Source: Candidatus Micrarchaeota archaeon (GTDB taxonomy: Archaea > B1Sed10-29 > B47-G15). Taken from it: a DNA stretch of 64,000 nucleotides. The notes under the pieces are model-generated. The model ran no database searches and was not told the origin of the DNA. It saw only the letters and a list, made by a program, of their open reading frames with translations. Location: assembly GCA_003660975.1 (NCBI GenBank), contig QMVG01000001.1:1-64000 (forward strand), read 5' to 3'. A program made the translations under genes and the position numbers. Within the stretch, counting starts at the first letter, position 1; every line of letters begins with the position of its first letter. This document shows positions 1 through 64,000 of the stretch, piece by piece.

Positions 1-1
1 A

Positions 2-3000
2 ATGCATGGAGCAATATCAGCAGGCACAAGATGGGACTATACTATGTTGTTCTATATACACAGGAGCAACTGTACGGATAAAAAATACGGGGATGACATT
101 CCTGAAATGTTGTTTAACATTACGAGGAATCCGGCTAATATCACAAATTACACTGGGATATATTTGGGTTACGATAATGGAACTGGGAGCTATGTGTTTA
201 AGGAAACAGGAGATTACATAGAATTCCTCCTTGATGCAGAAGATTATAACAGGAGCAAAGCTGTCTTCGAGATAAGAAATGTTCCACGCAGCTTGTCAAA
301 GAAATTAAAGGTGTGGAGGTCAACAGGGTCTGGATTCCAGCTTCTCAGCTCTGGGAGTGATTACTTAAACCAAACAGGCAATGACAGCTATTATCATTTC
401 AATTACACGTTGATAATGCTTAATTATACGATCGAAAGTGGAAACTCAGAGCGCTTTTTCATAGGAAATAGAAGCCCGCCAAATTTAAATCTAACTGCAA
501 CAAACCTTAGCTCTGTGTCATACTGGATACAATATCATGCAAAGCACATAAACTTCAGCATAAGCAACACAGGGAATACCACTGTTAGAAATGCCAATGT
601 TTCTCTTTTCATAAATGACAGCTATGTGAACAGCAGCAGTATAATGGTAAAAGCACAGTCAAGCAATTCAAGCATAATAAGAGCAAATATAACTGCCACA
701 GGCGGACCGTATATAATAAAGCTCTCTGTTGACCCTGAAGACAAAATTGGAGAAATGAATGAAAGCGATAACAATTACTCAAAAATTGTAAATGTTCGCT
801 TTGCAATGAACTTAAGCATATGGGATGAGACAGATACTCCGAAATTATACACCACTGGTCCAAAGATCCCAAATGAGCAAGTGCTCTTCTTCGCCAATTA
901 CACGAATTTCTCATCCTCTCCCCCGAATATGACGATATGGTGGAACAGCTCGTGGTCACGCAGGATTGAGGTTAACATAACAGAGCCTTATAGTGTTTCA
1001 AGAACGCATGATGTTGCTTATGTGTTATTTAACCATGGCGGTAAGGCAAGGACTGACTGCAGAGATGTCAGAGTATTGGACAATAACTCCCACCTGCTTC
1101 CCAGAAAAATAGGCATATGTAATTCAAGCCATATGGAAATCGCTTTCCCTGTTAACATTTCTGCCTCGCAAACAAGGACTTACTATATCTATTGGGGAAA
1201 CAAAAAAGCTGAAAGCTACAGAACAGCTTTCCCAGACATAAATTGGTATGGCTTGAATGATGAGGACGATTACAGCAGGTCTGGGATGAAATACAATAGA
1301 TTTAGACCGTACAAAAAGAATGGTAACTGGACTTTGGTTATGGATTGGGGAGGTGCAGGCACTCTAAGTGACTATGTGGGGATCAGAGGATACTACACCA
1401 GCAGGTACATAAGTGATGAGAATATAAGCGGCGAGCAGATTTCCCACTACAGCCAAGAAAACGACGAGGATGACAGCAAGTACTCTGAAGACGGTATTAC
1501 ATGGACAATGACTGACTGTTATGATGACTGTGATTATTTTATAAACAATTGGTTTAACCCTGCTTTCAAAAATGAGTTTGACATAGGAACAAGAGCGCCC
1601 TGTGGCGGCTCATCTATAAGGTGCGACTATGGGAACATTTCAATAACCATGCCGGGCAATGAAGACCCGGATGCAGTGCTCATTTTCATAAACGATACGT
1701 ATGGCAGCTGTTATTTCAATGGCACTCCTATAAGCACAAACAGGTATTACAACGCAACGCCAAGAACATTTGGCTTTAATTTAAATATTGGGCAGGAAAC
1801 GGTTTTTGCAGAGTGCAATATAAGTTTTAACTATAGTGGCATAACAAGCCCTTGGGCAATGATGTGGTACAATGCAAGCAAGAAACTTTTTGAGTACAAC
1901 AAAAGCTTTCCAGAGGATGGGCACTTTATATGGAACGTAAGTTGTGGAGGTATCTGGTTTGAACACAAGAAGGCAAATGACACAATAGACATAAGCTCTT
2001 CTCCTGACTTTCAGGTTTTCCCTGAAAACATCTCATATCCTGAATACCTTCTTCAATACCAGAAAGTACAGGTCAATATCAGTGTTTACAACGATGGCAA
2101 CATAAATGGAAACTCAGTTAATGTTACCCTTTGGCAAGGCACGCAGTATGTGAACAGCACTTATATAGACATTCCTGGAAAAACAAGTGCAGTAGCAAGA
2201 ATAAATTGGACACCAAGCAAAGGGGGTTTTGCATACCTAAATGTTTCTGTTGACCCTCTAGACAAAATAACCGAGAGCTTTGAGAACAACAATAATGCAA
2301 CTGTTGAGGTTAATATTACATTCGCCACTACCCTGGATATCTGGGACTCCACTGACACGCCAAAACCACACACGACGGGAAAGGTTTACCAGGGCCAAAC
2401 TGCCAAGTTCTTTGCTAACTTCACAAACGGCTCTGACCCTGCCTTTGACCCAACGTGGTGGAACATAAGCTGGAATATGAGAAAAAAGATAACCATTGAG
2501 GAAACTTATGGTGTTTCCAGAATCCACGATGTTGTTTACATTCACTTTGACCCAGATGGCTTTGTAAGAAGCGACTGTGAGGACATAAGAGTATATGACA
2601 TCGCCAACAGCAGGCTTGTATCAAGAAAGATAGGAAATTGTTCCCCTAACGATGTGTGGATTTCATTCCCAATAAACATCTCTGCAAGCTCATCCAAGGA
2701 TTATTACATATACTACAGCAACCCAACTGCCTCAAAAGGCAACTCAACATTCCCGGCACTGAACTGGTATGGCTTGAATGATGAGGACAACTACTCAAGG
2801 GCTGGTTTCAGATACAATAGACTCAAGCCATATAAATATGGGGGTTATTGGTATATCACATTTGACTGGGGCGCTGCAGGAACACCAAATGCGCCGTCAG
2901 GCATAAGAGGGTATTTCTTCAGTTATTTCGCAAATGAGTCCAAGATAGAGGGCTATGCCATAGACTACAGCAGCCAGGACTCAGACAATGATGACCAGGC

Positions 3001-6000
3001 ATACAGTGATGATGGCAGCTCTTGGACCATGATGGATTGCAGGGATGGCTGTGACTATTTGCTCGGGCCTGAAACACCCCAGCACAAGCACGAATGGGTT
3101 GGTGGAGCAGTAGCGCCCTGTAGCAGTGGAACAAAATGTGACTATGGCTATTTAAAAATAAGGATACCTGAAAACGAAGACCCTGATTCAATCCTGTTCA
3201 ACATAACCATAAAAAACAATACAGCTTATTGGAATGACACAGAGATACTTGGCCTTGGAGCATATAATGTGACGCCCAGAAGCTATGGCTTTGATTACCA
3301 CAACTCAACGCCTGAAACCGTCTCCAACTGCTTCATATCATTTAACATTTCAGGGGGCTGGACTGATTGGGCAGGCATGACATATAACCAAAGCAATGAG
3401 CTTTATATGTACTGGAAGGTTTTTGAGCAGCCAGGTGTTTACACATGGAATGTCAGCTGTGCTGCTCCTCTTGTTCAAGGGCAGAATAAGTCAGACACGA
3501 TAACGATATCTGGCTCGCCTGATTTAAATGTAACTGAAAGCAGCATAAAAGCACCACAAGTTGGAAGACCGTGGCACAGGGTGGAGTTCAACATAACAGT
3601 AAATAACACAGGTTATGACAAATCTCCTTTCACCAATATAACACTGTGGATAAACACCAGCTATCTCAACAGCAGCAGATTAAACATTTCTATGTTGAGC
3701 AGAAATCACACTATGTTCTTCTGGACGCCTTCATCCCCTGGGAATTACCTGCTAAACCTATCAGCAGACCCGAACAATGAAAAGGAAGAGAGCTTTGAAG
3801 ATAACAACAACATAACGAAGTTATTCCTTGTCAGGTATGAGGCCTTGCTGCAAATTTGGGATTCAACAGACCCAAAAGGAGGGTCTCATATAATATACCC
3901 AGACCAGAAAGCAAACTTCTACGCCAACTATACAAATGCCTCTGGATATCCGATAAACAAGTCATTGGCAAGTGATGCGCACTGTAATATATCTATATAC
4001 AACGAAACCACTGATAGGTGGATAGGAAGACCAATGAGATACAACACCACAAGCCAACTCTACGAGTTTAATAGAACATTTTCTCTTGAAGGGGCATATG
4101 AGTGGAATGTGACCTGTAAAGCCACAAATTATGACACAAAACAGCTTTTTGATACCATTTACATAGGCCAAGCCCCTGAGCTTGAGCTGAGAAGGGAAAA
4201 CATAAGCATAAGCCCAGAATTGATTTACAAAGGAAATAGAACCCTTTTGAATATTACTGTTTTTAACCTGGGAACAGAAAATTCAGCATACACCAACATT
4301 TCAGTTTACATTGATGACAGCTATTTCAACAGCACAAGAATCAACATAAGCAAACAGTCATATAATAGAACAACTTTCTTCTGGTATGCAATTAAAGGCA
4401 ATCACACGATAAAGATATCAGCAGACCCAGACGATGAAAAGAGCGAGAATGATGAGAGCAACAACAACATAAGCATAAATGTCACTGTGTTTGAATGGGC
4501 TAACCTATCAATATGGGACCAAACAGATGAACCACGACCTTACACTACAGGTGCTGCGTTTGCAGGTAGCCCTGTTAAATTTTATGCCAATTTCTCAAAC
4601 GCCAGCTCAGGAGCATTAACAGATGACTATTACTCAGGCTGGTGGAATAAAAGCTGGAGCTATCGGCTTGAATACCAGATAAATGAGAGCCTTGGATACA
4701 ACAGGGTAAGAGAGCCTATAACCGTTGTAGTTAATTTCTCGCAATATCCTCTACTACAAGGAAGAAGCATAGACAGGAATTCCATAAGGATAATAAGCAA
4801 TAACAAAGTAAACCAAATAAACGGCCATCCCTATGTCATAACATGGAACGAGGACTACAGCTCTGCTCTGCCAGAGGCAACAATAACTTTTGACCTTAAC
4901 ATAAGTGCAAACGACATCACGAAATTTTGGCTTTATTTTGACACTACTGACAATGAGAACAAAAGCGCAGCTGCCTTCGGAGATTATTATGTCTTCCACT
5001 ACTTTGTGAGAATTGCCAATCTCATAGACATCATGTCAATACACGACAATAATTCCATCTGGATAGAGGACTTAGATGATGATGGAGAAATACTGCATTC
5101 TCAATATTTCAGCAATAAGCCAGCTGGCTGGAGGTATGTAAATAAAAGCCACGATCCAGATAATGTGATCATACACTCTACTTATCCTGTATTCATATAC
5201 GCTGGCCTTGTTTCAACATGGGGCACTAATTTGAATGACTTGGAAGGCACGATATACGCAATTCAGGACCCTGTTCACGGAAATTACAGTTTCTACGGAA
5301 GAAGATTCTATTTCCATTCAACGAACCACACAAGCTCTGGAACAAGAGCTTGGTTCCTTACATATGAAAATACTCCTGTAAATGTAACTATAAAGCATTT
5401 CCTGACAGGCACGCTAATAACAAAACTGCAGATAACAAGCAGCAACATGCAGCCAGGAGGCAGCCCGCTGACATATGATTTCGCTGACGGCACAGACGTA
5501 TTGATAGAAGCAGACTCAGACATATGGATAATTACAGGAGAAGATGATGCTTTCACATCTAGAGATGTTGGTTATACACCTTTAAGAAAGAACAGGACAT
5601 ATTATCTTTTCCCGTATTCAACAGGTTCTACTGGCATAGCCCAGGTCTTTGGAAAGCCAAATACCAATGTCACATTTAATTGGAGCTCAGGCAGCACGTG
5701 GAGGTTGATTCCATCTGATGGCAGGTTGATATTTGTAGAAAGCCTGACAAATGGCGGAAGAATAATGGAGGTCTCAGCAAACGATACAATAGCAGTAAGC
5801 TGGGTTACTGTAAATGACCAAAGCTCATTTGCGGCGGTATATGATGAGAACCACTTTGCTATGGGGCTAAACTTGAGCTTTGTTTTCAATGGCTCTGGCT
5901 ACATGCCAATTAACATCAGCATCTTTACACTGAGCGATGCTACTGATTTTGTTTACAATGACAGCGGTTCTGCTCCAAATGAATACGTGCAAAACAATTT

Positions 6001-6922
6001 AAACGCCTGGAAAGCATACAGAATCCAAGACGGCTCAGGCACTTCCTACATAAAAGGAAGGGTAAGAGCAAATAAACCTGTAATTGTGTACTATGGTGGT
6101 GAGAGACCAGTAGCCACGAACAATGACGAGCTTCACACCGCAACACCCATAATTACCAGACTGCAGTATTCAGCACCTTTACAGCAAAACAATTTCAGAA
6201 AGCAAACAGCATGCGAGCTCCTTATAAATGTAAGTGGCGGCTGGGCTAGAAGACCTATGCAGTATAATGACAGCAAGAAGCTCTACGAGGCCACATACAC
6301 CTTCAGCAAAGGAGGTCATTATTACTGGAATGTAAGTTGCCAAGGCATATACACAGAGCTCAAAAAAGCAAATGACAGCATAGATGTTATCAAAACTGTT
6401 TCTGTGAAAGCAATAAAGAGAGTCAATGACACAACACACAGTGTCTCAATAAATGTAAGCAACATGATGGATATAACAATAGGCCCTGTTATTCTCTACG
6501 ACTTTGTTCCTGAAAACATAACGGCCTTTTCATTCACCACTGCACCAACTGACTCTGACACTATTGGCGGGGACCTGCATGGCACAGTTTATATTTGGGA
6601 TTTAGGTTATTTTGAGCCAGGGGACTGGGCGAATATAAATTACTCTTTTTCAGTTGATGGCTTAGTGAAGTTGTCTGAATTCCACATAGTTGGAATTGAC
6701 CCATTACTTCCACTAGGCTCTAACTCAAGTCATGCTCAACAAAGGGGGAGAAGCAAGAGGGTTCTGCCACACCTGCCCTTTAAGAGAACTTCTCCCCCAA
6801 CACCCCATTTCATGTTTTTTGCAGAGGGGGAGAGAAAAATACTCACACCTGCCCACTATCCCCCCTCTCAATTTTATTTAAAGCTTGCCAATTGGTTAAA
6901 AAGAAAGAAAAAGAAAACATAG
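2..6922 (+). CDS. Giant modular surface glycoprotein with 4 CARDB/Ig-like modules and 3 DUF2341-like inserts; probably 5'-truncated by the window edge
   Basis: 2306-aa ORF. Four CARDB-like motifs (VDPEDKIGEMNESDNN, VDPLDKITESFENNNN, ADPNNEKEESFEDNNN, ADPDDEKSENDESNNN) and three WWNxSWxxR...D.RV-type DUF2341-like segments. N-x-S/T sequons are very frequent. Confidence 0.8.
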   Translation: MHGAISAGTRWDYTMLFYIHRSNCTDKKYGDDIPEMLFNITRNPANITNYTGIYLGYDNGTGSYVFKETGDYIEFLLDAEDYNRSKAVFEIRNVPRSLSKKLKVWRSTGSGFQLLSSGSDYLNQTGNDSYYHFNYTLIMLNYTIESGNSERFFIGNRSPPNLNLTATNLSSVSYWIQYHAKHINFSISNTGNTTVRNANVSLFINDSYVNSSSIMVKAQSSNSSIIRANITATGGPYIIKLSVDPEDKIGEMNESDNNYSKIVNVRFAMNLSIWDETDTPKLYTTGPKIPNEQVLFFANYTNFSSSPPNMTIWWNSSWSRRIEVNITEPYSVSRTHDVAYVLFNHGGKARTDCRDVRVLDNNSHLLPRKIGICNSSHMEIAFPVNISASQTRTYYIYWGNKKAESYRTAFPDINWYGLNDEDDYSRSGMKYNRFRPYKKNGNWTLVMDWGGAGTLSDYVGIRGYYTSRYISDENISGEQISHYSQENDEDDSKYSEDGITWTMTDCYDDCDYFINNWFNPAFKNEFDIGTRAPCGGSSIRCDYGNISITMPGNEDPDAVLIFINDTYGSCYFNGTPISTNRYYNATPRTFGFNLNIGQETVFAECNISFNYSGITSPWAMMWYNASKKLFEYNKSFPEDGHFIWNVSCGGIWFEHKKANDTIDISSSPDFQVFPENISYPEYLLQYQKVQVNISVYNDGNINGNSVNVTLWQGTQYVNSTYIDIPGKTSAVARINWTPSKGGFAYLNVSVDPLDKITESFENNNNATVEVNITFATTLDIWDSTDTPKPHTTGKVYQGQTAKFFANFTNGSDPAFDPTWWNISWNMRKKITIEETYGVSRIHDVVYIHFDPDGFVRSDCEDIRVYDIANSRLVSRKIGNCSPNDVWISFPINISASSSKDYYIYYSNPTASKGNSTFPALNWYGLNDEDNYSRAGFRYNRLKPYKYGGYWYITFDWGAAGTPNAPSGIRGYFFSYFANESKIEGYAIDYSSQDSDNDDQAYSDDGSSWTMMDCRDGCDYLLGPETPQHKHEWVGGAVAPCSSGTKCDYGYLKIRIPENEDPDSILFNITIKNNTAYWNDTEILGLGAYNVTPRSYGFDYHNSTPETVSNCFISFNISGGWTDWAGMTYNQSNELYMYWKVFEQPGVYTWNVSCAAPLVQGQNKSDTITISGSPDLNVTESSIKAPQVGRPWHRVEFNITVNNTGYDKSPFTNITLWINTSYLNSSRLNISMLSRNHTMFFWTPSSPGNYLLNLSADPNNEKEESFEDNNNITKLFLVRYEALLQIWDSTDPKGGSHIIYPDQKANFYANYTNASGYPINKSLASDAHCNISIYNETTDRWIGRPMRYNTTSQLYEFNRTFSLEGAYEWNVTCKATNYDTKQLFDTIYIGQAPELELRRENISISPELIYKGNRTLLNITVFNLGTENSAYTNISVYIDDSYFNSTRINISKQSYNRTTFFWYAIKGNHTIKISADPDDEKSENDESNNNISINVTVFEWANLSIWDQTDEPRPYTTGAAFAGSPVKFYANFSNASSGALTDDYYSGWWNKSWSYRLEYQINESLGYNRVREPITVVVNFSQYPLLQGRSIDRNSIRIISNNKVNQINGHPYVITWNEDYSSALPEATITFDLNISANDITKFWLYFDTTDNENKSAAAFGDYYVFHYFVRIANLIDIMSIHDNNSIWIEDLDDDGEILHSQYFSNKPAGWRYVNKSHDPDNVIIHSTYPVFIYAGLVSTWGTNLNDLEGTIYAIQDPVHGNYSFYGRRFYFHSTNHTSSGTRAWFLTYENTPVNVTIKHFLTGTLITKLQITSSNMQPGGSPLTYDFADGTDVLIEADSDIWIITGEDDAFTSRDVGYTPLRKNRTYYLFPYSTGSTGIAQVFGKPNTNVTFNWSSGSTWRLIPSDGRLIFVESLTNGGRIMEVSANDTIAVSWVTVNDQSSFAAVYDENHFAMGLNLSFVFNGSGYMPINISIFTLSDATDFVYNDSGSAPNEYVQNNLNAWKAYRIQDGSGTSYIKGRVRANKPVIVYYGGERPVATNNDELHTATPIITRLQYSAPLQQNNFRKQTACELLINVSGGWARRPMQYNDSKKLYEATYTFSKGGHYYWNVSCQGIYTELKKANDSIDVIKTVSVKAIKRVNDTTHSVSINVSNMMDITIGPVILYDFVPENITAFSFTTAPTDSDTIGGDLHGTVYIWDLGYFEPGDWANINYSFSVDGLVKLSEFHIVGIDPLLPLGSNSSHAQQRGRSKRVLPHLPFKRTSPPTPHFMFFAEGERKILTPAHYPPSQFYLKLANWLKRKKKKT
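6744..6869. repeat. Twin GC-rich stem-loops sharing the loop motif CACACCTGCCC
   Basis: GGGGGAGAA(6744-6752) pairs with TTCTCCCCC(6790-6798); AGAGGGGG(6823-6830) pairs with CCCCCTCT(6861-6868). The 11-mer CACACCTGCCC occurs at 6768-6778 and 6844-6854. Confidence 0.6.
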
Positions 6923-6929
6923 TGATTGT

Positions 6930-7949
6930 ATGATAGTTGGTGCAGGCATAGTAGGGACCTATCTCGGAGCAATTACAGGAGATATGAAAATCTGGGAAAG
7001 CAAGAGAAAGTTAGAGGAAAAAGCTTGCTCTGGGCTGCTATCAGTCACAGGCCTCAAACAGCTAAAACTGCCATATAAGGAAGCCATAGTAAATGAAGTA
7101 AAAGGAGCAGAGATTTACTCTGAAAATTACTCTTTCACTGTAAAAAAGAGAAGCACTCAGGCATTTGTGCTTGATAGATATATCTTGCAAAAACAGACCT
7201 TACAAATGGCAGAAGACAATGGATGCAGAATACTGTGGAATAAAAAATGGGACGGCGAGGATGATACATATATTATAGGCGCAGACGGTGCGCTAAGTAA
7301 AGTAGCTGAAAGCATGGGAATAAAAAGAAGATATATATTCGCATATCAAATAAAAGCAGAGTATAAGACAGACTCAGAACTGGTCAAGATATTTCTATCA
7401 AAAAGATATGCTCCTGGTTTCTTTGCTTGGATAATACCAGAAGATGAGAAGACATCAAGGATTGGTATTGGTGTGAAAGAAGGAAACCTTAGGAATGCTC
7501 TTTTTGAATTCCTATCCTATAAGGGCATTAAAATAAAACATATTAAAAAAGAGGAGGCAGGTCTGATACCTATATATGAAGACAAAAAGATGGTGAATGA
7601 CAACAAAGCCCTAATAGGTGATGCAGCAGTACAGGTAAAAGCAACAACAGGTGGGGGGATAATTTTTGCTTGTAAGGCGGCCCATATATTAAAGGACGCT
7701 ATTAACAGAAATGATTTGAAGTACTATGAAACAGAATTTAAAAGCAAATACGGAAGAGACCTGGAAATGCATCTGAAAATAAGAAAGATGCTGAACAGGG
7801 TTGATTACGACGCCCTTTTGAAAAAATTGATAAAAAACAACGTGCCTGAAATTATTGAAAAGTACGGTGATATGGACCACCCAAGAAAACTAGTAAAACA
7901 GATACTTATGAAACCGGCTTTATGGCCGCTGATAAGATATGTTATTTAA
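6930..7949 (+). CDS. Geranylgeranyl reductase family FAD-dependent oxidoreductase
   Basis: IVGAGIVG Rossmann motif, CSG, IIGADG, APGFFAWIIP, LIGDAAVQVKATTGGGI. Confidence 0.88.
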   Translation: MIVGAGIVGTYLGAITGDMKIWESKRKLEEKACSGLLSVTGLKQLKLPYKEAIVNEVKGAEIYSENYSFTVKKRSTQAFVLDRYILQKQTLQMAEDNGCRILWNKKWDGEDDTYIIGADGALSKVAESMGIKRRYIFAYQIKAEYKTDSELVKIFLSKRYAPGFFAWIIPEDEKTSRIGIGVKEGNLRNALFEFLSYKGIKIKHIKKEEAGLIPIYEDKKMVNDNKALIGDAAVQVKATTGGGIIFACKAAHILKDAINRNDLKYYETEFKSKYGRDLEMHLKIRKMLNRVDYDALLKKLIKNNVPEIIEKYGDMDHPRKLVKQILMKPALWPLIRYVI

Positions 7950-8627
7950 TTACTTTCCAAAATTGCGCTGCGTGCTCCTGTAAAAATCAATAGCCTTGTT
8001 GAACTCCCTCCTGTCAAATTCTGGCCACAGCCTTTTGCTAAAGTATAACTCAGAATACACCGCCTGCCAGGGAAGGAAATTACTCAGGCGTTGGTATGAC
8101 CCTGTTCTCACTATGAGGTCAACATCATGCGGCATATAAAGGTGCTTTTTTATGTTTTCTTCTGTCACTTTCTCACCATTGAGCTTCAGAGCCTTTATCG
8201 CATTTATCAATTCGTCCCTCCCGCCATAGCCAAGGGCTATGTTAAGCTCATATTTTTTGTAGTCCTGCGTTTTTTCTTCAAGGTATCGTATATCCTCTCT
8301 TAAGTCTGGAAGAGCGTCTCTTTTGCCTATAATCTTTACCTTTACCTCGTTGTCATGCAGCTTCTTGTGAAGTGCAAACTCTCTCAGATATTTCCTAAAC
8401 AATTTCTTCAGTATGCTTAATTCCACTGACTTTCTTCTCAGGTTTTCAGTAGAAAGAGCATACATCGTCACAACCTTTAGATATGGCAGTTTGAGGCACC
8501 AGTTTAGAACCTTCTCAGCTGTCTTGAAACCCAATTCATAGGCCCTTAAAAGGTCTATGCTGTGCTTTCTAGCAAATCTCCTGTTGCCATCAGGTATGAA
8601 TGCAATGGACTGCAACATTAAAATCAT
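7950..8627 (-). CDS. uppS: cis-prenyltransferase (polyprenyl/undecaprenyl diphosphate synthase)
   Basis: FIPDGNRR, ALSTENLRR, ALGYGGRDE, DLIVRTG..RLSNFLPWQ..YSE motifs. Confidence 0.93.
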   Translation of the reverse strand: MILMLQSIAFIPDGNRRFARKHSIDLLRAYELGFKTAEKVLNWCLKLPYLKVVTMYALSTENLRRKSVELSILKKLFRKYLREFALHKKLHDNEVKVKIIGKRDALPDLREDIRYLEEKTQDYKKYELNIALGYGGRDELINAIKALKLNGEKVTEENIKKHLYMPHDVDLIVRTGSYQRLSNFLPWQAVYSELYFSKRLWPEFDRREFNKAIDFYRSTQRNFGK

Positions 8628-8653
8628 CTCTCACTCTCTATAACGAAAACGAA

Positions 8654-8668
8654 GTATAAATATTTAAA
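8654..8668. promoter_or_regulatory. Back-to-back archaeal TATA boxes for divergent uppS and pilus operon 1 (probably leaderless)
   Basis: GTATAAATATTTAAA. The + strand TATTTAAA ends about 24 nt before ATG 8692; the - strand TTTATAC lies about 26 nt before ATG 8627. Confidence 0.55.
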
Positions 8669-8691
8669 CTTGGAGCTTTTTATTTCTTCTT

Positions 8692-9279
8692 ATGGAAAGA
8701 GGTATTTCACCAACAGTTTCATTTGTGCTGGTTGTCACAATCATACTTCTAGCAACTGCTGTGACATATCTGTGGGCAGCTCCAATAATCTCTGGCATAA
8801 ACGAACCTGGGAGGGTGAGAAACCTAAAAAACCAAATGGTAAACCTGGATTATATGATAAGAGCAACTGCTCATGGAGACATAAATTTTACCAACAGCTA
8901 TGAGTTATACGCACCTGGAGCATTTCTTGAACTCAGGCCAAGCAACGATTCTATTGTTATGACCTTCGTTCAAAAAGCATTGGTAATAGGAGTGGTCCAA
9001 AAAAACAAAAACACGAAATGCAGCTATGACGCTGAATACCTGAATGACACCATAACAGGAATATATCTTGGCAGAGAAATGAACATGTCAAGAGTATACT
9101 GGGGAGCAAAAGGTGTTGGAGATGCTGAGATAATGATATGCTATGATGATATTGACCTAAAATTTAACGGAGTATGCTCAAAAGGAAAAACAGGAGCACC
9201 GAGAATCTTGGTTTATATGAAAAAGATTGGGGTAAATGCGACAGATAACAGGCCAATTGTAAGCATAGATGTTTGTTAG
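8692..9279 (+). CDS. Archaeal type IV pilin-like protein
   Basis: Class III signal peptide MERG/ISPTVSFVLVVTIILLATAV. Confidence 0.8.
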   Translation: MERGISPTVSFVLVVTIILLATAVTYLWAAPIISGINEPGRVRNLKNQMVNLDYMIRATAHGDINFTNSYELYAPGAFLELRPSNDSIVMTFVQKALVIGVVQKNKNTKCSYDAEYLNDTITGIYLGREMNMSRVYWGAKGVGDAEIMICYDDIDLKFNGVCSKGKTGAPRILVYMKKIGVNATDNRPIVSIDVC

Positions 9280-9287
9280 GGATGTAA

Positions 9288-9737
9288 ATGGCCACATTTA
9301 GCATAAACTTTGTTCTGAGGATAAGCGTATTGGCTACAATGATGGTCGCTATTATGCTTGCCATGATTGTTCAGTCAAACGAGATCAAAGCATACCAGCA
9401 GAGCATAAAGATGCAGGAGGTGGCGAAATATATTGACTCAGAGATAACGAACGTGTATCTTAGCCTACAGAAAGTAAACGAAACGCTCAACAAAAGCATA
9501 TATCTGCCATATGACCCGTCCTTTTATTATCTTGTAAACCTGTCGTGCGTTGGAGGGAATATACAAATAAGCGCAGAAACACCTTCTCTGGGCAAAATCT
9601 TTATTATAAAAAAGCGCGTTAAATGCAATGCGAACTCTGTCTCTGGGCTCGCATTTCCTGGGGAGAATTGCATAATGGGAAAGAGAATAGATGCGACTCA
9701 TGTTAATATAACTCTTGTGAGGGATTGCATTGTCTGA
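9288..9737 (+). CDS. Putative minor pilin / membrane-anchored protein
   Basis: N-terminal hydrophobic helix followed by an amphipathic helix and a Cys-containing globular domain. Lies between a pilin and the ATPase. Confidence 0.55.
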   Translation: MATFSINFVLRISVLATMMVAIMLAMIVQSNEIKAYQQSIKMQEVAKYIDSEITNVYLSLQKVNETLNKSIYLPYDPSFYYLVNLSCVGGNIQISAETPSLGKIFIIKKRVKCNANSVSGLAFPGENCIMGKRIDATHVNITLVRDCIV

Positions 9738-11667
9738 AAATATCGACAAGAAAAAACTGGCCAAGATACTGAAAAGAGCAGTGAATGAGATAAAACCAGA
9801 GGACATACCTCTATTCGCTGATAGAAGAGATATATTCATACAGCCTGCTCCAAAGATTCACGTTATTGAAGAGGTAAAAGCACCTGAAGAAATTAAGATA
9901 AAGGCTGGAAAGGACATCTTCAAAGAACTTGAAAAAGAGGTAAAGGAAGGCAAAGGCGCTAGCATAATAAAACCAAAGGGCCCTATAGTGCTTGAATTCC
10001 CAAAAATAACAGAGGAATTGAAAACATTTAACGTGATAAACATAAACGAGCTGGGAAAAGGAGAGGTTCTAGGCTTACCTTTCAGCAGCCACACGCTACC
10101 AGAGGTTGAAAAAAGCAAGAAGATAAACAGCGAGTGGGAACCTCCAGAAATGGAAAAAATAGACATGAGATATGCTTTGATAGAACCGTATGCTTATGCT
10201 AGCATTCATTGGGATGGAAAAAATAACGAATTGGTGTACAGTGTAATAGAGCCACCGCTGACTGATAGGGAGAAGAAGATATTGGAACAGCTTAAGGAAA
10301 TGATTTCTGACCTTCTGGACATAAATCTTATGGAAGCTACGAACACCAAGGAACTACAGCAATATCTGAAAAAGAAGATAGACCAATTGATAAGGGACTA
10401 CGAGATAAAGGTTTCTGAGGTTGAATATTGGAAGATATTGTATTACATTTACAGAAACTTCTTGGGTCTTGGGAAGATAGAACCTTTGATGCATGACCCG
10501 AACATTGAGGATATCTCATGCGATGGTGTAAACATACCTATTTTTGTATTCCACAGAAAATTTGGCAGTCTAAAAACTAATATCAAGTTTGAAAGCGATG
10601 ACGAGTTAAATACATTTGTAACAAAGTTGGCGCAACGTTGCGGCAAGCACATAAGTGTTGCTGAACCCCTTTTAGACGCAGCCCTGCCTGACGGGTCGAG
10701 ATTAAGTGCCACATACAGTGCAGGTGGAGACATAGCAACAAAGGGAAGCACGTTCACCATCAGAAAATTTACGAAAGACCCGCTTACCATAATAGACCTA
10801 ATGAATTACGGAACCATACCTGCTACAATGGCTGCTTATCTGTGGTTGGCAATAGAATTTAGGAACTCCACTCTTGTGGCTGGTGGGACAGCAACAGGAA
10901 AAACGAGCACTCTCAACACGCTTTGCTTGTTCATACACCCTGAGGCCAAAATAGTAAGCATTGAAGACACAAGTGAATTGAGGCTACCCCACGAGCATTG
11001 GATAGCGAAAATTGCAAGACCTGGCTATGGGCAGGCAGGAGCCTCTGGAGAAAAGAGAGGAGAGATAAGCATGTTTGACTTGTTAAAGACAGCGCTGAGG
11101 GAGAGACCTGAAGTTATAGTGGTGGGCGAAGTAAGAGGAAAAGAAGCATATGTACTATTCCAAGGTATGGCTACAGGACATATGGGCTTATCAACGATTC
11201 ATGCTGAAAGCATGAACGCAGTTGTCAGCAGGTTGACAACACCTCCTATTAACTTATCACCAGGCCTGCTCCAGCACTTAAAGCTGGTGATAGTCCTGCA
11301 ACATGCACATATAAAGGGGATAGATGTAAGAAGGGTGAAGGAAGTTGTTGAGATAGTAGGCATAGATGCAAGAACTCAGAGACCTATAACAAACCAGATA
11401 TTTAGGTGGGTGCCTTCAGGGGATTATTATGAATTTGCTTCTGACAGGAGTTATATACTAAATAGAATCATAGACGAGAAAGGAGTAAGTGAGCGCAGTG
11501 TCTGGGCAGAGCTGAAAAGAAGGAGAGACATCCTAAATTGGATGAAAAAGAAAAACATAAGATATTATGAGGATGTGGGCAACATAGTTGCCACATATTA
11601 CAAAAATCCAGAGCTTATCTTGGAGAAGGTTTATGGGGAGGAAAATGAAAGCGCCAATATTCAGTAA
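9730..11667 (+). CDS. Type II/IV secretion (pilus assembly) ATPase, module 1
   Basis: DPNIEDISCDG, LPDGSR, TFTIRKF, Walker A GGTATGKTS, SIEDT, LRERPEVIVVGEVRG, TGH..STIHA. Confidence 0.93.
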   Translation: MSENIDKKKLAKILKRAVNEIKPEDIPLFADRRDIFIQPAPKIHVIEEVKAPEEIKIKAGKDIFKELEKEVKEGKGASIIKPKGPIVLEFPKITEELKTFNVININELGKGEVLGLPFSSHTLPEVEKSKKINSEWEPPEMEKIDMRYALIEPYAYASIHWDGKNNELVYSVIEPPLTDREKKILEQLKEMISDLLDINLMEATNTKELQQYLKKKIDQLIRDYEIKVSEVEYWKILYYIYRNFLGLGKIEPLMHDPNIEDISCDGVNIPIFVFHRKFGSLKTNIKFESDDELNTFVTKLAQRCGKHISVAEPLLDAALPDGSRLSATYSAGGDIATKGSTFTIRKFTKDPLTIIDLMNYGTIPATMAAYLWLAIEFRNSTLVAGGTATGKTSTLNTLCLFIHPEAKIVSIEDTSELRLPHEHWIAKIARPGYGQAGASGEKRGEISMFDLLKTALRERPEVIVVGEVRGKEAYVLFQGMATGHMGLSTIHAESMNAVVSRLTTPPINLSPGLLQHLKLVIVLQHAHIKGIDVRRVKEVVEIVGIDARTQRPITNQIFRWVPSGDYYEFASDRSYILNRIIDEKGVSERSVWAELKRRRDILNWMKKKNIRYYEDVGNIVATYYKNPELILEKVYGEENESANIQ

Positions 11668-12550
11668 GCCATATAGGATACTAGCATACAAGATATGCAA
11701 GAAATTGGGTATCTTTTCAATTCCCTTCCTCTCGAGGCAGATGAAAAAAATAAAACCGCTGCTTCTATCAGCAAAGTTGAGAATGACTGAGGAAGAATAT
11801 TTTGGGACTATAATATTTACGACTATGCTGCTATTCCCGTTTGAATCAATTATTTTTTATTTACTGTTGATAACTGTGCCTGCCTTCTCTTTTCTGTCTG
11901 CCTTATTTTTATCCCTGATATTTGCAAGCTTTATGTCGGTTGTCATCTTCGCAGTCTTTCTCATCTATCCAACATATAGAGTTGAACAAATAAAAAGGGA
12001 TATAGAAGCCAATGTTCCGTATGCAGCCATGCATATGGCAACCATTGCTGGCACAGGTGTTCCTACGTATAAAATATTTGAAATGATGGGAAAGTTCAAA
12101 GAATATGGTGAAGTAAGTGATGAATGCAAGAGGATAAGCAGAGACATAAACTTTTTTGGCTATGACATGTTAACAACAATGTCAAAAACAGCCACCAATA
12201 CACCTAGCCCGAGCTTTAAGGACCTGCTCTGGGGTCTGGTTGCAGTGATACGCTCAGGGGGAGATACTAGGCATTTCCTAATGGAAAAGGCCAGGCAGTA
12301 TTTGGAAAGGCAAAAGAACATTGAGAAAGAGTATTTAGATAGCTTAAGCGTGATGGCAGAGTTGTATATAACGCTTTTTGTGGCTGGCCCCATACTCTTC
12401 GTGATCATGGTGACAATTATGGGCAGTATGACAAATCTCGGTCTACCTGTTACTGTTATCCTTTCTGTGCTGATATATTTCATACTTCCGATAGCCTCAA
12501 TAGCATATATTATAATGTTGGAGGGCAGTAAGCCTGTTGGCTTTGAATGA
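11645..12550 (+). CDS. TadC/FlaJ-like pilus platform membrane protein (T2SSF family)
   Basis: Directly follows the ATPase; T2SSF-type pattern (EANVPYA...GVP...TPSPSFKDLLWG...SGGD) with TM helices. Start re-chosen at ATG 11645. Confidence 0.85.
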   Translation: MKAPIFSKPYRILAYKICKKLGIFSIPFLSRQMKKIKPLLLSAKLRMTEEEYFGTIIFTTMLLFPFESIIFYLLLITVPAFSFLSALFLSLIFASFMSVVIFAVFLIYPTYRVEQIKRDIEANVPYAAMHMATIAGTGVPTYKIFEMMGKFKEYGEVSDECKRISRDINFFGYDMLTTMSKTATNTPSPSFKDLLWGLVAVIRSGGDTRHFLMEKARQYLERQKNIEKEYLDSLSVMAELYITLFVAGPILFVIMVTIMGSMTNLGLPVTVILSVLIYFILPIASIAYIIMLEGSKPVGFE

Positions 12551-12559
12551 GGTGCGTGC

Positions 12560-13714
12560 ATGAAGATAAACATAGACAGAAAAAGCCTGCTGATAATGGT
12601 ATCAGGCTTGATACTGCTGTTAATTGATATTCTGTTCCTGTTGGAAAGCCCCTATTTCCAAAATCTTGTGATTATCTCCATTATGGTTATAAGCGCTCCG
12701 CTTTTGATAAGGCAGTATCTGGAATATAGGCGGATAAAACTTATAGAGAGATACCTCCCAGATTTCCTTAGGGATGTTGCAGAAGCCAGAAAATCAGGCA
12801 TGCCTCTTATAAGGGCAATACAAAACGCAAGTAAGGGAAATTATGGGCCATTGACTGAGGAAATGAAGAAAGTCAGCAACCAATTGTCATGGGGTGTCTC
12901 TCTTGAAGAGGCTCTGAGGAAGTTCATGGAAAGGGTAAACAGCAAATTTGTAAAACAGGCAGTGCTCATAATAATAGAAGCATATAAATCAGGGGGAGAA
13001 ATATCAAACATATTAGAAACAGTAAGCACGGACATAGAAACATTAAAGGAAATGGAAAGTGAGAGGAAGAGCAAACTTAAGATATACACCTATTCAATGT
13101 ATATGATATTCTTGCTTTTTCTAATGATAATAATAGTGCTTGCTGTTACATTTATTCCTGCCACGCCTGAGCTTGCAAGCGTTGCTAAGATAATGGGAGG
13201 ACAGACTCAGGAGGTTGCTGAAGCCGACTTCTTGACACTATTCTTCCATCTGGCCTTAATAGAGGCAGTGTTTGCTGGTTTGATAAGCGGGCAGATGGGT
13301 GAAGGCAGCATAATAGCAGGTATAAAACACAGCGTGATTCTTGTTGTAATTACTATGCTGGTTTTCTCCTTTTTCATTTCACAGGCGCCTTTTTCATCCA
13401 AAATTGCGGAAGAGATAATAAAGTCTCCTCCAGGGGTGGAAAGCACGCTTTCCATACAAAAGATATATGTTCTGGATAAGGATGTTAGCAGCATGGAGAT
13501 TATAGAGGAGTTAAGAAAAAAGGCGCCTAATCCAGAGGTATTCAGTGATATAACTCCCAATGATGTGTTCTTTAGGGCTGAAAACTGCAAACCATGCAGT
13601 AGGGGAGATATAGAAGTCAGAGCACATTCTATAAAAGTGAACAAAGCAAGTAGGATACATTACATAGTTAAGCAACGCAACAAAAAATATTATGTGAGTA
13701 TTGGGGGAGAGTAA
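12560..13714 (+). CDS. TadC-like platform protein with an extra C-terminal domain
   Basis: LPDFLRDVAEARKSGMPL, QLSWGVSLEEAL, SGGEISNIL, GLISGQMGEG..AGIKH, then a ~110-aa tail containing CKPC. Confidence 0.87.
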   Translation: MKINIDRKSLLIMVSGLILLLIDILFLLESPYFQNLVIISIMVISAPLLIRQYLEYRRIKLIERYLPDFLRDVAEARKSGMPLIRAIQNASKGNYGPLTEEMKKVSNQLSWGVSLEEALRKFMERVNSKFVKQAVLIIIEAYKSGGEISNILETVSTDIETLKEMESERKSKLKIYTYSMYMIFLLFLMIIIVLAVTFIPATPELASVAKIMGGQTQEVAEADFLTLFFHLALIEAVFAGLISGQMGEGSIIAGIKHSVILVVITMLVFSFFISQAPFSSKIAEEIIKSPPGVESTLSIQKIYVLDKDVSSMEIIEELRKKAPNPEVFSDITPNDVFFRAENCKPCSRGDIEVRAHSIKVNKASRIHYIVKQRNKKYYVSIGGE

Positions 13715-14232
13715 TGAGAGCGAACCTTAACTTTGACTTTATAGTTGCCCTGGCTCTCTTTGTAACTGCATATGCTACCTTAACCACCAGTATGCCTTCA
13801 TTTGCTATTGGGTACAGGGCTTTGGAAGACCCTCTCCTCGTCGACTCAGAATATTTGCTTCATACACTTATTGCAAACGCAGGCGAACCTGGAAACTGGA
13901 GCTCCACGACACAAGTGAATAGGATAGGATTAGCATACTTTAACAGGACAAGCTATCCCTATGTGCTTTCACTGGAAAAAATAAAAGCAGTAAATGGTAA
14001 AGACTGCGCATCCTTTCTAGATAAGACAGACACAAATATAAACTTCAAGTTCAGGGTGGATGTTAAGAAAGGAACAAAAAGCTCAAGTTATGAATGCAAT
14101 GCAGAGCTTCCGCTTGGAGCCAGGCTCATCCAGAGGCCTGTTAAGGTTGCTTACATTGAGGGGGTAGGCAAAGATGCAAAGGTAATATATAATGTGTCAA
14201 GATTTTATCTTTGGACCTGGCTGGCCAAATAG
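13714..14232 (+). CDS. Minor pilin-like protein
   Basis: MRA/NLNFDFIVALALF class III-like N-terminus and a GEPGNW motif. Confidence 0.7.
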   Translation: MRANLNFDFIVALALFVTAYATLTTSMPSFAIGYRALEDPLLVDSEYLLHTLIANAGEPGNWSSTTQVNRIGLAYFNRTSYPYVLSLEKIKAVNGKDCASFLDKTDTNINFKFRVDVKKGTKSSSYECNAELPLGARLIQRPVKVAYIEGVGKDAKVIYNVSRFYLWTWLAK

Positions 14233-14240
14233 GTGTTAGT

Positions 14241-14672
14241 ATGAAAGGATTTATGCATCTCACTGAGGCAATCATTGCAATCATGCTGTTGATGGTAGTA
14301 TTGAATGCTGTTCAGAGCAATATTGGGGAAAGATATGAGGACTTTAGCGGCACGTATAGGTTGAAATCCCTAGCAGATAGCCTTGTCTTTTCTGTCTGCA
14401 ATGACCAAAATGTAAGGCAGCACTTGGTGAACAATGACTTAACGTATATTTCAAGTTCAGAGCTTGATTGGGCACTGCCTAAAGATGTTTCTTACAAAAT
14501 AGTACTTTACTCGCAAGGAGGCAATGTAATTGGCTCTATAGGCTATCAGCCATCCGAGAAGGATGTGGTTGTCACGAGCAGCTGTTTGATATCAGGGTAT
14601 ATGGAGATAAACAATATGTCCAACTACTCATACGCTCCGCGAAAACTAGTGGCTATGTTGTGGAATAGGTGA
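14241..14672 (+). CDS. Minor pilin-like protein
   Basis: MKG/FMHLTEAIIAIMLL class III signal; start re-chosen after an AGGTG RBS. Confidence 0.72.
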   Translation: MKGFMHLTEAIIAIMLLMVVLNAVQSNIGERYEDFSGTYRLKSLADSLVFSVCNDQNVRQHLVNNDLTYISSSELDWALPKDVSYKIVLYSQGGNVIGSIGYQPSEKDVVVTSSCLISGYMEINNMSNYSYAPRKLVAMLWNR

Positions 14673-14676
14673 TTTC

Positions 14677-14955
14677 ATGAATAGGGGACAGTTTTTCATA
14701 TTGACTGTGGTGCTTGTCTCTGTGCTGATTGCTGCTGTCGCAGAAAATTACTTTTTTGAATTGGAAGCAAAAAGGAGCTTTAACAGGATAGAAAGCAATT
14801 ATGCCCTTATGGAAAATATCAAGACAGAGCTGGCAATCGTCACTATGATGGATCCTATGAATAGCACAAGAATAAAGAACTTCACATTATACATAGCAAA
14901 CGAAAGTAAAAAGGCAAATATTAAAGCAAATATAACAACGAGGTTATTGCCGTGA
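14677..14955 (+). CDS. Small pilin-like protein
   Basis: MNRG/QFFILTVVLVSVLIAAV; GGTGA RBS upstream. Confidence 0.72.
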   Translation: MNRGQFFILTVVLVSVLIAAVAENYFFELEAKRSFNRIESNYALMENIKTELAIVTMMDPMNSTRIKNFTLYIANESKKANIKANITTRLLP

Positions 14956-17264
14956 AAAAATTGTTATTAATCATTATGTTTGCATTGCTCATTAATCTTG
15001 CTTACTCAGCAGAGGCCAGATGGTCTGACACTATGAGGATAACAAATAACGCTGTGAGAGATAGCTTTACAGATATCTCATGCACAAGCCCATACTTCTG
15101 CATGGCTGTTTGGCAATGGGAGATATCAAGTAACAGATATGAAATAAATGCTTCATTTTGGGATGGCAATTCCTGGAGCACAGCAATGAATTTGACTTTA
15201 ATGAACTCACTTGAGAGGAATACGCGCCCAACTGTGTCATGTATTTCTCCTTCATTCTGCATGGCGGCTTGGGAGTACAATGACCTAGTAAATCCCACGC
15301 AGATAGCATATTCTACATGGAACGGATTGTCATGGTCAAGGGCCTCTGTGCTGACCTCTGCAAGCAGGGCGCAGAGTTGGCCTACATTAAAGTGCCTTGA
15401 CATTAGCGGAAACACGTGGTGCATGCTCGTCTGGGTAAATGATACGGGCATAGGCCTGAAACTCTCGTATTGGGACTATGACCAAAATGCTTACAATGGC
15501 TGGGACCCTGCAAAGGCACCCCAGGGTCTCCAGATAAATACTGGCTCTGCTGATGTAACAAGGCCTGATGTTGACTGCAATAGCAATAATTTCTGCGTGG
15601 CGTCGTACACTGAATTAACACTGCCAAGCACCATAAAAGCTGTGAAATGGGCTGGCTCATCTTGGGGGACTATTTCAGGCACTGTGTCTGGGTCTCTCTC
15701 AAATGACAATGACTTTTCATCAGTTGCTTGCGGAAATGAAATTGCTCCTGTTTTAACAGATTACTGTGAATTTGCGTGGGAAAATCTGGGCAGTCCGAAT
15801 TCAGTTTACCACAACAATTACAATGATTTCACGCCTTCTTTGGGAAGCCCAACAAGTATTACATCAAACAACAAAGGGGGAAAGCCAGATTTGAGCTGCA
15901 CCAAAAATGCAAATCACATGAACTGCACTTTTGTATGGAATAATTATACTGGCTCCCAATGGGAAATAGTTGGAACTGCGTATGAGGGGGGGTGGGTCTA
16001 TGACCCTGCAGTGAATATAAGTAATTCATCGTCCAGCAATGCCAATGCAAGTATATCTCAACCTGTTGATTGGTTTTCAATGACTGTCTTTCAAGAAAAT
16101 GACGGAGACGAGGAGATATACGCGGTCTACTCACAGAAAAATATACCTCCATACAATTTTCAAGCTAACGACAACGGAGCAGGGAATATTGACAATTACA
16201 CAGATGTTAAGATATCTGCTACATGGACTGACCCAAATCTTAATGAAATTGTAAACCTCTTTGTTGCCAATAACAGTAAGTTTATAGGCTGCAATAAAAG
16301 CAGCAGCAGCTGGTGCTTGTGTACAGATATGGGGCAAACAGATGGAGATGGAGAGTGCATTATAGACACTGCCAAGCAAAAGAACAAAGTGTGGTGGTAT
16401 GCAAGAGCCTGTGATGATGAGTGGAACTGCTCTGCTTATGACAATGACTCATACTATGTAACGCAAAAGAACAAGCCATATCTAACATACGTGGACGTGA
16501 AACCAGATAACCCGAACACCACAGTCAGTTTATCGTGTAATTTCAGGGCAAGCGACGCAGATAGCACTGATAAACTGCATGCTAACATAACGTGGTTTGT
16601 GAATGTGACTCCAGACAGTTTTATGCATGTGGATGACTATGATGTTATAAACACCCCGCTTCCAAATGGCGATCCTGGAAATGTGAGCCCCCTGAAGATT
16701 CCATATGACCATGTAAACCATACGAAGCATAGAGTATGGAAATGCCAAGTAACTGTAAGGGATGGCACCGGAACGCCTTATGACGCTAAAAACGGATCAG
16801 AGGAGATAGTAAACAGCTTGGCTGAGATATCCTCAATAAGCCTTAATCCAAAACCAGCGTATCCCTTTGATGATTTGGTCTGCAACACGACTGTGAGTGA
16901 TGCTGATGGGGACAACCTAAACGTACAGTACAGGTTTGACAAGGATGGGCTGTTGTTTAGGACTGGCACTGCCACTTGTTGGGGAAGCCCGCCGTACAAG
17001 TGCAATGCAACTGTTGGCAGTCCTGCTACATCTGCTGGGGAAACATGGAAGTGTACAATGAATGTCACTGATGATGAAACCAATCCTTCGCTGGCAGATG
17101 TAGATTATGACACCCTTCAAATAAATTATCCTCAAGGCAATTGCGATGTTTATATAAATTGCAGTGCTGATACCTGTAAGTTCGCAAGAGAGTTTAATAT
17201 TAGTTTAAGTCCTTTTGAAGGATATGCAAGAATCAAAAGCAAATATAAGGTGTGCTGGTCATGA
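14952..17264 (+). CDS. Secreted Cys-rich adhesin-like protein (putative 7-bladed beta-propeller plus Ig-like domains)
   Basis: Sec signal peptide. Repeated (I/V)SC...C(M/V)(A/F)(V/A)W units, then Ig-like repeats (SDADSTD, SDADGDNL, W.C..TV.D). Confidence 0.65.
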   Translation: MKKLLLIIMFALLINLAYSAEARWSDTMRITNNAVRDSFTDISCTSPYFCMAVWQWEISSNRYEINASFWDGNSWSTAMNLTLMNSLERNTRPTVSCISPSFCMAAWEYNDLVNPTQIAYSTWNGLSWSRASVLTSASRAQSWPTLKCLDISGNTWCMLVWVNDTGIGLKLSYWDYDQNAYNGWDPAKAPQGLQINTGSADVTRPDVDCNSNNFCVASYTELTLPSTIKAVKWAGSSWGTISGTVSGSLSNDNDFSSVACGNEIAPVLTDYCEFAWENLGSPNSVYHNNYNDFTPSLGSPTSITSNNKGGKPDLSCTKNANHMNCTFVWNNYTGSQWEIVGTAYEGGWVYDPAVNISNSSSSNANASISQPVDWFSMTVFQENDGDEEIYAVYSQKNIPPYNFQANDNGAGNIDNYTDVKISATWTDPNLNEIVNLFVANNSKFIGCNKSSSSWCLCTDMGQTDGDGECIIDTAKQKNKVWWYARACDDEWNCSAYDNDSYYVTQKNKPYLTYVDVKPDNPNTTVSLSCNFRASDADSTDKLHANITWFVNVTPDSFMHVDDYDVINTPLPNGDPGNVSPLKIPYDHVNHTKHRVWKCQVTVRDGTGTPYDAKNGSEEIVNSLAEISSISLNPKPAYPFDDLVCNTTVSDADGDNLNVQYRFDKDGLLFRTGTATCWGSPPYKCNATVGSPATSAGETWKCTMNVTDDETNPSLADVDYDTLQINYPQGNCDVYINCSADTCKFAREFNISLSPFEGYARIKSKYKVCWS

Positions 17265-17800
17265 TACGCTTTAAAAAAGAAGAGTTCAAAGTAGAGGTTG
17301 CGGATAAATTTTGGAAAAAGGTCATAGGCCTTATGTTCAGAAAAAAGCTGGACCACGCCCTGCTAATTCCATTAAATAAAGAGACAAGAAAAGGAGCTAG
17401 CATACACTCTATGTTTATGAGGTTCACATTTGATGCTATTTTTTTAAATAAGGACTTGGAAGTCGTTGATATGGCCACCATAAAACCGTGGACGCTAAAC
17501 TTCACCCCAAAGGCCGCGGCAAAGTACATAGTAGAGGTGCCTGAATACACCATAGTAAAGAACCTAATAAACCTCGGGGATGTCATAGAAATAGATGAAA
17601 TAGAAAAGGAGCCGGAGCCTGAACGCATTGAACACTACGAAAAAACATTTGCTCCAATAAAGAGAGACATAAAGGCGTTCAAGCAGAGTCCATCTATTCC
17701 TTACTTCCTGAAAAACTATTTTATCAAGAAAAAATTAACTGCAAGTAATAAAGAAAGGTTAGAAAAACCTAATAATAAGAAGCAGAAGCAAAAGAGATAA
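17261..17800 (+). CDS. DUF192 family protein
   Basis: VEVAD.FWKK..GLMFRK, SIHSMFMRF.FDAIFL, YIVEVP. Confidence 0.85.
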   Translation: MIRFKKEEFKVEVADKFWKKVIGLMFRKKLDHALLIPLNKETRKGASIHSMFMRFTFDAIFLNKDLEVVDMATIKPWTLNFTPKAAAKYIVEVPEYTIVKNLINLGDVIEIDEIEKEPEPERIEHYEKTFAPIKRDIKAFKQSPSIPYFLKNYFIKKKLTASNKERLEKPNNKKQKQKR

Positions 17801-19422
17801 TGCGCTTAAGCTTGGACAGGGAAAAGTGTACTGATTGCGGAGCATGTTTGGAAAGCTGTCCCATGCAACCAAGAGACGTAAGCATATCCCAGTTTCTAAA
17901 CTGCCCTTGTGAAGCAAAACCTTGCCTGTCTGTTTGTCCTGAAAAAGCAATTGAAGAGAGAAATGGCGCTGTTGTAATAAACAGAAAGAAATGCAATGAC
18001 TGTGGCAAGTGTATAGAGGTATGTCCGAATCATGCAATAGGCAGGGATAAGGATGGGCATGTAGTCAAATGTGATATGGGCTTTTCATTTGGTTATCCAA
18101 AATGCGTGCAGACCTGCCCGTATAATGCTATAAAATACGAACTCACGGAGGAAGAAAAGGAGAAGATAAGTGAATGGATAGGTTGGGAAAAGAGTGATGA
18201 GGCAGAATATAAGGCAGACGTGAGGCGCATAGGTTTTGAGGAAGCAAGAATCATACACAACACAATAAAGATATTCAGAAGGGAGTTCAACGATTACGAC
18301 GAAAATATCATAAGGAAAATAATCAATGCCTACTGCGACAAGAAAAACATAGAAATTGAGAAAAAACTTTTTGAGAAGATTGTAAAGCAGGTTGAATCCG
18401 AAATCAGGGGTTATGGAGTGCTTGACCTATTTTTGAATGACGATGACTTAGAGGAAATTGCTGTTATTGGGAGCAACAAACCAATATATGTTTACCATAA
18501 GGACAAAGGCTGGCTTAAAAGCAATGTGACGGTAACTAATGAACAGAAGATAATAGACCTAGCCAATAAAATGAGCAGAGACCTGGGAAGAAGAATCACT
18601 ATGCAAAAACCAAGAATAAATGCCAACATAAAACTTGGCAGAATCCATGCAGGCATGAGGCCTGTTGCCTTCTCAGGCGCTTGCCTGACAATAAGGAAAT
18701 TTAGGAGGAAGTTATTCAGCCCCGAGGAATTGGTGCAAAACCAAAGCATAAGCAAGGAAGCATTGCACTTTTTAGCAATGGCTATGAAATCAGATGTAAG
18801 CATAATGGTCGTTGGGAACACAGGCAGCGGAAAAACAACGCTAATGAACGCACTTTTTGATTTTATTCCGTTAAATGAACGCATTATCATTGTTGAGGAG
18901 ACGCCTGAAATAAATGTGAAGCACCCGCACCAGATTAGATTAACAGTTTCAGAGGATTTGGACATAAGCATGCATGAGCTAATTGAGGACACATTGAGGA
19001 TGAGGCCTGATAGGGTCATAGTTGGAGAAATAAGAAGCCCTGAAGAGGTAAAGGCATTCATAAACACGATGTTGGCAGGCCAGGGCAAGGCCTCTTATGC
19101 CACATTTCACGCCCAAAACGCAGAGGAGGCACTGATCAGAATGCAGAGCATGGGGATAAACCCAATGGACCTCAATGCTCTGGACCTGATAGTAAGCCAA
19201 AGAAGATGGTCTGAAATAGGAAGAACAGGAGAGGTTAGAAGGGTTGTTGAGATCGCCTCTGTAGAGAAAAATTACAGGGGAAGTCCAAGGATAAAACATT
19301 TGTTCAAATATGATATGAGAAAGAAAAAGCTGGAAATGAAAACGCTTGAGGGGCCTGCTGTTGAAAAGATATGTTTGAGCTATGGGATTAAGGCAAAAGA
19401 TTTAATGAGGACCAAAGTATGA
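17800..19422 (+). CDS. CpaF/TadA-like secretion ATPase with N-terminal 4Fe-4S polyferredoxin domain, module 2
   Basis: CTDCGACLESCP, CLSVCP, CNDCGKCIEVCP and CVQTCP, followed by LTIRKF, GNTGSGKTT, LRMRPDRVIVGEIR and ATFHA. Confidence 0.9.
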   Translation: MRLSLDREKCTDCGACLESCPMQPRDVSISQFLNCPCEAKPCLSVCPEKAIEERNGAVVINRKKCNDCGKCIEVCPNHAIGRDKDGHVVKCDMGFSFGYPKCVQTCPYNAIKYELTEEEKEKISEWIGWEKSDEAEYKADVRRIGFEEARIIHNTIKIFRREFNDYDENIIRKIINAYCDKKNIEIEKKLFEKIVKQVESEIRGYGVLDLFLNDDDLEEIAVIGSNKPIYVYHKDKGWLKSNVTVTNEQKIIDLANKMSRDLGRRITMQKPRINANIKLGRIHAGMRPVAFSGACLTIRKFRRKLFSPEELVQNQSISKEALHFLAMAMKSDVSIMVVGNTGSGKTTLMNALFDFIPLNERIIIVEETPEINVKHPHQIRLTVSEDLDISMHELIEDTLRMRPDRVIVGEIRSPEEVKAFINTMLAGQGKASYATFHAQNAEEALIRMQSMGINPMDLNALDLIVSQRRWSEIGRTGEVRRVVEIASVEKNYRGSPRIKHLFKYDMRKKKLEMKTLEGPAVEKICLSYGIKAKDLMRTKV

Positions 19423-20240
19423 GGGACATTATGGACGAAGCAGTGGAATCTGCTTATGCTAACTTATCAGTTATTGCCAAGTATTTTTATGACAAAAAAT
19501 TTGAAAAAGCGCTAAAAGAGGCCCAAATGCCTTACAGCGCTTTGGAATATACCTCATTTGCGATTGCCTTAGGCATTGTCTCTGCAATTTTCTCAACACT
19601 CCTAATTGCAGTCACTGAGCTGTGGTTTGCTTTTCTTCCGCTTGCTTTCGCGTTTGCCTATACATTGGCAATGCTTTATCCAAAGCAAAAAGCAGTGCAT
19701 ATAAGAAAAGCAGTTGAAAAGGAAATTCCTGATTTTCTCAGAGATGTGGCCCTTGAGCTAAACGCAGGCAGCTCATTTGAAAAAGCTCTGCTGACTTATT
19801 CCAAGAAAGGAACAGTGTTCTCACAATTAGTCAGAAAAGCTGTGCTCTCAATAAAGCACGGTGGGAGCGTCCAGGAGGCACTGGGCTCTCTGGCATTGAT
19901 GACTTCATCAAAGAGGTTGATGAGAACAGTTAATGCCTTAATATCTGTATACGAAAAAACATCCAAGAAACAGGGAGACATACTGCAAAAGCTAGCGAGA
20001 GATTTTTCCAGAGAGGATTATGCTAGACTGAAAGAATATCACTCAAAGGTAGCTGTCTATTCCTTGATTTTCATAACTTTCTCATCTGTGCTTCCTGCCA
20101 TGTACCAAGGCTTTGTGGCAATTGCTTCAAGGTTCTTGAGCATTGGCATAAGCCCTGAGCAAGCCCTATTAATACCTGCTCTTTTATTCCCGCTCTTAAA
20201 CATCCTCATAATAGCCATAGTGAGGGAGAAAGCCCCATGA
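19419..20240 (+). CDS. TadB/TadC-like platform protein
   Basis: EIPDFLRDVALELNAGSSFEKAL, TM helices, overlaps the ATPase stop. Confidence 0.82.
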   Translation: MRDIMDEAVESAYANLSVIAKYFYDKKFEKALKEAQMPYSALEYTSFAIALGIVSAIFSTLLIAVTELWFAFLPLAFAFAYTLAMLYPKQKAVHIRKAVEKEIPDFLRDVALELNAGSSFEKALLTYSKKGTVFSQLVRKAVLSIKHGGSVQEALGSLALMTSSKRLMRTVNALISVYEKTSKKQGDILQKLARDFSREDYARLKEYHSKVAVYSLIFITFSSVLPAMYQGFVAIASRFLSIGISPEQALLIPALLFPLLNILIIAIVREKAP

Positions 20241-20935
20241 GAATATTAAAAACGTACTTTGAAAAGAAAAAAGAAAGAGAAATGGAAGAAGAGATACCAG
20301 AAATCCTCTACCACGTTGCCAACATGCTATCATACACTAGTATTGAGGAGGTAATTAACTGGATTGCTTCAAGAGAAGGAGAGATAGGAAGGCGCTTTTT
20401 GCTTGTCAACAGAAAAATAAAGAATGGTGAAAGTGCTGAAAGGGCATTGCTTGAACTAAGAGAGAGTGTCAGAAGTGATTTCATAAAAAGAGCAGTGGAT
20501 ATGCTAATCTCTGAGTGCAGGACAGGAGCTAAGAACAGTAATATGCTAAGAGAAGTTGCGGAAGACATGCAAGACATGTTGCAGGCCAGAAGGGAAAAGA
20601 CAGCATCAGCAACTGTTGAGAAATACACTTTGTTAATTGCTGGAACTGTAATAGTGCCTCTTCTCTTGGGTCTCATGATAAGCATAAGCCACAACCTTAG
20701 CTCTGCTGAGCTGGGCGACTTTGCACTTTCCTCTGTAGACAGTGCCATAATAGAAAACAGCATACTTGGAAGTCAGATATATATCGTTGAGTATGCTTTC
20801 ATAGCAGCCCTGTTCATAGCTATTCAAGAGGGTAAAAGTGAGAACATGTTGAGATACTTAATTATAATACTTCCCAGCTCTGTTTTGATATTCAACCTGG
20901 CCCAACGCTTCAATGTCTTGCAGGTCCTATCGTAA
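20237..20935 (+). CDS. TadC-like platform protein
   Basis: EEIPEILYHVA...NGESAERAL...RTGA...LREVAED; three C-terminal TM helices. Confidence 0.8.
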   Translation: MRILKTYFEKKKEREMEEEIPEILYHVANMLSYTSIEEVINWIASREGEIGRRFLLVNRKIKNGESAERALLELRESVRSDFIKRAVDMLISECRTGAKNSNMLREVAEDMQDMLQARREKTASATVEKYTLLIAGTVIVPLLLGLMISISHNLSSAELGDFALSSVDSAIIENSILGSQIYIVEYAFIAALFIAIQEGKSENMLRYLIIILPSSVLIFNLAQRFNVLQVLS

Positions 20936-20975
20936 CACCAGAACTGTTTTAAAGATTACGTGCTTTTTATAGTGT

Positions 20976-21851
20976 ATGGGGAGAAAAATTGAGGCCTACA
21001 AGCTGGAGCCAAAGCTGTTCTTTACGATGCTTCTTTGCATTCTAATCATATTCTTCACGTTTATCGTGCTGACATATAAAGAAGAGGCAGTGAGCAGGAA
21101 GGTCAGCAAAAACGAGAGTTTCAGCATAAATGTATCACTAAACAAAACAGAGGAAAACATAAGCACAGCTGAAATACCAAGTGAAAACAAAAGTGAGGAA
21201 AAAACATTATACGTGAAAGCAGAATTTTTGGAAAGTAGAACAGGCAGGGAAAACTTTTCTGTGGCATATGATGGTAGTGTACTTGAGGTAAGAAGCAACC
21301 CTCTTGGCATGGGAGACTGGGCTGTTGTTTTCACAGTAAATGATGAGATAAAAAACTTCTCATTTGAGTACTTAGAGAATGCAAGCATACAGCTCTTTGA
21401 CCCTTTTATTAGGATACATTTTTACAGCTATAACCCCGAGCTGAGTGCTAATGACCTGTCATCTTTACCTTCCCCTGATTATTTCTACCTGGCAGAGGCG
21501 AGGGTTGACCCGAGCGCTTCATACCCTGTTGGCCAAAGAGAGATGTGGGGACCTGAAATCTGCTACAGTAAATACAAATACTGTGACAGCGAACAAAAAG
21601 GTAGGAAGGGGCAGATAGTGCTAAGCTCTGAGTATTTGAAAAGCCTGGCCAAAGAGTTTAAGAAGAAAGATATAGAGCCAAAGATGAAGGCTCCTGTAAC
21701 AGTTGTCATACACGGGAATAACCTTGTGAGAAAAAGCAGCCATGTCTGGCGAATAAGAGAGATAAAGGTCAATGGCATAAAGCTTAAATTCTCTTTGCTA
21801 GTTGATAAGTACAGAAACAGGACAGTATATATGAAAAACGTGGAGGGATAG
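20976..21851 (+). CDS. Hypothetical membrane-anchored extracellular protein
   Basis: 291-aa ORF with a single N-terminal TM helix and a sequon-rich linker. Confidence 0.65.
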   Translation: MGRKIEAYKLEPKLFFTMLLCILIIFFTFIVLTYKEEAVSRKVSKNESFSINVSLNKTEENISTAEIPSENKSEEKTLYVKAEFLESRTGRENFSVAYDGSVLEVRSNPLGMGDWAVVFTVNDEIKNFSFEYLENASIQLFDPFIRIHFYSYNPELSANDLSSLPSPDYFYLAEARVDPSASYPVGQREMWGPEICYSKYKYCDSEQKGRKGQIVLSSEYLKSLAKEFKKKDIEPKMKAPVTVVIHGNNLVRKSSHVWRIREIKVNGIKLKFSLLVDKYRNRTVYMKNVEG

Positions 21852-21852
21852 A

Positions 21853-22590
21853 ATGAAGCATGTTGAGGTCGTGCTAACACGAGATGTTGACCTAAAAAAT
21901 AGTGTGCTTATAGAGGGCTTTCCTGGTGTTGGCTTAGTAGGAACCATTGCGGTTAGCTACATAGTGGAAAAAACAGGAATGAAAGCAATAGGTTATATAG
22001 ATTCGGAGAGTTTTCCCCCCATAATAACAATACATAAGGGCAGGCCTTACTTTCCTATGCGAATCTATAAGCACCCAAGCAAGGACTTCTGTGTGCTTCT
22101 GGCAGAGTTTGTTACACCCTCTGATGTGATTCATGAACTGGCTAAGAAGATATTGAGCTTTGCAAAGGAAAAAGGAATAAGGCAGATAATATCCCTTGCT
22201 GGCATGAGCATGCCTGAAAACGAGAGGGAATCAGAGATATTTGGCATAGCTTCAAATGAAGAGATGCAGCTTTTCTTAGCTTCAAAAAATGTAAAAGCAA
22301 TTGAAGAGGGCGTAACAACAGGTGTTAGTGGCATGCTCATCGCAGAGTGTGCTAGGGAAAATTTTCCTGCTATTACTCTGCTCGCACAGTCAGAGTACAA
22401 GGTGCCGAACCCAAGGGCTTCGGCGGAATTGATAAAGAAACTGGATGAACTCATAGGCCTTGAGGTTGACACAAGTGAATTGCTCAGAGAGGCCAAAGAG
22501 ATAGAGAAAAAGATGAAAGGGCTGATGAGCAAGAGCGTGAAAGAAAAGAAGATGTACAAGGAGGTTGAGGATTCCCTCATGTATGAGTAA
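21853..22590 (+). CDS. Proteasome assembly chaperone PAC2 family protein
   Basis: LIEGFPGVGLVGTIA, GVSGMLI, PNPRASAELI, VDTSELLREA.EIE, C-terminal MY. Confidence 0.9.
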   Translation: MKHVEVVLTRDVDLKNSVLIEGFPGVGLVGTIAVSYIVEKTGMKAIGYIDSESFPPIITIHKGRPYFPMRIYKHPSKDFCVLLAEFVTPSDVIHELAKKILSFAKEKGIRQIISLAGMSMPENERESEIFGIASNEEMQLFLASKNVKAIEEGVTTGVSGMLIAECARENFPAITLLAQSEYKVPNPRASAELIKKLDELIGLEVDTSELLREAKEIEKKMKGLMSKSVKEKKMYKEVEDSLMYE

Positions 22591-22599
22591 GGTGGTGCG

Positions 22600-23151
22600 A
22601 TGAAGGAGCTTGAAGACATAAGGGAATTTTACAAGATTATGAGCCCAAGGCTCACTGTCTTGGTAACTACGATGGACGCGAGAGGCGTGGCAGATGTGGC
22701 TGCTTTCTCGTTTGTAACTCCTATCTCTTTTGACCCACCAATGCTGCTGTTGGCAGTTGGACCAAACAAGCACTCATATTGGAGCATAACTACGAAAAAA
22801 GAGTTTGTTGTAAACGTGCCTAGCGAGGAATTGGCTGAGAAAATCATGATAGCAGGAGAGCCGTTCGACCCAAAGGCAAGCAAGATAGAAAGAGCAGGTT
22901 TTGAGACGATTCCAAGCAAGGTGGTTGGGCCTCCCAGCATAAAAGACTGCGTGGCAAACATAGAGTGCTACGTTGAAGACGCCAGAAAATATGGGGACCA
23001 TGTTATAATAGTCGGCAAGGTAGTTGCTGTGAGGGTCAGGGATGACGCTGTTGACGAGGAATATAGGTTAAGGACAGATAAAATAAGACCACCGCTCCAC
23101 ATAAGTGATAATGTATTTGCTTTCCCGTACGTTGAAAAGAAAATAGAGTAA
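22600..23151 (+). CDS. Flavin reductase-like (FMN-binding split barrel) protein
   Basis: PRLTVLVTT, ISFDPP, EFVVNVP, IECYV...GDHVIIVGKV. Confidence 0.88.
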   Translation: MKELEDIREFYKIMSPRLTVLVTTMDARGVADVAAFSFVTPISFDPPMLLLAVGPNKHSYWSITTKKEFVVNVPSEELAEKIMIAGEPFDPKASKIERAGFETIPSKVVGPPSIKDCVANIECYVEDARKYGDHVIIVGKVVAVRVRDDAVDEEYRLRTDKIRPPLHISDNVFAFPYVEKKIE

Positions 23152-24117
23152 TTACTGCTTGACAATAACATCCTTGCCACAGTGGGGACATTTGTATATT
23201 ATCATGTCTCCTTCTCTTCTTACAGAGCTGGCACAGTGGGAGCAAAAGCCCTTGCCACAGTAGGGGCAGTATATAACTGTGACGTTTTTTCTTCCGCAAT
23301 TGGGGCAAGTCATGCCTTTTTCCTTTGGAATCTCCTCCGTCTCATTTACGCCTGCTATGTTTGACAGCTCACTCTCAAGCTCGGACAGCGTTCCAAGCTC
23401 TGCACTATTGTCTAATGAGAGGTCTTCTAATGTGAGGCTTTCTATTGAGGATAGGTCAATAGCCTGAGCTTCAGCTGTTTTCTCTGCTGTTGGAACTGTC
23501 TTCTCTCCAGAGCCTTTCTTATATGTCATATCAATCTTAACCTGCTCTATCAATTTCTCTCTATGTTTTCCCCTTCTCGCCCTTCTCTCAGCAGCTCTCT
23601 TTTTGTAGCTTTCAACTGCTTCGTTCAGCTTGTCAAAGAGCTGTGCATGTGTCTCTTGCCCTGTGTTCATGATTTTTGCCAAGCCGAGCTTAAGCTCTGG
23701 CGTCTTTAATTTCAGGCTTGGCCCAATGTGTTTCTCTTCAGCTGCTTTTTTCTCTGTGAATTGCTTTGATGTTTCTTTTTTCTTGAACGCCCCAACATCA
23801 AACCTCAGGACAGGAAGCGCTACTTTAATCGTGTCTCCCATAGATGACTTCAGGTAAATAAACACCGCTATAACCAAGACAAGCATGGGATAAGTTATGA
23901 AAAAGAGGTAATAGCTGATGAAATAAGAAGCAAGAAAAGACAATGCAAATATTAAGAACCCTGTCATTAAGGAGTAAAACCACTTGTCCTTGTTGTTGAG
24001 GCTTCTTATGTCTGGATAGGCATACCTCAATGTAAGATAACCAAAACTGATGCTTCCAAGGCTACCCACCATTACTGCAATAAGCCATAGCTCCAGAGGG
24101 GTTATAACAAACACCAT
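23152..24117 (-). CDS. Membrane protein with C-terminal zinc-ribbon domain
   Basis: Three N-terminal TM helices, a basic then acidic linker, and CPNC/CPYC/CSHC/CPHC. Confidence 0.7.
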   Translation of the reverse strand: MVFVITPLELWLIAVMVGSLGSISFGYLTLRYAYPDIRSLNNKDKWFYSLMTGFLIFALSFLASYFISYYLFFITYPMLVLVIAVFIYLKSSMGDTIKVALPVLRFDVGAFKKKETSKQFTEKKAAEEKHIGPSLKLKTPELKLGLAKIMNTGQETHAQLFDKLNEAVESYKKRAAERRARRGKHREKLIEQVKIDMTYKKGSGEKTVPTAEKTAEAQAIDLSSIESLTLEDLSLDNSAELGTLSELESELSNIAGVNETEEIPKEKGMTCPNCGRKNVTVIYCPYCGKGFCSHCASSVRREGDMIIYKCPHCGKDVIVKQ

Positions 24118-24169
24118 GTATCTATTAAGAGAAGAATAATTTATATATTAATAAGCATTTAGTTTAAAC

Positions 24170-24664
24170 ATGGCATTTATCCCAAACCCAATCAGCAATC
24201 CCTTGCTTTTTCTTGTAGCATATTTTCTGGCAAATATGGGCTTAGATGCTTTGAGGACTACAGCTGAGCTTGCCTTGTTTAGCAGCATAATTGCCTACCC
24301 TTTTGTCTTTATGGGTGACTTCATATATGGAAAACTGAGGAGGAAGATAAGGGTAGAACCTATAGTTGTTTTCTACATCGCCTCGTTCATAAGCTTTGTG
24401 ATTGCCTGGTTTGTGCTGAGGCTTTGGTCTGCCTTGTTGGGAGGAGAGCCCTTCATTGACATTTCCGTATCTCAGCTCTTTTCCTCCTTCTTCGCTGCTT
24501 CAATAATCGTCTTCGTGCTTGCACTGTTTGGTCATTATATTATGAGGAAAATAGAGCTGAGGTATGAAATGCCCAAACCGATTATGTACTTCATCATCGT
24601 CTATCTGATAAGCTTAATGTTGTGGAGCGTGGTTGCTCTGTCTTATACATTTTTATTGCACTAA
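24170..24664 (+). CDS. Hypothetical polytopic membrane protein
   Basis: 164 aa, almost entirely hydrophobic helices; divergent from the upstream gene across a TATA-like TTTATATA. Confidence 0.7.
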   Translation: MAFIPNPISNPLLFLVAYFLANMGLDALRTTAELALFSSIIAYPFVFMGDFIYGKLRRKIRVEPIVVFYIASFISFVIAWFVLRLWSALLGGEPFIDISVSQLFSSFFAASIIVFVLALFGHYIMRKIELRYEMPKPIMYFIIVYLISLMLWSVVALSYTFLLH

Positions 24665-24685
24665 TGAGTAATTAAAAAGGGTGTT

Positions 24686-27600
24686 TTGGTGGAAAGAGCA
24701 TATGCCTTTTTGATGGCTTTGGTACTGATCTCCTCAGTTTTCACTCCTTATGCATATGCCATTAGGGAGAGAAATAACAACGATTATGTGGTGCATGACA
24801 TAAGCGTTAAAGAAAAAAGCTTAAGCCACTTTATCGGAAGTTCAGATGACAACTGCTGGTTGAAGGTCAGGACATCTGCAATTGACCATGACGAGTTCTC
24901 AAAGCTGATGGAGGCCGTTGATGAGGACATAGACAGCTTCGGAAACATTGTCTTGGGAAGGATACAGAGAGAAAGGGAGAGAGCAGGCATAGCAGACGAC
25001 CCAGAGGTGGAAAAAGCCAGAAACCAGATATTTATGATAAACGGCGTGCCTGTGAGGCTTTACGACATAGCTTCAAGGAGCGCTAAGAATCCAGACGATG
25101 TCTGCCACTTAAGCTCTGTGCTGGTTGACGGTGCCATATCTCTTGGCATGGGAATAAACCAGAACCTGAGGTTTTGCGCTGACAACCCCTCTCCTGCCTG
25201 TGAGGAGGGCTATGCTTCTTCTGTGAGCAGGAAAGACCTGGTCGCAGTTGAGAGAATAATAAGCGAACTGAAAAAAGCAGAGGATGACAAGGAAGTCAAT
25301 TGGGACGCTGTTTCATCTGAATTTGAGAAATTGCACATTGATTTTGAGACAGATGGAAAAAGCGACGGGGAGCTTCTTGATGAAGCTACTGCCAACCTCG
25401 CGAGCATCATAAAAGAAAAAAAGGTAAAGTACAGCCCTGCCAACATAATTGAAAGCAACAGGACCTTCATAACGCTGGCTCCTTCAGACATCATTTACCT
25501 CTTTCCCAAGGAAATAATGAACATGGCCAATGTAATAAGCGGCTTGAGAAAGGACCTCAACAAGTGGAACCTGATGGGCCTCGGGGTTGGGCTGAGCAGC
25601 ATAGGCATTGGTTGGATGAACTCCATAGCAACCAGGTCAGTCACCAGGCTTGGCAGGGGCATAGCAGAGGACAGCGACGAGTTTGCCAGCTTGACCAGGC
25701 AGGGAGGGAGAGTAAGAGGCTTGTTTACCCGAGGAAGCCCGAGTCAAAGGATGATAAGAAGATGGAGCCGCGGTGGAGGCACTATTACAGAAGAGCTAGT
25801 CCCTTCTGCAGGACAGGGAATTAGAGACAGACTTGGAGGCTGGTGGTGGAAAAAGGTTAGAGCGAAAAACCTGAGAAATGTGGGCATAGCTGAGGATGAA
25901 ATTAATGGCATAGCAGATGCGTTGAGAAAGGGAAATATAGATGAGGCTGTGAAAAAGCTGGATGATATTACACGGGATTTGGATAATATTCCCACAAAAG
26001 AAAAAGTAGATGACATTGCAGATGGGCTGAGAAGGATATCAAAGCAAAAGCAAATAACTGGGGAAGCACTCAACGATCAGGTGAGTAAACTGGATGAGCT
26101 TGCTGAAAAGTTTCCTGATGAGGTTCCCGATGAAGCAGAAGTGAAAAAAACTTTAGGAGACGTAAAGAAGATGCTGGAAGGCGGGAGCGTAGATAAAGAA
26201 GTGATAGAAAAGGCTGTGAAAAAGTTGGATGACCTTGCTGAGAATCTTCCCAGCAATACCAAGCTGAAAGCTTTCAAGGAAGAATTAGAAAAGATTAACT
26301 ATTACAGGGACATAAACAGGAGAAGAGCCATAGCTGATGCTCTGGAGAGAAAGCTGACCGAAATCACGCCAAAGGACCCATCCAATACAAAGGAATGGTC
26401 CAAGGCATTTCAGAGCCATTATAAAGACAAAATTTACATAGGGCAGCAAAAGATAGAAGATGTTTTAAATGGATGGAAAAGAGAGGGGAGAATAATGGAC
26501 AGTGACATTAGTGAATTTCTGGAGACCATTGAGAGTGGAAAGTATGACGAGGCCATAAAGGCATTACCGTCTGACATACAAAGTGAGGACATAATAGCAG
26601 ATATAAGAAATGTAGCGGCAAAAGCAAAGAAGACAACTGGAGGGAAGATTGATGATATGGATAAATTTTTAAAGGCGAAGGTCGGCGGTGAATATGTTGG
26701 AGAGCTTGGAGATGTGATGACAGACATCGTGAAGGCAAATGCAGGTGGCTTTGGGGCGCTTATTGACCTGGCCAGGGCTGCAGGCAAATCTAAGGCCCTA
26801 TATTACCTCGCAAGTGCTGCAATCAGAGTAGGGCAGAGGGCGAGATATGTTTTGGACATTGGAAGGACTGCTATGTTTGCTGGCTTTATAGCAAGCACTG
26901 CCTTCAAGGGGGACGTGCAGGGCTTTTTCTCAATGCACACCTTCAATCTTGAGCTGAGCCCGAAGGAAGTGCTCAAGCAAAGCGGAAAGGACGGCTATGT
27001 TGACGTGCTTGCTGTAAGCAGAAAGGCAAGCATTGACATGGTGGAGCCAGACATGGTGACAGCCGTGCTGGCCTACTTTGGCATTGATGTGGGCAAGATG
27101 CTTAACGCTCCGCCGAGCGAGGAGAAAATAATAGCGGAAAAGCTGAAGAGCATAAGCAAGATGCTCTTCTTCATGGACCAGGAGGGAAGCGTGGTTGAGG
27201 GAAGGATCAACAGCATAGGGAGGATTGACGAGCTGGGGTCAAGGAGGTTCATGCTCCTGGCGAGAAACCCGGCGCAAAGCCACTTCCTGCTGGCAGAGCA
27301 CCCTCACTCGTATAAGGTCTCGTCATCTGGAAAGTACAGCTCGCTTCTGCTGAACATAAACAATGTTGACTTAAGCGTCATAGGTCCTGACGTGGTGGAC
27401 TACGCGCAGCCAGACAGGATCACCACCTTCCTCGCAAATTGGATGCCATCTCCTTGGAAGCTGGTGCTGATGGGGGCGGCATGGGGCATCTTTGATGTGG
27501 CAGCAGTTGCCACAAGCAAGTTGGGCATACTCGGCGTTTCAATTCCCGTGATGTACTATGCAACCAGGCTCTTCGGAGAAAGAGGCACCTCACTCGTCTC

Positions 27601-29650
27601 TGACATAACGAAAACAGAGGCATACGTGAAGCTTGTGGATATAGAGGAGGCCATGAAAAGCGAGAACAACTGCGTCAAGGTCAGGAAAAGAGAGGCAGAT
27701 AAATTAGGTAAGATAGTAAAAGGGGCTGAAGCGTTGATAGCCTTAGGGGCGGGTGTTGATGTTGTTGACACTTTTGCTCCTGGACCATGGCAAGCAGCCA
27801 CCTTGCTAGCACAATTAGGAATAGCCTATGCCCAGTACAAACAGGAGAAGAAATTTGCAGAAGCCCAGGTAGATGCGCTGAACGCGATGAAAGGCTGCTA
27901 CGACACTAAATTCCTGGCCTTAGGCATACAGAAGATTCCCACAAAGCAGAAAACTGAAAAGGATGTGATGAGCTCTCTAAAGAGCGGTGAGCTGGAAGGT
28001 GTTGTGTCAGGGCTGGACCAGACGGTAGCCAACCTAATAAAGAGCTTAACGCCATCTGAGAGCGTTTCAGGGCTTGCAAGGGAATTTGCTGATAACTACT
28101 ACTGGAATGTGATGTCCCTGCAGGGAGATTACGACGGACCCAGCATAACAAGGATTACAGGAGATGAGATATACAGGGTTCACTTCAACAGAGATGCTAC
28201 AATGAAGTGGTTCAACACGCCTGACTGTGCCATTGACTACTGCCAGGAATTGGATAACGGCCAGTACTGGTGCATGAGAAGTGAGGGGTACAAATGGCTT
28301 GACAATGATGGAAACACCATGGTAGAAGGGCCTCAAGCAGCCTCTGCCAGGTGGAGAAACAATGACGGCTACATGGAGATTGCTGTAAAATCAATTGACA
28401 TAAATAATAAGGTTGCTAAGGCCATGACAATACATAATGATATTACGCCATACGTGAGCTTTGATGACCCCTGTCTCAAAAAAGAAGTGGCTAAGCTGAT
28501 GGGTCTTTTCAGAGATGGGGATTACAGGGCTTATGCTGACACATTATTAAAGAATAGTTTGGGAGATCTGGAGCTGATAAAAACAGAGGACGCGTATATC
28601 TGGATGGAGGACGGGGATGTTATTGTCAGTTTTAACAAGCAGAAGGTTTGCGGGGACAGGATGGCAGCTTCAAAGTCAATTGCCAGGTTTGAGGGCGCGG
28701 ACATTGAGATATATGGTGATGGAACTGTTAAAATCGTGAAGGACGGTGAAGAGCTGCCTTGCGGAAACTTCAAACTTGGTAAAGGACTGAACGCAGGATA
28801 TGTTAGCTTTGAGAACGGCAAGCTCATGGCAGGAGACGCGTCTGCATACAAGAAACTATTTGGATGGAAGGACCTTGAATCAGTGCTGCACCTGATTATT
28901 TATGATTTGTCTTCAGTAAATGGCGATGTGCTTGATAATATGGGCTGGGAGAGGTGCAGCGTGGAGATTGATGGTAAGACATACTACGGCTTTAGGCTGT
29001 CTTTTGACTTTGATGGCGAGAGCAACAAGGAAGAGCAGTGGAACACCCTGCTTGACGACAGGTGCTTCATAGACTGGACTGCTGTTGATGACTATGGAGG
29101 CATAAGGTTCAACACAGATGAAGATGGAAATGCCTATGCTGAGATAACGCTTCCAAGTGGGGAGCAGGTAAGGGTAGATGACCTAGAGTATAATGAGGAA
29201 AAGAAGAGCTTTGAGGGCAAGGGAGAGGACGGCCATGACTACAGCATAACTGTGAAGGTTGAAAACGGCCAGCCAACTGCATATGTCATGGATGAGGAAG
29301 GAAATGTATACAGGATGCCTCTGTGGATGGCTCGCAGCAATAATGGCGCGTTGGTTTATGACGGGAAGACAGGTGCATTGAGCATAACGAACACGTTCCC
29401 ATTCGCAATAAATCCTGATTTCATAAACTACGGCGCTGACGGAAACGCGATGATGTCTCCTGGGAGGCCTCCATGGATTGTTTCCGAGCAGGACATCAGC
29501 AGGGCAGAGCAAGGCTGGAGGCAGATGGGCCAGCAGAACATATTGGCAGCGCTGCCGTGGACGCCAACAGAAACAACACAGCTGCTGCTCTTCGTAGTGC
29601 TGCTGCTGTCTGGCCTACTGCTAATAAGGAGGAGGAGAAATGAAAATTAA
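24686..29650 (+). CDS. Giant secreted protein with internal hydrophobic hairpins and a C-terminal sorting-signal-like anchor
   Basis: Signal peptide (...PYAYA), charged helical core, four Gly/Ala-rich hydrophobic segments, Cys/beta-rich C-terminal third, and a tail LPWTP-TETTQ-TM-RRRR. Confidence 0.8.
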   Translation: MVERAYAFLMALVLISSVFTPYAYAIRERNNNDYVVHDISVKEKSLSHFIGSSDDNCWLKVRTSAIDHDEFSKLMEAVDEDIDSFGNIVLGRIQRERERAGIADDPEVEKARNQIFMINGVPVRLYDIASRSAKNPDDVCHLSSVLVDGAISLGMGINQNLRFCADNPSPACEEGYASSVSRKDLVAVERIISELKKAEDDKEVNWDAVSSEFEKLHIDFETDGKSDGELLDEATANLASIIKEKKVKYSPANIIESNRTFITLAPSDIIYLFPKEIMNMANVISGLRKDLNKWNLMGLGVGLSSIGIGWMNSIATRSVTRLGRGIAEDSDEFASLTRQGGRVRGLFTRGSPSQRMIRRWSRGGGTITEELVPSAGQGIRDRLGGWWWKKVRAKNLRNVGIAEDEINGIADALRKGNIDEAVKKLDDITRDLDNIPTKEKVDDIADGLRRISKQKQITGEALNDQVSKLDELAEKFPDEVPDEAEVKKTLGDVKKMLEGGSVDKEVIEKAVKKLDDLAENLPSNTKLKAFKEELEKINYYRDINRRRAIADALERKLTEITPKDPSNTKEWSKAFQSHYKDKIYIGQQKIEDVLNGWKREGRIMDSDISEFLETIESGKYDEAIKALPSDIQSEDIIADIRNVAAKAKKTTGGKIDDMDKFLKAKVGGEYVGELGDVMTDIVKANAGGFGALIDLARAAGKSKALYYLASAAIRVGQRARYVLDIGRTAMFAGFIASTAFKGDVQGFFSMHTFNLELSPKEVLKQSGKDGYVDVLAVSRKASIDMVEPDMVTAVLAYFGIDVGKMLNAPPSEEKIIAEKLKSISKMLFFMDQEGSVVEGRINSIGRIDELGSRRFMLLARNPAQSHFLLAEHPHSYKVSSSGKYSSLLLNINNVDLSVIGPDVVDYAQPDRITTFLANWMPSPWKLVLMGAAWGIFDVAAVATSKLGILGVSIPVMYYATRLFGERGTSLVSDITKTEAYVKLVDIEEAMKSENNCVKVRKREADKLGKIVKGAEALIALGAGVDVVDTFAPGPWQAATLLAQLGIAYAQYKQEKKFAEAQVDALNAMKGCYDTKFLALGIQKIPTKQKTEKDVMSSLKSGELEGVVSGLDQTVANLIKSLTPSESVSGLAREFADNYYWNVMSLQGDYDGPSITRITGDEIYRVHFNRDATMKWFNTPDCAIDYCQELDNGQYWCMRSEGYKWLDNDGNTMVEGPQAASARWRNNDGYMEIAVKSIDINNKVAKAMTIHNDITPYVSFDDPCLKKEVAKLMGLFRDGDYRAYADTLLKNSLGDLELIKTEDAYIWMEDGDVIVSFNKQKVCGDRMAASKSIARFEGADIEIYGDGTVKIVKDGEELPCGNFKLGKGLNAGYVSFENGKLMAGDASAYKKLFGWKDLESVLHLIIYDLSSVNGDVLDNMGWERCSVEIDGKTYYGFRLSFDFDGESNKEEQWNTLLDDRCFIDWTAVDDYGGIRFNTDEDGNAYAEITLPSGEQVRVDDLEYNEEKKSFEGKGEDGHDYSITVKVENGQPTAYVMDEEGNVYRMPLWMARSNNGALVYDGKTGALSITNTFPFAINPDFINYGADGNAMMSPGRPPWIVSEQDISRAEQGWRQMGQQNILAALPWTPTETTQLLLFVVLLLSGLLLIRRRRNEN

Positions 29651-30239
29651 GGTGCTGGTGCTGGTTATTGCAATGCTGTTTTTGTCTTATGCTGTAAGCG
29701 ATGAAGTGTTAAAGGAGTTGCTGACCGACTACGGCTGCCAAGAGGTAGAAAACGGCGTTATGTGCCCAGAGCTGGGCTATGTGGAGGGCATGGACTTCAA
29801 TATGCTTGAAAACATAAGCTGCATGGTGCTTGATTACGAAAACGCCACTCCTGACTGCGTGAGCAGTATAGAGTTAAGAGGCAATGTCATACAGGAATAT
29901 AAGGTATCCTACGACAACGGCAGCACTGAAAAGCTTTACAAAAGAGTGCCTGGTTACATGCTGAAGAATGTAATTGCAGTCATAAACCCCGAAAACATTG
30001 AGCTAAGCAAGTGCGAAAAGACAGGAGAGGACATATTTTACATTTACTACAGCTGCCCTTATGAGGGAAAGCAGATGTCTGGAGACCTTGCCTTTTTGTT
30101 CAATGAGTTCAACAACGAATCAATAGCAGTTGTGCTGAACATGCGCGAAAGGGGAGTTAGCTTAACTGTGGTGGCTTTCGCCATCGTACTGATAGTTGGC
30201 CTGGGAATCCTGGGTTATGTGCTCAAAAAAAGGCGTTAA
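29640..30239 (+). CDS. Secreted protein with C-terminal TM anchor
   Basis: Signal peptide, Cys pairs, C-terminal TM followed by KKRR. Confidence 0.72.
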   Translation: MKIKVLVLVIAMLFLSYAVSDEVLKELLTDYGCQEVENGVMCPELGYVEGMDFNMLENISCMVLDYENATPDCVSSIELRGNVIQEYKVSYDNGSTEKLYKRVPGYMLKNVIAVINPENIELSKCEKTGEDIFYIYYSCPYEGKQMSGDLAFLFNEFNNESIAVVLNMRERGVSLTVVAFAIVLIVGLGILGYVLKKRR

Positions 30240-30712
30240 TAGTATATCCTAAGCGAAATCCTCCAATCTCCTATGTGGCTGCTTCCAACATATGTGTTGG
30301 GATAACTCTTGCTTGGATAACCATTACTTACAACACAACCGTTGCTGTCCTTGTACATGCAAAAGATATTGCTGTCTTTCTCAAAGCAAAGGGAAAAATT
30401 GCCTGGGCTGTACTTGGTTAAATTTTTGTAGAGCTCTGGGTAATCTGTGCACAAAAAACTACTTAAGTCACTGATTTGTAATCTTGGGTTAGAAAGTTCT
30501 TTGTAAAGCTCGGGCCAGAAGTAGTCTTCTCCGCCCCCCTCGTAGTGCATTGCAACAAGTGCGCTGTTTATGAACTCGTATGCATATGCTGATGATGCCT
30601 GTCTCAGCGTGGATATGCCATACTGACCAGCACTGAATATTACGAGAATGCTCGCTATGCTGGCAACTATCACAAATAGCATTGCGTCCACTATGGCTGC
30701 CTGTGCCTTCAT
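30236..30712 (-). CDS. Minor pilin-like protein
   Basis: MKA/QAAIVDAMLFVIVAS class III signal; start re-chosen. Confidence 0.72.
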   Translation of the reverse strand: MKAQAAIVDAMLFVIVASIASILVIFSAGQYGISTLRQASSAYAYEFINSALVAMHYEGGGEDYFWPELYKELSNPRLQISDLSSFLCTDYPELYKNLTKYSPGNFSLCFEKDSNIFCMYKDSNGCVVSNGYPSKSYPNTYVGSSHIGDWRISLRIYY

Positions 30713-31116
30713 CCTGCACTCCTCCACACGCAAACGACAATGGCATCAAATATATAGCCGGTGTTTGATTGCCTTGCTATGATGTACTTATATCGCAGAG
30801 CGTTGATCTGGCAAACATTTTGGTTTCCGTCTGAATCAAAGTAAATGGCGTATTCAACATTATGGCTTTCAGCTATCATATCTGCCTTCTGCATCAAGGG
30901 ACTGTTAGGATTAAGGTCTTCATCTGAAAGCACGCCTTCAGAGGTAAATACTTTGGCTATCAAAAGAGAGGCCTCGTTCAGCTCCATTGCCTCTCTCTTC
31001 TCCCCAACAAGGCCATAGGCAAAAACTATTCCAGAGAAGAACATAAATAGCGCGAAAAGCACTATTATGAGCGTTGGAAGGTCGTCTCCTATTGGTCCTA
31101 TGAAAGCTTTTCTCAT
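30709..31116 (-). CDS. Minor pilin-like protein
   Basis: MRKA/FIGPIGDDLPTLIIVLFALFMF. Confidence 0.7.
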   Translation of the reverse strand: MRKAFIGPIGDDLPTLIIVLFALFMFFSGIVFAYGLVGEKREAMELNEASLLIAKVFTSEGVLSDEDLNPNSPLMQKADMIAESHNVEYAIYFDSDGNQNVCQINALRYKYIIARQSNTGYIFDAIVVCVWRSAG

Positions 31117-31661
31117 CCACACACCACCGAGCAAGCTGTCATTTGGCAGCCCTCTATCTCGATTTTTTTATCTGCATTGTCCACCGTTATCTTTATGTAG
31201 CTGTTTTCTGTTGAATTCAGGATAATCTCTTCCCCATAGTTGCAGCTTTCAAGAGAGTAACCTGAAGGTATCAGGGCATAGGCAGAGGAAATGTAGGTCT
31301 CTGGCTTATGCTCTCCTTCTCTCGGATAGGAAAGCATGGCTATTGCTGCGTAGAGTCTTTTATATGTTCCTGCACCTTCAAGACCTATGACAAGCGTATA
31401 TGGCTCTCCTTTCTCAAGGTTCAGGCGGTAGGACTTCTCAGGAATCCTTCTTGGAAGGGGAAAGTTAAGGGTTGCTTCTTCTAGGTTTGACGATAGAGTA
31501 TTGCTTATGGTGTTCACAAGGTCTGATGCTAGGGCTTCAGCTGCCTGGTTCCTGCTCTGCTCTTGGCCTATGCTCATAAAGGAGAAGACAACCCCGAATG
31601 TAACGAAAAGGAATATCAGCATTACCACTTTTGACATTATCCACATTCCAAGACCCTTCAC
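31113..31661 (-). CDS. Minor pilin-like protein
   Basis: GTG start immediately after the upstream stop gives MKG/LGMWIMSKVVMLIFLF. Confidence 0.68.
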   Translation of the reverse strand: MKGLGMWIMSKVVMLIFLFVTFGVVFSFMSIGQEQSRNQAAEALASDLVNTISNTLSSNLEEATLNFPLPRRIPEKSYRLNLEKGEPYTLVIGLEGAGTYKRLYAAIAMLSYPREGEHKPETYISSAYALIPSGYSLESCNYGEEIILNSTENSYIKITVDNADKKIEIEGCQMTACSVVCG

Positions 31662-31662
31662 G

Positions 31663-32250
31663 CTATCCACCTGCGTAAATTTCCATTTCGTCCCCACTCT
31701 TCTTGCTTATGGTTAAGGTGTACCTAGTTGGCTTGAACCTGCAATTAATGTAAACATTGTTGCTCCATTCTCCTTGGTTTTCGAAATCAAGGTCAGAGAA
31801 TTTACATTCAGCAATATTGCTACTACTAATGCCTGTTGGGAAGAATTCTATGCTTACAGAACTTGGAACGTCAACTGCCTCTATCAATGGGCTTCCTGTC
31901 TCGCCTGCTATGCTGAGCACAAGCAGATAACAGCTCTCCCTGCCAAGTGCGGCCTTACATGTTTCCTCTGAGCCTCCTATCATTCTTATGCCTTCAAAGG
32001 AGGGGTCTGCGCAGCCAACAGGGGAAAAGTCAACGACAACTGTCCTGTTGCTGCCCACAGAGCCGTGGTAAACAGACTCTATTTCCCTTGCCAGGTATGA
32101 CATGGATGCCTGCATCTTCTCGTAGAACTGCGCTGAGCAGGAGTTTTGGTATGTGTAGAAAGCAATTATGAGAACAAAGGAGAGTATGGCCACTCCTATG
32201 AGCAACTCTATCGGGGCCTCTTCTTGCCCTCTTCCTGAAAGCACCGGCAT
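31663..32250 (-). CDS. Minor pilin-like protein
   Basis: MPVLSGRG/QEEAPIELLIGVAILSFVL; start re-chosen at ATG 32250. Confidence 0.72.
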   Translation of the reverse strand: MPVLSGRGQEEAPIELLIGVAILSFVLIIAFYTYQNSCSAQFYEKMQASMSYLAREIESVYHGSVGSNRTVVVDFSPVGCADPSFEGIRMIGGSEETCKAALGRESCYLLVLSIAGETGSPLIEAVDVPSSVSIEFFPTGISSSNIAECKFSDLDFENQGEWSNNVYINCRFKPTRYTLTISKKSGDEMEIYAGG

Positions 32251-32296
32251 AATTAGGTAAAAGCATGGCAGGTATAAAAAACATAAAGAGGAGATT

Positions 32297-32437
32297 TCAG
32301 AAAAGCAGAAAACCAAGCTGCTGGGCGTAAGTGGCAGCGCTCTGGAACATTGGCTTTGCAATCGTGTATATCAATATAGCTGCTATCACCAGCACAATGG
32401 CAAGGTATATTGGAGTCCAGCTAACAGCTCTTTTCAT
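32297..32437 (-). CDS. 46-aa mini-pilin (not in the ORF track)
   Basis: Manual translation MKRA/VSWTPIYLAIVLVIAAILIYTIAKPMFQSAATYAQQLGFLLF*. GAGGG RBS upstream; fills the gap in the pilin operon. Confidence 0.72.
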   Translation of the reverse strand: MKRAVSWTPIYLAIVLVIAAILIYTIAKPMFQSAATYAQQLGFLLF

Positions 32438-32449
32438 AGCTATCCCTCA

Positions 32450-32890
32450 CTAGCAACTGTCAAAGTCTGCATCTCCGATGCCTATATAGCAAGTGGTTCC
32501 TGATGTGTCTGTTGTACACTTTGCTTTTACCTTTGCCCTGAAGTCTTTTTCAACTCCTAATTCGTCCTTATCAGTACCAATGGATACTGCTTCATTACTT
32601 GTTAGGGTAGTCTCGGCGCAGAACTTTAAAGTCACTCCGCTGCCTCCAACTGCGTCTGTAAAGGTGTCTGTCGTGTAAACCGTTCCAGCAACGAAGGAGG
32701 CCTCTCCGCTGCTGACAAAGGTGGAGCCCTTGTACTGGTATGCCTTGGAAAGCTGCTGCCTAATTGCAGACGCAGGGTCTGCTCCTGGCGTTGAGATGTT
32801 TCCCAAGATGCCGAGCAGTATGCCAAGAATTGCAACTGCCACCACTGCTGCTATCATCAGCTTGAAGGTGTCAAAGGCCTGTCCTCTCAT
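32450..32890 (-). CDS. Probable major pilin of module 3
   Basis: MRG/QAFDTFKLMIAAVVAVAILGILLGIL, small Gly/Thr/Ser-rich head with Cys pairs, and its own TATA box plus a GAGGTGA RBS. Confidence 0.78.
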   Translation of the reverse strand: MRGQAFDTFKLMIAAVVAVAILGILLGILGNISTPGADPASAIRQQLSKAYQYKGSTFVSSGEASFVAGTVYTTDTFTDAVGGSGVTLKFCAETTLTSNEAVSIGTDKDELGVEKDFRAKVKAKCTTDTSGTTCYIGIGDADFDSC

Positions 32891-32898
32891 CAAAACAA

Positions 32899-32934
32899 TC
32901 ACCTCAGGAAGATTAAGTCATCAAAGTATTTAAA
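32899..32934 (-). promoter_or_regulatory. Internal promoter and strong RBS for the major pilin
   Basis: - strand TTTAAATA (32934-32927) and GAGGTGA (32905-32899), 8 nt before ATG 32890. Confidence 0.55.
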
Positions 32935-32937
32935 AGT

Positions 32938-33321
32938 TTATTGGCAGTTCTTGCTTCCTATGTAAAGCATTGTTTGCCCGCTGCTGGTCTTAGCGCTGAC
33001 CGGCAGCTCTATGTTTTCATCAACCTCGCAAAGACCTGAACTGCAAGAAAAGGCAGATCCGAACTGTTGTCCCACACTGACGCCGTCGACCCCGATGCTT
33101 GAAAATGAAAAGCCCTCTCCCTTAACAAATGAAACCCTGTCCCTGGCAAAGCAGAGGCCAGGCGCCTTTTTTGACTGCTCTGACAGCTCCTTCAGGATTT
33201 GGGCAGAGCTGAGAGGAGATGCAGGTGACTGAGAAGCGAAGTAAACGAGCAAGAGCAGGAAAACCGCAAAGACAGAAGCTATGAGAAGCTTGAAAACCGT
33301 AAAAGCCTGCGCCTTTCTCAT
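32938..33321 (-). CDS. Pilin paralog
   Basis: MRKA/QAFTVFKLLIASVFAV; similar to the 32450-32890 pilin (VSFVKG vs ASFVAG, LYIG vs CYIG). Confidence 0.75.
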   Translation of the reverse strand: MRKAQAFTVFKLLIASVFAVFLLLLVYFASQSPASPLSSAQILKELSEQSKKAPGLCFARDRVSFVKGEGFSFSSIGVDGVSVGQQFGSAFSCSSGLCEVDENIELPVSAKTSSGQTMLYIGSKNCQ

Positions 33322-33325
33322 AAAA

Positions 33326-35347
33326 TCACGCCGCCATTGTGGATGCAAACCAAGCTGCAAAGAAGAAAAGTGTCATGGCAATCGGGACTGTTTTAGCTAT
33401 GCTCATCTTTAAGGCAAGAGGGTTGTCGCCCTCGTTTATCTTTGTGATGAAGTAGAGCAAGAGGACAGTTATCTCCAGCACGTAAATTGTTATTATTATA
33501 AGAAACGTCATCGCGTCAGGCATTGAGGCCAGCGCTTGTGGGTTTATGAAGCCAACTGGAATGCCTGCGCTTGGCCCTGCTCCTATAAACTCACTGCCTC
33601 CCAGGGAAAGCAAGGCCCCTACAATCACTTTCTGGAGAGCAGAGGTTATTCCCAGCACAAGGGGAGCTATCAAATACGCTATGCTTCTCATCATAGCAGT
33701 TATCTCCTCTAGGACCGCTCTCACCTTCTCCTTGACCTTCTTTGCATCTCTCAGCTGTATTGAGAGTGAAAGCAGAACCCTTGCCCCCTGCTGCACCCCC
33801 AGAGAAAGGGAATCTATCACAACCCTTACTGTGTTCTTTATTATCTTGCTCGGAACATGTCTCAAAGAACCATAGGCAGGGTCAAAGAAGGCTGCCTCTA
33901 TTGTCATGCCTAAATTCTTTATGTTCTCTGCCGTTATCCTGTATGTCCTGGACAGCGGGCTGTCAGTGAGGAAGTTGGCAGTGTACTCAACAGCCTCCTC
34001 TATGGGCCTGTTCTCTCCCAAGCGCGATGCCAAGATGTATATGGAATCCTGAAAGTCAGCCTCCATCCTCATAATCTTGTCTTGCAGTTTCTTCTTAGGA
34101 TAAGTGCTGCCGTATAAGTAAACAGAAACAAAAATCACAGCAGACATCACATAACCTGCCATAGTAAAGAAAGGAATGTAAGAGGCAATAGCTTCCTTGT
34201 CCCAAGGCCTTGTTATTGCTGGGTTCGGATTCAGGAATGGCTCAAACACGTAAATGAAGAGATACGCGGTTGCAAGCATTGCAAAGACTGCAAGCAGAAT
34301 GACAGGGATGTTCGTGTTTCCTATTTTTATGTGCGCCTTCTTTGGCAATTCAGGATGGTCATCTGGAATGTGGGGGGCCTCGTAAACAGGGGGCCTCCTT
34401 GAAAGTATTTGCCTCGCGAAAACAAAAGCCCCAAGAGGCACCAGGATGTTATAGATAAGCACTAGAACCCAGAGCTGCGCAAAAGGCAGATTCGCCATAA
34501 TGCTTCCAATGGGGAGCATGATTATAAGCATAAGGGGAAGCAAAACCCCGACATAATAGAGATATATGCTTGGCTGTCTCATTTTCATAGCATACTTGTC
34601 CATATCGTCCTTTATACCCTCCAAAACATCATATATTGCCTTGTCCAATATCGCGTGCCTCTTGGCCTCATCAACCTCTATGACACTTGACCTTATCAGC
34701 ATGAGAGCATGCTTGAACTCATCAGAGTACTGCCCCCATTTGTATGCCAGCTTGTCCAATGCCTCCTCTGCAGAAGAGTATATGCCCATTTTGAGGTTCC
34801 ATGAAAGCTCCTTCAGCTCGCTTGCTATCTTTCCCCTGCCATGCTCAGAGGCAAAGTCTATTGCCCTTTCCAAGTTTGGAGAAAGCTTCATGCTTATAAC
34901 CATGTAATTTACTATTTCTGGAACCTCCAGAACAGACCTCATCTTGATAGAATCCGCGTGGAAGATTGGATACCTCTGCACGTAATAGGTAAGAGCTATG
35001 GGGCCCAAAAGCAGCATTGGCAGGACATACATCAAGGCATAATAAGGCAGACCTGAAAAGAAGATTAAGAGCAAGGCGATGAATACGCATGGAATGAATG
35101 AAGCTGCAAAGAAAAGGGTTGTTGTATTGCTCACCTGCTCAGCAGATAGGTCCCAGCCAAGAAAATCAATTGCCTGCTTCAGCTTCAAATCCTTGAAAGG
35201 CATAGGGCTTTCTGCTTTTCCCAGCTTACGCGCAATCCTGTAATACCAATTGTCTTCCTCAAAAACAGGCTTCTTTTCCTCTGCTATCAGCGAGCTGTAA
35301 GCTTCTGCATAAGCCTTTGGAACCCTGTCTTCACTTCTTCGCGCCAC
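33326..35347 (-). CDS. Double-domain (fused) TadC-like platform protein, module 3
   Basis: Two T2SSF-like halves (MKLSPNLERAI...; LASRLGENRPIEEAV...), multiple TM helices, adjacent to the ATPase. Confidence 0.8.
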   Translation of the reverse strand: MARRSEDRVPKAYAEAYSSLIAEEKKPVFEEDNWYYRIARKLGKAESPMPFKDLKLKQAIDFLGWDLSAEQVSNTTTLFFAASFIPCVFIALLLIFFSGLPYYALMYVLPMLLLGPIALTYYVQRYPIFHADSIKMRSVLEVPEIVNYMVISMKLSPNLERAIDFASEHGRGKIASELKELSWNLKMGIYSSAEEALDKLAYKWGQYSDEFKHALMLIRSSVIEVDEAKRHAILDKAIYDVLEGIKDDMDKYAMKMRQPSIYLYYVGVLLPLMLIIMLPIGSIMANLPFAQLWVLVLIYNILVPLGAFVFARQILSRRPPVYEAPHIPDDHPELPKKAHIKIGNTNIPVILLAVFAMLATAYLFIYVFEPFLNPNPAITRPWDKEAIASYIPFFTMAGYVMSAVIFVSVYLYGSTYPKKKLQDKIMRMEADFQDSIYILASRLGENRPIEEAVEYTANFLTDSPLSRTYRITAENIKNLGMTIEAAFFDPAYGSLRHVPSKIIKNTVRVVIDSLSLGVQQGARVLLSLSIQLRDAKKVKEKVRAVLEEITAMMRSIAYLIAPLVLGITSALQKVIVGALLSLGGSEFIGAGPSAGIPVGFINPQALASMPDAMTFLIIITIYVLEITVLLLYFITKINEGDNPLALKMSIAKTVPIAMTLFFFAAWFASTMAA

Positions 35348-37610
35348 CTTTCCCCCCTCTTGAAATGAGTGGTTTTACGTGTGCTTCAAGGAGCCATTTC
35401 TTCCATTCTGCTTCTGCCTCCTTGTAGTTCACAGAGCCATGCTCTTCCCTCTGCCTCTCCAGAATCAGAAGCCACTTATCATTTGCAGGAACAGTATGAG
35501 AGGCCTCCAAGAGCTCAGGTATCTTGTACTTCCTCTTCATATCTACCATGTACTGCTTAACGCTTGCCCTTGCGTAAATATCATCCCAGAGCTCCTTAAT
35601 TTTCAGACCCCTGCTCTTTGCAATCCTCGGAAACAGCTCAGAGCGCTTTACTTCCTTTTCGTTTACGTACTGGTTGTCCTTTGATGTGTCAAACTCCACA
35701 AGCTTTATCAGGCCACCCTCTTTTTCAGGTTCTTCATACCAATGCTTTCCCACCTCTGTTATCTCTATAAGCCTTCTCTCCCTTCTTATCGAGCCCTTGA
35801 ATCTTATGGGAGCGCAGGTAACTATAACATCAGTGGCCTTAAACGATGTATTAGGAACTTCAAGGTCATTGACAATCCTGTCCCAAACACTGTATGCGTT
35901 TTCTCCGTGTATCGTTCCCATAACGACATTGCCAACAGCCCCTATTCTCATGGCTTCGTAAAGAACTTGTGCTTCTTTGCTCCTAACCTCTCCTATTATC
36001 AGCACAGAATCTCCTAACCTCAGGGCAGTTCTCAATGCCTCCTCTGGTGGCACCTCTGCACTGGTCCTGGAAACAGCAATGGCTGACTGGGTTTTCAGAC
36101 GCTGTATGTTATAACCTATGTTTCTCATAAACTGGACTGGTATCTCCAAGGTGTCCTCTTGAACGATGATCCTTAGGCTTGGAAGAATTTCGAGCATCAG
36201 AGCCATGAGCATGGATGTTTTGCCTGAACCTCTAGCACCGTTGACAAGTGTCGAGGCCTGGGCATCCACGAAAAAGGACAGCATGCCTGCTGTGAGTGAG
36301 TTTAACATCTTGACATCTATGAACTGTGGTAATGTCCATGGTGTTTCCTTATGCAATCTCAAAGCAAACGCAACGCCATCAGGAGACAGAGGAGGACCTA
36401 TCACAGCAACCCTTGTTTTCAAGTCGTGCATGTCCATGTCAAAAACAGGGTGCGCTTCATCAAAAGGTCTTCCTGACTGGGCCCTCAGTCTTGATATAAT
36501 GCCTTTTGCTTCCCTCTCAGTGAAAAGCACATTTGTCTGGCAGCTGCCGTAATCGCTGTGCACCACGTAAACAGGCTTTGAGCCAAGAGGCGCATCCATA
36601 TAAATATCTGTCAGCTTCCTGTCGCTGAGCAGTAATTCCATCATGCCATATCCAACAGTATACCTGGCAACTATGCCTGCTAACCTTCTGACCTGCTCCC
36701 CTGATAAGCTTATGTCGTTCCTCTGGGCAAGGTCTGCAATTGTTGCCTCATAAACCTTTTTGAAGTATTCCCTTATCTCTGATGCTTCCATAAACTGTAT
36801 GCCTTCTGGATGGTAGTTTGAAACAATTTCCCTTGTCCTCGTGAGGAGCATATATTCTTCTGGGCTTAGGTTGTACTCTGGTGGCGAGATATAGTATAGA
36901 TATTGAATCTTCTCAGGGTGCTTATAGATGTTTACGTTTGCGTCAAGCACCTCATATTGGTCCACCAGCTCAACGCCAACAGGCGTCTTGAAAAAAACCC
37001 TTGAAGAAACAAAGGCAGGTTTTATTTCAACCTGAAACAGCGTTCTGTATATTGACCTGTCCTTTGGGATCTGCTTTACTCTGCTTATAATCAGCTTTGC
37101 CTTCTTTATCAGCTCTGTTTTCTCAAAAGCATTGCGCATGAAGTTAAGCACTTTAAGGTAGGGTTCAGCGCATTTTTTGTAGGCCTTTCCCTCTGACGAA
37201 AGCCTTTCCTCTTCCTGTTTTATGGCAGATATTGTTTTCAGGTACGCAGCTATAGGGTCTGAAAAAATTAAGTCAGTAGATATAGACATTATAAGGTTAT
37301 GGCGCGCAGCATAAAGGCCTTCGCACTCTGGATATGGAGCTATCTTCTCGTGCGACCAGACGCTTTCCCTGTGGAAAAGGGAGGCCAAGTCCGCAATCTC
37401 TTTTAGCATCTTGGTTTGCTCTTCGTTGTAAACCCTCTCATATACCTCTGCCAAGACAACGAGGTCTGCGTTTGTCTTTCCCAAAAGCTCTATTACCTCT
37501 CTCATGCACTGCTGGGAATCAGCCACTGATGCTGCAAAGGAAGCGCCCCTATAGTCTATTATTAAATATCTCTTTCCTCCTTCACTTTTAATGATGTATT
37601 TATGGGTCAA
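35331..37610 (-). CDS. Type II/IV secretion ATPase with long N-terminal extension, module 3
   Basis: GRPFDEAHP, GPPLSPDG..FALR, Walker A GARGSGKTS, LRLGDSVLIIGEVRS, GTIHG. TTG start with a GGTGA RBS. Confidence 0.92.
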   Translation of the reverse strand: MTHKYIIKSEGGKRYLIIDYRGASFAASVADSQQCMREVIELLGKTNADLVVLAEVYERVYNEEQTKMLKEIADLASLFHRESVWSHEKIAPYPECEGLYAARHNLIMSISTDLIFSDPIAAYLKTISAIKQEEERLSSEGKAYKKCAEPYLKVLNFMRNAFEKTELIKKAKLIISRVKQIPKDRSIYRTLFQVEIKPAFVSSRVFFKTPVGVELVDQYEVLDANVNIYKHPEKIQYLYYISPPEYNLSPEEYMLLTRTREIVSNYHPEGIQFMEASEIREYFKKVYEATIADLAQRNDISLSGEQVRRLAGIVARYTVGYGMMELLLSDRKLTDIYMDAPLGSKPVYVVHSDYGSCQTNVLFTEREAKGIISRLRAQSGRPFDEAHPVFDMDMHDLKTRVAVIGPPLSPDGVAFALRLHKETPWTLPQFIDVKMLNSLTAGMLSFFVDAQASTLVNGARGSGKTSMLMALMLEILPSLRIIVQEDTLEIPVQFMRNIGYNIQRLKTQSAIAVSRTSAEVPPEEALRTALRLGDSVLIIGEVRSKEAQVLYEAMRIGAVGNVVMGTIHGENAYSVWDRIVNDLEVPNTSFKATDVIVTCAPIRFKGSIRRERRLIEITEVGKHWYEEPEKEGGLIKLVEFDTSKDNQYVNEKEVKRSELFPRIAKSRGLKIKELWDDIYARASVKQYMVDMKRKYKIPELLEASHTVPANDKWLLILERQREEHGSVNYKEAEAEWKKWLLEAHVKPLISRGGKGGAKK

Positions 37611-38174
37611 ATGAATTCACCTTTGAGAACTCTCCTCTCTAAAAGAGAGTTGTGGAGGGGTTTCACCTTCTTAATAAGTATCGGAGCTTTTTATATCTTT
37701 TTCTACATCTGCCTCCAGCCGCTAATTTATTACATAGAGAGCATAAGTACTGTGCTTACATCTTTTTTTCTCTCTGTCCTGGGGGTTGAGCACTCACTAG
37801 GCTTTGCTGCAGAGCCAGTGATAAGGGTAGGCAGCGTGGATGCGGTTATAGGCAGGTTATGCGCTGGGGACATTGAGATAGCAATGGTGCTGGCGGTAAT
37901 TTTTGCTACATTTGACAGGAAGCTAGGAGATAGGATAAAGGCAGCGCTTGTGGCTCTTCCTTTTATATTAATTGCTAATGCGATAAGGATATCAACGGTG
38001 CTGTGGGTTGGAAGCTCAATGGGCTGGGCAAGTGCTGACTTCGTTCACGACGTGCTTTTCAGGATAACATTGCTTGTGGTTGTTCTGTTATACTATGCTT
38101 TCTGGTATCTTGGATACATGGGCAGGTGCGCGGCTAAAATATTAAATAAAATAAATACCTTAGCAAAGCGATGA
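37611..38174 (+). CDS. Exosortase/archaeosortase family protein
   Basis: Polytopic membrane protein with catalytic-type Cys (LCAG), Arg (ANAIRI) and His (FVHD..FR). Start uncertain (37602, 37611 or later). Confidence 0.85.
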   Translation: MNSPLRTLLSKRELWRGFTFLISIGAFYIFFYICLQPLIYYIESISTVLTSFFLSVLGVEHSLGFAAEPVIRVGSVDAVIGRLCAGDIEIAMVLAVIFATFDRKLGDRIKAALVALPFILIANAIRISTVLWVGSSMGWASADFVHDVLFRITLLVVVLLYYAFWYLGYMGRCAAKILNKINTLAKR

Positions 38175-38944
38175 AAGGTTTTTCTCTTTTTACTCCACTT
38201 GTTGGAAGTATGATGATGATAACCGCTATAATAATTTCCATGACGATGATACAGAGCGATGCCCACAGCGCCAAGAGCTTTAACAGGGTAATGATAATGG
38301 ACGAGGCCAGAATGCAGGCCAGAATCATCCAGGCAGGCGTTAGCTCTTCGCTCCTGATAAACATTGAGAAAGCGATAAATAAGGTTGTAGAGGACGTTAT
38401 AAATAGAGGGGCTGTTTCGTGCAATAGTAACCGATGTGAGCATGCAATCAAAGGCCTTATTAAAAGCAAATTGGAGGAGAAAGATAAAGAGATTTTCTAC
38501 GCGTCCGCGCATGGTGATTATGAGAATGTTTGGATGGATATAGCAGGTATGATCAGCAACGATTACCTATCTGGTATGGGGTGTAGTGGTCAAGACAGGT
38601 TAGAAAAGTATATGAATTGTCTGTCTAACGCTTTGTCAAACCAACAACAAAGCAGTAGCTTAATAGAAGCTAACTGGAGAGGTGAAACGTTGACAGTAAG
38701 AATAAATCCCCCGCAGCCGGGAACTGAGTTGGCCGAATTGTTTAATATAAAGGCAAATGTTGGGGATTCATCAACTCCCTCAACAATCACCGTAAACGTG
38801 CTGCCAAGAGCCATCTCATATGAAAGAGATATGGAAATAAGTTGTACTCCCTGCGATTCTGGCCAAGCCGCCTGCAGTGTAGATGGTCAGCAGATTACAG
38901 TAAGCTGTGTGTCTTCAACTGGTGGGGGATTCAATAGGATATGA
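38171..38944 (+). CDS. Pilin-like protein
   Basis: MKG/FSLFTPLVGSMMMITAII class III signal; Cys-containing C-terminal domain. Confidence 0.68.
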   Translation: MKGFSLFTPLVGSMMMITAIIISMTMIQSDAHSAKSFNRVMIMDEARMQARIIQAGVSSSLLINIEKAINKVVEDVINRGAVSCNSNRCEHAIKGLIKSKLEEKDKEIFYASAHGDYENVWMDIAGMISNDYLSGMGCSGQDRLEKYMNCLSNALSNQQQSSSLIEANWRGETLTVRINPPQPGTELAELFNIKANVGDSSTPSTITVNVLPRAISYERDMEISCTPCDSGQAACSVDGQQITVSCVSSTGGGFNRI

Positions 38945-39007
38945 AGATGAAGTATTATATTTAAAGAAATATTAAATTAAAAAGAAAGGAAATTGCAAGG
39001 TGATTAG

Positions 39008-42000
39008 GTGGGGTTTGGAGATCTTTATTATAAGATTGAGGACAAGTGGTATGACCTTTTGGACTGGATTGAGGCCAAGGGCGTGCCTGTTTACTCTGTG
39101 GTTGACCCAATTGAGGATGCAGGCATTCCATCGCTTCCTGTTTTCGTGGGAATCTTTCTTTTGCTCTGCTACTTTGTCCTGACTGCGTTCGCGCCTGGCT
39201 TGGGAATTGCAGAGGAAGTAAATTTCTCTGTGCAGGTGTCTGACAGCAACGGAAACCTGATTCCAGACGCAGTGGTAAAAATAAGCAAAGGAGGGGAACT
39301 GCTCGTTGAGGGAAAGACATCCATACTTGGAAACTTTGACGCAAGCTTGCCGAAAGGCAGTTATGACATATCTGTCAGCGCTGCGGATTGTGATGGGATA
39401 TCAAAGCCGATTGAGGTTGTTGAAAGCGGTCAGGTAATCAGCATCACGCTGAACTGCGAGATGAGCTTTGCAAAGCAGGTAAGCATCTGCTTTGTCAGCA
39501 ATGACGGGGACACATTGGACACGCCCATAGAGGCAAACGAGGTTGACGAGTACGGCAACTTTATAGACAATGCGGGCAGATGTGATAATGCAGACAGCTG
39601 CAATTTCGAGCTAAAAGACAAATCGCTTTACGTCTTTGAGTCCCTGCATTACAGAAGCGAAATGGTTTACACCAAAAAGGATGTTGAAAGGATTTCTGAA
39701 AGGAAAAACTGCATAACGCTTGAAAGGAAAGAGGAGGAGATAGTTGAAAAAGGTTTGTTCACTGTCGAGCTGCTGCATTCTGACGGAAGCCCTGTTCCAT
39801 GGCAGCTGGTTAATTTAGTTTCTCCAGATAACCACAATTACATCATAGCAAGCCAGCACACGTCCAACGCTGGAAAGGACATAGGTAGCACGACGTTCAA
39901 GCTGAGGGTTGGCACGAAATTCATAATAGTCGTGCCTGGAGGCGAAAACACCACATACTACAAGGGAAACACAACATATGAGATAAGCTCAGAGCCACAG
40001 AGGGTGAGCATAAAATTAGACACGAGCGCAGACACTCTTTTCGCTGTAAGGGAAGAAAAAGCAGGAGTTCCAACACCTGTTCAGGGAGTTAAGATAACTG
40101 TCTTCAAAATAAAAGAGCCAAAGGACGAGATAGTTGCATTTGGCGAGACAGATAGGAATGGGGAGGCACACCTAAGCTTAACTGATGGCGAAAGATATAG
40201 GGTTTCCTTCTTCAAGGCAGGCTACAGGTATGTTGAAACAACAGTTAAGGGAGGAAGCGAGAAGGAGGTCGTCTTGGAGAAAATCTCAAAGGAAGAAGTG
40301 GGAACTGTTGATGTTTACGTGAGCATTGAGGGAAGAGAGCCTGTGAAGGATGCTATTGTCATTATGAAGCATTACGGAAACTCAAGCAAGACAGGATACG
40401 GCATCCTAAAAACAGACGCAAGAGGCCACGTGCATTACGAGTGGGTGCTTCCAGGGGAATACTGCATAATAGTGGCAAGGGCCAAGGACGAAACTAAGTG
40501 TGGGGAGCACAGCTTTACAGTGAAGGCAAATGAGAAGACAAGGGTCAATGTAGAGCTGAAGCCAATAATGTACAGCTTGGATGTCAATGTCCTGCTGAAA
40601 GGAGAGGGCGTGAGAGATGCAAAGGTATCTGTCAAAGACGCGTACTCTGGAGAGGCCATTGCATCTGGAAAAACAGATTACACTGGCTTCGTGAGCTTTC
40701 CGAACATAGCTGAGAGGAGCAAGATAAGGGTTTATGTGGAATACCTGCACAAAGATTTGGAAAGCGGCAGGACAACGCTTTACAGCCAGAGCACTGCCAA
40801 CATAATTGAGATGGATGATGATAAGGAAATCACCTTAAACCTTGTGGAGACAGGCACGAAAATCCAGTTTCTTGGTATAACAAGCAAAAGCGAGAGCTGG
40901 TGGTACGATGGCAGCAAGTGGGTGCAAGGAGCCCCTGAGCTGGTGGCAGGAAATGTGTATTACGCTGTCTTCGCTGTTGGGCTGCCCAAGCTTGAAGGAA
41001 AGAAATGGGATAGTGTTAAATTTTTGATAAGCAATCCTGAAAGCGAGGATTACGTGGCTCTCAGGAAGGCCGGAAACCTGCCCAGTTATATAAGAGACAG
41101 TAAAGCAGTTGAAAGCTCTTCAAGGTTATTCACTGTCTCTGGAAATTACGATGATAGCTCTGATATTATTTCTATATCAATTCCAATCAGGGTCAGACAG
41201 GTATTTGACGGGAGAGTGAAATACTTCCTGAACTTTTACGCTGAGTGGTGGAGAGGTAAAGACATTGTTAGAGACCCTGCAGGAAAGGACTTCAAGAAGA
41301 GCCCTGACTTTTATATTAGGGGCGAGCGCTGTTTCAAAAAAGGCAATTTCGGCATCTGCATAAAGGGAAAGAAAGAAGGCGGAATATTCTATCCTGACGA
41401 CCGATTCCACTTAGAGAAGGGAGAAAGCGCAAACTTTACCATAATAATCAGCAACGAAGGCTCTAATGCATTCGGCGGTAAGATAAAGCTGGAGGACCCA
41501 AAGAGGACAGTTGCTTTTGAAGACATAACTGCTGTCCTTACAACCCCTGAGGAGCAAGTAGGGTTAGAATATGGATTGGACAACGCAGCTGCCAGCATAA
41601 GCATAGACGCATCCCAGTATAAAAAAGAGGACGTGGCAGGGCTGCCTGTTGGCAGCAAAATCACGATAAAGACAAGAATAAAAGCAGTCTTCCCAATACA
41701 GTACACAGACATTGAGCTAAAAGTGGAAGGTAAAGCAGAGCAAGGGCTTGCTTACATATCATTCCCAATATCTGGAGATGCAGACGTACTGCTGAGAAAG
41801 AAGCCAGGGGCGATAACAGAGCTTGCAAGCAGTATCTTGTTCCAGGTAAGGGAAAACAACAGCGGCGCTCCTGGAAGGGCTGTTTACTTTGACCCCAGCA
41901 GTGTAAGTATTTACGGACCTGCATTGAACAAATTTTGTGGAGGAATCCTCTCCACGTCTTCAAGCAATGTGGGCTTCTCTGTTGACAGGCATGGAAACAT

Positions 42001-45000
42001 AACTGTTGACTTCAATGATTACTGCCACCTAAGTGTTGATCCACTCTTTGATGAAAAGCAGCAGATGTTCCTGTATGTAGAAAGCCCCATATTTGAAGGA
42101 AAAACCTTCTCAATACCTGTAAGCCCCTGCGTGCTCGGCGTGTCGCTGGACAAGAAAACAGTGTTCGCAGGAGGAGAATGCAATCTTCAATTAGTCTTTG
42201 ACGATGAGAAAAGCGGCTTGTATAAGGATGAAGAGTTGACTGAAGCTGCGAGCTCCTGCATTGGAGACAGGTGGCTTGTAGTACGTAAAAACGAGAACTG
42301 CAACCCTGTTTTCGGAGAAATAAAAGAAAAGAACGTGAGCATAGAAGCAAAGGAAAGTTGGGTTGCTGGTGAATGGGTCAAGGCAAATATATCAGGCGAA
42401 AAGCTGGAAAAGAACGTTAATAATGAAATTGTAAGCTTCTCGTACGAAGAGATTCCTCCTGACGTGGTGGGAGACAGGGACATAGGAGATCTTGACAAGG
42501 AAGAGGTAAACGGGGCTGCTGTGCTGAAAATCAAGGCAACGGCTAAAAATGAAGTCAATGGCGACGTGTACGTCAGGCAGGACATAGAGATGCCTCTGGT
42601 CATAAGGGATGCAGGCAACTGCCTCACAGTGCCTGAAAGGGAAAGCACTGTGCAGATTCTCCCAAACATAGTGTGCCCGATTAACTTTGAAATAGGCAAC
42701 TTCCCAGGAATTGAAGGCGGAGAGCCCGTGTGCAGCAAGAGCAATTCAATCACATACATATTCGGAAGGAGCGACAAGGACTACTGCAATGACCTTGACC
42801 TTAATAAGATAGAGTCCTTAGAAGTGGAATACAATGAAGAAGAATACAGTGAAAGTAGTTTTGTCCATGTTTCAAGCAAAAGCACTGGGCTGAACGTAAG
42901 TATAACCAAAGGCAGTGGAGAGAACCCACCAAGGACTGTAAAGCTGACAGTTAAACCGAAGATAGAGGGCTTCAAGACAGAAAGGAAAGTCATTGTCAAT
43001 GCTAACCTGGACGGTGGTGGATGCTATGACGCAAATGAGATAGGGAGGGTAAAGCTGCACGGGAACACAGAGTGCAAGATAACGTTCAGCGCAGGTGAAT
43101 CCTCTGGCGGAGAAGGATATATCGAGTGTAAAGACATTGAAGAGGCAGAAGATTACAAAACAGCAACAGTCGAGATAAAAAAGAGGGTGGATGAATGCCC
43201 TGACTTTTTAATCAGCAGCGCGAGTATCGAGGGAGATTCGAATTGGGAGATTACTGAAACTGGCGATAAATATGTAAAAGTGAAGTACGACAAGGGGGAC
43301 TTCAGATACGGGGACACATTTGAGGCAAATCTAAACCTGGAATTAGAGCTCAACTATGAGAACGGGAAAGAGCTTTCAGAAAATATCGTTGTCCCTCTTG
43401 AGACAGGGCTCAACCTGCCTGGCTGGGAAAATGTATATGCAAAAGCAGTGCAGCCTTACCATTTCAATGATGACGGCTCAGTTGACGTTTCGTCGCTTGA
43501 CTGCGAATCAAATGCCTGCAACCTGGAGCAGGCAATGCTATGGCTCAAAGAGCAAAGCAATGACTTCACAAGCAGTCCTGAGGAGGGGATAAGCTTCAAT
43601 CTCGTTCACACGGGCGCCACGGTCCACGACATACAGGCTGCTATGGAAAAAATTGAAAGCGGGAAAAACATTGTGGTGGCAGATAATGTTGATGGCTCAA
43701 GTGGTGATGCGATAGTCATTTCAAGTGACTCTGAACTGGGCTTGGGAGAAAACGCGCTGAGAATAAACAAGGCGAGGAGCGACGGCGAGGAGATAATACC
43801 ATTCCTGCGATTCTCCAACAAGGGAGCAGGTGAAATCAACTCTAGGAAGGCAAGATACTTTAATTACTACTTGCCATTGGTTGCCGATGGGAGCAGTGAA
43901 CTGAATACAATGGTGGATGCTCCAGAGGACTTAAAGGAGAACGTTAAAGAGATGCTGGCAGAGATGTGGGGCTTGCAAGCAGAAGAGCTGAGCTGGCCTT
44001 CTGTGTCCTATTCTGCGAGGATAGTGGTAAAGAGCTGTGGAGTAGATGACAACAGCGAATGCTGCTCTGATTACAATGAGAAGGTCGGCAGCTCGTCCAC
44101 TCCTGCTGTCTTCGTGCTCACCTCTGGCCAAACTGTGCCAGTCACTTGCGTGGTGGCGAGAAACGAGAAGGCCCTCAGCAACTTCATTGAAACCGTAAGC
44201 AGCTTCCTGGAAGGCAGCAAAAGAATGGCCTACAATAAGGACAAGGACTACCTAACTACCCAGAGGAACTTCATAATCCTGAAAGGCGTTGAAGGAAGCA
44301 GCGACTTCTTTGCTGACACTAACAGGTGGCAAAAAGTAAATGATGAACTGAAAGATGAAATAGCTTCTGTGCTGGGCGTTGACAAGAAAAAGGCAATGCT
44401 GGTCCACATGGAACCAGAGGAAAACTGGGAGAACACATATGTGGCTCCTGACATGACCATATTCGTGTGTTCAAAAGGCGAACAGTGCGGCTGGGATTCT
44501 CTTGAAATAAATTCATTACCAGAGTTTGAAGGAGCACACATATGGATTCCAGAAGGAGGCATGTACAAGTACGACAGCAGTATTGGAAGCTTCCTACTTG
44601 TAGATGACAGCGAAAAGGACTCCTGGATAAGCATAGGCAAAAAGCTGCTGCCATACGAAGGAAATACCTACATCCACGCTATTGATGAGAACAACCGCAA
44701 CACGAAACTGTGCCCCAACTCAGAAAGCTGCGTTATCGGAATAAAGAACATCAATGGAATCACGAAAGCAGTGGTGGACGCAAAGGAAATGACTGATGAG
44801 GAGCTGCTTAGCTACGTGAAGAAGGCCGAAGGAAATGAATACTTTGCGCTGCACCTAATCCCAACAGACGAGGAAAAGGATATAGGGAAGCAGTGCAGGG
44901 TGGAAGACGAGGAAGTAAAGATACTTGATGAAAACGGGAATGAAGCGCAACTTGGCTACGGAAACGTTTACCTTGTGGCAGTGGAGAAGGCAGAGACCGG

Positions 45001-46216
45001 CGACAGCAAGAAGGCCGTTTACCTCAAAGAGCTGACCAGCTTCGAAACGCCTGAGCTGGGCGACTGTTATGTTGGGGCAGAGGAAATGGATATTAATCAG
45101 TTAATGGATTTGATTACAGAAAACATTTACGGCACTGAAGACGCAGAGCCCAAGCTCCAGAAGGGAGAACTTATCAAAATTGTTAGGATAAATAATCCTT
45201 ACTATAAAAAGTTTGGTTATTATGACCCAGACGATAAGATATCCTCGTTTGAAGTCTATGAAGGAGACACCTCTGTGAGCAGGCTTGTCCAAGGGGGTTA
45301 TTACAAACTATCAATAACTGCCCCAGAGTCAAAAGAGAGACAGTATAAAATTAAATTAGAACTTCTCAAAATTGATACAAGTGGATTGGAAGGTAAAGAG
45401 ATTGGGTTCCTCGGGTTGGCCAAAAAAGCCATTGTTAGATATCCAACATATAATGAAGGAAAGATTGCTATTGTCAAAGGAGGGGAATGCAATGATGCAG
45501 TAACAGAAATAAATTATTGTAGAAATGATGATCTGGTGTTCCACAAGCAAGTAGAGGGGAGTGTGAAGTATAAATTAAAAGAAGGTGGACCTTTAGGCGG
45601 TTATGTGATAGAGCCTAAATATTATTGCCAGAAAAATGATGCTAACTTACGCGAAAGCTTTTGTGTTGAATCTGATAAGATCCCAACTCCAGGTTTAGAC
45701 GAAAAGGAGGTATATAAAATATTTGAATGTCCTGCTCCTTTAGGATATGTTGCACATAAAGTTGGAGATACACATATGAAAGATACGATAAATCAAATTG
45801 TCACTTTTATGTTTATGCAAGGAGGAGTCTTTTACAGACCTTCCGTAGCACCCATCCCAGACAGGCAACCAAGTTGCATTAGTGAGAAGGCATTCGATTA
45901 TATGGATAGATATAATGACCTATTGTATTATGCGAGACCAAGTTTTCATAATTATATGGGTGAATACTTCTCTAATGGTTATCAATCCTCCACTGTAAGT
46001 GGCACCCATAAACCATATATTGGCAAGCCAATCAAATATGGAGACGGAAATCAGTACTTTGCGTGTGGGTCACTAGATGGTTATGAGTACAGTAGCTTTG
46101 TTCCACCTTATTACTGCTGCGACGTCGGACTCGGCCTCCACGTTACAAATGGACACTGCTGTCCTATTGGTTTTGATTGGAATGAAGGAAAAAAACTGTG
46201 TGTAAGGACTGGCTGA
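39008..46216 (+). CDS. Giant N-terminally anchored surface protein with repeated carboxypeptidase-regulatory-like/prealbumin-type beta-sandwich domains
   Basis: 2402 aa. Amphipathic N-terminus plus TM, repeats of the type P(I/V)..A.V.I......G.TD..G...F..L..G.Y, acidic Cys-paired C-terminal domains. Confidence 0.8.
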   Translation: MGFGDLYYKIEDKWYDLLDWIEAKGVPVYSVVDPIEDAGIPSLPVFVGIFLLLCYFVLTAFAPGLGIAEEVNFSVQVSDSNGNLIPDAVVKISKGGELLVEGKTSILGNFDASLPKGSYDISVSAADCDGISKPIEVVESGQVISITLNCEMSFAKQVSICFVSNDGDTLDTPIEANEVDEYGNFIDNAGRCDNADSCNFELKDKSLYVFESLHYRSEMVYTKKDVERISERKNCITLERKEEEIVEKGLFTVELLHSDGSPVPWQLVNLVSPDNHNYIIASQHTSNAGKDIGSTTFKLRVGTKFIIVVPGGENTTYYKGNTTYEISSEPQRVSIKLDTSADTLFAVREEKAGVPTPVQGVKITVFKIKEPKDEIVAFGETDRNGEAHLSLTDGERYRVSFFKAGYRYVETTVKGGSEKEVVLEKISKEEVGTVDVYVSIEGREPVKDAIVIMKHYGNSSKTGYGILKTDARGHVHYEWVLPGEYCIIVARAKDETKCGEHSFTVKANEKTRVNVELKPIMYSLDVNVLLKGEGVRDAKVSVKDAYSGEAIASGKTDYTGFVSFPNIAERSKIRVYVEYLHKDLESGRTTLYSQSTANIIEMDDDKEITLNLVETGTKIQFLGITSKSESWWYDGSKWVQGAPELVAGNVYYAVFAVGLPKLEGKKWDSVKFLISNPESEDYVALRKAGNLPSYIRDSKAVESSSRLFTVSGNYDDSSDIISISIPIRVRQVFDGRVKYFLNFYAEWWRGKDIVRDPAGKDFKKSPDFYIRGERCFKKGNFGICIKGKKEGGIFYPDDRFHLEKGESANFTIIISNEGSNAFGGKIKLEDPKRTVAFEDITAVLTTPEEQVGLEYGLDNAAASISIDASQYKKEDVAGLPVGSKITIKTRIKAVFPIQYTDIELKVEGKAEQGLAYISFPISGDADVLLRKKPGAITELASSILFQVRENNSGAPGRAVYFDPSSVSIYGPALNKFCGGILSTSSSNVGFSVDRHGNITVDFNDYCHLSVDPLFDEKQQMFLYVESPIFEGKTFSIPVSPCVLGVSLDKKTVFAGGECNLQLVFDDEKSGLYKDEELTEAASSCIGDRWLVVRKNENCNPVFGEIKEKNVSIEAKESWVAGEWVKANISGEKLEKNVNNEIVSFSYEEIPPDVVGDRDIGDLDKEEVNGAAVLKIKATAKNEVNGDVYVRQDIEMPLVIRDAGNCLTVPERESTVQILPNIVCPINFEIGNFPGIEGGEPVCSKSNSITYIFGRSDKDYCNDLDLNKIESLEVEYNEEEYSESSFVHVSSKSTGLNVSITKGSGENPPRTVKLTVKPKIEGFKTERKVIVNANLDGGGCYDANEIGRVKLHGNTECKITFSAGESSGGEGYIECKDIEEAEDYKTATVEIKKRVDECPDFLISSASIEGDSNWEITETGDKYVKVKYDKGDFRYGDTFEANLNLELELNYENGKELSENIVVPLETGLNLPGWENVYAKAVQPYHFNDDGSVDVSSLDCESNACNLEQAMLWLKEQSNDFTSSPEEGISFNLVHTGATVHDIQAAMEKIESGKNIVVADNVDGSSGDAIVISSDSELGLGENALRINKARSDGEEIIPFLRFSNKGAGEINSRKARYFNYYLPLVADGSSELNTMVDAPEDLKENVKEMLAEMWGLQAEELSWPSVSYSARIVVKSCGVDDNSECCSDYNEKVGSSSTPAVFVLTSGQTVPVTCVVARNEKALSNFIETVSSFLEGSKRMAYNKDKDYLTTQRNFIILKGVEGSSDFFADTNRWQKVNDELKDEIASVLGVDKKKAMLVHMEPEENWENTYVAPDMTIFVCSKGEQCGWDSLEINSLPEFEGAHIWIPEGGMYKYDSSIGSFLLVDDSEKDSWISIGKKLLPYEGNTYIHAIDENNRNTKLCPNSESCVIGIKNINGITKAVVDAKEMTDEELLSYVKKAEGNEYFALHLIPTDEEKDIGKQCRVEDEEVKILDENGNEAQLGYGNVYLVAVEKAETGDSKKAVYLKELTSFETPELGDCYVGAEEMDINQLMDLITENIYGTEDAEPKLQKGELIKIVRINNPYYKKFGYYDPDDKISSFEVYEGDTSVSRLVQGGYYKLSITAPESKERQYKIKLELLKIDTSGLEGKEIGFLGLAKKAIVRYPTYNEGKIAIVKGGECNDAVTEINYCRNDDLVFHKQVEGSVKYKLKEGGPLGGYVIEPKYYCQKNDANLRESFCVESDKIPTPGLDEKEVYKIFECPAPLGYVAHKVGDTHMKDTINQIVTFMFMQGGVFYRPSVAPIPDRQPSCISEKAFDYMDRYNDLLYYARPSFHNYMGEYFSNGYQSSTVSGTHKPYIGKPIKYGDGNQYFACGSLDGYEYSSFVPPYYCCDVGLGLHVTNGHCCPIGFDWNEGKKLCVRTG

Positions 46217-46227
46217 ATTCTAAAAGC

Positions 46228-46235
46228 TTTTTAAA
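46228..46235 (+). promoter_or_regulatory. TATA box with BRE for the small membrane protein operon (leaderless)
   Basis: AAAAG-C-TTTTTAAA, about 23 nt upstream of ATG 46258. Confidence 0.55.
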
Positions 46236-46257
46236 CCTCTTGTTCTTGTATATCTTG

Positions 46258-46620
46258 ATGGAGCCAATGGCAAGCATTGCAGTGATAGGGATAATAAGCA
46301 GGATACTCGGAGATATCAACCTGGCTGTAACTGGCTTCAAGATAATTGTTTTGCTCTTTGTCATACAGTTCATACGCTCGCATTTTGACGCAGGGCCTAT
46401 TCCTGTGCTGCTCACACTGATAATTGGGTACATATTCCTCTTCCAATACTGGGAGATATTCGGTCCGATAATGCTTGTTTACTTTTTCATAATATTTGGA
46501 TTTGTCTCAGTGCTGCTTGACATAGCCATAGTCAAGCCTTGGGCAGGAGGAGGTCATGTCAAAAAACCAGACATGACAAGTAAAGATATGTTGGAGAGGA
46601 TGAGAAAATACCATGGGTGA
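46258..46620 (+). CDS. Small polytopic membrane protein, family A paralog 1
   Basis: Hydrophobic hairpin ..QFIRSHFDAG..IIGYIFLFQYW; start re-chosen from the TATA spacing. Confidence 0.75.
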   Translation: MEPMASIAVIGIISRILGDINLAVTGFKIIVLLFVIQFIRSHFDAGPIPVLLTLIIGYIFLFQYWEIFGPIMLVYFFIIFGFVSVLLDIAIVKPWAGGGHVKKPDMTSKDMLERMRKYHG

Positions 46621-46624
46621 TTGA

Positions 46625-46990
46625 ATGAACAAAGGGTTTACTGTTGTTCCAATGATAATAATCGCTCTCATATTTTTAGTTATAATAGGGCTTGGGGTTG
46701 CGCTTATAGTAAAAATACCAATACTTAACATAATGTTTAGGTTTTACATGCTCATCATAATATACACTTTCGTGAGGAGGATAGTTGGGACAGGGATATT
46801 GGCATATGTCATAACCGCAATACTAGCATACATATTCGTGTGGAAGCTCTGGGTTATGGCAGCAGGCGTATATCTCTCATATATCATATTTAGCTTTGGA
46901 ATCTCAGGCATAATCATATTCGGCCTTGAGGGAATGTGGAGAAGAGGTGGAGGAGAAGTGGCTGAGGAGGCAGCTAAAAGGCTGGCATAG
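46625..46990 (+). CDS. Small polytopic membrane protein, family A paralog 2, with class III-like signal
   Basis: MNKG/FTVVPMIIIAL and ..TFVRRIVGTG..ILAYIFVWKLW. Confidence 0.75.
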   Translation: MNKGFTVVPMIIIALIFLVIIGLGVALIVKIPILNIMFRFYMLIIIYTFVRRIVGTGILAYVITAILAYIFVWKLWVMAAGVYLSYIIFSFGISGIIIFGLEGMWRRGGGEVAEEAAKRLA

Positions 46991-47020
46991 TTATATTAAT
47001 AAAAAATGTAATAATATTGC

Positions 47021-47260
47021 GTGATGCATATGGGAGGTCTTTGGTCTGACATAGGTATTGCCATTACAATAATACTATTTGTATATCTAGTAAAATGGGC
47101 AAGCGATTTAACGAAAAGCAAAACACTGGGCATTATAATAGGGGCTGCTATAGCTTACTTTACATTCTACCAGCACTTTGAAGTATTGCTATTCGTACTG
47201 CTGTTCTTCTTCGGTTATCCGTTCTGGGAGAGCTTAACAAAGGGATTCCTTGGAGAGTGA
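47021..47260 (+). CDS. Small membrane protein, family A paralog 3
   Basis: ..KWASDLTKS..AIAYFTFYQHF. Confidence 0.68.
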   Translation: MMHMGGLWSDIGIAITIILFVYLVKWASDLTKSKTLGIIIGAAIAYFTFYQHFEVLLFVLLFFFGYPFWESLTKGFLGE

Positions 47261-47264
47261 AGCA

Positions 47265-47555
47265 ATGGATCAGTTCTCTACGATAGTGTTGATTGTAATG
47301 ATGTTCCTAGCCTGGACCAGAGACCTGACATGGCTTTTCATAGGTCTTGTAGTCATACTTGTACTAACCAGTAAGAGCATAGGTCTTGCAGCGCTTTTCA
47401 TAGCGGGGGCTGCCATAACCTGGCTGCTGAACTTAAAGGAATACTGGGTAATAGTGATGATATTGATGGCATTGATAGTAATAGCTGTTAAAAGAAAAGA
47501 GGGCTCGTCTGCTGGATATTATTCCCCAGAGCTGTTGAGGTTATTGGGTGGGTAA
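47265..47555 (+). CDS. Small polytopic membrane protein
   Basis: About 4 short TM segments and a C-terminal YYSPELLRLLGG; start 47250 or 47265. Confidence 0.7.
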   Translation: MDQFSTIVLIVMMFLAWTRDLTWLFIGLVVILVLTSKSIGLAALFIAGAAITWLLNLKEYWVIVMILMALIVIAVKRKEGSSAGYYSPELLRLLGG

Positions 47556-47897
47556 ATGGCAAATGAAGGTATTGTAGTGCTGTCTTTTATCCTAATCTTA
47601 TTGGGATTCTACCTAAAACAGCTATGGCTCAGCTTCATATTTATAATGGTGATATTCGCTTTACTGCTCACAAGGCCTAGTAAAAAGGCGAAGAAAGCTG
47701 CTCCAAGAGGACCTGTGGTAAGGCCTATAATAGTGAAGAGAAAGTATGTGGGGCCTGAGTCAATATATCCTGAAAAAATGCATATTAAAATAACGCCTAG
47801 GGCCCCTGATGACTGGTATGAATATGGGGGAGAGTATCTGGGAGGATTTATAGGTAAAAGCTTAAGGTTCATAAAGAGAAAATTGGGAGGAGATTAA
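47556..47897 (+). CDS. 2-TM protein, family B paralog 1
   Basis: TM hairpin, basic linker, RPIIV...IYPEKMHIKITP, amphipathic C-terminal helix. Confidence 0.75.
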   Translation: MANEGIVVLSFILILLGFYLKQLWLSFIFIMVIFALLLTRPSKKAKKAAPRGPVVRPIIVKRKYVGPESIYPEKMHIKITPRAPDDWYEYGGEYLGGFIGKSLRFIKRKLGGD

Positions 47898-48242
47898 GTG
47901 TTAAATGTCTTTGCATTCTTAATTGTTGTCTTTCTGGTTGCATTATTCTTGAGAATTGACATCGTTGTATACCTGACTATCATAGTGGCGATAATTCTTG
48001 CTTTGACATACAAAAAGCCAGAGGAGAAGAAAGTAGCTGAAAAGGCAGCTCCGAGAGAGGTTATATATCCTGTTATATATGAAGATGCTGGAGAGCCTCC
48101 ATACTTATATCCTAAGAAGCAACAGATAAAAGTCAGACCAAATCAGATAGATGATGTTGAATGGGAAAAGACAGTTGCCATGCCTGGTAGAATACTGGCA
48201 AGCATAATGGGCTTCTTTACTGGAAAATATAAGAAGAAGTGA
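47898..48242 (+). CDS. 2-TM protein, family B paralog 2
   Basis: TM hairpin, KAAP, YPVIY...LYPKKQQIKVRP. Confidence 0.75.
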   Translation: MLNVFAFLIVVFLVALFLRIDIVVYLTIIVAIILALTYKKPEEKKVAEKAAPREVIYPVIYEDAGEPPYLYPKKQQIKVRPNQIDDVEWEKTVAMPGRILASIMGFFTGKYKKK

Positions 48243-48595
48243 TGGCTATGAGGTTTGACTTGTTCCTCTTTGTGTTTTTCATTGGGCTTTTCTTTTACTT
48301 GTCTGGATACAAGGCACTCTCACTTGTGCTCTTCATAATCTCTGTTGTACTGCTGCTCTATGACAGGCCAAAAAGGGCAAAAAAGGCAGCTGCTGGCTAT
48401 GAAATGGGAGAACCAATTATAATTGAGAGCACAAGAAATGCTCCATTTAGGATACCTGACAAATACTGGCTGAAGGTAGCCCCGAAAAAGGGCCCTGCGC
48501 AGCCAGGAGGCAAGTTTACCAAGGCAGGTTTTAAGACATTCGGCAGGATAAACGAATATATTGCTGATAAGGTAAAAGAATGGTGGAATGGCTGA
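48239..48595 (+). CDS. 2-TM protein, family B paralog 3
   Basis: TM hairpin, RPKRAKKAA, EPIII...RIPDKYWLKVAP. Confidence 0.75.
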   Translation: MMAMRFDLFLFVFFIGLFFYLSGYKALSLVLFIISVVLLLYDRPKRAKKAAAGYEMGEPIIIESTRNAPFRIPDKYWLKVAPKKGPAQPGGKFTKAGFKTFGRINEYIADKVKEWWNG

Positions 48596-49038
48596 TGATT
48601 GCCAGCTTAACAGGCATATTGCTCTCAATCATTGGATTGATATATTCAAATGCAATTATCCTACTTTTGGGGGTTATTTTTATTGTTATTGACTTCTTGC
48701 CTTCAAAAAAGAGCAAAACTGAGCAAAAAGCAGTAGCAACCGAGGTGAAAAAAGAAAGGCACATCGTGGTAAACAGCCCCCCTCCTACTGAGGAAGGAGC
48801 TGAATTCTTTATGGCAATGCAAGCAGGCAATCCAGCAATGCCACATATCAGAAAGATGTATACGGATAAGGAAACAAGCGAGGTGCTAATGCCACACGAC
48901 TACCTGCCTTTCCAGGAACCTGCCAACATAAACCCTCTAAGGAAAATATTTATTGGCTATCCAAATTATGTCTTAAGGCGAATCTTCAGTGGTGTCAATT
49001 TCTTTGAAGACCTGGAAAAAAGGTGGAGAGAAAAATAG
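48580..49038 (+). CDS. 2-TM protein, diverged family B-like
   Basis: TM hairpin, PSKKSK linker, HIVV-PPP, amphipathic C-terminus. Confidence 0.7.
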   Translation: MVEWLMIASLTGILLSIIGLIYSNAIILLLGVIFIVIDFLPSKKSKTEQKAVATEVKKERHIVVNSPPPTEEGAEFFMAMQAGNPAMPHIRKMYTDKETSEVLMPHDYLPFQEPANINPLRKIFIGYPNYVLRRIFSGVNFFEDLEKRWREK

Positions 49039-49611
49039 TTACTTTTCCAATCTCATAAGAAACTTGGTGTTTGTGTCAAGAATCTTCTGGTTTATGTCCC
49101 TCAAAGCTTTTATTGATGCCTTCATATCAATTAGCATTTCTTTTATCTGTTGGAGCTCTTCTCCCAATTCCCCTATACTTGAAATCTTTTCGTGAAGCGC
49201 ATTGTGGCCCTCCTTCATTTCAGAAACAGCAGAATGTATCTCATTTATTTTTTCCTTGTGCTCTTGAACATTGCTTTTTATTTCGTGGATATGGTCCTCG
49301 TATGCGCTAACCTTTTCGTTCAACTGCTCGACTGCCTCATGAATCCGCGATGTGTTTTCGCTTTGTTTTTTTATCTCTGGCATGATGGGAGTTAAGTGGT
49401 CTCCACTTTCTATTTTTTCTTTTATGTTTTGTACGGTGTTGTGGATGTCTTGATTGCTCGGCGCTGATTTGGCTTCATCCAGCACTGAGGATATTTCGTC
49501 CTCACTGAGAGACATGGCCTTTAATGTTTTTTTAATGTCCTCCTGCCCCATACCAGATGCGTTCATAGAGCGCACAATGCTGGCTATCTGCTCCAACTTT
49601 TCCTTTTCCAT
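49039..49611 (-). CDS. Coiled-coil protein with small N-terminal helical domain
   Basis: Long heptad pattern (IHEAVEQLNEKVSAYEDHIHEIKSNV...); start re-chosen at MEKEK. Confidence 0.72.
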   Translation of the reverse strand: MEKEKLEQIASIVRSMNASGMGQEDIKKTLKAMSLSEDEISSVLDEAKSAPSNQDIHNTVQNIKEKIESGDHLTPIMPEIKKQSENTSRIHEAVEQLNEKVSAYEDHIHEIKSNVQEHKEKINEIHSAVSEMKEGHNALHEKISSIGELGEELQQIKEMLIDMKASIKALRDINQKILDTNTKFLMRLEK

Positions 49612-49667
49612 ATTAATGTTTAAAGCATATGAATATATAAAAAGCAATCCTCTAATACTCTGATTAT

Positions 49668-51008
49668 ATGGATTCAGATCAGCTCTTATTCGGACCTTGG
49701 AGCCCTATTTTCAAAGGAGATTGGACAGGGCATCCCATAGAGATCCTTGAAAATCCAGAGAAAATGGTGCTTACTGTGCTAAACTTTGATGGTGAGCAAT
49801 ATGTTCTGCTGAATAAATTTCTCATAGCTGAGGGATATGTTGAAAAGCTAATAGAAGAAATGCCAGGAAAGAACAGCTTCATATTTAAAATACTGCCAAG
49901 TAAAAAGCTCAAAATCATTTCTCTTTCTTCTGAGATAAAGAAGGCAGGTAAAGACATCAATGAAAAAATAAGAGACTTGAAGGCTGAGCTTGAAAAAAGG
50001 AAAGAACTGCTCACAAGCATTTCAGCAAGGTATTCCGTAAATATCAGGGAATTAAAAGAAAGTCCAGAAGCAGCTGAGCTACTTTTCTCAGAGCCTGTTC
50101 TAAGCTTGGCCACATTAACGCTCAAGAGAACAGAGAAAAAAGGCAAACTGGGCCTTTTAGGCATAAAAAGCAATGGCCAGCTGCTTTATGTGGATAGAGC
50201 GTCAATGAGGTCTGTGGCCTTGATAGGTGAACTGGAGAAGATGAGAAAATGCTTGCAGGTCTTAATAGAAAACAGTTTCTTAGATAACCTGAGCCCAATG
50301 ATAATTGACAAAAGCGACTACTTTGAACGCATGGTTTCAGCCAATCAGTCATTTGACTCTGCCGTATTTCCTTTGTCTCCAATGGGCTTTCCAATAGAGA
50401 GGATTAAGATAGGAGACATAGGCATAAGCTTTGCTGTCCTGACTGCAAAGCGTTTGAAGGCCTTGCTAAGAGTAAAAGAGAGCAAAAGCTTTGACATTAT
50501 CTCTGATATCATGGAAAAAGAAGGTGACTTTGCAACGTTGGAGGACTTAGAAAACAAGATAATGGAGATAAATGACGAGAGCCAGAGGTTTCATGCCTAT
50601 CGTGCAGCAAGATGGATAAGCTTAATTGAGCGCTTATATGGAGATTTATTTAAAAAGAGGCTAGAAATGCCTCCAGAAAGGCAAATAACCATTATAGACC
50701 CAGGAAATTACAGAAAGGAGATAGTGGAATTGTTCTTACTATCTTTACTACAGGAGAGCATGGAAAACAGGGCTGTCTTTGTAAGCAATCAAAACTTCCT
50801 GAAGACAGCGGCTTTAAGAGAAGACATAATAGATAACATAGAAAAGACCTCTTCCTGTTTTGTGTTTGAAGATGAAATTGACATACCAAAAAGGATGTCT
50901 GAAAAGGTAACAATGAGCATAAAATATGTCTCTAATAATGACTTTGCAGTAAAGGACAGGAAGAAAGGCAAGTTTAGAATAAGATTGAGAGATACACTAA
51001 GTGCCTAA
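49668..51008 (+). CDS. Degenerate HerA/FtsK/VirB4-like ATPase-domain protein (Walker A lost)
   Basis: LG.KSNG......RSVALIG[ELEKMR]KCLQVLIEN.FLDNLSPMIID..D...P.GFPI matches the HerA N-terminal ATPase layout, but GxxGxGK is absent. Confidence 0.55.
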   Translation: MDSDQLLFGPWSPIFKGDWTGHPIEILENPEKMVLTVLNFDGEQYVLLNKFLIAEGYVEKLIEEMPGKNSFIFKILPSKKLKIISLSSEIKKAGKDINEKIRDLKAELEKRKELLTSISARYSVNIRELKESPEAAELLFSEPVLSLATLTLKRTEKKGKLGLLGIKSNGQLLYVDRASMRSVALIGELEKMRKCLQVLIENSFLDNLSPMIIDKSDYFERMVSANQSFDSAVFPLSPMGFPIERIKIGDIGISFAVLTAKRLKALLRVKESKSFDIISDIMEKEGDFATLEDLENKIMEINDESQRFHAYRAARWISLIERLYGDLFKKRLEMPPERQITIIDPGNYRKEIVELFLLSLLQESMENRAVFVSNQNFLKTAALREDIIDNIEKTSSCFVFEDEIDIPKRMSEKVTMSIKYVSNNDFAVKDRKKGKFRIRLRDTLSA

Positions 51009-51427
51009 CCTTTTAATTTTTTTAGTTTCTCATCTAAAAGCTCTTCTAACTGGTCTATCTTAACATATTCTACAGGATTAATGTTATCAAGCACATATTT
51101 AATTTCAGCTATCTGGGCTTCTAACTCGGATATTCTTTTTGTATTGTCTCTCACACTTCTCTCTATTGAGCTAAAAAGTGTCTTCAGCTCTTCATTGCTT
51201 TTTTTTATTTCATCCATTAGATTCTTATTGATTGGTTCTGCCTTGAGGCCTTTTTCCTCCATAAGCTTTTTTATATTTTTGTTATGCGTAATAAGTGTTT
51301 TTCCTATTATTTGCTCGTTTTTTTCTATCACCATCATTCGCTGCGCAATTACCCTTATCTTTGAATCCAAAGCCCTTATTTCTGAATAAAGCTCTTGAAG
51401 TCCTATGCTCCTGGAATCATGAGGCAT
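51005..51427 (-). CDS. Coiled-coil protein
   Basis: Heptad repeats and a C-terminal INPVEYVKIDQLEELLDEK. Confidence 0.7.
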   Translation of the reverse strand: MPHDSRSIGLQELYSEIRALDSKIRVIAQRMMVIEKNEQIIGKTLITHNKNIKKLMEEKGLKAEPINKNLMDEIKKSNEELKTLFSSIERSVRDNTKRISELEAQIAEIKYVLDNINPVEYVKIDQLEELLDEKLKKLKG

Positions 51428-51487
51428 AACAACACCAATTTAAATTATGACAACTCTTAAACATATAAAGATTATGCTGGTGCGGAT

Positions 51488-53803
51488 ATGCAAAAAGTTG
51501 AGGGCGTGTTGTTCGATATAAAAGCAGAAAATGGTGGATTATCAATAGTTCTGAAAGGAGACAAAAAACACATAATAAAAGACCAGATAAGATATTATTT
51601 CTACCTGCTTCCAGAAGAAAGAGTAAGCAAAGCAACTGTAAAAAGGGTTGAAGGTGTGGAGGATGTTGAAGAAGTCAGCATGAAAATTCACCATGTGCCT
51701 GTGAAAGCGTTTAAGGTCTATGTGAAAAATGGGCAGAATAGCGTAGAGCTGGCAAAAAGATTGGCGGATTTTGGTGAACTGAGAGAAGACGACATAAAAA
51801 TAAAATACAGGTACTTAATAGACAAAGACTTGTTTGCTTCTGAAAATTATGTATTTGAAGGTGGAAAATTCAGAAAGAAAGAAGAAGAGAAGTTGAGATT
51901 GAAGGTATGTGCTTATGATATAGAGACCTACAATAAAAACGGGGCCCCAAATCCCGATAAAGACCCAATAATAAGCATAGCATATGCAGATGAAAGCGAA
52001 TGTATAGCTTTCACGTGGAAAAACTCCCAATATAAAAATGAAAAAGAAATGATAACTGCATTTATCCAATATCTTAAGAGGGAGGACCCTGATATTATAA
52101 TGGGCTACAATGCAGACCTCTTTGACATGCCTTATCTTAAAAAGAGGTGCAATAAATTAGGCATAAACTTAGAGCTGTCAATTGACGGCTCTGAAGTGAA
52201 AAACAAAAGAAGCGGTTTAAGCGCAAAGACAGAGATTTTCGGAAGGGTGCATTTTGACGTCTACAAAGCTGTTTCTTTTATGATAACAACTAGTGGTCTC
52301 CGTGTGTCAAAGAAAGACCTTGAGACAGTTTACAAAGAAATGTTGGGCAAGAACAAAAAAGAGATAGATGGCAGGCTGATCTACGAATACTGGGACAAGG
52401 GCAAAATAGAGGAGCTTGTTGAATACAATAAAAGCGATGCGAAAGCAACATATGAGATAGGAATGAAGGCTTTACCAATATATATCGCCCTGTCGCGCAT
52501 AGTTGGCTTTCCAATTCAAGATGTAATAAATATGAGCGCCACGCAGATGATAGAGTGGATCCTGATAAGAGATGCTCACAGAAAAGGCGTTTTATCTCCG
52601 AGAAGGCCAGACGATAGAGAGATAAGATATAGGATAATGCAGGGGCCGATTAAGGGAGCATTTGTAAAGCTTCCAAAAAAAGGACTGCATGAGAACATCG
52701 TTGTTTGTGACTTCAGGTCACTTTACCCTTCCATTATTATCTCCCACAACATAGGCCCTGACACGCTAAACGCCCCTGGATGCAAGGAGTTTTTTGAATC
52801 TCCAGAAGGTCACAGGTTTTGCAAAGATAAAGAATCCATAATTGCTGGCATGATAAAGCGGCTTGTTGAAAGCAGAATCAAAACAAAAGCGGAAATGAAA
52901 CGCGCAAAAGCAGAAGATGATAAAAAGCAATTATATTACAAACAACACTCTCTAAAGATACTGGCGAACGCAACGTACGGCTATTTGGATTTCAACGCAG
53001 CTCGTTGGTATTGTAGAGAGTGTGCTGAGAGCATAACAGCTTGGGCAAGGCACTATATACAGAACACCATAAAAAAGGCAGAAGATTACGGCTTTGAGGT
53101 GATATACGGGGATACTGACTCTGTTTTCTTAAAACTCGGAAATAAAACCGTGGAAGATGCTAAGCAATTCGTGAATGAGATAAACTCCTCTTTACCAAAA
53201 GACATGGAATTGGAATATGAGGGCTTTTATCCGAGAGCCATATTCGTAACTAAAAGAGAGGGAGGTGCAGCAAAAAAGAGGTATGCACTACTGGGTGAAG
53301 ATGGACTAATACGTATAACTGGTTTGGAGTTTGTAAGAAGGGACTGGGCCCCAATTGCAAGAAAAGCGCAGGAGGAGGTTATAAAGACAGTGCTAAAGGA
53401 GGGAGACCCCAAAAAAGCCATATCAATCGCAAGAGAGATAATAAAAGAGCTAAAAGATGGTAAGGTAAGTATAGATGACCTGGTTGTTTACACGCCACTT
53501 TCAAGGCCCTTGGAGAACTACGAACAAATAGGGCCTCATGTGAAGGCCGCTCAAAAGCTGAAGCGTGCTGGCTATCGTGTTAAAACAGGCACTGTTATTG
53601 GTTATATAATCACTAAGGGGAGTGGAAGCATAAGCGATAGAGCATATCCCATAGAGCTGCTTGGAAACAGAAAGTATGACGCAGATTATTATATAAAACA
53701 CCAGGTCATACCTGCTGTCATAAAGATTCTCGGGGAGTTCAACATAAAGGAAGATGAATTGTATTATAATCATAAACAGACAGGGTTGGGTATATGGACG
53801 TGA
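51488..53803 (+). CDS. polB: Family B DNA polymerase
   Basis: ExoI YDIET, ExoII GYN.D.FD, ExoIII YNKSD, DFRSLYPSII, KILANATYGY, YGDTDS, and a PIP-like KQTGLGIW. Confidence 0.96.
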   Translation: MQKVEGVLFDIKAENGGLSIVLKGDKKHIIKDQIRYYFYLLPEERVSKATVKRVEGVEDVEEVSMKIHHVPVKAFKVYVKNGQNSVELAKRLADFGELREDDIKIKYRYLIDKDLFASENYVFEGGKFRKKEEEKLRLKVCAYDIETYNKNGAPNPDKDPIISIAYADESECIAFTWKNSQYKNEKEMITAFIQYLKREDPDIIMGYNADLFDMPYLKKRCNKLGINLELSIDGSEVKNKRSGLSAKTEIFGRVHFDVYKAVSFMITTSGLRVSKKDLETVYKEMLGKNKKEIDGRLIYEYWDKGKIEELVEYNKSDAKATYEIGMKALPIYIALSRIVGFPIQDVINMSATQMIEWILIRDAHRKGVLSPRRPDDREIRYRIMQGPIKGAFVKLPKKGLHENIVVCDFRSLYPSIIISHNIGPDTLNAPGCKEFFESPEGHRFCKDKESIIAGMIKRLVESRIKTKAEMKRAKAEDDKKQLYYKQHSLKILANATYGYLDFNAARWYCRECAESITAWARHYIQNTIKKAEDYGFEVIYGDTDSVFLKLGNKTVEDAKQFVNEINSSLPKDMELEYEGFYPRAIFVTKREGGAAKKRYALLGEDGLIRITGLEFVRRDWAPIARKAQEEVIKTVLKEGDPKKAISIAREIIKELKDGKVSIDDLVVYTPLSRPLENYEQIGPHVKAAQKLKRAGYRVKTGTVIGYIITKGSGSISDRAYPIELLGNRKYDADYYIKHQVIPAVIKILGEFNIKEDELYYNHKQTGLGIWT

Positions 53804-53807
53804 TGTT

Positions 53808-54707
53808 ATGGACGATCTGGAAAAGTTTAAACGAGCGGGAAAAATAGCTGCTGAGGTAAGAGAAGAATCAATGAAGCTAATACGCATAGGAGAAAAGGCA
53901 TTAGATGTAGCCAATATGATAGAAAGGTGGATTTTAGAAAAAGGAGGGAGCATAGCGTTTCCTGTAAACATAAGTGTAAATAACCAAGCTGCTCATGCGA
54001 CGCCATCATATAATGATGAATATGTGTTTGGAGAAAAAGACCTAGTCACTATTGACATAGGTGTTCATGTTGACGGTTTTGTTGGGGGAGATACTGCGTA
54101 TAGCGTGGACCTTTCAGGTGAGAGGCAAATCTTAACTGAAACCTCAAAGAAAGCTTTAGAAAACGCTTTATCAAAGGTAAAGGCAGGTGTGGAGATTGGG
54201 GAAATAGGAAAGGAGATTGAGGAAACAGCAAGACAAGCTTCATTGAGGCCTGTTGAGAACCTGACAGGGCATGGCCTTGCTAGGTGGCAAGTTCATACAT
54301 TGCCATCTATCCCAAACATAGGCAATAAAGACAAAACAAAATTAAAAGAGGGCCAAATAATCGCGATAGAACCTTTCATAAGCAATGGGAGTGGCCGAGT
54401 AAGAGAAGGTGTGCGTACGGAGATATTTTCATTTGAAGGAAAAGTACTGACAAGGAATAGAGATGCAAGGAAATTACTTGATATTATATATGAAAATTAT
54501 AAAACATTGCCATTCGCCGAGAGATGGCTTTATGACTATATGCCTGAGCTAAAACTGAAGTTGGCTTTGAGAGACCTCGCTATGAGAGGGGCCATAAGAG
54601 GCTATCCCATACTGAAGGATGTAGAAGGTTCATTTGTCTCCCAGCATGAAGTTTCCTTAATAGTTGAGAAAGACTCATGCACTTTACTTACGCCCATGAA
54701 ATTTTAA
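53808..54707 (+). CDS. map: Methionine aminopeptidase type II
   Basis: AFPVNIS.N..AAH.TP, IDIGVHVDG..GDTA, NLTGHG, AIEPF, SQHE. Confidence 0.94.
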   Translation: MDDLEKFKRAGKIAAEVREESMKLIRIGEKALDVANMIERWILEKGGSIAFPVNISVNNQAAHATPSYNDEYVFGEKDLVTIDIGVHVDGFVGGDTAYSVDLSGERQILTETSKKALENALSKVKAGVEIGEIGKEIEETARQASLRPVENLTGHGLARWQVHTLPSIPNIGNKDKTKLKEGQIIAIEPFISNGSGRVREGVRTEIFSFEGKVLTRNRDARKLLDIIYENYKTLPFAERWLYDYMPELKLKLALRDLAMRGAIRGYPILKDVEGSFVSQHEVSLIVEKDSCTLLTPMKF

Positions 54708-54728
54708 GCAAAATAATAAAAAGTACTA

Positions 54729-55775
54729 TTGGATGATATTAGCATGACAAACAAAAATGCTTTGCTTTTAATTGTGTTATACTCTGCCTTTAGCATTTTG
54801 TGGTTGTATGTATTCTCCATTACTGGCTTTTCGCTTTCGGACTCAGTTAACTTTAATGTCATGAGTAAAATTGTGGGTTCTATTAGACTTTTATTTTTGA
54901 TTGGCTTCTTAATGGCTCTCTCGCTTGTTACTTTGTCTTATTTTTCAGATAGGCTTGAAAGAAAAAAAGCCATCATATTCTCTATTGCTGCTGTAATACT
55001 GACATTGTTAATTTCTTCGCTCTTTTTCCAAAACAAAATGCAGTTTTTGTTGATGATGCTCTTTTACGGCCTAGGAAGTGTATGGGTATCATATCAGAAA
55101 AGTGAAAAGAAAGGTGCAAGCAGACGCATGAGAGATGGATGGAAGATGGCAAAAAAGATGACATTAAGCTTGGCCTTTGGTGCTGTTATTGTGTCTGTTA
55201 TATTTGTTAATATGAACGCAACATATTATGAGGACAGTTTTAAAGATTCCTTGCTTTCTCTTGTCTCGTCATTTGATGTAAGCAAAATGCTCTCTGATCC
55301 AGAGTTCATTGAGGAGATGGTAAAGGAGCAGATACCTGATTACCAGACGTTCAGGGAAGAGGCCTTGGCCTCTCAGGGTATAGAAAGCATAGATGATGTT
55401 AGGGAAAAGATAAGAGAACAGTATGAAAATCAGGCAGGTTGGGAGCAGATACCAGAAGACAGACAGAGAGAGATTATAGAAAACGCAACGCTAACGTCGT
55501 GGAATTTACTTGAGCAGCAAATAAATGAGTCATACCAGAATATGTTTGGTTCAGAAGCGTTAAGGTCCAGGATATCTGAGATGCAGTCAAAAATCTCCAA
55601 AGAGAACATAGGCAAAATAAGCTCTCAATTCATAGAAAAAATGCCCTTTATGAATATTTTAATAAAAGCTTTGCCATATGTTGTTGCCTTCATTTCTTTC
55701 TCAGCCATTACGCTTTTCGGCACCGTATGTGTAGCTCCTTTTGCCGCTGTGCTGAATTTATTGTTTAGGCGATAA
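54729..55775 (+). CDS. Hypothetical membrane protein with a large helical extracytoplasmic loop
   Basis: Five N-terminal TMs, an acidic helical domain and a C-terminal TM. Confidence 0.7.
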   Translation: MDDISMTNKNALLLIVLYSAFSILWLYVFSITGFSLSDSVNFNVMSKIVGSIRLLFLIGFLMALSLVTLSYFSDRLERKKAIIFSIAAVILTLLISSLFFQNKMQFLLMMLFYGLGSVWVSYQKSEKKGASRRMRDGWKMAKKMTLSLAFGAVIVSVIFVNMNATYYEDSFKDSLLSLVSSFDVSKMLSDPEFIEEMVKEQIPDYQTFREEALASQGIESIDDVREKIREQYENQAGWEQIPEDRQREIIENATLTSWNLLEQQINESYQNMFGSEALRSRISEMQSKISKENIGKISSQFIEKMPFMNILIKALPYVVAFISFSAITLFGTVCVAPFAAVLNLLFRR

Positions 55776-55808
55776 ACTATTTTAAGGATGGATGTCAAGA
55801 AATAATAA

Positions 55809-55883
55809 GGGCCCGTAGCACAGCTTGGATAGTGCGGCAGGCTTCGGACCTGCAGGTCGTGGGTTCGAATCCCACCGGGCTCG
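55809..55883 (+). tRNA. tRNA-Arg(TCG)
   Basis: Acceptor GGGCCCG/CGGGCTC, anticodon arm GCAGG-CTTCGGA-CCTGC, T arm GTGGGTTCGAATCCCAC; no CCA encoded. Confidence 0.95.
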
Positions 55884-55897
55884 TTTGCTTAAGTGGC

Positions 55898-55981
55898 GCA
55901 GGGATGACGGAGTGGCCAAACGTGCTAGGTTCAGGGCCTAGTGGCTTAGTGCCTACGAGGGTTCGAATCCCTCTCCCTGCA
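55898..55981 (+). tRNA. tRNA-Leu(CAG)
   Basis: Acceptor GCAGGGA/TCCCTGC, anticodon arm CTAGG-TTCAGGG-CCTAG, long variable arm, T arm GAGGGTTCGAATCCCTC. Confidence 0.95.
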
Positions 55982-55982
55982 T

Positions 55983-56129
55983 TAGGGACCGAAGGTCCCT
56001 ATTGAGGGCTTCAGTTTCGCTTAAGCCTTTAATACAGCAATAACAAAAAAGGCTTAAATCCCTCCCCCTGCATTGCAACGTAGCTCGTTGCATCCGCAGG
56101 CGATCTTCGATCGCCTTTGCTCAAGCAAA
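55983..56129. repeat. Palindrome cluster with a duplicated tRNA-Leu 3' end
   Basis: Five inverted repeats. AATCCCTCCCCCTGCATT (56057-56074) matches the tRNA end 55966-55983 at 17/18 nt. Confidence 0.7.
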
Positions 56130-56167
56130 AAAGAGGGAGAGGGAAGTTTTGGTGTCGGTGGTAAACT

Positions 56168-56911
56168 ATGAATGTAATACTGCTTGCTGGAGGTTTTGCT
56201 AAGAGAATGTGGCCGTTAACGAAAAACCAACCAAAACACCTGCTACCTGTAGCTGGTAAACCTATGTTAAGTTATGTGCTTGAAAAATTAGAAAAGAGCA
56301 ATGTGGACACAGTTTACATAAGCACAAATGCCAAGTTTAAAAGCCACTTCCAAAATTTTTTAGATAGATACAGAAAAAACAGCAAAGTAAAAATTGAACT
56401 GATAATAGAGGACACGCTCAGTGAGGAAGAAAAGCTTGGCAGCATTGGGGCGCTAGGTCTTATAATAGAGAGTAAAGCGTTATATGATGATTTAATGATA
56501 ATAGGTGCAGATAACATCTTCTCATTTGAACTCAGTGATTTCATAGGTTACTTTGAGGAGAAGAACGCTTCTGTGATAGCTGTTTATGATGTCAAAAACC
56601 TGGAGATGGCAAAGAAATATGGTATAGTGAAAGTAGATGAAAATAACAAGATAATAGAATTTGTTGAAAAACCTGAAAAACCCTCTTCAACATTGGCTGC
56701 CACTGCCTGTTATATATTAAAGAGAGATGATGCTTTAAGCATATTGCAGTATCTTAGTGAGGGAAAACCAGCGGACAGAATGGGAGATTTTATATCTTGG
56801 CTTTACAAGAGAAGTGACATATATGCATATAAATTTTCTGACTATTGGTTTGACATAGGAAGCCTTGAAGGACTGAAAATGGCTGATGAATTTCTATCTA
56901 AAAAGGGGTAA
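56168..56911 (+). CDS. Sugar-phosphate nucleotidyltransferase (NTP_transferase family)
   Basis: ILLAGGFAKRMWPLT...PKHLLPVAGKP, GADN, YGIV, F.EKP, WFDIGS. Confidence 0.92.
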   Translation: MNVILLAGGFAKRMWPLTKNQPKHLLPVAGKPMLSYVLEKLEKSNVDTVYISTNAKFKSHFQNFLDRYRKNSKVKIELIIEDTLSEEEKLGSIGALGLIIESKALYDDLMIIGADNIFSFELSDFIGYFEEKNASVIAVYDVKNLEMAKKYGIVKVDENNKIIEFVEKPEKPSSTLAATACYILKRDDALSILQYLSEGKPADRMGDFISWLYKRSDIYAYKFSDYWFDIGSLEGLKMADEFLSKKG

Positions 56912-57569
56912 ACCGCATTGTGGTCAACATATAATCCTTGGGAAAGGCAATGACTATCGCAATAGAGCTAGCCAGCCCTACAACAAAGGCCATGACTATT
57001 ACTGTGCATATGTAAGAAAGAAGAGCTTTTGCGAAAGAGCTATTATTCGCTATTTTTATGGCAGTAGCGTTTACCCAGAGCTGCCAAATAAAAAACACAA
57101 TACTAATCAAAAAGGCAGTAAAGATAAATGATTGGAGATTCTGACCAGACCTGACAGCTGCTGTTATTGAGGAATTTGCAGCAAAAGGGTAGTAGACAAT
57201 CCCCATTACAAAGGCCAGCAAAGCAATGGAAATTTGTTGGACGAAATTTAGAATTGTTGCATGTCCCATTAAGGCCAGTGTTTTATGAAAATCCCGCCTA
57301 GCTCCGAAAAGCCATACAAAATAAGATGATATGTAAGCAGTAAGTATGAAAACAAGCACTGCGAGCACCACGGCGACTATCACCTGGAGCAAAAGAGTTA
57401 GGCTTGGAACATAGCCCACAAGGAGATATAAGGAGATTATAAATAATTGTGTAAGCGTGAAAAGCATAGCTGCTATTTCTATTCCATCTTTTGCCCTAGC
57501 TCCTGGCATACTGTTGAAACTTTTCTTTGGAGAAAATAGCAGCTTAAGTAGATATGAGAAGTAAATCAT
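56898..57569 (-). CDS. Yip1 domain membrane protein
   Basis: LLFSPKKSF, FGARRDFHKTLALMGHA, IWQLW...AIKIAN..SFAKA. Confidence 0.75.
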   Translation of the reverse strand: MIYFSYLLKLLFSPKKSFNSMPGARAKDGIEIAAMLFTLTQLFIISLYLLVGYVPSLTLLLQVIVAVVLAVLVFILTAYISSYFVWLFGARRDFHKTLALMGHATILNFVQQISIALLAFVMGIVYYPFAANSSITAAVRSGQNLQSFIFTAFLISIVFFIWQLWVNATAIKIANNSSFAKALLSYICTVIVMAFVVGLASSIAIVIAFPKDYMLTTMRFTPF

Positions 57570-57609
57570 ATGATAAAGAATGCAGTAGATATATAAAAAA
57601 ATAGGGGGG

Positions 57610-58200
57610 TTAGACAGCTGGGTATAACAGATTCATTATTGGTAGCAGAATTACTGAGTAAGCTATGACTGCTGCAATTAAAGCGATTGCTGCTTCCCAT
57701 GTCTTCACGCTGTTGGCTTCAGATATTGCAACACTGTCTACCCAAAGAGCCCAAATCATAAAAACTAAGGCCACTGCAAATATGGGCACGATGACAAAGG
57801 AAGCTAACTGAGTTACAGCTCCTGGGGATAAAAGGTCTGCTGGCATGCTTGCTGATAATAGATTTACTAATATCAGCCATATCACTGCAAATAACAGTAA
57901 TAACGTATGCGCATAACCTAGAAGAGCTATGCTCTTTTTCACTTGCCTCCTTCCGCCCATCGCTCCTGCTATGTATGCAGCAATTGTTGCAATTACAAAC
58001 AGAGCAATTAGCGTCACGATAAGCTCTGCCAACCATGTCATTACTGATATGTCATTCATGTTAATCAACAGATAGGAAAGCAAGCTAACAATAACTGCTA
58101 TCGACAGTCCGTCATATATGGTTGCTTTTTTGTTTAGTTCAGCAAAGGCCTGCCTTGGCTTGTAAATTAGCATAAAGGCGTTTTTCCAGTCGAGATTCAT
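57610..58200 (-). CDS. Yip1 domain membrane protein
   Basis: LIYKPRQAF, MGGRRQVKKSIALLGYA, IWALW...AISEAN.VKTWEA. Confidence 0.78.
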   Translation of the reverse strand: MNLDWKNAFMLIYKPRQAFAELNKKATIYDGLSIAVIVSLLSYLLINMNDISVMTWLAELIVTLIALFVIATIAAYIAGAMGGRRQVKKSIALLGYAHTLLLLFAVIWLILVNLLSASMPADLLSPGAVTQLASFVIVPIFAVALVFMIWALWVDSVAISEANSVKTWEAAIALIAAVIAYSVILLPIMNLLYPAV

Positions 58201-58276
58201 GGCATCACCAATTATGTAAAAGCAGCTATATTAAAAAGCTTTTGTATGGTTTTGAAAAGCAAAACTTTATTAAGCA

Positions 58277-58909
58277 ATGCTAACTGATATTTTTGGTGAT
58301 TCAATGTTCAAAACAGCTTTGGACTGCATAGTAAATCCGTCAAAAGGCATAAAGCTCGCATCAAAGAAAACTGTGGGACAAGGGATAACAGTTCTAATAG
58401 CAGGGATAATAATAGCTGCTTTGCTTGATGGCTTGTCCGCTTACTTGGGCACACCTTTTTTCTTTGCTCAAGGTATAATGACAAACGCAAGTGGAGAGTT
58501 CAGCTCTGCGTTCAGCAATTCACTTCTGTCATTAGCAACAGTATTTATTGTGCTGACAGTTACCGTTGCTGTGATAATGAACGCCCTAGGACATAGAAAG
58601 AACACGCTTAAGTTCATATCAACTGTCTCTTTTCCATTTGCAGCCATGAGCGTAGTGGTCGCAGTAATAAACTTAGTAATAATAGCAATAGCACTGCTGC
58701 AAGCAGTATCATTAGTGATAGGTATTACAGGCTACCTCTTTTTCCTGACAACAGTTTACGCATATATACTTTACGCTAAAAGCATAAGTGAGCATTATAA
58801 AGTTAGCATGGAAAAGGCAGCTGCAGTGATAATATTGGTAATAATTGTGGCGAATCTGAGCAGTATGGCTTTTGCAATAGGCAACTTGATGTCAGGCATC
58901 AGCTTTTAA
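58277..58909 (+). CDS. Yip1 domain membrane protein
   Basis: CIVNPSKG, LGHRKN..KF, SISEHYKVSMEKAA. Confidence 0.7.
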   Translation: MLTDIFGDSMFKTALDCIVNPSKGIKLASKKTVGQGITVLIAGIIIAALLDGLSAYLGTPFFFAQGIMTNASGEFSSAFSNSLLSLATVFIVLTVTVAVIMNALGHRKNTLKFISTVSFPFAAMSVVVAVINLVIIAIALLQAVSLVIGITGYLFFLTTVYAYILYAKSISEHYKVSMEKAAAVIILVIIVANLSSMAFAIGNLMSGISF

Positions 58910-59920
58910 GAGCTTTATGTCCAAAACCACTTGAACCGTGCTGGGGCTGTAAGGCCTCGCTATTCTCTTGTTTATTATCTTGAATGCTATTCCCTCTTTA
59001 TCTGCCTCCTCCTTTACGATTTCCTCTGCGTATTCAAAAGCGTTGTCTTTCGGCGCGAACTGGTAGTAGTGAACGACAGCATCGGCTTTTGCTATCTTAA
59101 AAGCATATTTGAGAAAATGCCTCGCACCTTCTGGTAAGGGCATTATAATCCTATCGCATCTTTCAGCTATTCTCTTGTATGCAACTGAAACATCCCCTTT
59201 TATCGGGATAATGATATTTTCCATGTGGTTAAGTGATATGTTTTTAACAAGAAGCCTATATGCCTCTGGATTCAGCTCTATCGCGTATATTTTAACATTT
59301 TTCTGCTTCTTTCCTATGACTAAAGCAAATGGTCCTACCCCTGCAAAAAAATAGGCTATCCTCTCTCCTGCTTTTACCTGCGATGCAATCCTTTCCCGCT
59401 CGTGAGACAGCCTTGGCGTGAAGTAAACTTTATTTACATCAACCAGCATTCTTGCCCCTGATTCCTTATGCTCAGTTAAGGTCCTCTTATCACCGCCTAT
59501 AACCTCAACAGGCCGTATCCTAAAAACACCTCCGTGCTTCCCTGCTCTTTTGCAGACTGTCTTCACGTGTTTATGGACCTTCATTATTGCTTCTGCAATG
59601 TCCTTCTCATACCTCTCTAGGCCTTTCCCAATCTCAATGACTGCTATGTCCCCTATTATATCGAAACTCTTTGTAAGCTTGGACAATTCGTCTTCACTGA
59701 GACGGTCTTTAAGAGCCTCCTCTAAACTGAAATAGCTTTGTTCAGCGGCTTTTAGCTTCTTTTCTACAGTCTCGTAGCCTTTTACCTTGTCTTTAATAGG
59801 AAAGTAAACATAAGCTGAGTCAAAAAAAGTTTTGTAGCGCTTGTCAAAGACACCTATCTCTACCAAATGTTTTCTCGTCTTTTCAGCATCCTTTTTCCTA
59901 ACCTTTACACAAAGCACCAT
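58892..59920 (-). CDS. trm5: Trm5/Met-10+ family tRNA (m1G37-type) methyltransferase
   Basis: SFDIIGDIAVI, HKESG, VYFTPRLSHERERI, FAGVGPF, ELNP.A, DRIIMPLP, RPYSP. Confidence 0.9.
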   Translation of the reverse strand: MVLCVKVRKKDAEKTRKHLVEIGVFDKRYKTFFDSAYVYFPIKDKVKGYETVEKKLKAAEQSYFSLEEALKDRLSEDELSKLTKSFDIIGDIAVIEIGKGLERYEKDIAEAIMKVHKHVKTVCKRAGKHGGVFRIRPVEVIGGDKRTLTEHKESGARMLVDVNKVYFTPRLSHERERIASQVKAGERIAYFFAGVGPFALVIGKKQKNVKIYAIELNPEAYRLLVKNISLNHMENIIIPIKGDVSVAYKRIAERCDRIIMPLPEGARHFLKYAFKIAKADAVVHYYQFAPKDNAFEYAEEIVKEEADKEGIAFKIINKRIARPYSPSTVQVVLDIKLLKADA

Positions 59921-59954
59921 AATTGTTTATTAAACAAGATTCAATAAAAGAGTT

Positions 59955-60737
59955 ATGACCTTTTTTGATGACTATTTCGTAAAACCAATCATAGAGGGAA
60001 GCGGTTATAATATTGTAAATACAGTGACATATGGCCTTCTTTTTATAATCTCCCTATTCGCTGTCAAAAAAATACTCGTTCACCTGCAAATAAAAACAGA
60101 CAAAAAACTATGGTGGAAACTTACTCCTCTTGTGATTTCCGCAGGTTTACTGAGGGCATTGCAGGACCATCACTTATTCTCATTTATGGCTTTGTTTCAA
60201 TACCTTTTCGTAACCCCTTTCATTTACCTGCTTATCTTCGCTATAGCTATAACGCTGCTTTTACTTGAAAGAAAAATTAAAAACATAACAATATATGTCT
60301 CTTCTGTAATGGCCATCTTTCTTTTCTTTTTTGTTGCTGTAATGGCAAGGCAATGGTATTATTTTAGTATTGCGATTGCTTTGCTCGTCCTCTCTATATC
60401 TATCACTTTCCTGCTGATGAAAATTACAAGGATGAAGTTTATGGATAAAATAAACTGGAGTGTTGTGGTTGCCCAAACTCTAGATGCCTGCTCCAGCTTT
60501 ACAGCCATATCGGTAATGGGAAGCTTTGCTGAACAACATGTAGTTCCAAACATTATATTTTCACAATTGCCTTTCTACCTTTTCATACCATTAAAAGTGT
60601 CTCTGGCAGTGTTTGCTGTGTATGTAATAGATAGGGAAGTTAGAGGCGCATGGAATTGGTTGTTAAAATTCAGCATACTTGTTTTGGGCTTAGGGCCTGG
60701 AACACGAAATTTAATGACAATGTTAATAAGTAATTAG
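59955..60737 (+). CDS. DUF63 family membrane protein
   Basis: YFVKPI..GSGYNIVNTVTYG, LRALQD, Q.LDA, EQHVVP, LGLGPGTRN. Confidence 0.85.
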   Translation: MTFFDDYFVKPIIEGSGYNIVNTVTYGLLFIISLFAVKKILVHLQIKTDKKLWWKLTPLVISAGLLRALQDHHLFSFMALFQYLFVTPFIYLLIFAIAITLLLLERKIKNITIYVSSVMAIFLFFFVAVMARQWYYFSIAIALLVLSISITFLLMKITRMKFMDKINWSVVVAQTLDACSSFTAISVMGSFAEQHVVPNIIFSQLPFYLFIPLKVSLAVFAVYVIDREVRGAWNWLLKFSILVLGLGPGTRNLMTMLISN

Positions 60738-60785
60738 AGAAACAACGGCAAACAGTAATAAATATGTTTATTCTAAAAAATGTGA

Positions 60786-60858
60786 GCGCCAGTAGTCTAG
60801 CCTGGTAGGACTTTGGCTTCCCAAGCCAACGACCCGGGTTCAAATCCCGGCTGGCGCA
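60786..60858 (+). tRNA. tRNA-Gly(CCC)
   Basis: Acceptor GCGCCAG/CTGGCGC, anticodon arm TTGGC-TTCCCAA-GCCAA, T arm CCGGGTTCAAATCCCGG. Confidence 0.95.
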
Positions 60859-60938
60859 TTTCACAAGCTTTGAAGGCAAGCTATAAGCTGTCAAAAAATA
60901 AAAACTAAAAAATAAGCCGAACTTCCTAAAAAATTTTC

Positions 60939-61226
60939 TTATCTTTCAACCTTCATTTCTCCATTTCGGCCTATATTAACTTGCAGCTCGCCGTTCCATT
61001 CCTTTGTGTAAGCTCCTTTTATGCTTATTTTGTCTCCTTCCTCAACTTGGTCTACTTGCTTACCCCAAAGGGTGAGTTTCACTGAGCCACTGTCATCCTC
61101 TATCACTGCGTTAGATACTCTATTTGGTCCATACTTTGTTGTTATCTGCTTTGTTTCTCCTTTTTCTTTAACAGTGGCCTCAAGATCGACGTCTTGCATG
61201 CCTGCCTTAAGCTCAGCAATTTTCAT
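60939..61226 (-). CDS. Single OB-fold ssDNA-binding protein (SSB/RPA-like)
   Basis: MKIAELKAG..V.L...V, DDSGSVKLTLW, GAY.KEWNG.LQVNIG..G. Confidence 0.9.
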   Translation of the reverse strand: MKIAELKAGMQDVDLEATVKEKGETKQITTKYGPNRVSNAVIEDDSGSVKLTLWGKQVDQVEEGDKISIKGAYTKEWNGELQVNIGRNGEMKVER

Positions 61227-61235
61227 TTTTTCACC

Positions 61236-61652
61236 TCATTTTTCAAAAAGTTTTTTCTTAAACGCGTCCTCCACCATCTTTGAATGGTCAAAACCAAGAG
61301 GGTGCGGGATTTTGTCTAGGGGAAAATATCTGGCTTCCTCTGCATCACTGCCAGCCCTTGCATCCTCATTTGTGCGCACATAAAAGCAAACAGATATTGC
61401 TCTTGGTTCTCTTGGGTCCCTGTCTGGGTCTGAATAAACCCCAACAAGTTTCAAGCTGTTTAGATTAACAGAGATTGAAGTCTCTTCCTTAAGCTCTCTT
61501 ACAGCTGCTTCTTCAACTGTCTCATTCTTGTCTACATGGCCTCCTGGCAAGCACCACTTATCCTTAAATGGTTCCTGCTTTCTCCTTATAAGAAGAATGC
61601 CCTTGTCTGACTCGACAATCAAATCAACAGCCACCCTGTAGAGATCTGCCAT
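61236..61652 (-). CDS. NUDIX hydrolase (ADP-ribose pyrophosphatase-like)
   Basis: Nudix box GGHVDKNETVEEAAVRELKEET, VYSDPDRDPR, GFDH. Confidence 0.92.
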   Translation of the reverse strand: MADLYRVAVDLIVESDKGILLIRRKQEPFKDKWCLPGGHVDKNETVEEAAVRELKEETSISVNLNSLKLVGVYSDPDRDPREPRAISVCFYVRTNEDARAGSDAEEARYFPLDKIPHPLGFDHSKMVEDAFKKKLFEK

Positions 61653-61700
61653 GTACTCCCCTAAAACAATAACAAGACCAAAAAAGTAAAGGTCTCCAAC

Positions 61701-61913
61701 TCATATCTCTTTTAGGGTCTTTATGAAGAATTCTTTTATTTCTTCTTCAGCTGGGAAACCTATTCCTGCTTTGTATCTCTTGTCACCTGTTCTCGTGTAA
61801 TATCCCTTTGAAAGAGATATGAACTCTGCATCTTCTACTTTCTTTCTTGCTATCTCAATAAAATTGTTCCCATACTTGTATTCTTCAGATTTTATTGTTT
61901 CATATTCTGCCAT
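61701..61913 (-). CDS. Small PC4/PUR-like nucleic acid-binding protein
   Basis: 70 aa, NFIEIARK...FISLSKGYY...G.KRYK.GIGF followed by a helix; AGGAG RBS; start re-chosen. Confidence 0.55.
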   Translation of the reverse strand: MAEYETIKSEEYKYGNNFIEIARKKVEDAEFISLSKGYYTRTGDKRYKAGIGFPAEEEIKEFFIKTLKEI

Positions 61914-62014
61914 GTATTTCACACTCCTATGGTTGTACATTAATTTCTGTTAATCAGGTATAAAAAGGAGTAGCTTACACAGGGTTATTAAAATGAGAAA
62001 AAAGTAATTTAACT

Positions 62015-63142
62015 ATGATTTATGCTTTTGTGTTCGGTAAAAACTGGAAGCTCAGCTTGGCTGAAATTTTGTCGTATTTTGAATATAGGGAAATAAAGTG
62101 GTCATTTGTGGATTTAAGCAAAAAAGCAATCGTGGTTGATACAGAAATCTCCCCACAGGACACCATAAGTGATTTAGGTGGCACGCTTAAGATAGTAAAA
62201 ATTGAAAAGCAATTCCCTTTTGCTGAATTGTTTAGCCAAGATTTTGGGGACTGGACAGAGAGGCCAATAAGCGTATATGGTTCGTATAAGCTTCTTCATA
62301 ACATAAGAAAAGTATTTAACATTGTCCCGAAAGACAAGGTTCTCTCTCACACAGAGATTATTTCCAAGGGCTTGAAAGAATCAGCCCTTATTTTTGGACT
62401 TAAAACTTGTTACTGGGGGAAGACTGTGGCAGTAAGCAACCCTTTTGGGTTCAAAAAAAGAGACATTCAAAAACCTGCCCAAAGAACAAGATTAGCCATA
62501 TCTCCATCAAGAGCAAGGATATTGTTAAATTTAAGCCAGGCGAAAGAAAATGTCTTGGACCCCTTTTGTGGTGTTGGGACCATAGCAGTTGAGGCGATAT
62601 TCCATGGGATTAAAAGGGTATATATAAGTGATTACGACAAAGAGGTATTGAAAGATGCTGAGAAAAATGTTAGGTGGGCCAAAAAAGTGGCAGGCTCAAA
62701 TGCAAAGGTAATCATAAAACACTGCGACGCGAGAAAAATTTCTGAATGTTTTTCGAAGGTAGAGGCAGTTGCAACAGAACCTGATCTTGGTGTAAGTTTA
62801 AAAAGAAGGCCAAGTAAAGCAGACGCAAGACAGATAATATTATACTTAAAACCTCTTTACAAAAAGTTCATGAATAGCCTGCGTGATTGTTTAGAGTTGG
62901 GGGGAAGAGTGGCAATTACATTGCCTTGTATAAATTCAAAGTCAGGCAAGGTGTATGCAGGTAAATTCTTTCTGGGTTATGAGCTAGTAGACCCTTTTGA
63001 AAGCATAGCTCAGAGATACAGGGAGTTCTTAAAGTTAGATGGAAAGACAGTGCTTGATGAGGAAAGGGAAAAAGGCGTTAAAAGAAACGTCATAAGAGAG
63101 TTTTGTGTGTATAGGTTGAGAGAAAAAGCAACAAAAAAATAA
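62015..63142 (+). CDS. Trm11/TrmG10-like SAM-dependent RNA methyltransferase
   Basis: FGKN..LSLAE, LGGTLKI, ARILLNL, LDPFCGVGTI..EA, DAR, ATEPDLG. Confidence 0.8.
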   Translation: MIYAFVFGKNWKLSLAEILSYFEYREIKWSFVDLSKKAIVVDTEISPQDTISDLGGTLKIVKIEKQFPFAELFSQDFGDWTERPISVYGSYKLLHNIRKVFNIVPKDKVLSHTEIISKGLKESALIFGLKTCYWGKTVAVSNPFGFKKRDIQKPAQRTRLAISPSRARILLNLSQAKENVLDPFCGVGTIAVEAIFHGIKRVYISDYDKEVLKDAEKNVRWAKKVAGSNAKVIIKHCDARKISECFSKVEAVATEPDLGVSLKRRPSKADARQIILYLKPLYKKFMNSLRDCLELGGRVAITLPCINSKSGKVYAGKFFLGYELVDPFESIAQRYREFLKLDGKTVLDEEREKGVKRNVIREFCVYRLREKATKK

Positions 63143-63184
63143 TAAACATAAAGCGTTTATTATATGGAAAGGAGAGTGAACGTC

Positions 63185-64000
63185 ATGTCTGAATTCATAA
63201 AGTTTTTTGATGAGCTAAGTAAAGAAGATGTTTCCCTTGTTGGTGGAAAAAACGCAAACCTGGGTGAGATGATAAGCAAGGCAAACGTGCCTGTGCCTTT
63301 TGGTTTCGCTATAACTGCCAAAGCATATCAATACTTTATCGAAAAAAACAACCTATATAGCAAAATCTCTGTTGAAATGAAGAGGTTAACTGACATTAAT
63401 GACACTAAAACACTACAAAGCGTGGGTAAAAACATCAGGGAAATGATTGAAGGAGCAGATATACCAGAGGATTTAGAGCAAGAGATAAAAGAGAGTTACC
63501 GAAAACTAGCAGAAAAAATAGGCATTGAAAAGCCCTTTGTTGCTGTAAGGTCAAGTGCAACAGCGGAAGATTTGCCAGGTGCTTCTTTTGCTGGCCAGCA
63601 GGAAACATATTTAAATGTCAGGGGAGAGGAAGAACTAATAGAAAAAACAAAAAAGTGTTTTGCATCTCTCTTTACAGACAGAGCTATTTTTTACAGGATA
63701 GAGAAAGGTTTTGATTGGAGGAAGGTCAGCCTCAGCGTAGGCGTTCAAAAAATGGTTAACTCAAAGGCCGCTGGTGTGATGTTTACCTTGGATGTAAGAA
63801 ATGGAGATACAAGCAAAATAGTTATAGAAGGGGCTTGGGGGCTTGGAGAGTACATTGTGCAAGGCACTGTGACCCCGGACCACTGGCTTGTTGATAAGGA
63901 AACAATGAAGATAGTTGAGACAAAGATAAGTGATAAGCCAATTATGCTGCTTAGAGCCCCTGGAGGGGGCAATATAGAACAAACAGTTATGGAGGATATG
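63185..64000 (+). CDS. ppsA: Phosphoenolpyruvate synthase, 3'-truncated by the window end (not in the ORF track)
   Basis: Manual translation MSEFIKFF...VGGKNANLGEM...VPVPFGF...VAVRSSATAEDLPGASFAGQQETYLN...FASLFTDRAIFYR...VQKMV...AAGVMFT...WGLGE.IVQG.VTPD. Confidence 0.95.
   Translation, partial: MSEFIKFFDELSKEDVSLVGGKNANLGEMISKANVPVPFGFAITAKAYQYFIEKNNLYSKISVEMKRLTDINDTKTLQSVGKNIREMIEGADIPEDLEQEIKESYRKLAEKIGIEKPFVAVRSSATAEDLPGASFAGQQETYLNVRGEEELIEKTKKCFASLFTDRAIFYRIEKGFDWRKVSLSVGVQKMVNSKAAGVMFTLDVRNGDTSKIVIEGAWGLGEYIVQGTVTPDHWLVDKETMKIVETKISDKPIMLLRAPGGGNIEQTVMEDM

Follow-up and report, generated by a model that had tools for sequence, protein, structure and literature searches.

Among the secretion-superfamily ATPases of known structure, CpaF/TadA of the bacterial Tad pilus (8rkd, 8rjf and 9e24) is the best structural match to the core of the protein described here, and afGspE (2oap) and FlaI/ArlI (4ihq and 4ii7) have the same two-domain fold. 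Unlike our protein, however, afGspE and FlaI/ArlI have no Cys-rich N-terminal domain, and CpaF, which is without an Fe–S domain, aligns only past residue ~110. In archaea, system 1 T4F are described in the main text of PMC13705601 as having one ATPase and two platform genes, and are reported there from methanogens, Thermococcales and Nanobdellati (DPANN). The same main text gave 0 matches for ferredoxin, 4Fe-4S or Fer4 and mentions no Fe–S ATPase, and searches of the literature gave no description of a ferredoxin-type domain fused to a pilus ATPase. A preliminary description of the present locus had taken characterised archaeal T4P ATPases to be free of Fe–S domains, which holds for the solved relatives, none of which aligns to the first ~105 residues of our protein. 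Fe–S proteins as such are not foreign to archaeal type IV pili, since AapX (arCOG07320), an Fe–S protein of unassigned function, is listed in PMC13705601, as far as its main text goes, for the Aap pilus of Sulfolobales; AapX is, however, encoded by a gene of its own and belongs to another subsystem, whereas the Fe–S domain considered here sits on the ATPase itself.

MvhB/VhuB, FwdF and the HycB/CooF/PsrB/DmsB/FdnH-type subunits share with this domain its four Cys groups and their order. Those polyferredoxins and four-cluster subunits sit in oxidoreductase complexes with a catalytic partner adjoining, whereas here the domain is borne by a motor ATPase. ABCE1/RLI likewise has an N-terminal Fe–S ferredoxin-like domain on a P-loop ATPase, but this two-cluster protein belongs to the ABC-type ATPases and acts in ribosome recycling, and the likeness is one of analogy only. 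We report as new that the domain is mostly absent in two sister DPANN phyla, that it has been lost cluster by cluster, and that the operon is unchanged by its absence.

Results

The fusion protein (540 aa) is encoded by a single uninterrupted ORF at 17800–19422 on the + strand of the window, i.e. the whole 64,000-nucleotide stretch of DNA that was analysed, and consists of an N-terminal polyferredoxin-type domain and a secretion-superfamily ATPase. The start previously given for the fusion, 17261, is an alternative ATG within the ORF of the upstream DUF192 gene. The ATPase core (NTD and CTD; 18184–19422, +) was delimited by Pfam T2SSE, invariant columns and Foldseek, the T2SSE match covering residues 269–475 (E 3.2e-40; 138.4 bits versus a cut-off of 24.9). 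Its sequence contains GNTGSGKTT (residues 339–347; 18814–18840, +), E366/E367, D404–E410 and H437, which we take to be the Walker A motif, the Asp box, the Walker B region and the His box, respectively, and all of these are invariant in an alignment of 82 rows. The full-length AlphaFold2 model (mean pLDDT 93.3, pTM 0.83) retrieved 2oap (E 1.8e-32), FlaI 4ihq/4ii7 (E 7e-32) and CpaF 8rkd/8rjf (target TM 0.74–0.76; 8rjf 0.76, rmsd 3.9 Å over 423 columns) in Foldseek searches, which recovered the NTD and CTD fold of solved secretion ATPases; bacterial CpaF-type genes show 29–37% identity over residues ~170–510. The protein scored 180 bits against the NCBIfam TadA-family model TIGR03819 (cut-off 373) and 174 bits against the FlaI model NF058587 (cut-off 550; residues 106–515 aligned), so that it was rejected as an equivalog of either. 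From family and fold it is predicted to be a CpaF/FlaI-type secretion-superfamily ATPase.

Upstream lies a gene for a DUF192 (COG1430-type) protein of 182 aa (17252–17800, +; GTG start at 17252; PF02643, E 3.6e-14), which has 0 Cys and 0 TM segments and scores 106.7 bits against NCBIfam PRK03760, below the cut-off of 146; its stop and the ATPase start share one base (TAATG). Downstream, the first platform gene, a TadB-like T2SSF gene (273 aa; 19419–20240, +; PF00482, E 3.3e-8), starts with a 4-base overlap with the ATPase stop, and a further 4-base overlap joins it to the second, TadC-like T2SSF gene (232 aa; 20237–20935, +; PF00482, E 2e-9). The fusion ATPase ORF is translationally coupled to the DUF192 gene upstream and the T2SSF pair downstream, the flanks that had been named before. 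Two separate T2SSF platform genes also occur in Tad (TadB/TadC), and the set of one ATPase and two PF00482 genes matches the gene make-up of the system 1/Epd pilus of Methanococcus maripaludis. FlaI is the archaellum ATPase, whereas no archaellum genes were found at this locus. Neither Epd-type pilins nor an EpdA peptidase was identified within the DUF192–ATPase–TadB–TadC module; pilin-like small ORFs lie upstream, where 14211–14672 holds an MKGF-hydrophobic stretch, and two genes for A24 peptidases are found at other places in the genome, with nothing to tie either to the module. In the own phylum, DUF192 precedes the ATPase ortholog in 17/20 loci and the TadB-like gene follows it in 18/20, and in another phylum DUF192 is upstream in 17/20 loci, including 5/7 with Fer4-less orthologs; the operon is unchanged whether the ATPase has or lacks the Fer4 domain. 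The operon partners contain 0 (DUF192), 0 (TadB) and 1 (TadC) Cys, with no haem or Fe–S motif in their sequences or Pfam matches. There is no oxidoreductase gene within the operon and no molybdopterin, tungsten or hydrogenase partner gene in 9730–23151 (Pfam) or anywhere else in the window.

The fusion is real, as had been supposed, and it is widespread. In two possible-source runs (n=2) the whole 2301-base stretch lies in one contig with 0 differences (depth 59 and 53), and a contig of another study (X4 record 26), covering 17986–18225, bridges Cys groups III–IV, the linker and the IGW junction. In each of the 20 own-phylum loci that were fetched the ORF is single and intact (520–584 aa), the fusion is present in 24 of the 31 own-phylum genomes, and all four Cys groups occur in order in 91 of the best 120 homologs.

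The Fe–S domain (residues 1–114, ~115 aa; 17800–18141, +) was delimited by Fer4 families, phmmer and column conservation, and holds 15 Cys in four groups. Ten Fer4-type Pfam families exceed their cut-offs within residues 5–112 (Fer4, E 1.4e-14), among them Fer4_11 (35.7 bits versus 26.2; residues 37–112); the NCBIfam DmsB model gave 38.3 bits, below its cut-off of 214. Group I is C10-x2-C13-x2-C16-x3-C20-P21 (17827–17862, +), with Cys in 101, 103, 103 and 108 of the best 120 homologs, and group III is C65-x2-C68-x2-C71-x3-C75-P76 (17992–18027, +), with Cys in 113, 113, 113 and 108 of them. All four Cys are present in group II, C35-x-C37-x4-C42-x3-C46-P47 (17902–17940, +), whose C-x-C spacing is common to the nearest relatives (P0002–P0016). 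In group IV, C91, Gly94, C102-x3-C106-P107 (18070–18120, +), Gly94 replaces the second Cys; its codon, GGC at 18079–18081, is identical in X4 record 26 from an independent run, and in this column the best 120 homologs have Cys 112 times, Gly once (the present protein), Gln once and gaps six times. The earlier count of two intact and two irregular motifs with one Cys missing was right, including the missing Cys, except that group II represents a variant typical of the clade rather than a defect. Conservation of the Cys among homologs was borne out by per-column counts of 101–114 across the best 120; among the 82 Fer4-bearing rows picked from these, 12 of the Cys columns show no variation. The family follows the pattern CxxCxxCxxxCP / Cx(1-2)Cx(n)CxxxCP / CxxCxxCxxxCP / CxxCx(n)CxxxCP, and the 16 Cys of its consensus would suffice for four clusters; the present protein has 15 of these Cys.

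The family form is accordingly predicted to bind four [4Fe-4S] clusters through 16 Cys, with the canonical nested ligand sets I1-3+IV4, II1-3+III4, III1-3+II4 and IV1-3+I4 (Cys group and position), and the present protein to have three sites with four Cys each and one with three. Since Gly94 leaves IV1-3+I4 with three Cys, this site would be expected to bind either a [3Fe-4S] cluster or one in which an iron is open or has a non-Cys ligand. In phmmer searches of the PDB the domain matched MvhB polyferredoxin (E 8.7e-24), NrfC/PsrB (2.6e-9) and FdnH (1.3e-6), as well as FwdF and HycB, and NCBIfam added VhuB polyferredoxin; a DmsB/FdnH-type subunit of an oxidoreductase complex, which the domain resembles, was rejected, the catalytic partner gene being absent from the window. 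The isolated N-domain model is of moderate confidence (pLDDT 75.9). Its top 11 Foldseek matches are all four-cluster subunits (E 1.7e-6 to 1e-4, TM 0.34–0.40), although superpositions of the whole domain are poor (VIA Z <=5.8, rmsd 9–11 Å over 100–107 residues). Residues 32–83, in the inner half of the domain, fit clostridial 2x[4Fe-4S] ferredoxins (1.8–2.0 Å over 49–51 residues), and residues 30–85 match ABCE1 Fe–S domains (6tmf_d, Z 5.1, rmsd 2.0 Å over 54 residues; also 3bk7). A linker helix (residues 117–126; DSSP on the AlphaFold2 model) and an IGW junction motif (residues 126–128) follow at 18148–18183 (+), G128 being invariant and W129 present in at least 90% of the 82 Fer4-bearing rows (alignment A1). 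Judged by its genes, which include free ferredoxins, an Rpo3 with Fer4 and ABCE1, the source organism makes and uses Fe–S proteins.

In two sister DPANN phyla the Fe–S domain is missing from most orthologs. In a 251-genome sample of one sister phylum, 117 genomes have an ortholog and only 9 of the 117 align from profile position 1–3; in another phylum 37/129 orthologs have the domain. Fetched Fer4-less orthologs begin at an M-LGW junction, with no replacement domain. Where the domain is partly reduced, Cys have gone in sets: II1-3 and III4 are missing together in P0036, P0042, P0058, P0091, P0096 and L146, I1-3 and IV4 in P0076, P0079 and L172–L177, and L178 is without both sets, with 8 Cys left. 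These losses take away exactly the four predicted ligands of one cluster, and being coordinated they fit the canonical nested ligand sets. At least 11 state changes of Fer4 presence were counted on 169 rows, and a single Fer4-less clade was rejected (lnL difference 531, p-AU 6e-104). Relatives have repeatedly trimmed or lost the domain, which is dispensable. Among 151 sister-phylum genomes, cytochrome bd was found in 0 and POR_N in 126, i.e. nearly universally, and neither marker revealed a link between domain presence and lifestyle.

Discussion

The protein, with its N-terminal polyferredoxin domain, is almost certainly the ATPase that drives assembly in an Epd/Tad-like (system 1) type IV filament module of a symbiont-type, small-genome archaeon of DPANN type. 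For the role of that domain, our current interpretation, to which we give a probability of about 0.45, is an old, dispensable input module that would condition the motor from outside its core mechanism. N-terminal regulatory domains of this superfamily include the c-di-GMP-binding MshEN and the N1D of GspE, which binds GspL, and the Fe–S module stands at the same N-terminal place, the usual site of regulatory or adaptor domains. Reduced, intact clusters might keep the module folded and thereby permit the hexamer to be active or to dock on the TadB/C platform, and oxidation, cluster loss or poor Fe–S supply would turn filament assembly down; any response to redox state, and the sense in which it regulates, are our inference. 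Redox gating of the motor is plausible, and a redox- or O2-gated motor, as originally suggested, would be its most natural function. An optional role as sensor or scaffold, outside the core motor, is probable for the domain, and we do not read it as an obligatory wire. Known Fe–S sensors, however, mostly use a single cluster, and because a four-cluster array is a hallmark of electron transfer, an array of four seems more elaborate than sensing would require. Dispensability is equally compatible with a purely structural add-on, which also counts against a sensor, as does the failure of the lifestyle markers to track presence of the domain.

In a structural or assembly module the clusters would rigidly cross-link a lever or protein–protein interaction domain, would carry no redox signal, and would at most make motor assembly dependent on Fe–S supply; this is possible, if rather unlikely. 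The clusters of the ABCE1 Fe–S domain are rigid structural cross-links of an ATPase, and ABCE1 domains (6tmf_d, 3bk7) are among the structural matches to residues 30–85. Both ABCE1 and a Fer4-bearing Rpo3 are encoded in the same genome, and cluster-wise and complete loss under an unchanged operon suits a non-catalytic add-on. A parallel exists in archaeal RNA polymerase, whose subunit Rpo3 has a ferredoxin-like domain with clusters that are reported in PMC5300874 as determinants of RNAP assembly. Yet Fer4-less orthologs start at LGW without a replacement, and hence give no sign that the module contacts a partner, and four clusters in 110 residues exceed the needs of a scaffold.

That the domain is an electron conduit seems improbable. 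In such a scheme a hexamer with up to 24 clusters would take electrons from the ferredoxin pool and pass them to the platform, pilins or filament; possible purposes would include reductive processing and an exchange of electrons with a host cell. Arrays of four clusters on 16 Cys are typical electron wires, the closest relatives of the domain (MvhB, FwdF, PsrB/NrfC, HycB and VhuB) are electron-transfer modules, the genome encodes free ferredoxins, and 2-oxoacid:ferredoxin oxidoreductase (POR_N) is common in the sister phylum. However, the Cys-poor partners, with no haem or Fe–S motif, offer no visible acceptor. In FdnH/PsrB-type subunits the clusters are ordered FS1-FS4-FS2-FS3, and the II1-3+III4 cluster, which is presumably internal to that chain, has been lost in one lineage, while L178 retains only two clusters, which would not be neighbours. 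Transfer of electrons to a contact filament, raised in the preliminary description, is likewise disfavoured because the operon holds no acceptor, single clusters have been lost, and most orthologs in two phyla keep the operon without the domain.

A zinc-binding or metal-free Cys-rich domain, with its ferredoxin motifs as relics, is highly improbable: bacterial GspE/PilB ATPases set a precedent with their tetracysteine zinc site, and sequence alone does not reveal metal content, but CxxCxxCxxxCP motifs with Pro bring the domain above cut-off in ten Fer4-type Pfam families, the Fer4-bearing rows (82 picked from the best 120 homologs) share 12 invariant Cys columns, and ligands vanish in cluster-matching sets of four, not singly as in drifting relics. 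An assembly or gene-calling artefact that would have merged separate ferredoxin and ATPase genes is refuted, as far as contigs can show, by the unbroken contigs of the two possible-source runs, the junction-crossing contig of another study and the intact ORF in every fetched own-phylum locus.

A ferredoxin-fused ATPase in a conserved operon

Four translationally coupled genes occupy 17252–20935 on the forward strand: a DUF192 gene (17252–17800), whose stop overlaps the following start as TAATG, the 540-aa fusion ORF (17800–19422), which matches both the T2SSE and Fer4-type families of Pfam, and two T2SSF platform genes, here termed TadB and TadC (19419–20240 and 20237–20935), each of which overlaps the gene preceding it by 4 bases. 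Within the fusion protein, Pfam assigned T2SSE to residues 269–475 (E 3.2e-40) and ten Fer4-type families above cut-off to residues 5–112. The ORFs and Pfam matches thus bear out the preliminary description of a Cys-rich domain and a secretion ATPase in a single ORF flanked by DUF192 and two platform genes.

The fusion is real, and the suspicion of an assembly artefact raised in the preliminary description can be set aside. A 2301-base stretch lies within one contig in each of two possible source runs (depth 59 and 53) with zero differences, and a contig from another study's run (17986–18225) bridges the last two of the four Cys groups (III and IV), the linker and the IGW junction, with the GGC at 18079–18081 preserved. 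One intact ORF of 520–584 aa was present in all 20 of the loci fetched from the same phylum. The source genome (1.33 Mb, 89.7% complete) encodes nine T2SSE matches, eight of them above cut-off, among which ferredoxin motifs and Walker A are combined only in the fusion protein.

The surrounding operon is conserved. In the phylum of the source genome, DUF192 was found upstream in 17/20 loci and both platform genes downstream in 18/20; in the 'Micrarchaeota'-titled phylum (other phyla are referred to here by the title of one member record) gene order was unchanged, with DUF192 in 17/20 loci, including 5/7 of those with a Fer4-less ortholog, i.e. one that lacks the Fe-S domain. DUF192 was therefore rejected as an Fe-S-specific partner and is better regarded as a partner of the filament module. 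The platform genes, separate in the phylum of the source genome, mostly form a single fused gene of ~570–590 aa in the 'Micrarchaeota'-titled phylum (loci L147–L166; e.g. L148:6319–8085 and L161:5878–7617). TadB/TadC are followed in 19/20 loci of the former phylum by a member of the PAC2 (proteasome assembly chaperone) family (21853–22590, forward strand), which is also present in 16/20 of the latter, so that synteny is kept across phyla (loci L128–L166).

Cysteine ligands and relatives of the Fe-S domain

The Fe-S domain comprises residues 1–114, in which the cysteines fall into four groups. Two of these are canonical, namely I (C10, C13, C16, C20-P) and III (C65, C68, C71, C75-P). All four Cys are retained in group II (C35-x-C37-x4-C42-x3-C46-P), with a spacing common to the nearest relatives (homologs P0002–P0016), and group IV (C91, C102, C106-P) has Gly94 in place of the family Cys. 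Among the 120 best homologs this column holds Cys in 112, Gly in one (the fusion protein itself), Gln in one and a gap in six; Cys is thus missing from 2/114 sequences having a residue there, and Gly94 is a rare natural variant. The site formed by the first three positions of group IV with the fourth of group I consequently holds three Cys in the fusion protein; three-Cys sites in DmsB and NarH carry a [3Fe-4S] cluster. The fusion protein is accordingly predicted to bind three [4Fe-4S] clusters and, at this site, one [3Fe-4S] or non-Cys-ligated cluster.

Conservation of the cysteines in homologs, on which the preliminary description had made its interpretation depend, was found: the remaining ligand columns are Cys in 101–114 of the 120 best homologs, and all four groups could be parsed in order in 91. 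The others had 15–17 Cys with odd spacing (5), a single substitution (2, the fusion protein and P0006), a whole ligand set missing (8), an N-terminally short gene call (7) or no domain (7). Twelve Cys columns are invariant in an alignment of 82 Fer4-bearing rows, which were selected in a way that favours conservation. Cys179, which belongs to a YC motif in a helical region of the N-domain of the ATPase (about 18334–18336), is Cys in 103/120 homologs; as most Fer4-less orthologs also keep it, it was rejected as an extra ligand and is unrelated to the clusters.

The closest relatives by sequence are the methanogen polyferredoxins MvhB (E 8.7e-24), FwdF and VhuB, and the four-cluster subunits PsrB/NrfC, HycB, WOR5-beta and FdnH. 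When residues 1–135 were compared with representative proteins, 48 matched at E 1e-10 or better and none at 1e-30. Judged by sequence, the domain is predicted to be an ordinary polyferredoxin module, for which the representative search names no separate origin. A model of the isolated domain was moderate (pLDDT 75.9); its top 11 Foldseek matches were all four-cluster subunits, yet with TM of just 0.34–0.40, and VIA-align Z was at most 5.8. The inner half of the model (residues 32–83) agreed with clostridial 2x[4Fe-4S] ferredoxins to 1.8–2.0 Å.

The ATPase

The full-length model was confident (pLDDT 93.3, pTM 0.83), and its ATPase core resembles afGspE (2oap) and FlaI (4ihq/4ii7), the best match by target-normalized TM (0.74–0.76) being the Tad ATPase CpaF (8rkd/8rjf). 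No NCBIfam family reached its cut-off for the fusion protein (TadA family, 180 vs 373; FlaI, 174 vs 550). The module, with its two separate platform genes, is in keeping with 'system 1' (Epd/Tad-like) archaeal type IV filaments as set out in the main text of PMC13705601. A genome-contig search with Walker A and LRMRPDR-box patterns yielded generic CpaF-type genes, 29–37% identical over residues beyond 114 only. Precomputed Pfam domains place PF27713 on many homologs, and this recent family may already cover part of the ATPase family.

Distribution and history of the Fe-S domain

The preliminary description had called for the distribution of the Fer4–T2SSE architecture, which proved to be present in 24 of the 31 species genomes of the source genome's own phylum, all of which were searched, and in two further phyla. 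Those 24 genomes encode orthologs aligned from profile position 1–5; two have a partial match (contig end or uncertain), three a Fer4-less ortholog and two, both incomplete, paralog-level matches only. In the 'Candidatus Iainarchaeum'-titled phylum, 129 of 151 sampled genomes encode an ortholog (E 1e-125), with the alignment starting at position 1–6 in 20, 15–19 in 17 and 81 or later in 92; in the 'Candidatus Micrarchaeota'-titled phylum, the ortholog was found in 117 of 251 (E 1e-125), starting at position 1–3 in nine and 58 or later in 108. The 251 genomes sampled from the 'Candidatus Woesearchaeota'-titled phylum yielded no ortholog at E 1e-115.

The fetched genes form a graded series with 16–17 Cys, 12–13 Cys, 8–9 Cys and none, cluster-less forms starting at M-LGW. 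The first three Cys of group II are missing together with the fourth of group III in homologs P0036, P0042, P0058, P0091 and P0096 and at locus L146; the first three of group I are missing with the fourth of group IV in P0076 and P0079 and at loci L172–L177; and L178 lacks both sets. In the canonical nested scheme, known from DmsB and FdnH, each cluster draws three ligands from one group and the fourth from its partner, and the sets lost are the predicted single-cluster ligand sets of that scheme. Such exact co-loss provides independent support for the nested arrangement and for real, if predicted, cluster binding.

In a FastTree phylogeny restricted to the ATPase core (460 columns for 169 rows; seven N-terminally short calls excluded from the counts), four-cluster forms lie deep in all three phylum-level clades, and presence or absence of the domain changed at least 11 times, six of these changes being forced by well-supported branches. 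A single clade of the 20 Fer4-less rows was rejected in a 70-row subsample (lnL difference 531, p-AU 6e-104), in a test run after the first tree had been seen and with trait groups set by Cys count. The change counts are blind to gain versus loss; one old gain with many losses is the simplest reading because architecture and junction are common to all. As the query of the homolog search was the full-length protein, fused forms are over-represented in the sample.

Possible role of the Fe-S domain

Few prokaryotic motors have been studied as thoroughly as the ATPases of type IV filaments. A redox cofactor domain was seen on none of the solved structures compared, nor in the accessible text of two archaeal T4P surveys. 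Ferredoxin, 4Fe-4S and Fer4 are absent from the main text of PMC13705601, where AapX, a separate protein of the Aap pilus, is the sole Fe-S mention; the main text of PMC4858521 contains zero occurrences of ferredoxin, Fe-S, 4Fe-4S, DUF192 or COG1430; and the accessible part of PMC5498576, which describes a Micrarchaeon with two T4P systems, mentions neither ferredoxin nor Fe-S. No description of a ferredoxin-fused type IV filament ATPase was found in the main text of the open-access literature searched, and to that extent the fusion appears undescribed. The automatic JGI name, 'CpaF family ATPase/Fe-S-cluster-containing hydrogenase component 2', indicates that annotation pipelines already recognize both halves.

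The Fe-S domain is old and strongly conserved where present, yet it has been repeatedly trimmed or lost without change to the operon, which argues for an accessory input or scaffold module and not a core part. We regard it as an optional addition to a known mechanism; being dispensable, it does not amount to a new motor principle. In the ATPase superfamily, the N-terminus is the usual site of regulatory or adaptor domains (MshEN, GspE N1D). Our preferred reading, to which we give a probability of about 0.45, is that the Fe-S domain in this position would act as a redox, O2 or Fe-S-status input conditioning hexamer activity or docking. Four clusters exceed what a sensor needs, which counts against this reading, and comparisons of lifestyle were no help: cytochrome bd (PF01654) was found in 0/151 genomes of the 'Candidatus Iainarchaeum'-titled phylum and POR_N (PF01855) in 126/151, among them 36/37 Fe-S-bearing versus ~77/92 domain-less genomes, a small difference among genomes that are kin.

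A purely structural domain of the ABCE1 or Rpo3 kind, a scaffold, is in our view the second and somewhat less probable reading; the source genome encodes ABCE1 and an Rpo3 with a Fer4 domain, along with free ferredoxins, among other Fe-S proteins. An electron conduit is highly improbable and is placed lowest of the three, because no redox acceptor is visible in the operon (DUF192 and TadB have no Cys and TadC has one), because one lineage has lost a cluster that in FdnH/PsrB-type subunits is internal to the chain (order FS1-FS4-FS2-FS3), and because the domain is missing from most orthologs. We give scarcely any credence to the ATPase ring as a redox port, in which six polyferredoxin heads would pass electrons from the symbiont's ferredoxin pool into the filament machine, coupling electron flow to ATP-driven filament assembly or host-cell contact and giving DPANN archaea a point in the cytoplasm at which electron exchange between cells could begin.

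Ultra-small DPANN archaea rely on cell–cell contact. A built-in Fe-S module acting as an input would tie cell redox, oxygen or Fe-S status directly to filament assembly. For the field the fusion comes as a surprise, and it lends itself to direct testing. Natural four-, three-, two-cluster and cluster-less forms, together with the rare three-Cys-site variant, share one operon backbone and offer ready comparison proteins.

Other filament and predicted surface genes in the window

Directly upstream of the fusion operon lies a second set of type IV filament genes (9730–17264, forward strand). It comprises a 645-aa FlaI-like ATPase (T2SSE and PilB3_C), two T2SSF genes (11588–12550 and 12560–13714), three small ORFs and a secreted protein of 770 aa that is rich in Cys and Trp and matches no Pfam family. 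At least one of the small ORFs is pilin-like (14211–14672, in which MKGF precedes a hydrophobic segment). A third T2SSE ATPase (759 aa; 35331–37610, reverse strand; E 3.5e-17), which brings the secretion ATPases to three within 64 kb, precedes seven ORFs that lack a Pfam match (30236–37610, reverse strand). Two A24 prepilin peptidase genes are located elsewhere in the genome. Giant surface proteins are predicted at 2–6922 (at least 2306 aa, CARDB repeats), 24686–29650 (1654 aa, no Pfam match) and 39008–46216 (2402 aa, CarboxypepD_reg and bMG3 domains), all on the forward strand, and a short exosortase/archaeosortase-like ORF at 37602–38174. A membrane protein of 321 aa (23152–24117, reverse strand), matched by no Pfam family, has four CxxC pairs at its C-terminus (CPNC...CPYC...CSHC...CPHC), with the appearance of a double zinc ribbon.

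Follow-up and report, generated by a model that had tools for sequence, protein, structure and literature searches.

Very small in size, DPANN archaea are for the most part considered host-dependent, and to our knowledge little has been learned of how their envelope is organised or connected to other cells. The window analysed here, a stretch of 64,000 nucleotides of archaeal DNA, raises this question through eight genes for small membrane proteins which lie between the gene for a giant surface protein and that for a HerA-like protein. What might such a set of proteins do? Our answer, held with somewhat less than even confidence, is that the eight genes specify the integral-membrane core of a conserved and hitherto undescribed envelope module.

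The eight genes and their coding status

The region 46258–49038 of the forward strand carries eight co-oriented and tightly packed ORFs, all specifying small membrane proteins:

46258–46620, forward strand: g1 (A1), polytopic, three-TM A core and a basic C-terminal tail predicted to be cytoplasmic
46625–46990, forward strand: g2 (A2), A core plus one additional N-terminal TM segment
47021–47260, forward strand: g3 (A3), minimal three-TM A core
47250–47555, forward strand: g4, four TM segments, conserved start MD.F(T/S), cytoplasmic C-terminal motif YYSPELMRLLGG
47556–47897, forward strand: g5 (B1), TM hairpin, Lys-rich linker, V(R/Q)PI(I/K)V(K/Q)R.Y.GP.SIYPEKM, C-terminal helix
47898–48242, forward strand: g6 (B2), TM hairpin, linker, PV(I/V)(Y/V)(E/Q)D.GEPP.LYP, C-terminal helix
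48239–48595, forward strand: g7 (B3), TM hairpin, linker, (L/M)(E/D)PI.IE(S/T).R.AP(F/Y)RIP, C-terminal helix
48580–49038, forward strand: g8 (B4), TM hairpin and longer tail (KH.(L/V)IQ(A/S)P ... LPF..YG), a distant B member

Neighbouring genes overlap by up to 16 bases or stand up to 30 bases apart, and sequences resembling Shine-Dalgarno sites (GGTGA, GGTGG and GGAGG) precede g2, g5 and g6; the coordinates and junction lengths thus confirm the packed operon described in a first-pass annotation of this DNA. The start of A3 is likely the ATG at 47030, judging from its orthologs, and g1 has an alternative GTG start at 46198. Seven of the genes are under purifying selection, with dN/dS values of 0.03–0.28 in one same-genus pair whose dS of 0.9–2.1 is close to saturation; A3 (0.03) and A2 (0.04) are the two most constrained of these genes. 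The dN/dS values, together with orthologs in two phyla (whose ORFs were called with a crude in-house script), establish the eight ORFs as genuine genes.

Families A and B and g4 are without a match in Pfam, NCBIfam, PADLOC or among solved folds. None of the eight window proteins matched Pfam at E<=1 and none of 121 A, g4 and B proteins at E<=5e-4, and NCBIfam returned nothing for the eight window proteins, in agreement with the earlier impression that they belong to no known family. Mrp/Mnh, Eha/Ehb and A/V-ATPase subunits, which had been named as the identities that would speak against a novel assembly, gave no profile match either (Pfam, 121 proteins; NCBIfam, the eight window proteins).

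Family A and g4

The first-pass annotation had grouped g1, g2 and g3 as paralogs. This is seen both by BLASTP (g1 with g2, E 2e-10; g1 with g3, E 2e-4) and by profile comparison (A1 with A2, 94.8%; A1 with A3, 89.5%; A2 with A3 directly, 3%), and the loop and helix motif by which they had been recognised is present in the alignments. Orthologs of A1 occur in both phyla. All three proteins have the same bias of Lys and Arg, with means of 2.0–2.6 in loop 1 and 0.1–0.5 in loop 2, and conserved polar or charged residues at the ends of their helices. A dual-topology pair of the SMR or Fluc type was considered and rejected, given the shared predicted orientation and the lack of a family match. Profile comparison places g4 outside both families; its tail in the second phylum is rich in Gly and Met.

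Three ancient three-TM paralogs in a fixed order, with strong constraint on A2 and A3 and conserved polar and charged residues at helix ends, might by themselves form with g4 a small channel or transporter, hetero-oligomeric and with no functional relation to the giant protein or the HerA-like protein. We regard this as very unlikely, since Pfam and NCBIfam matched no transporter family, the common predicted orientation of A1–A3 is unlike that of dual-topology pairs, and the natural splits of the block described below send A1 and A2 with the giant gene and A3 with g4 and B, an odd arrangement for a single channel.

Family B

The grouping of g5, g6 and g7 in a second family is likewise borne out by BLASTP (E 3e-7 to 8e-9 among themselves) and by profile comparison (97.6–98.9%). 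That g8 is more distant, as had been proposed, is apparent from its weak tie to B1 (hhalign 60%, restricted to the TM hairpin); it joins the B cluster in all-versus-all BLAST at E<1e-5, and the B4 group has its own branch in the B tree. Each of B2, B3 and B4 makes up a single branch of this tree (SH-aLRT 90, 95 and 93), and a single B1 clade was not rejected (AU p 0.345). The motifs P(I/V)I(V/Y/I) and P.K..(I/L)K(I/V).P, on which the family had been built, are present. Residues P58, V59, D63, G65, P68, L70, Y71 and P72 of B2 are invariant, and all 24 matches in a scan for the B2 motif were to DPANN records.

The B tails are 75–115 residues long with a mean of 12–15 Lys or Arg, the loop between TM1 and TM2 having <=0.6, so that by the positive-inside rule the tails are predicted to be cytoplasmic with almost nothing exposed outside. 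The AF2 model of g6 consists of the hairpin, an extended 50-residue strap (pLDDT 73–83) and one helix at 88–108; in this model the B tail has no globular fold, and it may be disordered. An amphipathic C-terminal helix had been ascribed to the family. This is moderately supported: the mean best hydrophobic moment of the tails is 0.51–0.52, 22 of 48 tails had z>2 relative to shuffled sequences, and the helix appears in the g6 model. An NfeD-like identity was discarded, as the membrane domain PF24961 stayed below its cut-off of 26 bits in the two of 17 B2 proteins in which it was seen (24.3 and 22.2 bits), no B protein matched the C-terminal OB domain, and no fold rich in strands is seen in the modelled g6 tail.

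The oppositely charged motifs KRKY in B1, YEDxGE in B2 and IES.R in B3 suggest that the B paralogs pair with one another, and the motifs invariant within each subfamily, taken with the fixed gene order, would fit the co-assembly of non-interchangeable subunits.

The giant surface protein and the genes upstream

The genes which precede the operon are as follows:

37602–38174, forward strand: archaeosortase/exosortase-family membrane protein, directly 5' of p257
38171–38944, forward strand: p257, conserved N-terminal (K/R)GFSLF(T/S)PL(V/I)G followed by a hydrophobic stretch (five orthologs aligned)
39008–46216, forward strand: giant surface protein of 2402 aa with Pfam CarboxypepD_reg/Ig-like domains

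The giant protein begins with a cytoplasmic stretch of about 50 aa (YYKIEDKWYDLLD...GVPVY..DPIE..GIPS), followed by one TM anchor and then by the CarboxypepD_reg/Ig-like domains. Between the two phyla its best-conserved part is the N-terminal stretch with the TM segment; for six giants of the second phylum the sole BLAST HSP covers residues 1 to about 110–170. The ectodomain diverges fast and the N-terminal stretch stays fixed. The first of the upstream products was identified by TIGR04178 (44 bits, cut-off 23) and Pfam Exosortase_EpsH [E 1.3e-6]. The N-terminus of p257, a protein with no Pfam family, resembles in sequence a class III (pilin-type) signal, and its gene precedes or adjoins the giant gene in five loci of the window's class.

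p446 and its coiled-coil neighbours

Downstream of g8 lie three genes:

49039–49647, reverse strand: cc202, cytoplasmic, small N-terminal helical domain and coiled coil
49668–51008, forward strand: p446, HerA fold with a six-stranded N-terminal barrel and RecA-like core, without Walker A
51005–51427, reverse strand: cc140, coiled coil, divergent from PolB, conserved in both phyla

The AF2 model of p446 (pLDDT 84) has six N-terminal strands and then an alpha/beta core. Its best Foldseek match is HerA [4d2i, E 1.7e-10]; others, in a range to E 1e-6, include 9x1m, 7wrw, 8xau, 8j4u and 8ziq, and further matches of the model are to VirB4 [4ag6, E 2.8e-7] and to TrwK [8rtd, E 9.9e-7] of the R388 type IV secretion system. 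In profile searches p446 matched 8wiv of the PDB [E 7e-4], and 5 of its 17 relatives matched PF01935 (DUF87) at E<=0.1 (best 6.3e-7), the window's own p446 being without a match. None of the 17 aligned members of the family has GK[ST] at the position of the P-loop, which is shortened, nor is there among the 17 sequences a conserved acidic pair at the end of the Walker B strand, which reads ..AVFVSNQN.. in the window. The fold and the missing P-loop bear out the earlier description of a dead HerA-like neighbour, and p446 would, from its sequence, be a catalytically dead pseudo-ATPase. A reading of the locus as an ATP-driven pump is not supported.

The gene for cc202 is convergent with g8, has its likely start at 49611, and is kept beside p446 in both phyla; Pfam, PDB and NCBIfam returned only coiled-coil noise for its product. 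Both ends of cc140 are conserved (..AQR.K.IEKNEQI.GKTL..HNK.LKEL.. and ..KYVLD.INP.EYVT..).

The proximity of PolB to a HerA-derived ring might point to a cell-cycle device in which A3, g4 and B together with cc202, p446 and cc140 tether the chromosome or replisome to the membrane, the giant gene being a mere neighbour. The HerA/FtsK-superfamily fold of p446, the divergence of cc140 from PolB in both phyla and the richness of the B linkers in Lys, Ala and Pro would suit such a device. We nevertheless consider it most improbable: neither a DNA-binding domain nor, with the P-loop absent, motor activity is predicted, the genome already has two FtsZ genes for division, and in one genome of the second phylum (G247) A3–g4–Bx are kept beside the giant gene and away from p446.

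Gene order and natural splits

In the window's class, the members of which carry the public record titles Ca. Iainarchaeum, Diapherotrites or Micrarchaeota archaeon, the block reads giant–A1–A2–A3–g4–B1–B2–B3–(B4)–coiled coil–p446–coiled coil–PolB. B1 was found in 27 of 31 genomes and p446 in 28 of 31, including 11/11 of high quality. By hand tally B1 and p446 share a contig, at most 6.3 kb apart, in 22 of the 27 genomes which have both; in G008 p446 is on a contig other than that of the B genes. The order B1–B2–B3–(B4) holds in 17/17 loci with two or more classifiable B genes, and at one locus (L013) B2–B4 lie as a group in inverted orientation, at a distance of 2 kb from B1.

In the second phylum, also of small-genome archaea, p446 occurs in 119 of 121 genomes (53/53 of high quality) and the A2 profile was matched in 116 of 121. 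Most of 25 loci keep the order of the block, with a single B-like gene, Bx, whose homology to B1–B4 is weak (hhalign 62–76%, TM hairpin only; 5 of the 25 loci match a class B HMM at E<0.01). An array of four B genes is peculiar to the window's class, and with a B copy number of anything from one to four the conserved core cannot consist of a B1–B4 hetero-oligomer. By hand tally, 42 of the 116 genomes with both A2 and p446 have the two unlinked, and these include every one of the 28 genomes in families f80, f76 and f95. Two genomes (G151 and G159) have giant–A1–A2 at one site and A3–g4–Bx–cc202–p446 at another; in G183 the giant gene and A2 are on the contig of p446, 150 kb away, and in G247 giant–A1–A2–A3–g4–Bx is intact with p446 46 kb off. 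In every split observed giant–A1–A2 is contiguous.

Lack of conserved paralogy or gene order had been put forward as evidence against a joint assembly. Both are conserved across the window's class, and the block recurs in the second phylum. By sequence comparison A1, A2, A3, g4 and B1–B4 are each an ancient orthologous series, and their order is fixed. The conserved synteny also takes in PolB, MetAP and a 7-TM gene, whose functions are unrelated, so that a conserved neighbourhood alone can mislead. One might suppose that the eight are independent membrane proteins which share no complex and are kept together simply because small genomes are slow to change their gene order, as the housekeeping genes PolB and MetAP within the block and the variable copy number of B would allow. 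This too we hold to be very unlikely in view of the tight or overlapping junctions, the ancient paralog series in fixed order, the near-universal presence across two phyla, and the survival of modules intact through independent rearrangements.

The constant association of the giant gene with A1 and A2 could also mean that the small proteins are a dedicated machine for export, insertion or assembly of the giant protein, a lineage-specific accessory translocon or chaperone which acts transiently on an N-terminally anchored substrate of >2000 aa and is no permanent anchor. The giant could then be recognised by its conserved N-terminal stretch, and the archaeosortase-family and pilin-like genes are found just 5' in the window. 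Such a machine is unlikely in our estimation: with p446 devoid of a P-loop it would have no energising component, Pfam and NCBIfam gave no similarity to parts of Sec, YidC, Tat or secretion systems, and a fast ectodomain with a fixed N-terminus suits a permanent partner equally well.

A proposed membrane platform for the giant protein

The explanation that we favour, tentatively and a little short of an even chance, is a predicted hetero-oligomeric membrane platform which links the giant surface protein with a scaffold of pseudo-HerA and coiled-coil proteins in the cytoplasm. The A, g4 and B subunits would assemble as one such platform, in which A1 and A2 would hold the giant by its TM anchor and by the conserved cytoplasmic stretch at its N-terminus. 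A3, g4 and B would present their conserved cytoplasmic tails, namely the B straps with their C-terminal helices and the terminal motif of g4, and on these the catalytically dead ring of the HerA-like protein, together with its coiled-coil partners, might dock. The outcome would be a static transmembrane tether from a huge surface protein to a cytoplasmic scaffold, neither a pilus nor an ATP-driven translocator. In the window's class a single ancestral B gene would have given rise to three or four non-interchangeable paralogs.

Comparison with known systems

Type IV secretion systems employ VirB2, VirB3 and VirB6 with VirB4, and archaeal Ced/Ted DNA import employs CedA, CedA1 and CedA2 with CedB. 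What the locus has in common with these is a gene of HerA/FtsK fold beside small TM-hairpin or polytopic proteins and a large surface protein; it differs in the HerA-type N-terminal barrel and missing P-loop of p446. The first-pass annotation had compared the small proteins to helical pilins of the VirB2/CedA type, co-assembled in a ring or filament. The comparison with such pilins or with a filament fails on topology, for the Lys/Arg-rich B tails are predicted to be cytoplasmic by the positive-inside rule, with which the AF2 model agrees, and a pilin-like build, in which a short mature protein has little mass in the cytoplasm, was rejected. Models of the VirB2/TrbC, VirB3, VirB6 and CedA types matched neither the eight window proteins nor the 121 A, g4 and B proteins, and an active VirB4/CedB ATPase was discarded as a partner, the whole p446 family being without Walker A.

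A conduit of the type IV or Ced kind, or a cell-cell junction for exchange with a host, would have A, g4 and B in roles like those of VirB2, VirB3 and VirB6, the HerA/VirB4-like protein as base and the giant as adhesin. Small TM-hairpin proteins next to a VirB4-like gene would be reminiscent of VirB3/VirB4, p446 matches 4ag6 and 8rtd, and a 21-nm docking barrel in the envelope of a DPANN symbiont has been reported (PMC11329633). Yet we think this distinctly unlikely, because the best fold matches of p446 are to HerA with its N-terminal barrel, Walker A is lost in 17/17 sequences, Pfam and NCBIfam matched no type IV or Ced part, the conserved tails are predicted to be cytoplasmic, unlike those of pilins, and the cluster is core, single-copy and near-universal, neither mobile nor patchy. 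For the last reason the module does not resemble an accessory device for contact; the first-pass annotation had named the membrane conduit of a contact apparatus as one possibility.

That barrel, described as unidentified, was seen by cryo-ET in a DPANN co-culture of a cultivated Microcaldota (Micrarchaeota) symbiont (PMC11329633). It could be a structure of the giant protein, but only if our second phylum is Micrarchaeota. The block might be the symbiont side of an intercellular junction of these DPANN archaea, copies of the giant forming a barrel or fibre which crosses the envelope and makes contact with the host, A1–A3, g4 and B its membrane base, and the dead HerA-derived ring with the two coiled-coil proteins a cytoplasmic collar or gate. 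We consider this decidedly improbable; if true, it would amount to a secretion-system-like machine built of wholly new parts with no need of its own ATPase.

With the hexameric HerA translocases and the HerA scaffolds (HerA-NurA, and the defence complexes SIR2-HerA and DUF4297-HerA) p446 shares the fold, and it differs from them in its missing Walker A and non-conserved Walker B. The neighbours of p446 are membrane and coiled-coil proteins, with no NurA, SIR2 or DUF4297 among them, and PADLOC gave no match.

In type VII secretion of Firmicutes, EssC, with its degenerate FtsK-like domains, works with the large EsaA and the small EssA and EssB. By analogy, the locus would share a large anchored ectoprotein, several membrane proteins of small size and catalytically inactive domains of the FtsK/HerA class; we saw no homology, WXG100-like substrates or active ATPase domain, and the organisms here are archaea. 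FliP, FliQ and FliR of the flagellar and T3SS export gate are paralogous helical-hairpin proteins in a fixed gene order which form one hetero-oligomer. The present proteins may be likened to them as paralogous hairpin membrane proteins encoded in fixed order, and differ in showing no sequence or fold match, export ATPase or other flagellar or T3SS gene.

Significance

Since a block of about 12 genes, the products of which belong to no known family save for one degenerate HerA fold, is present in nearly all genomes examined of two phyla, it is a strong candidate for an envelope machine that defines the lineage. p446 would be a clear case of a HerA-family ring retained as a non-catalytic scaffold, as predicted here. 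In cultivated relatives the targets are the N-terminal stretch of the giant protein, A1/A2, A3/g4/B and p446.

Gene organization and paralogy

The source genome is archaeal, with 1.33 Mb in 130 contigs. The genes concerned here are as follows:

38171..38944 (+), p257
39008..46216 (+), giant surface protein, 2402 aa
46258..49038, eight ORFs in the same orientation, 79-152 aa: g1-g3 or A1-A3 (family A, a core of three transmembrane [TM] segments), g4 (a 4-TM protein) and g5-g8 or B1-B4 (family B, a TM hairpin with a tail)
49039..49647 (-), cc202, convergent coiled-coil gene, 202 aa
49668..51008 (+), p446, HerA-fold protein, 446 aa
51005..51427 (-), cc140, convergent coiled-coil gene, 140 aa

A family-B DNA polymerase (PolB) and a methionine aminopeptidase (MetAP) come after cc140. 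The giant gene ends 41 bases upstream of the eight-ORF run, in which neighbouring ORFs overlap by up to 16 bases or are separated by up to 30; the Shine-Dalgarno-like sequences GGTGA, GGTGG and GGAGG precede g2, g5 and g6. Coordinates, sizes and junctions agree with the first-pass annotation, which had described eight co-oriented, tightly packed small ORFs, and its two paralogous families were recovered both from E values within the operon and from ortholog profiles, with the motifs ascribed to each being present. In family A, g1 matches g2 at 2e-10 and g3 at 2e-4, the ortholog profiles giving 94.8% for A1-A2 and 89.5% for A1-A3, and 3% for A2-A3 compared directly. Within family B, g5, g6 and g7 match pairwise at 3e-7 to 8e-9 and the B1, B2 and B3 profiles match one another at 97.6-98.9%, while B4 (g8) matches the B1 profile at 60%, confined to the TM hairpin. 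The protein g4 lies outside both families.

Conservation within the class

A single-protein search with g5 matched 27 of the 41 relatives, every one of them in the window's own class of 31 genomes, and 0 of 10 archaea outside it. ORFs in 20 class loci were called by a simple custom script and clustered by BLASTP. The arrangement that recurs among them is p257 - giant - A - A - A - g4 - B - B - B - (B) - [Cys-rich ectoprotein] - cc202(-) - p446(+) - cc140(-) - PolB - MetAP - p348. A genes were found at 19, B genes at 18 and p446 at 17 of the 20 loci, the missing genes being mostly due to contig ends or losses in the ORF filter. The Cys-rich ectoprotein, present in eight class loci (L016, L018-L023, L032) and absent from the window, is encoded between B4 and cc202; it has 200-240 aa with a signal peptide, a Cys-rich ectodomain, a C-terminal TM segment and a basic tail.

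The A genes form three positional ortholog groups and the B genes four motif groups, in the order B1-B2-B3-(B4) at 17/17 loci with at least two classable members. In the B tree, B2, B3 and B4 come out as one branch apiece (SH-aLRT 90, 95 and 93), and the AU test does not reject one clade for B1 (p 0.345); since motifs had been used to define the groups, this test is partly circular. For one same-genus pair dN/dS is 0.03-0.28 across A1 to B3. The p446 profile matches 28 of 31 class genomes, including all 11 of high quality, and B1 and p446 lie on one contig, no more than 6.3 kb apart, in 22 of the 27 genomes holding both (hand tally).

A degenerate scan of 185,579 species genomes for the B2 motif returned 24 records, all of them DPANN MAGs or SAGs whose titles read Ca. 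Iainarchaeum, Diapherotrites, Micrarchaeota archaeon, Nanobdellati archaeon or just "archaeon". Against 1.84 billion proteins one profile of B1-B3 found just 138 representatives (101 at E<=1e-10), every one of 63-160 aa (37 B1, 42 B2 and 59 B3, with 22 ambiguous).

The whole block is present twice in two genomes. The copies in G011 (contigs C1 and C8) have identical scores, which suggests assembly redundancy; those in G012 (C7 and C12, loci L026 and L025), with B proteins of 40-59% identity, suggest a bin that mixes two organisms or else a genuine, ancient duplication. Two p446 matches are broken by in-frame stops, TAA or TGA (G022:C31:56800-58252 and G021:C39:2256-3693), and may be pseudogenes or sequencing errors.

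A second phylum and natural splits of the block

The p446 profile was run against 151 genomes, 120 of them outside the class, where five strong full-length matches (1e-94 to 1e-113) all fell in one other phylum of small-genome archaea. There p446 occurs in 119 of 121 genomes (53/53 of high quality), nearly always as a single copy, and A2 in 116 (52/53). Thirty-one loci were fetched, of which 25 were mapped and are counted as second-phylum p446 loci. The order in most of them is giant - A1 - A2 - A3 - g4 - Bx - cc202 - p446 - cc140 - PolB - MetAP - 7-TM gene, the giant having 1.8-2.7 thousand aa; conservation of gene order, raised in the first-pass annotation as a check, therefore holds in both lineages, with the single B-like gene Bx in place of the B array. 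Bx has the architecture of B, in which a TM hairpin leads into a charged tail with a C-terminal helix (e.g. ..NFFDxLGKLFxK), and support for its homology to B is weak (hhalign 62-76% over the hairpin; class B HMM at E<0.01 in 5/25 loci). Since the order is shared, the A triplet and g4 are older than the split of the two phyla, and the three- to four-fold B array would have arisen later, by expansion within the window's own class.

At three second-phylum loci the B-like domain is the C-terminal end of a longer protein (187-218 aa) with extra N-terminal TM segments:

L077:10763-11338 (+), longer B-like protein
L081:3597-4253 (-), longer B-like protein
L074:10673-11236 (+), longer B-like protein

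The g4 HMM did not recognise any of these three N-terminal extensions, so that L077 (191 aa) offers no support for a fusion of g4 with B. Looking for A2 and B in fused or extended proteins gave nothing, which is weak evidence.

In both phyla a polytopic membrane gene follows PolB and MetAP, so that the conserved block reaches further than the genes listed. The window copy (54729-55775 (+)) has a weak TgpA_N match (1.2e-4), and genes for 6-7-TM proteins of about 320-380 aa follow MetAP at L057, L058, L060, L063, L068, L069, L072, L075 and L087.

By hand tally, A2 and p446 lie on one contig no more than 6.5 kb apart in 74 of the 116 second-phylum genomes holding both, and apart in all genomes of three families (f80, 14/14; f76, 12/12; f95, 2/2). 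In 14 more genomes, with fragmented assemblies, they are on different contigs. G151 and G159 have giant-A1-A2 at one site and A3-g4-Bx-cc202-p446 at another; in G159 cc140 and PolB come next, and in G151 no cc140 was detected. The distance from p446 to the giant and A2 is 150 kb in G183, and in G247 giant-A1-A2-A3-g4-Bx is unbroken with p446 46 kb off. These splits point to three modules, namely giant+A1+A2, A3+g4+B and cc202+p446+cc140, the second of which occurs beside either of the others.

The membrane proteins

From K/R counts, loop 1 of the A proteins and all C-termini are predicted to be cytoplasmic; the B tails carry a mean of 12-15 K/R and the hairpin loop a mean of at most 0.6. The small membrane proteins are thus predicted to have near-zero mass outside the cell. 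The AlphaFold2 (AF2) model of g6 (139 sequences; pLDDT 79.6, pTM 0.40) has helices at 2-18, 21-37 and 88-108, and residues 38-87 form an extended stretch that lacks secondary structure (pLDDT 73-83). The tail motifs of B1 (KRKY), B2 (YEDxGE) and B3 (IES.R) occupy equivalent positions and differ in charge, which hints that the three might pair with each other. Prediction of a B1+B2+B3 complex with B2 as partner scored 0.02 against a mark of 0.32, which is evidence neither way.

The cytoplasmic C-tail of g4 is YYSPELMRLLGG in the window's class; in the second phylum it is made up of repeats rich in Gly and Met (..GGMGGMGGMGGY), for example:

L075:9203-9553 (-), g4 with Gly/Met-rich tail
L069:10010-10330 (+), g4 with Gly/Met-rich tail

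A ubiquitin-like role for its C-terminal GG was rejected, as many orthologs do not end in GG.

Relationship to known families

None of 121 A, g4 and B proteins matched Pfam at cut-off; four sub-threshold hits (MASE3, ASFV_J13L and NfeD_membrane twice) are compositional. NCBIfam and PADLOC gave no match to the eight window proteins, nor did family searches to cc202, cc140, the Cys-rich protein or p257. Foldseek found no match to the g6 model in the PDB at E<=0.001, and a wide structure comparison returned just helical hairpins of a generic kind, covering residues 1-48 (Z<=5.2). ESM Atlas gave unnamed clusters only, for g5 with scores up to 0.80 and for g2 labelled Ca. Iainarchaeota. The cluster is undescribed in the portions of the literature searched, including PMC6393860, PMC4158269 and PMC8204110; the supplementary tables of the last hold lineage-specific protein families, among which those of the block may be found.

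The HerA-fold protein and its neighbours

The AF2 model of p446 (pLDDT 84) has a six-stranded N-terminal barrel and an alpha/beta core. Its best Foldseek matches are HerA (4d2i at 1.7e-10, then 9x1m and 7wrw), with VirB4, DndH, TrwK and FtsK lower; a profile search also gave HerA (8wiv, 7e-4), and 5 of 17 relatives match PF01935. The P-loop is absent from 17/17 sequences of the family and no Walker B is conserved among them, so that its earlier designation as a dead HerA/VirB4-like ATPase was correct. With cc140 and cc202 as queries, profile searches of the PDB yielded coiled-coil noise only. A homolog search with the p446 profile returned three proteins, one named "hypothetical protein" at source. 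The window's genome has two more DUF87 proteins besides p446. Elsewhere in that genome a DUF87/HerA central domain (48 bits, above the Pfam cut-off) lies at G000:C13:10970-11380 within a 3996-aa open frame.

The giant protein and p257

The giant, which contains CarboxypepD_reg and Ig-like domains, has a single TM segment near its N-terminus, preceded by about 50 cytoplasmic residues (..YYK.EDKWY..LD...IPVY..DPI.K..PS). This stretch and the TM segment are its best-conserved part between the two phyla. Its identity as the S-layer protein was rejected, as a preprint describes that of Micrarchaeota as a 101-kDa protein with PF05123 domains (bioRxiv 10.1101/2021.04.28.441871).

The p257 gene stands before or beside that of the giant and adjoins an archaeosortase-family gene (37602-38174). 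In 5/5 orthologs, including those at L013, L015, L017 and L031, the product begins with (K/R)GFSLF(T/S)PL(V/I)G and a hydrophobic stretch, which resembles a class III (prepilin) signal.

Possible role of the block

The best-supported account, which we hold tentatively and at a little short of an even chance, is that of a hetero-oligomeric membrane platform linking the giant to a cytoplasmic pseudo-HerA/coiled-coil scaffold. The near-universal, single-copy presence of the block speaks for a core role in the envelope; gene neighbourhood by itself proves nothing, because PolB and MetAP are also in synteny. The filament or pilus proposed in the first-pass annotation is disfavoured by the topology of the small proteins and by the dead ATPase. 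A division machine was rejected as the primary reading, the genome having two FtsZ genes, and a defence system on account of the PADLOC result and the near-universal single copy. A cultivated Microcaldota symbiont has, according to PMC11329633, an unidentified 21-nm barrel in its envelope; that this bears on the block is speculative.

Other secretion and pilus loci in the window

The window has T2SSE/T2SSF (type IV pilus-like) modules at three separate places:

9730-13714, T2SSE/T2SSF module
17800-20935, T2SSE/T2SSF module
33326-37610 (-), T2SSE/T2SSF module

The gene at 17800-19422 (+) encodes a T2SSE ATPase of the type II/IV secretion family (3e-40) with N-terminal 4Fe-4S ferredoxin domains (Fer4, 1e-14), a fusion that is unusual among pilus and secretion motors.
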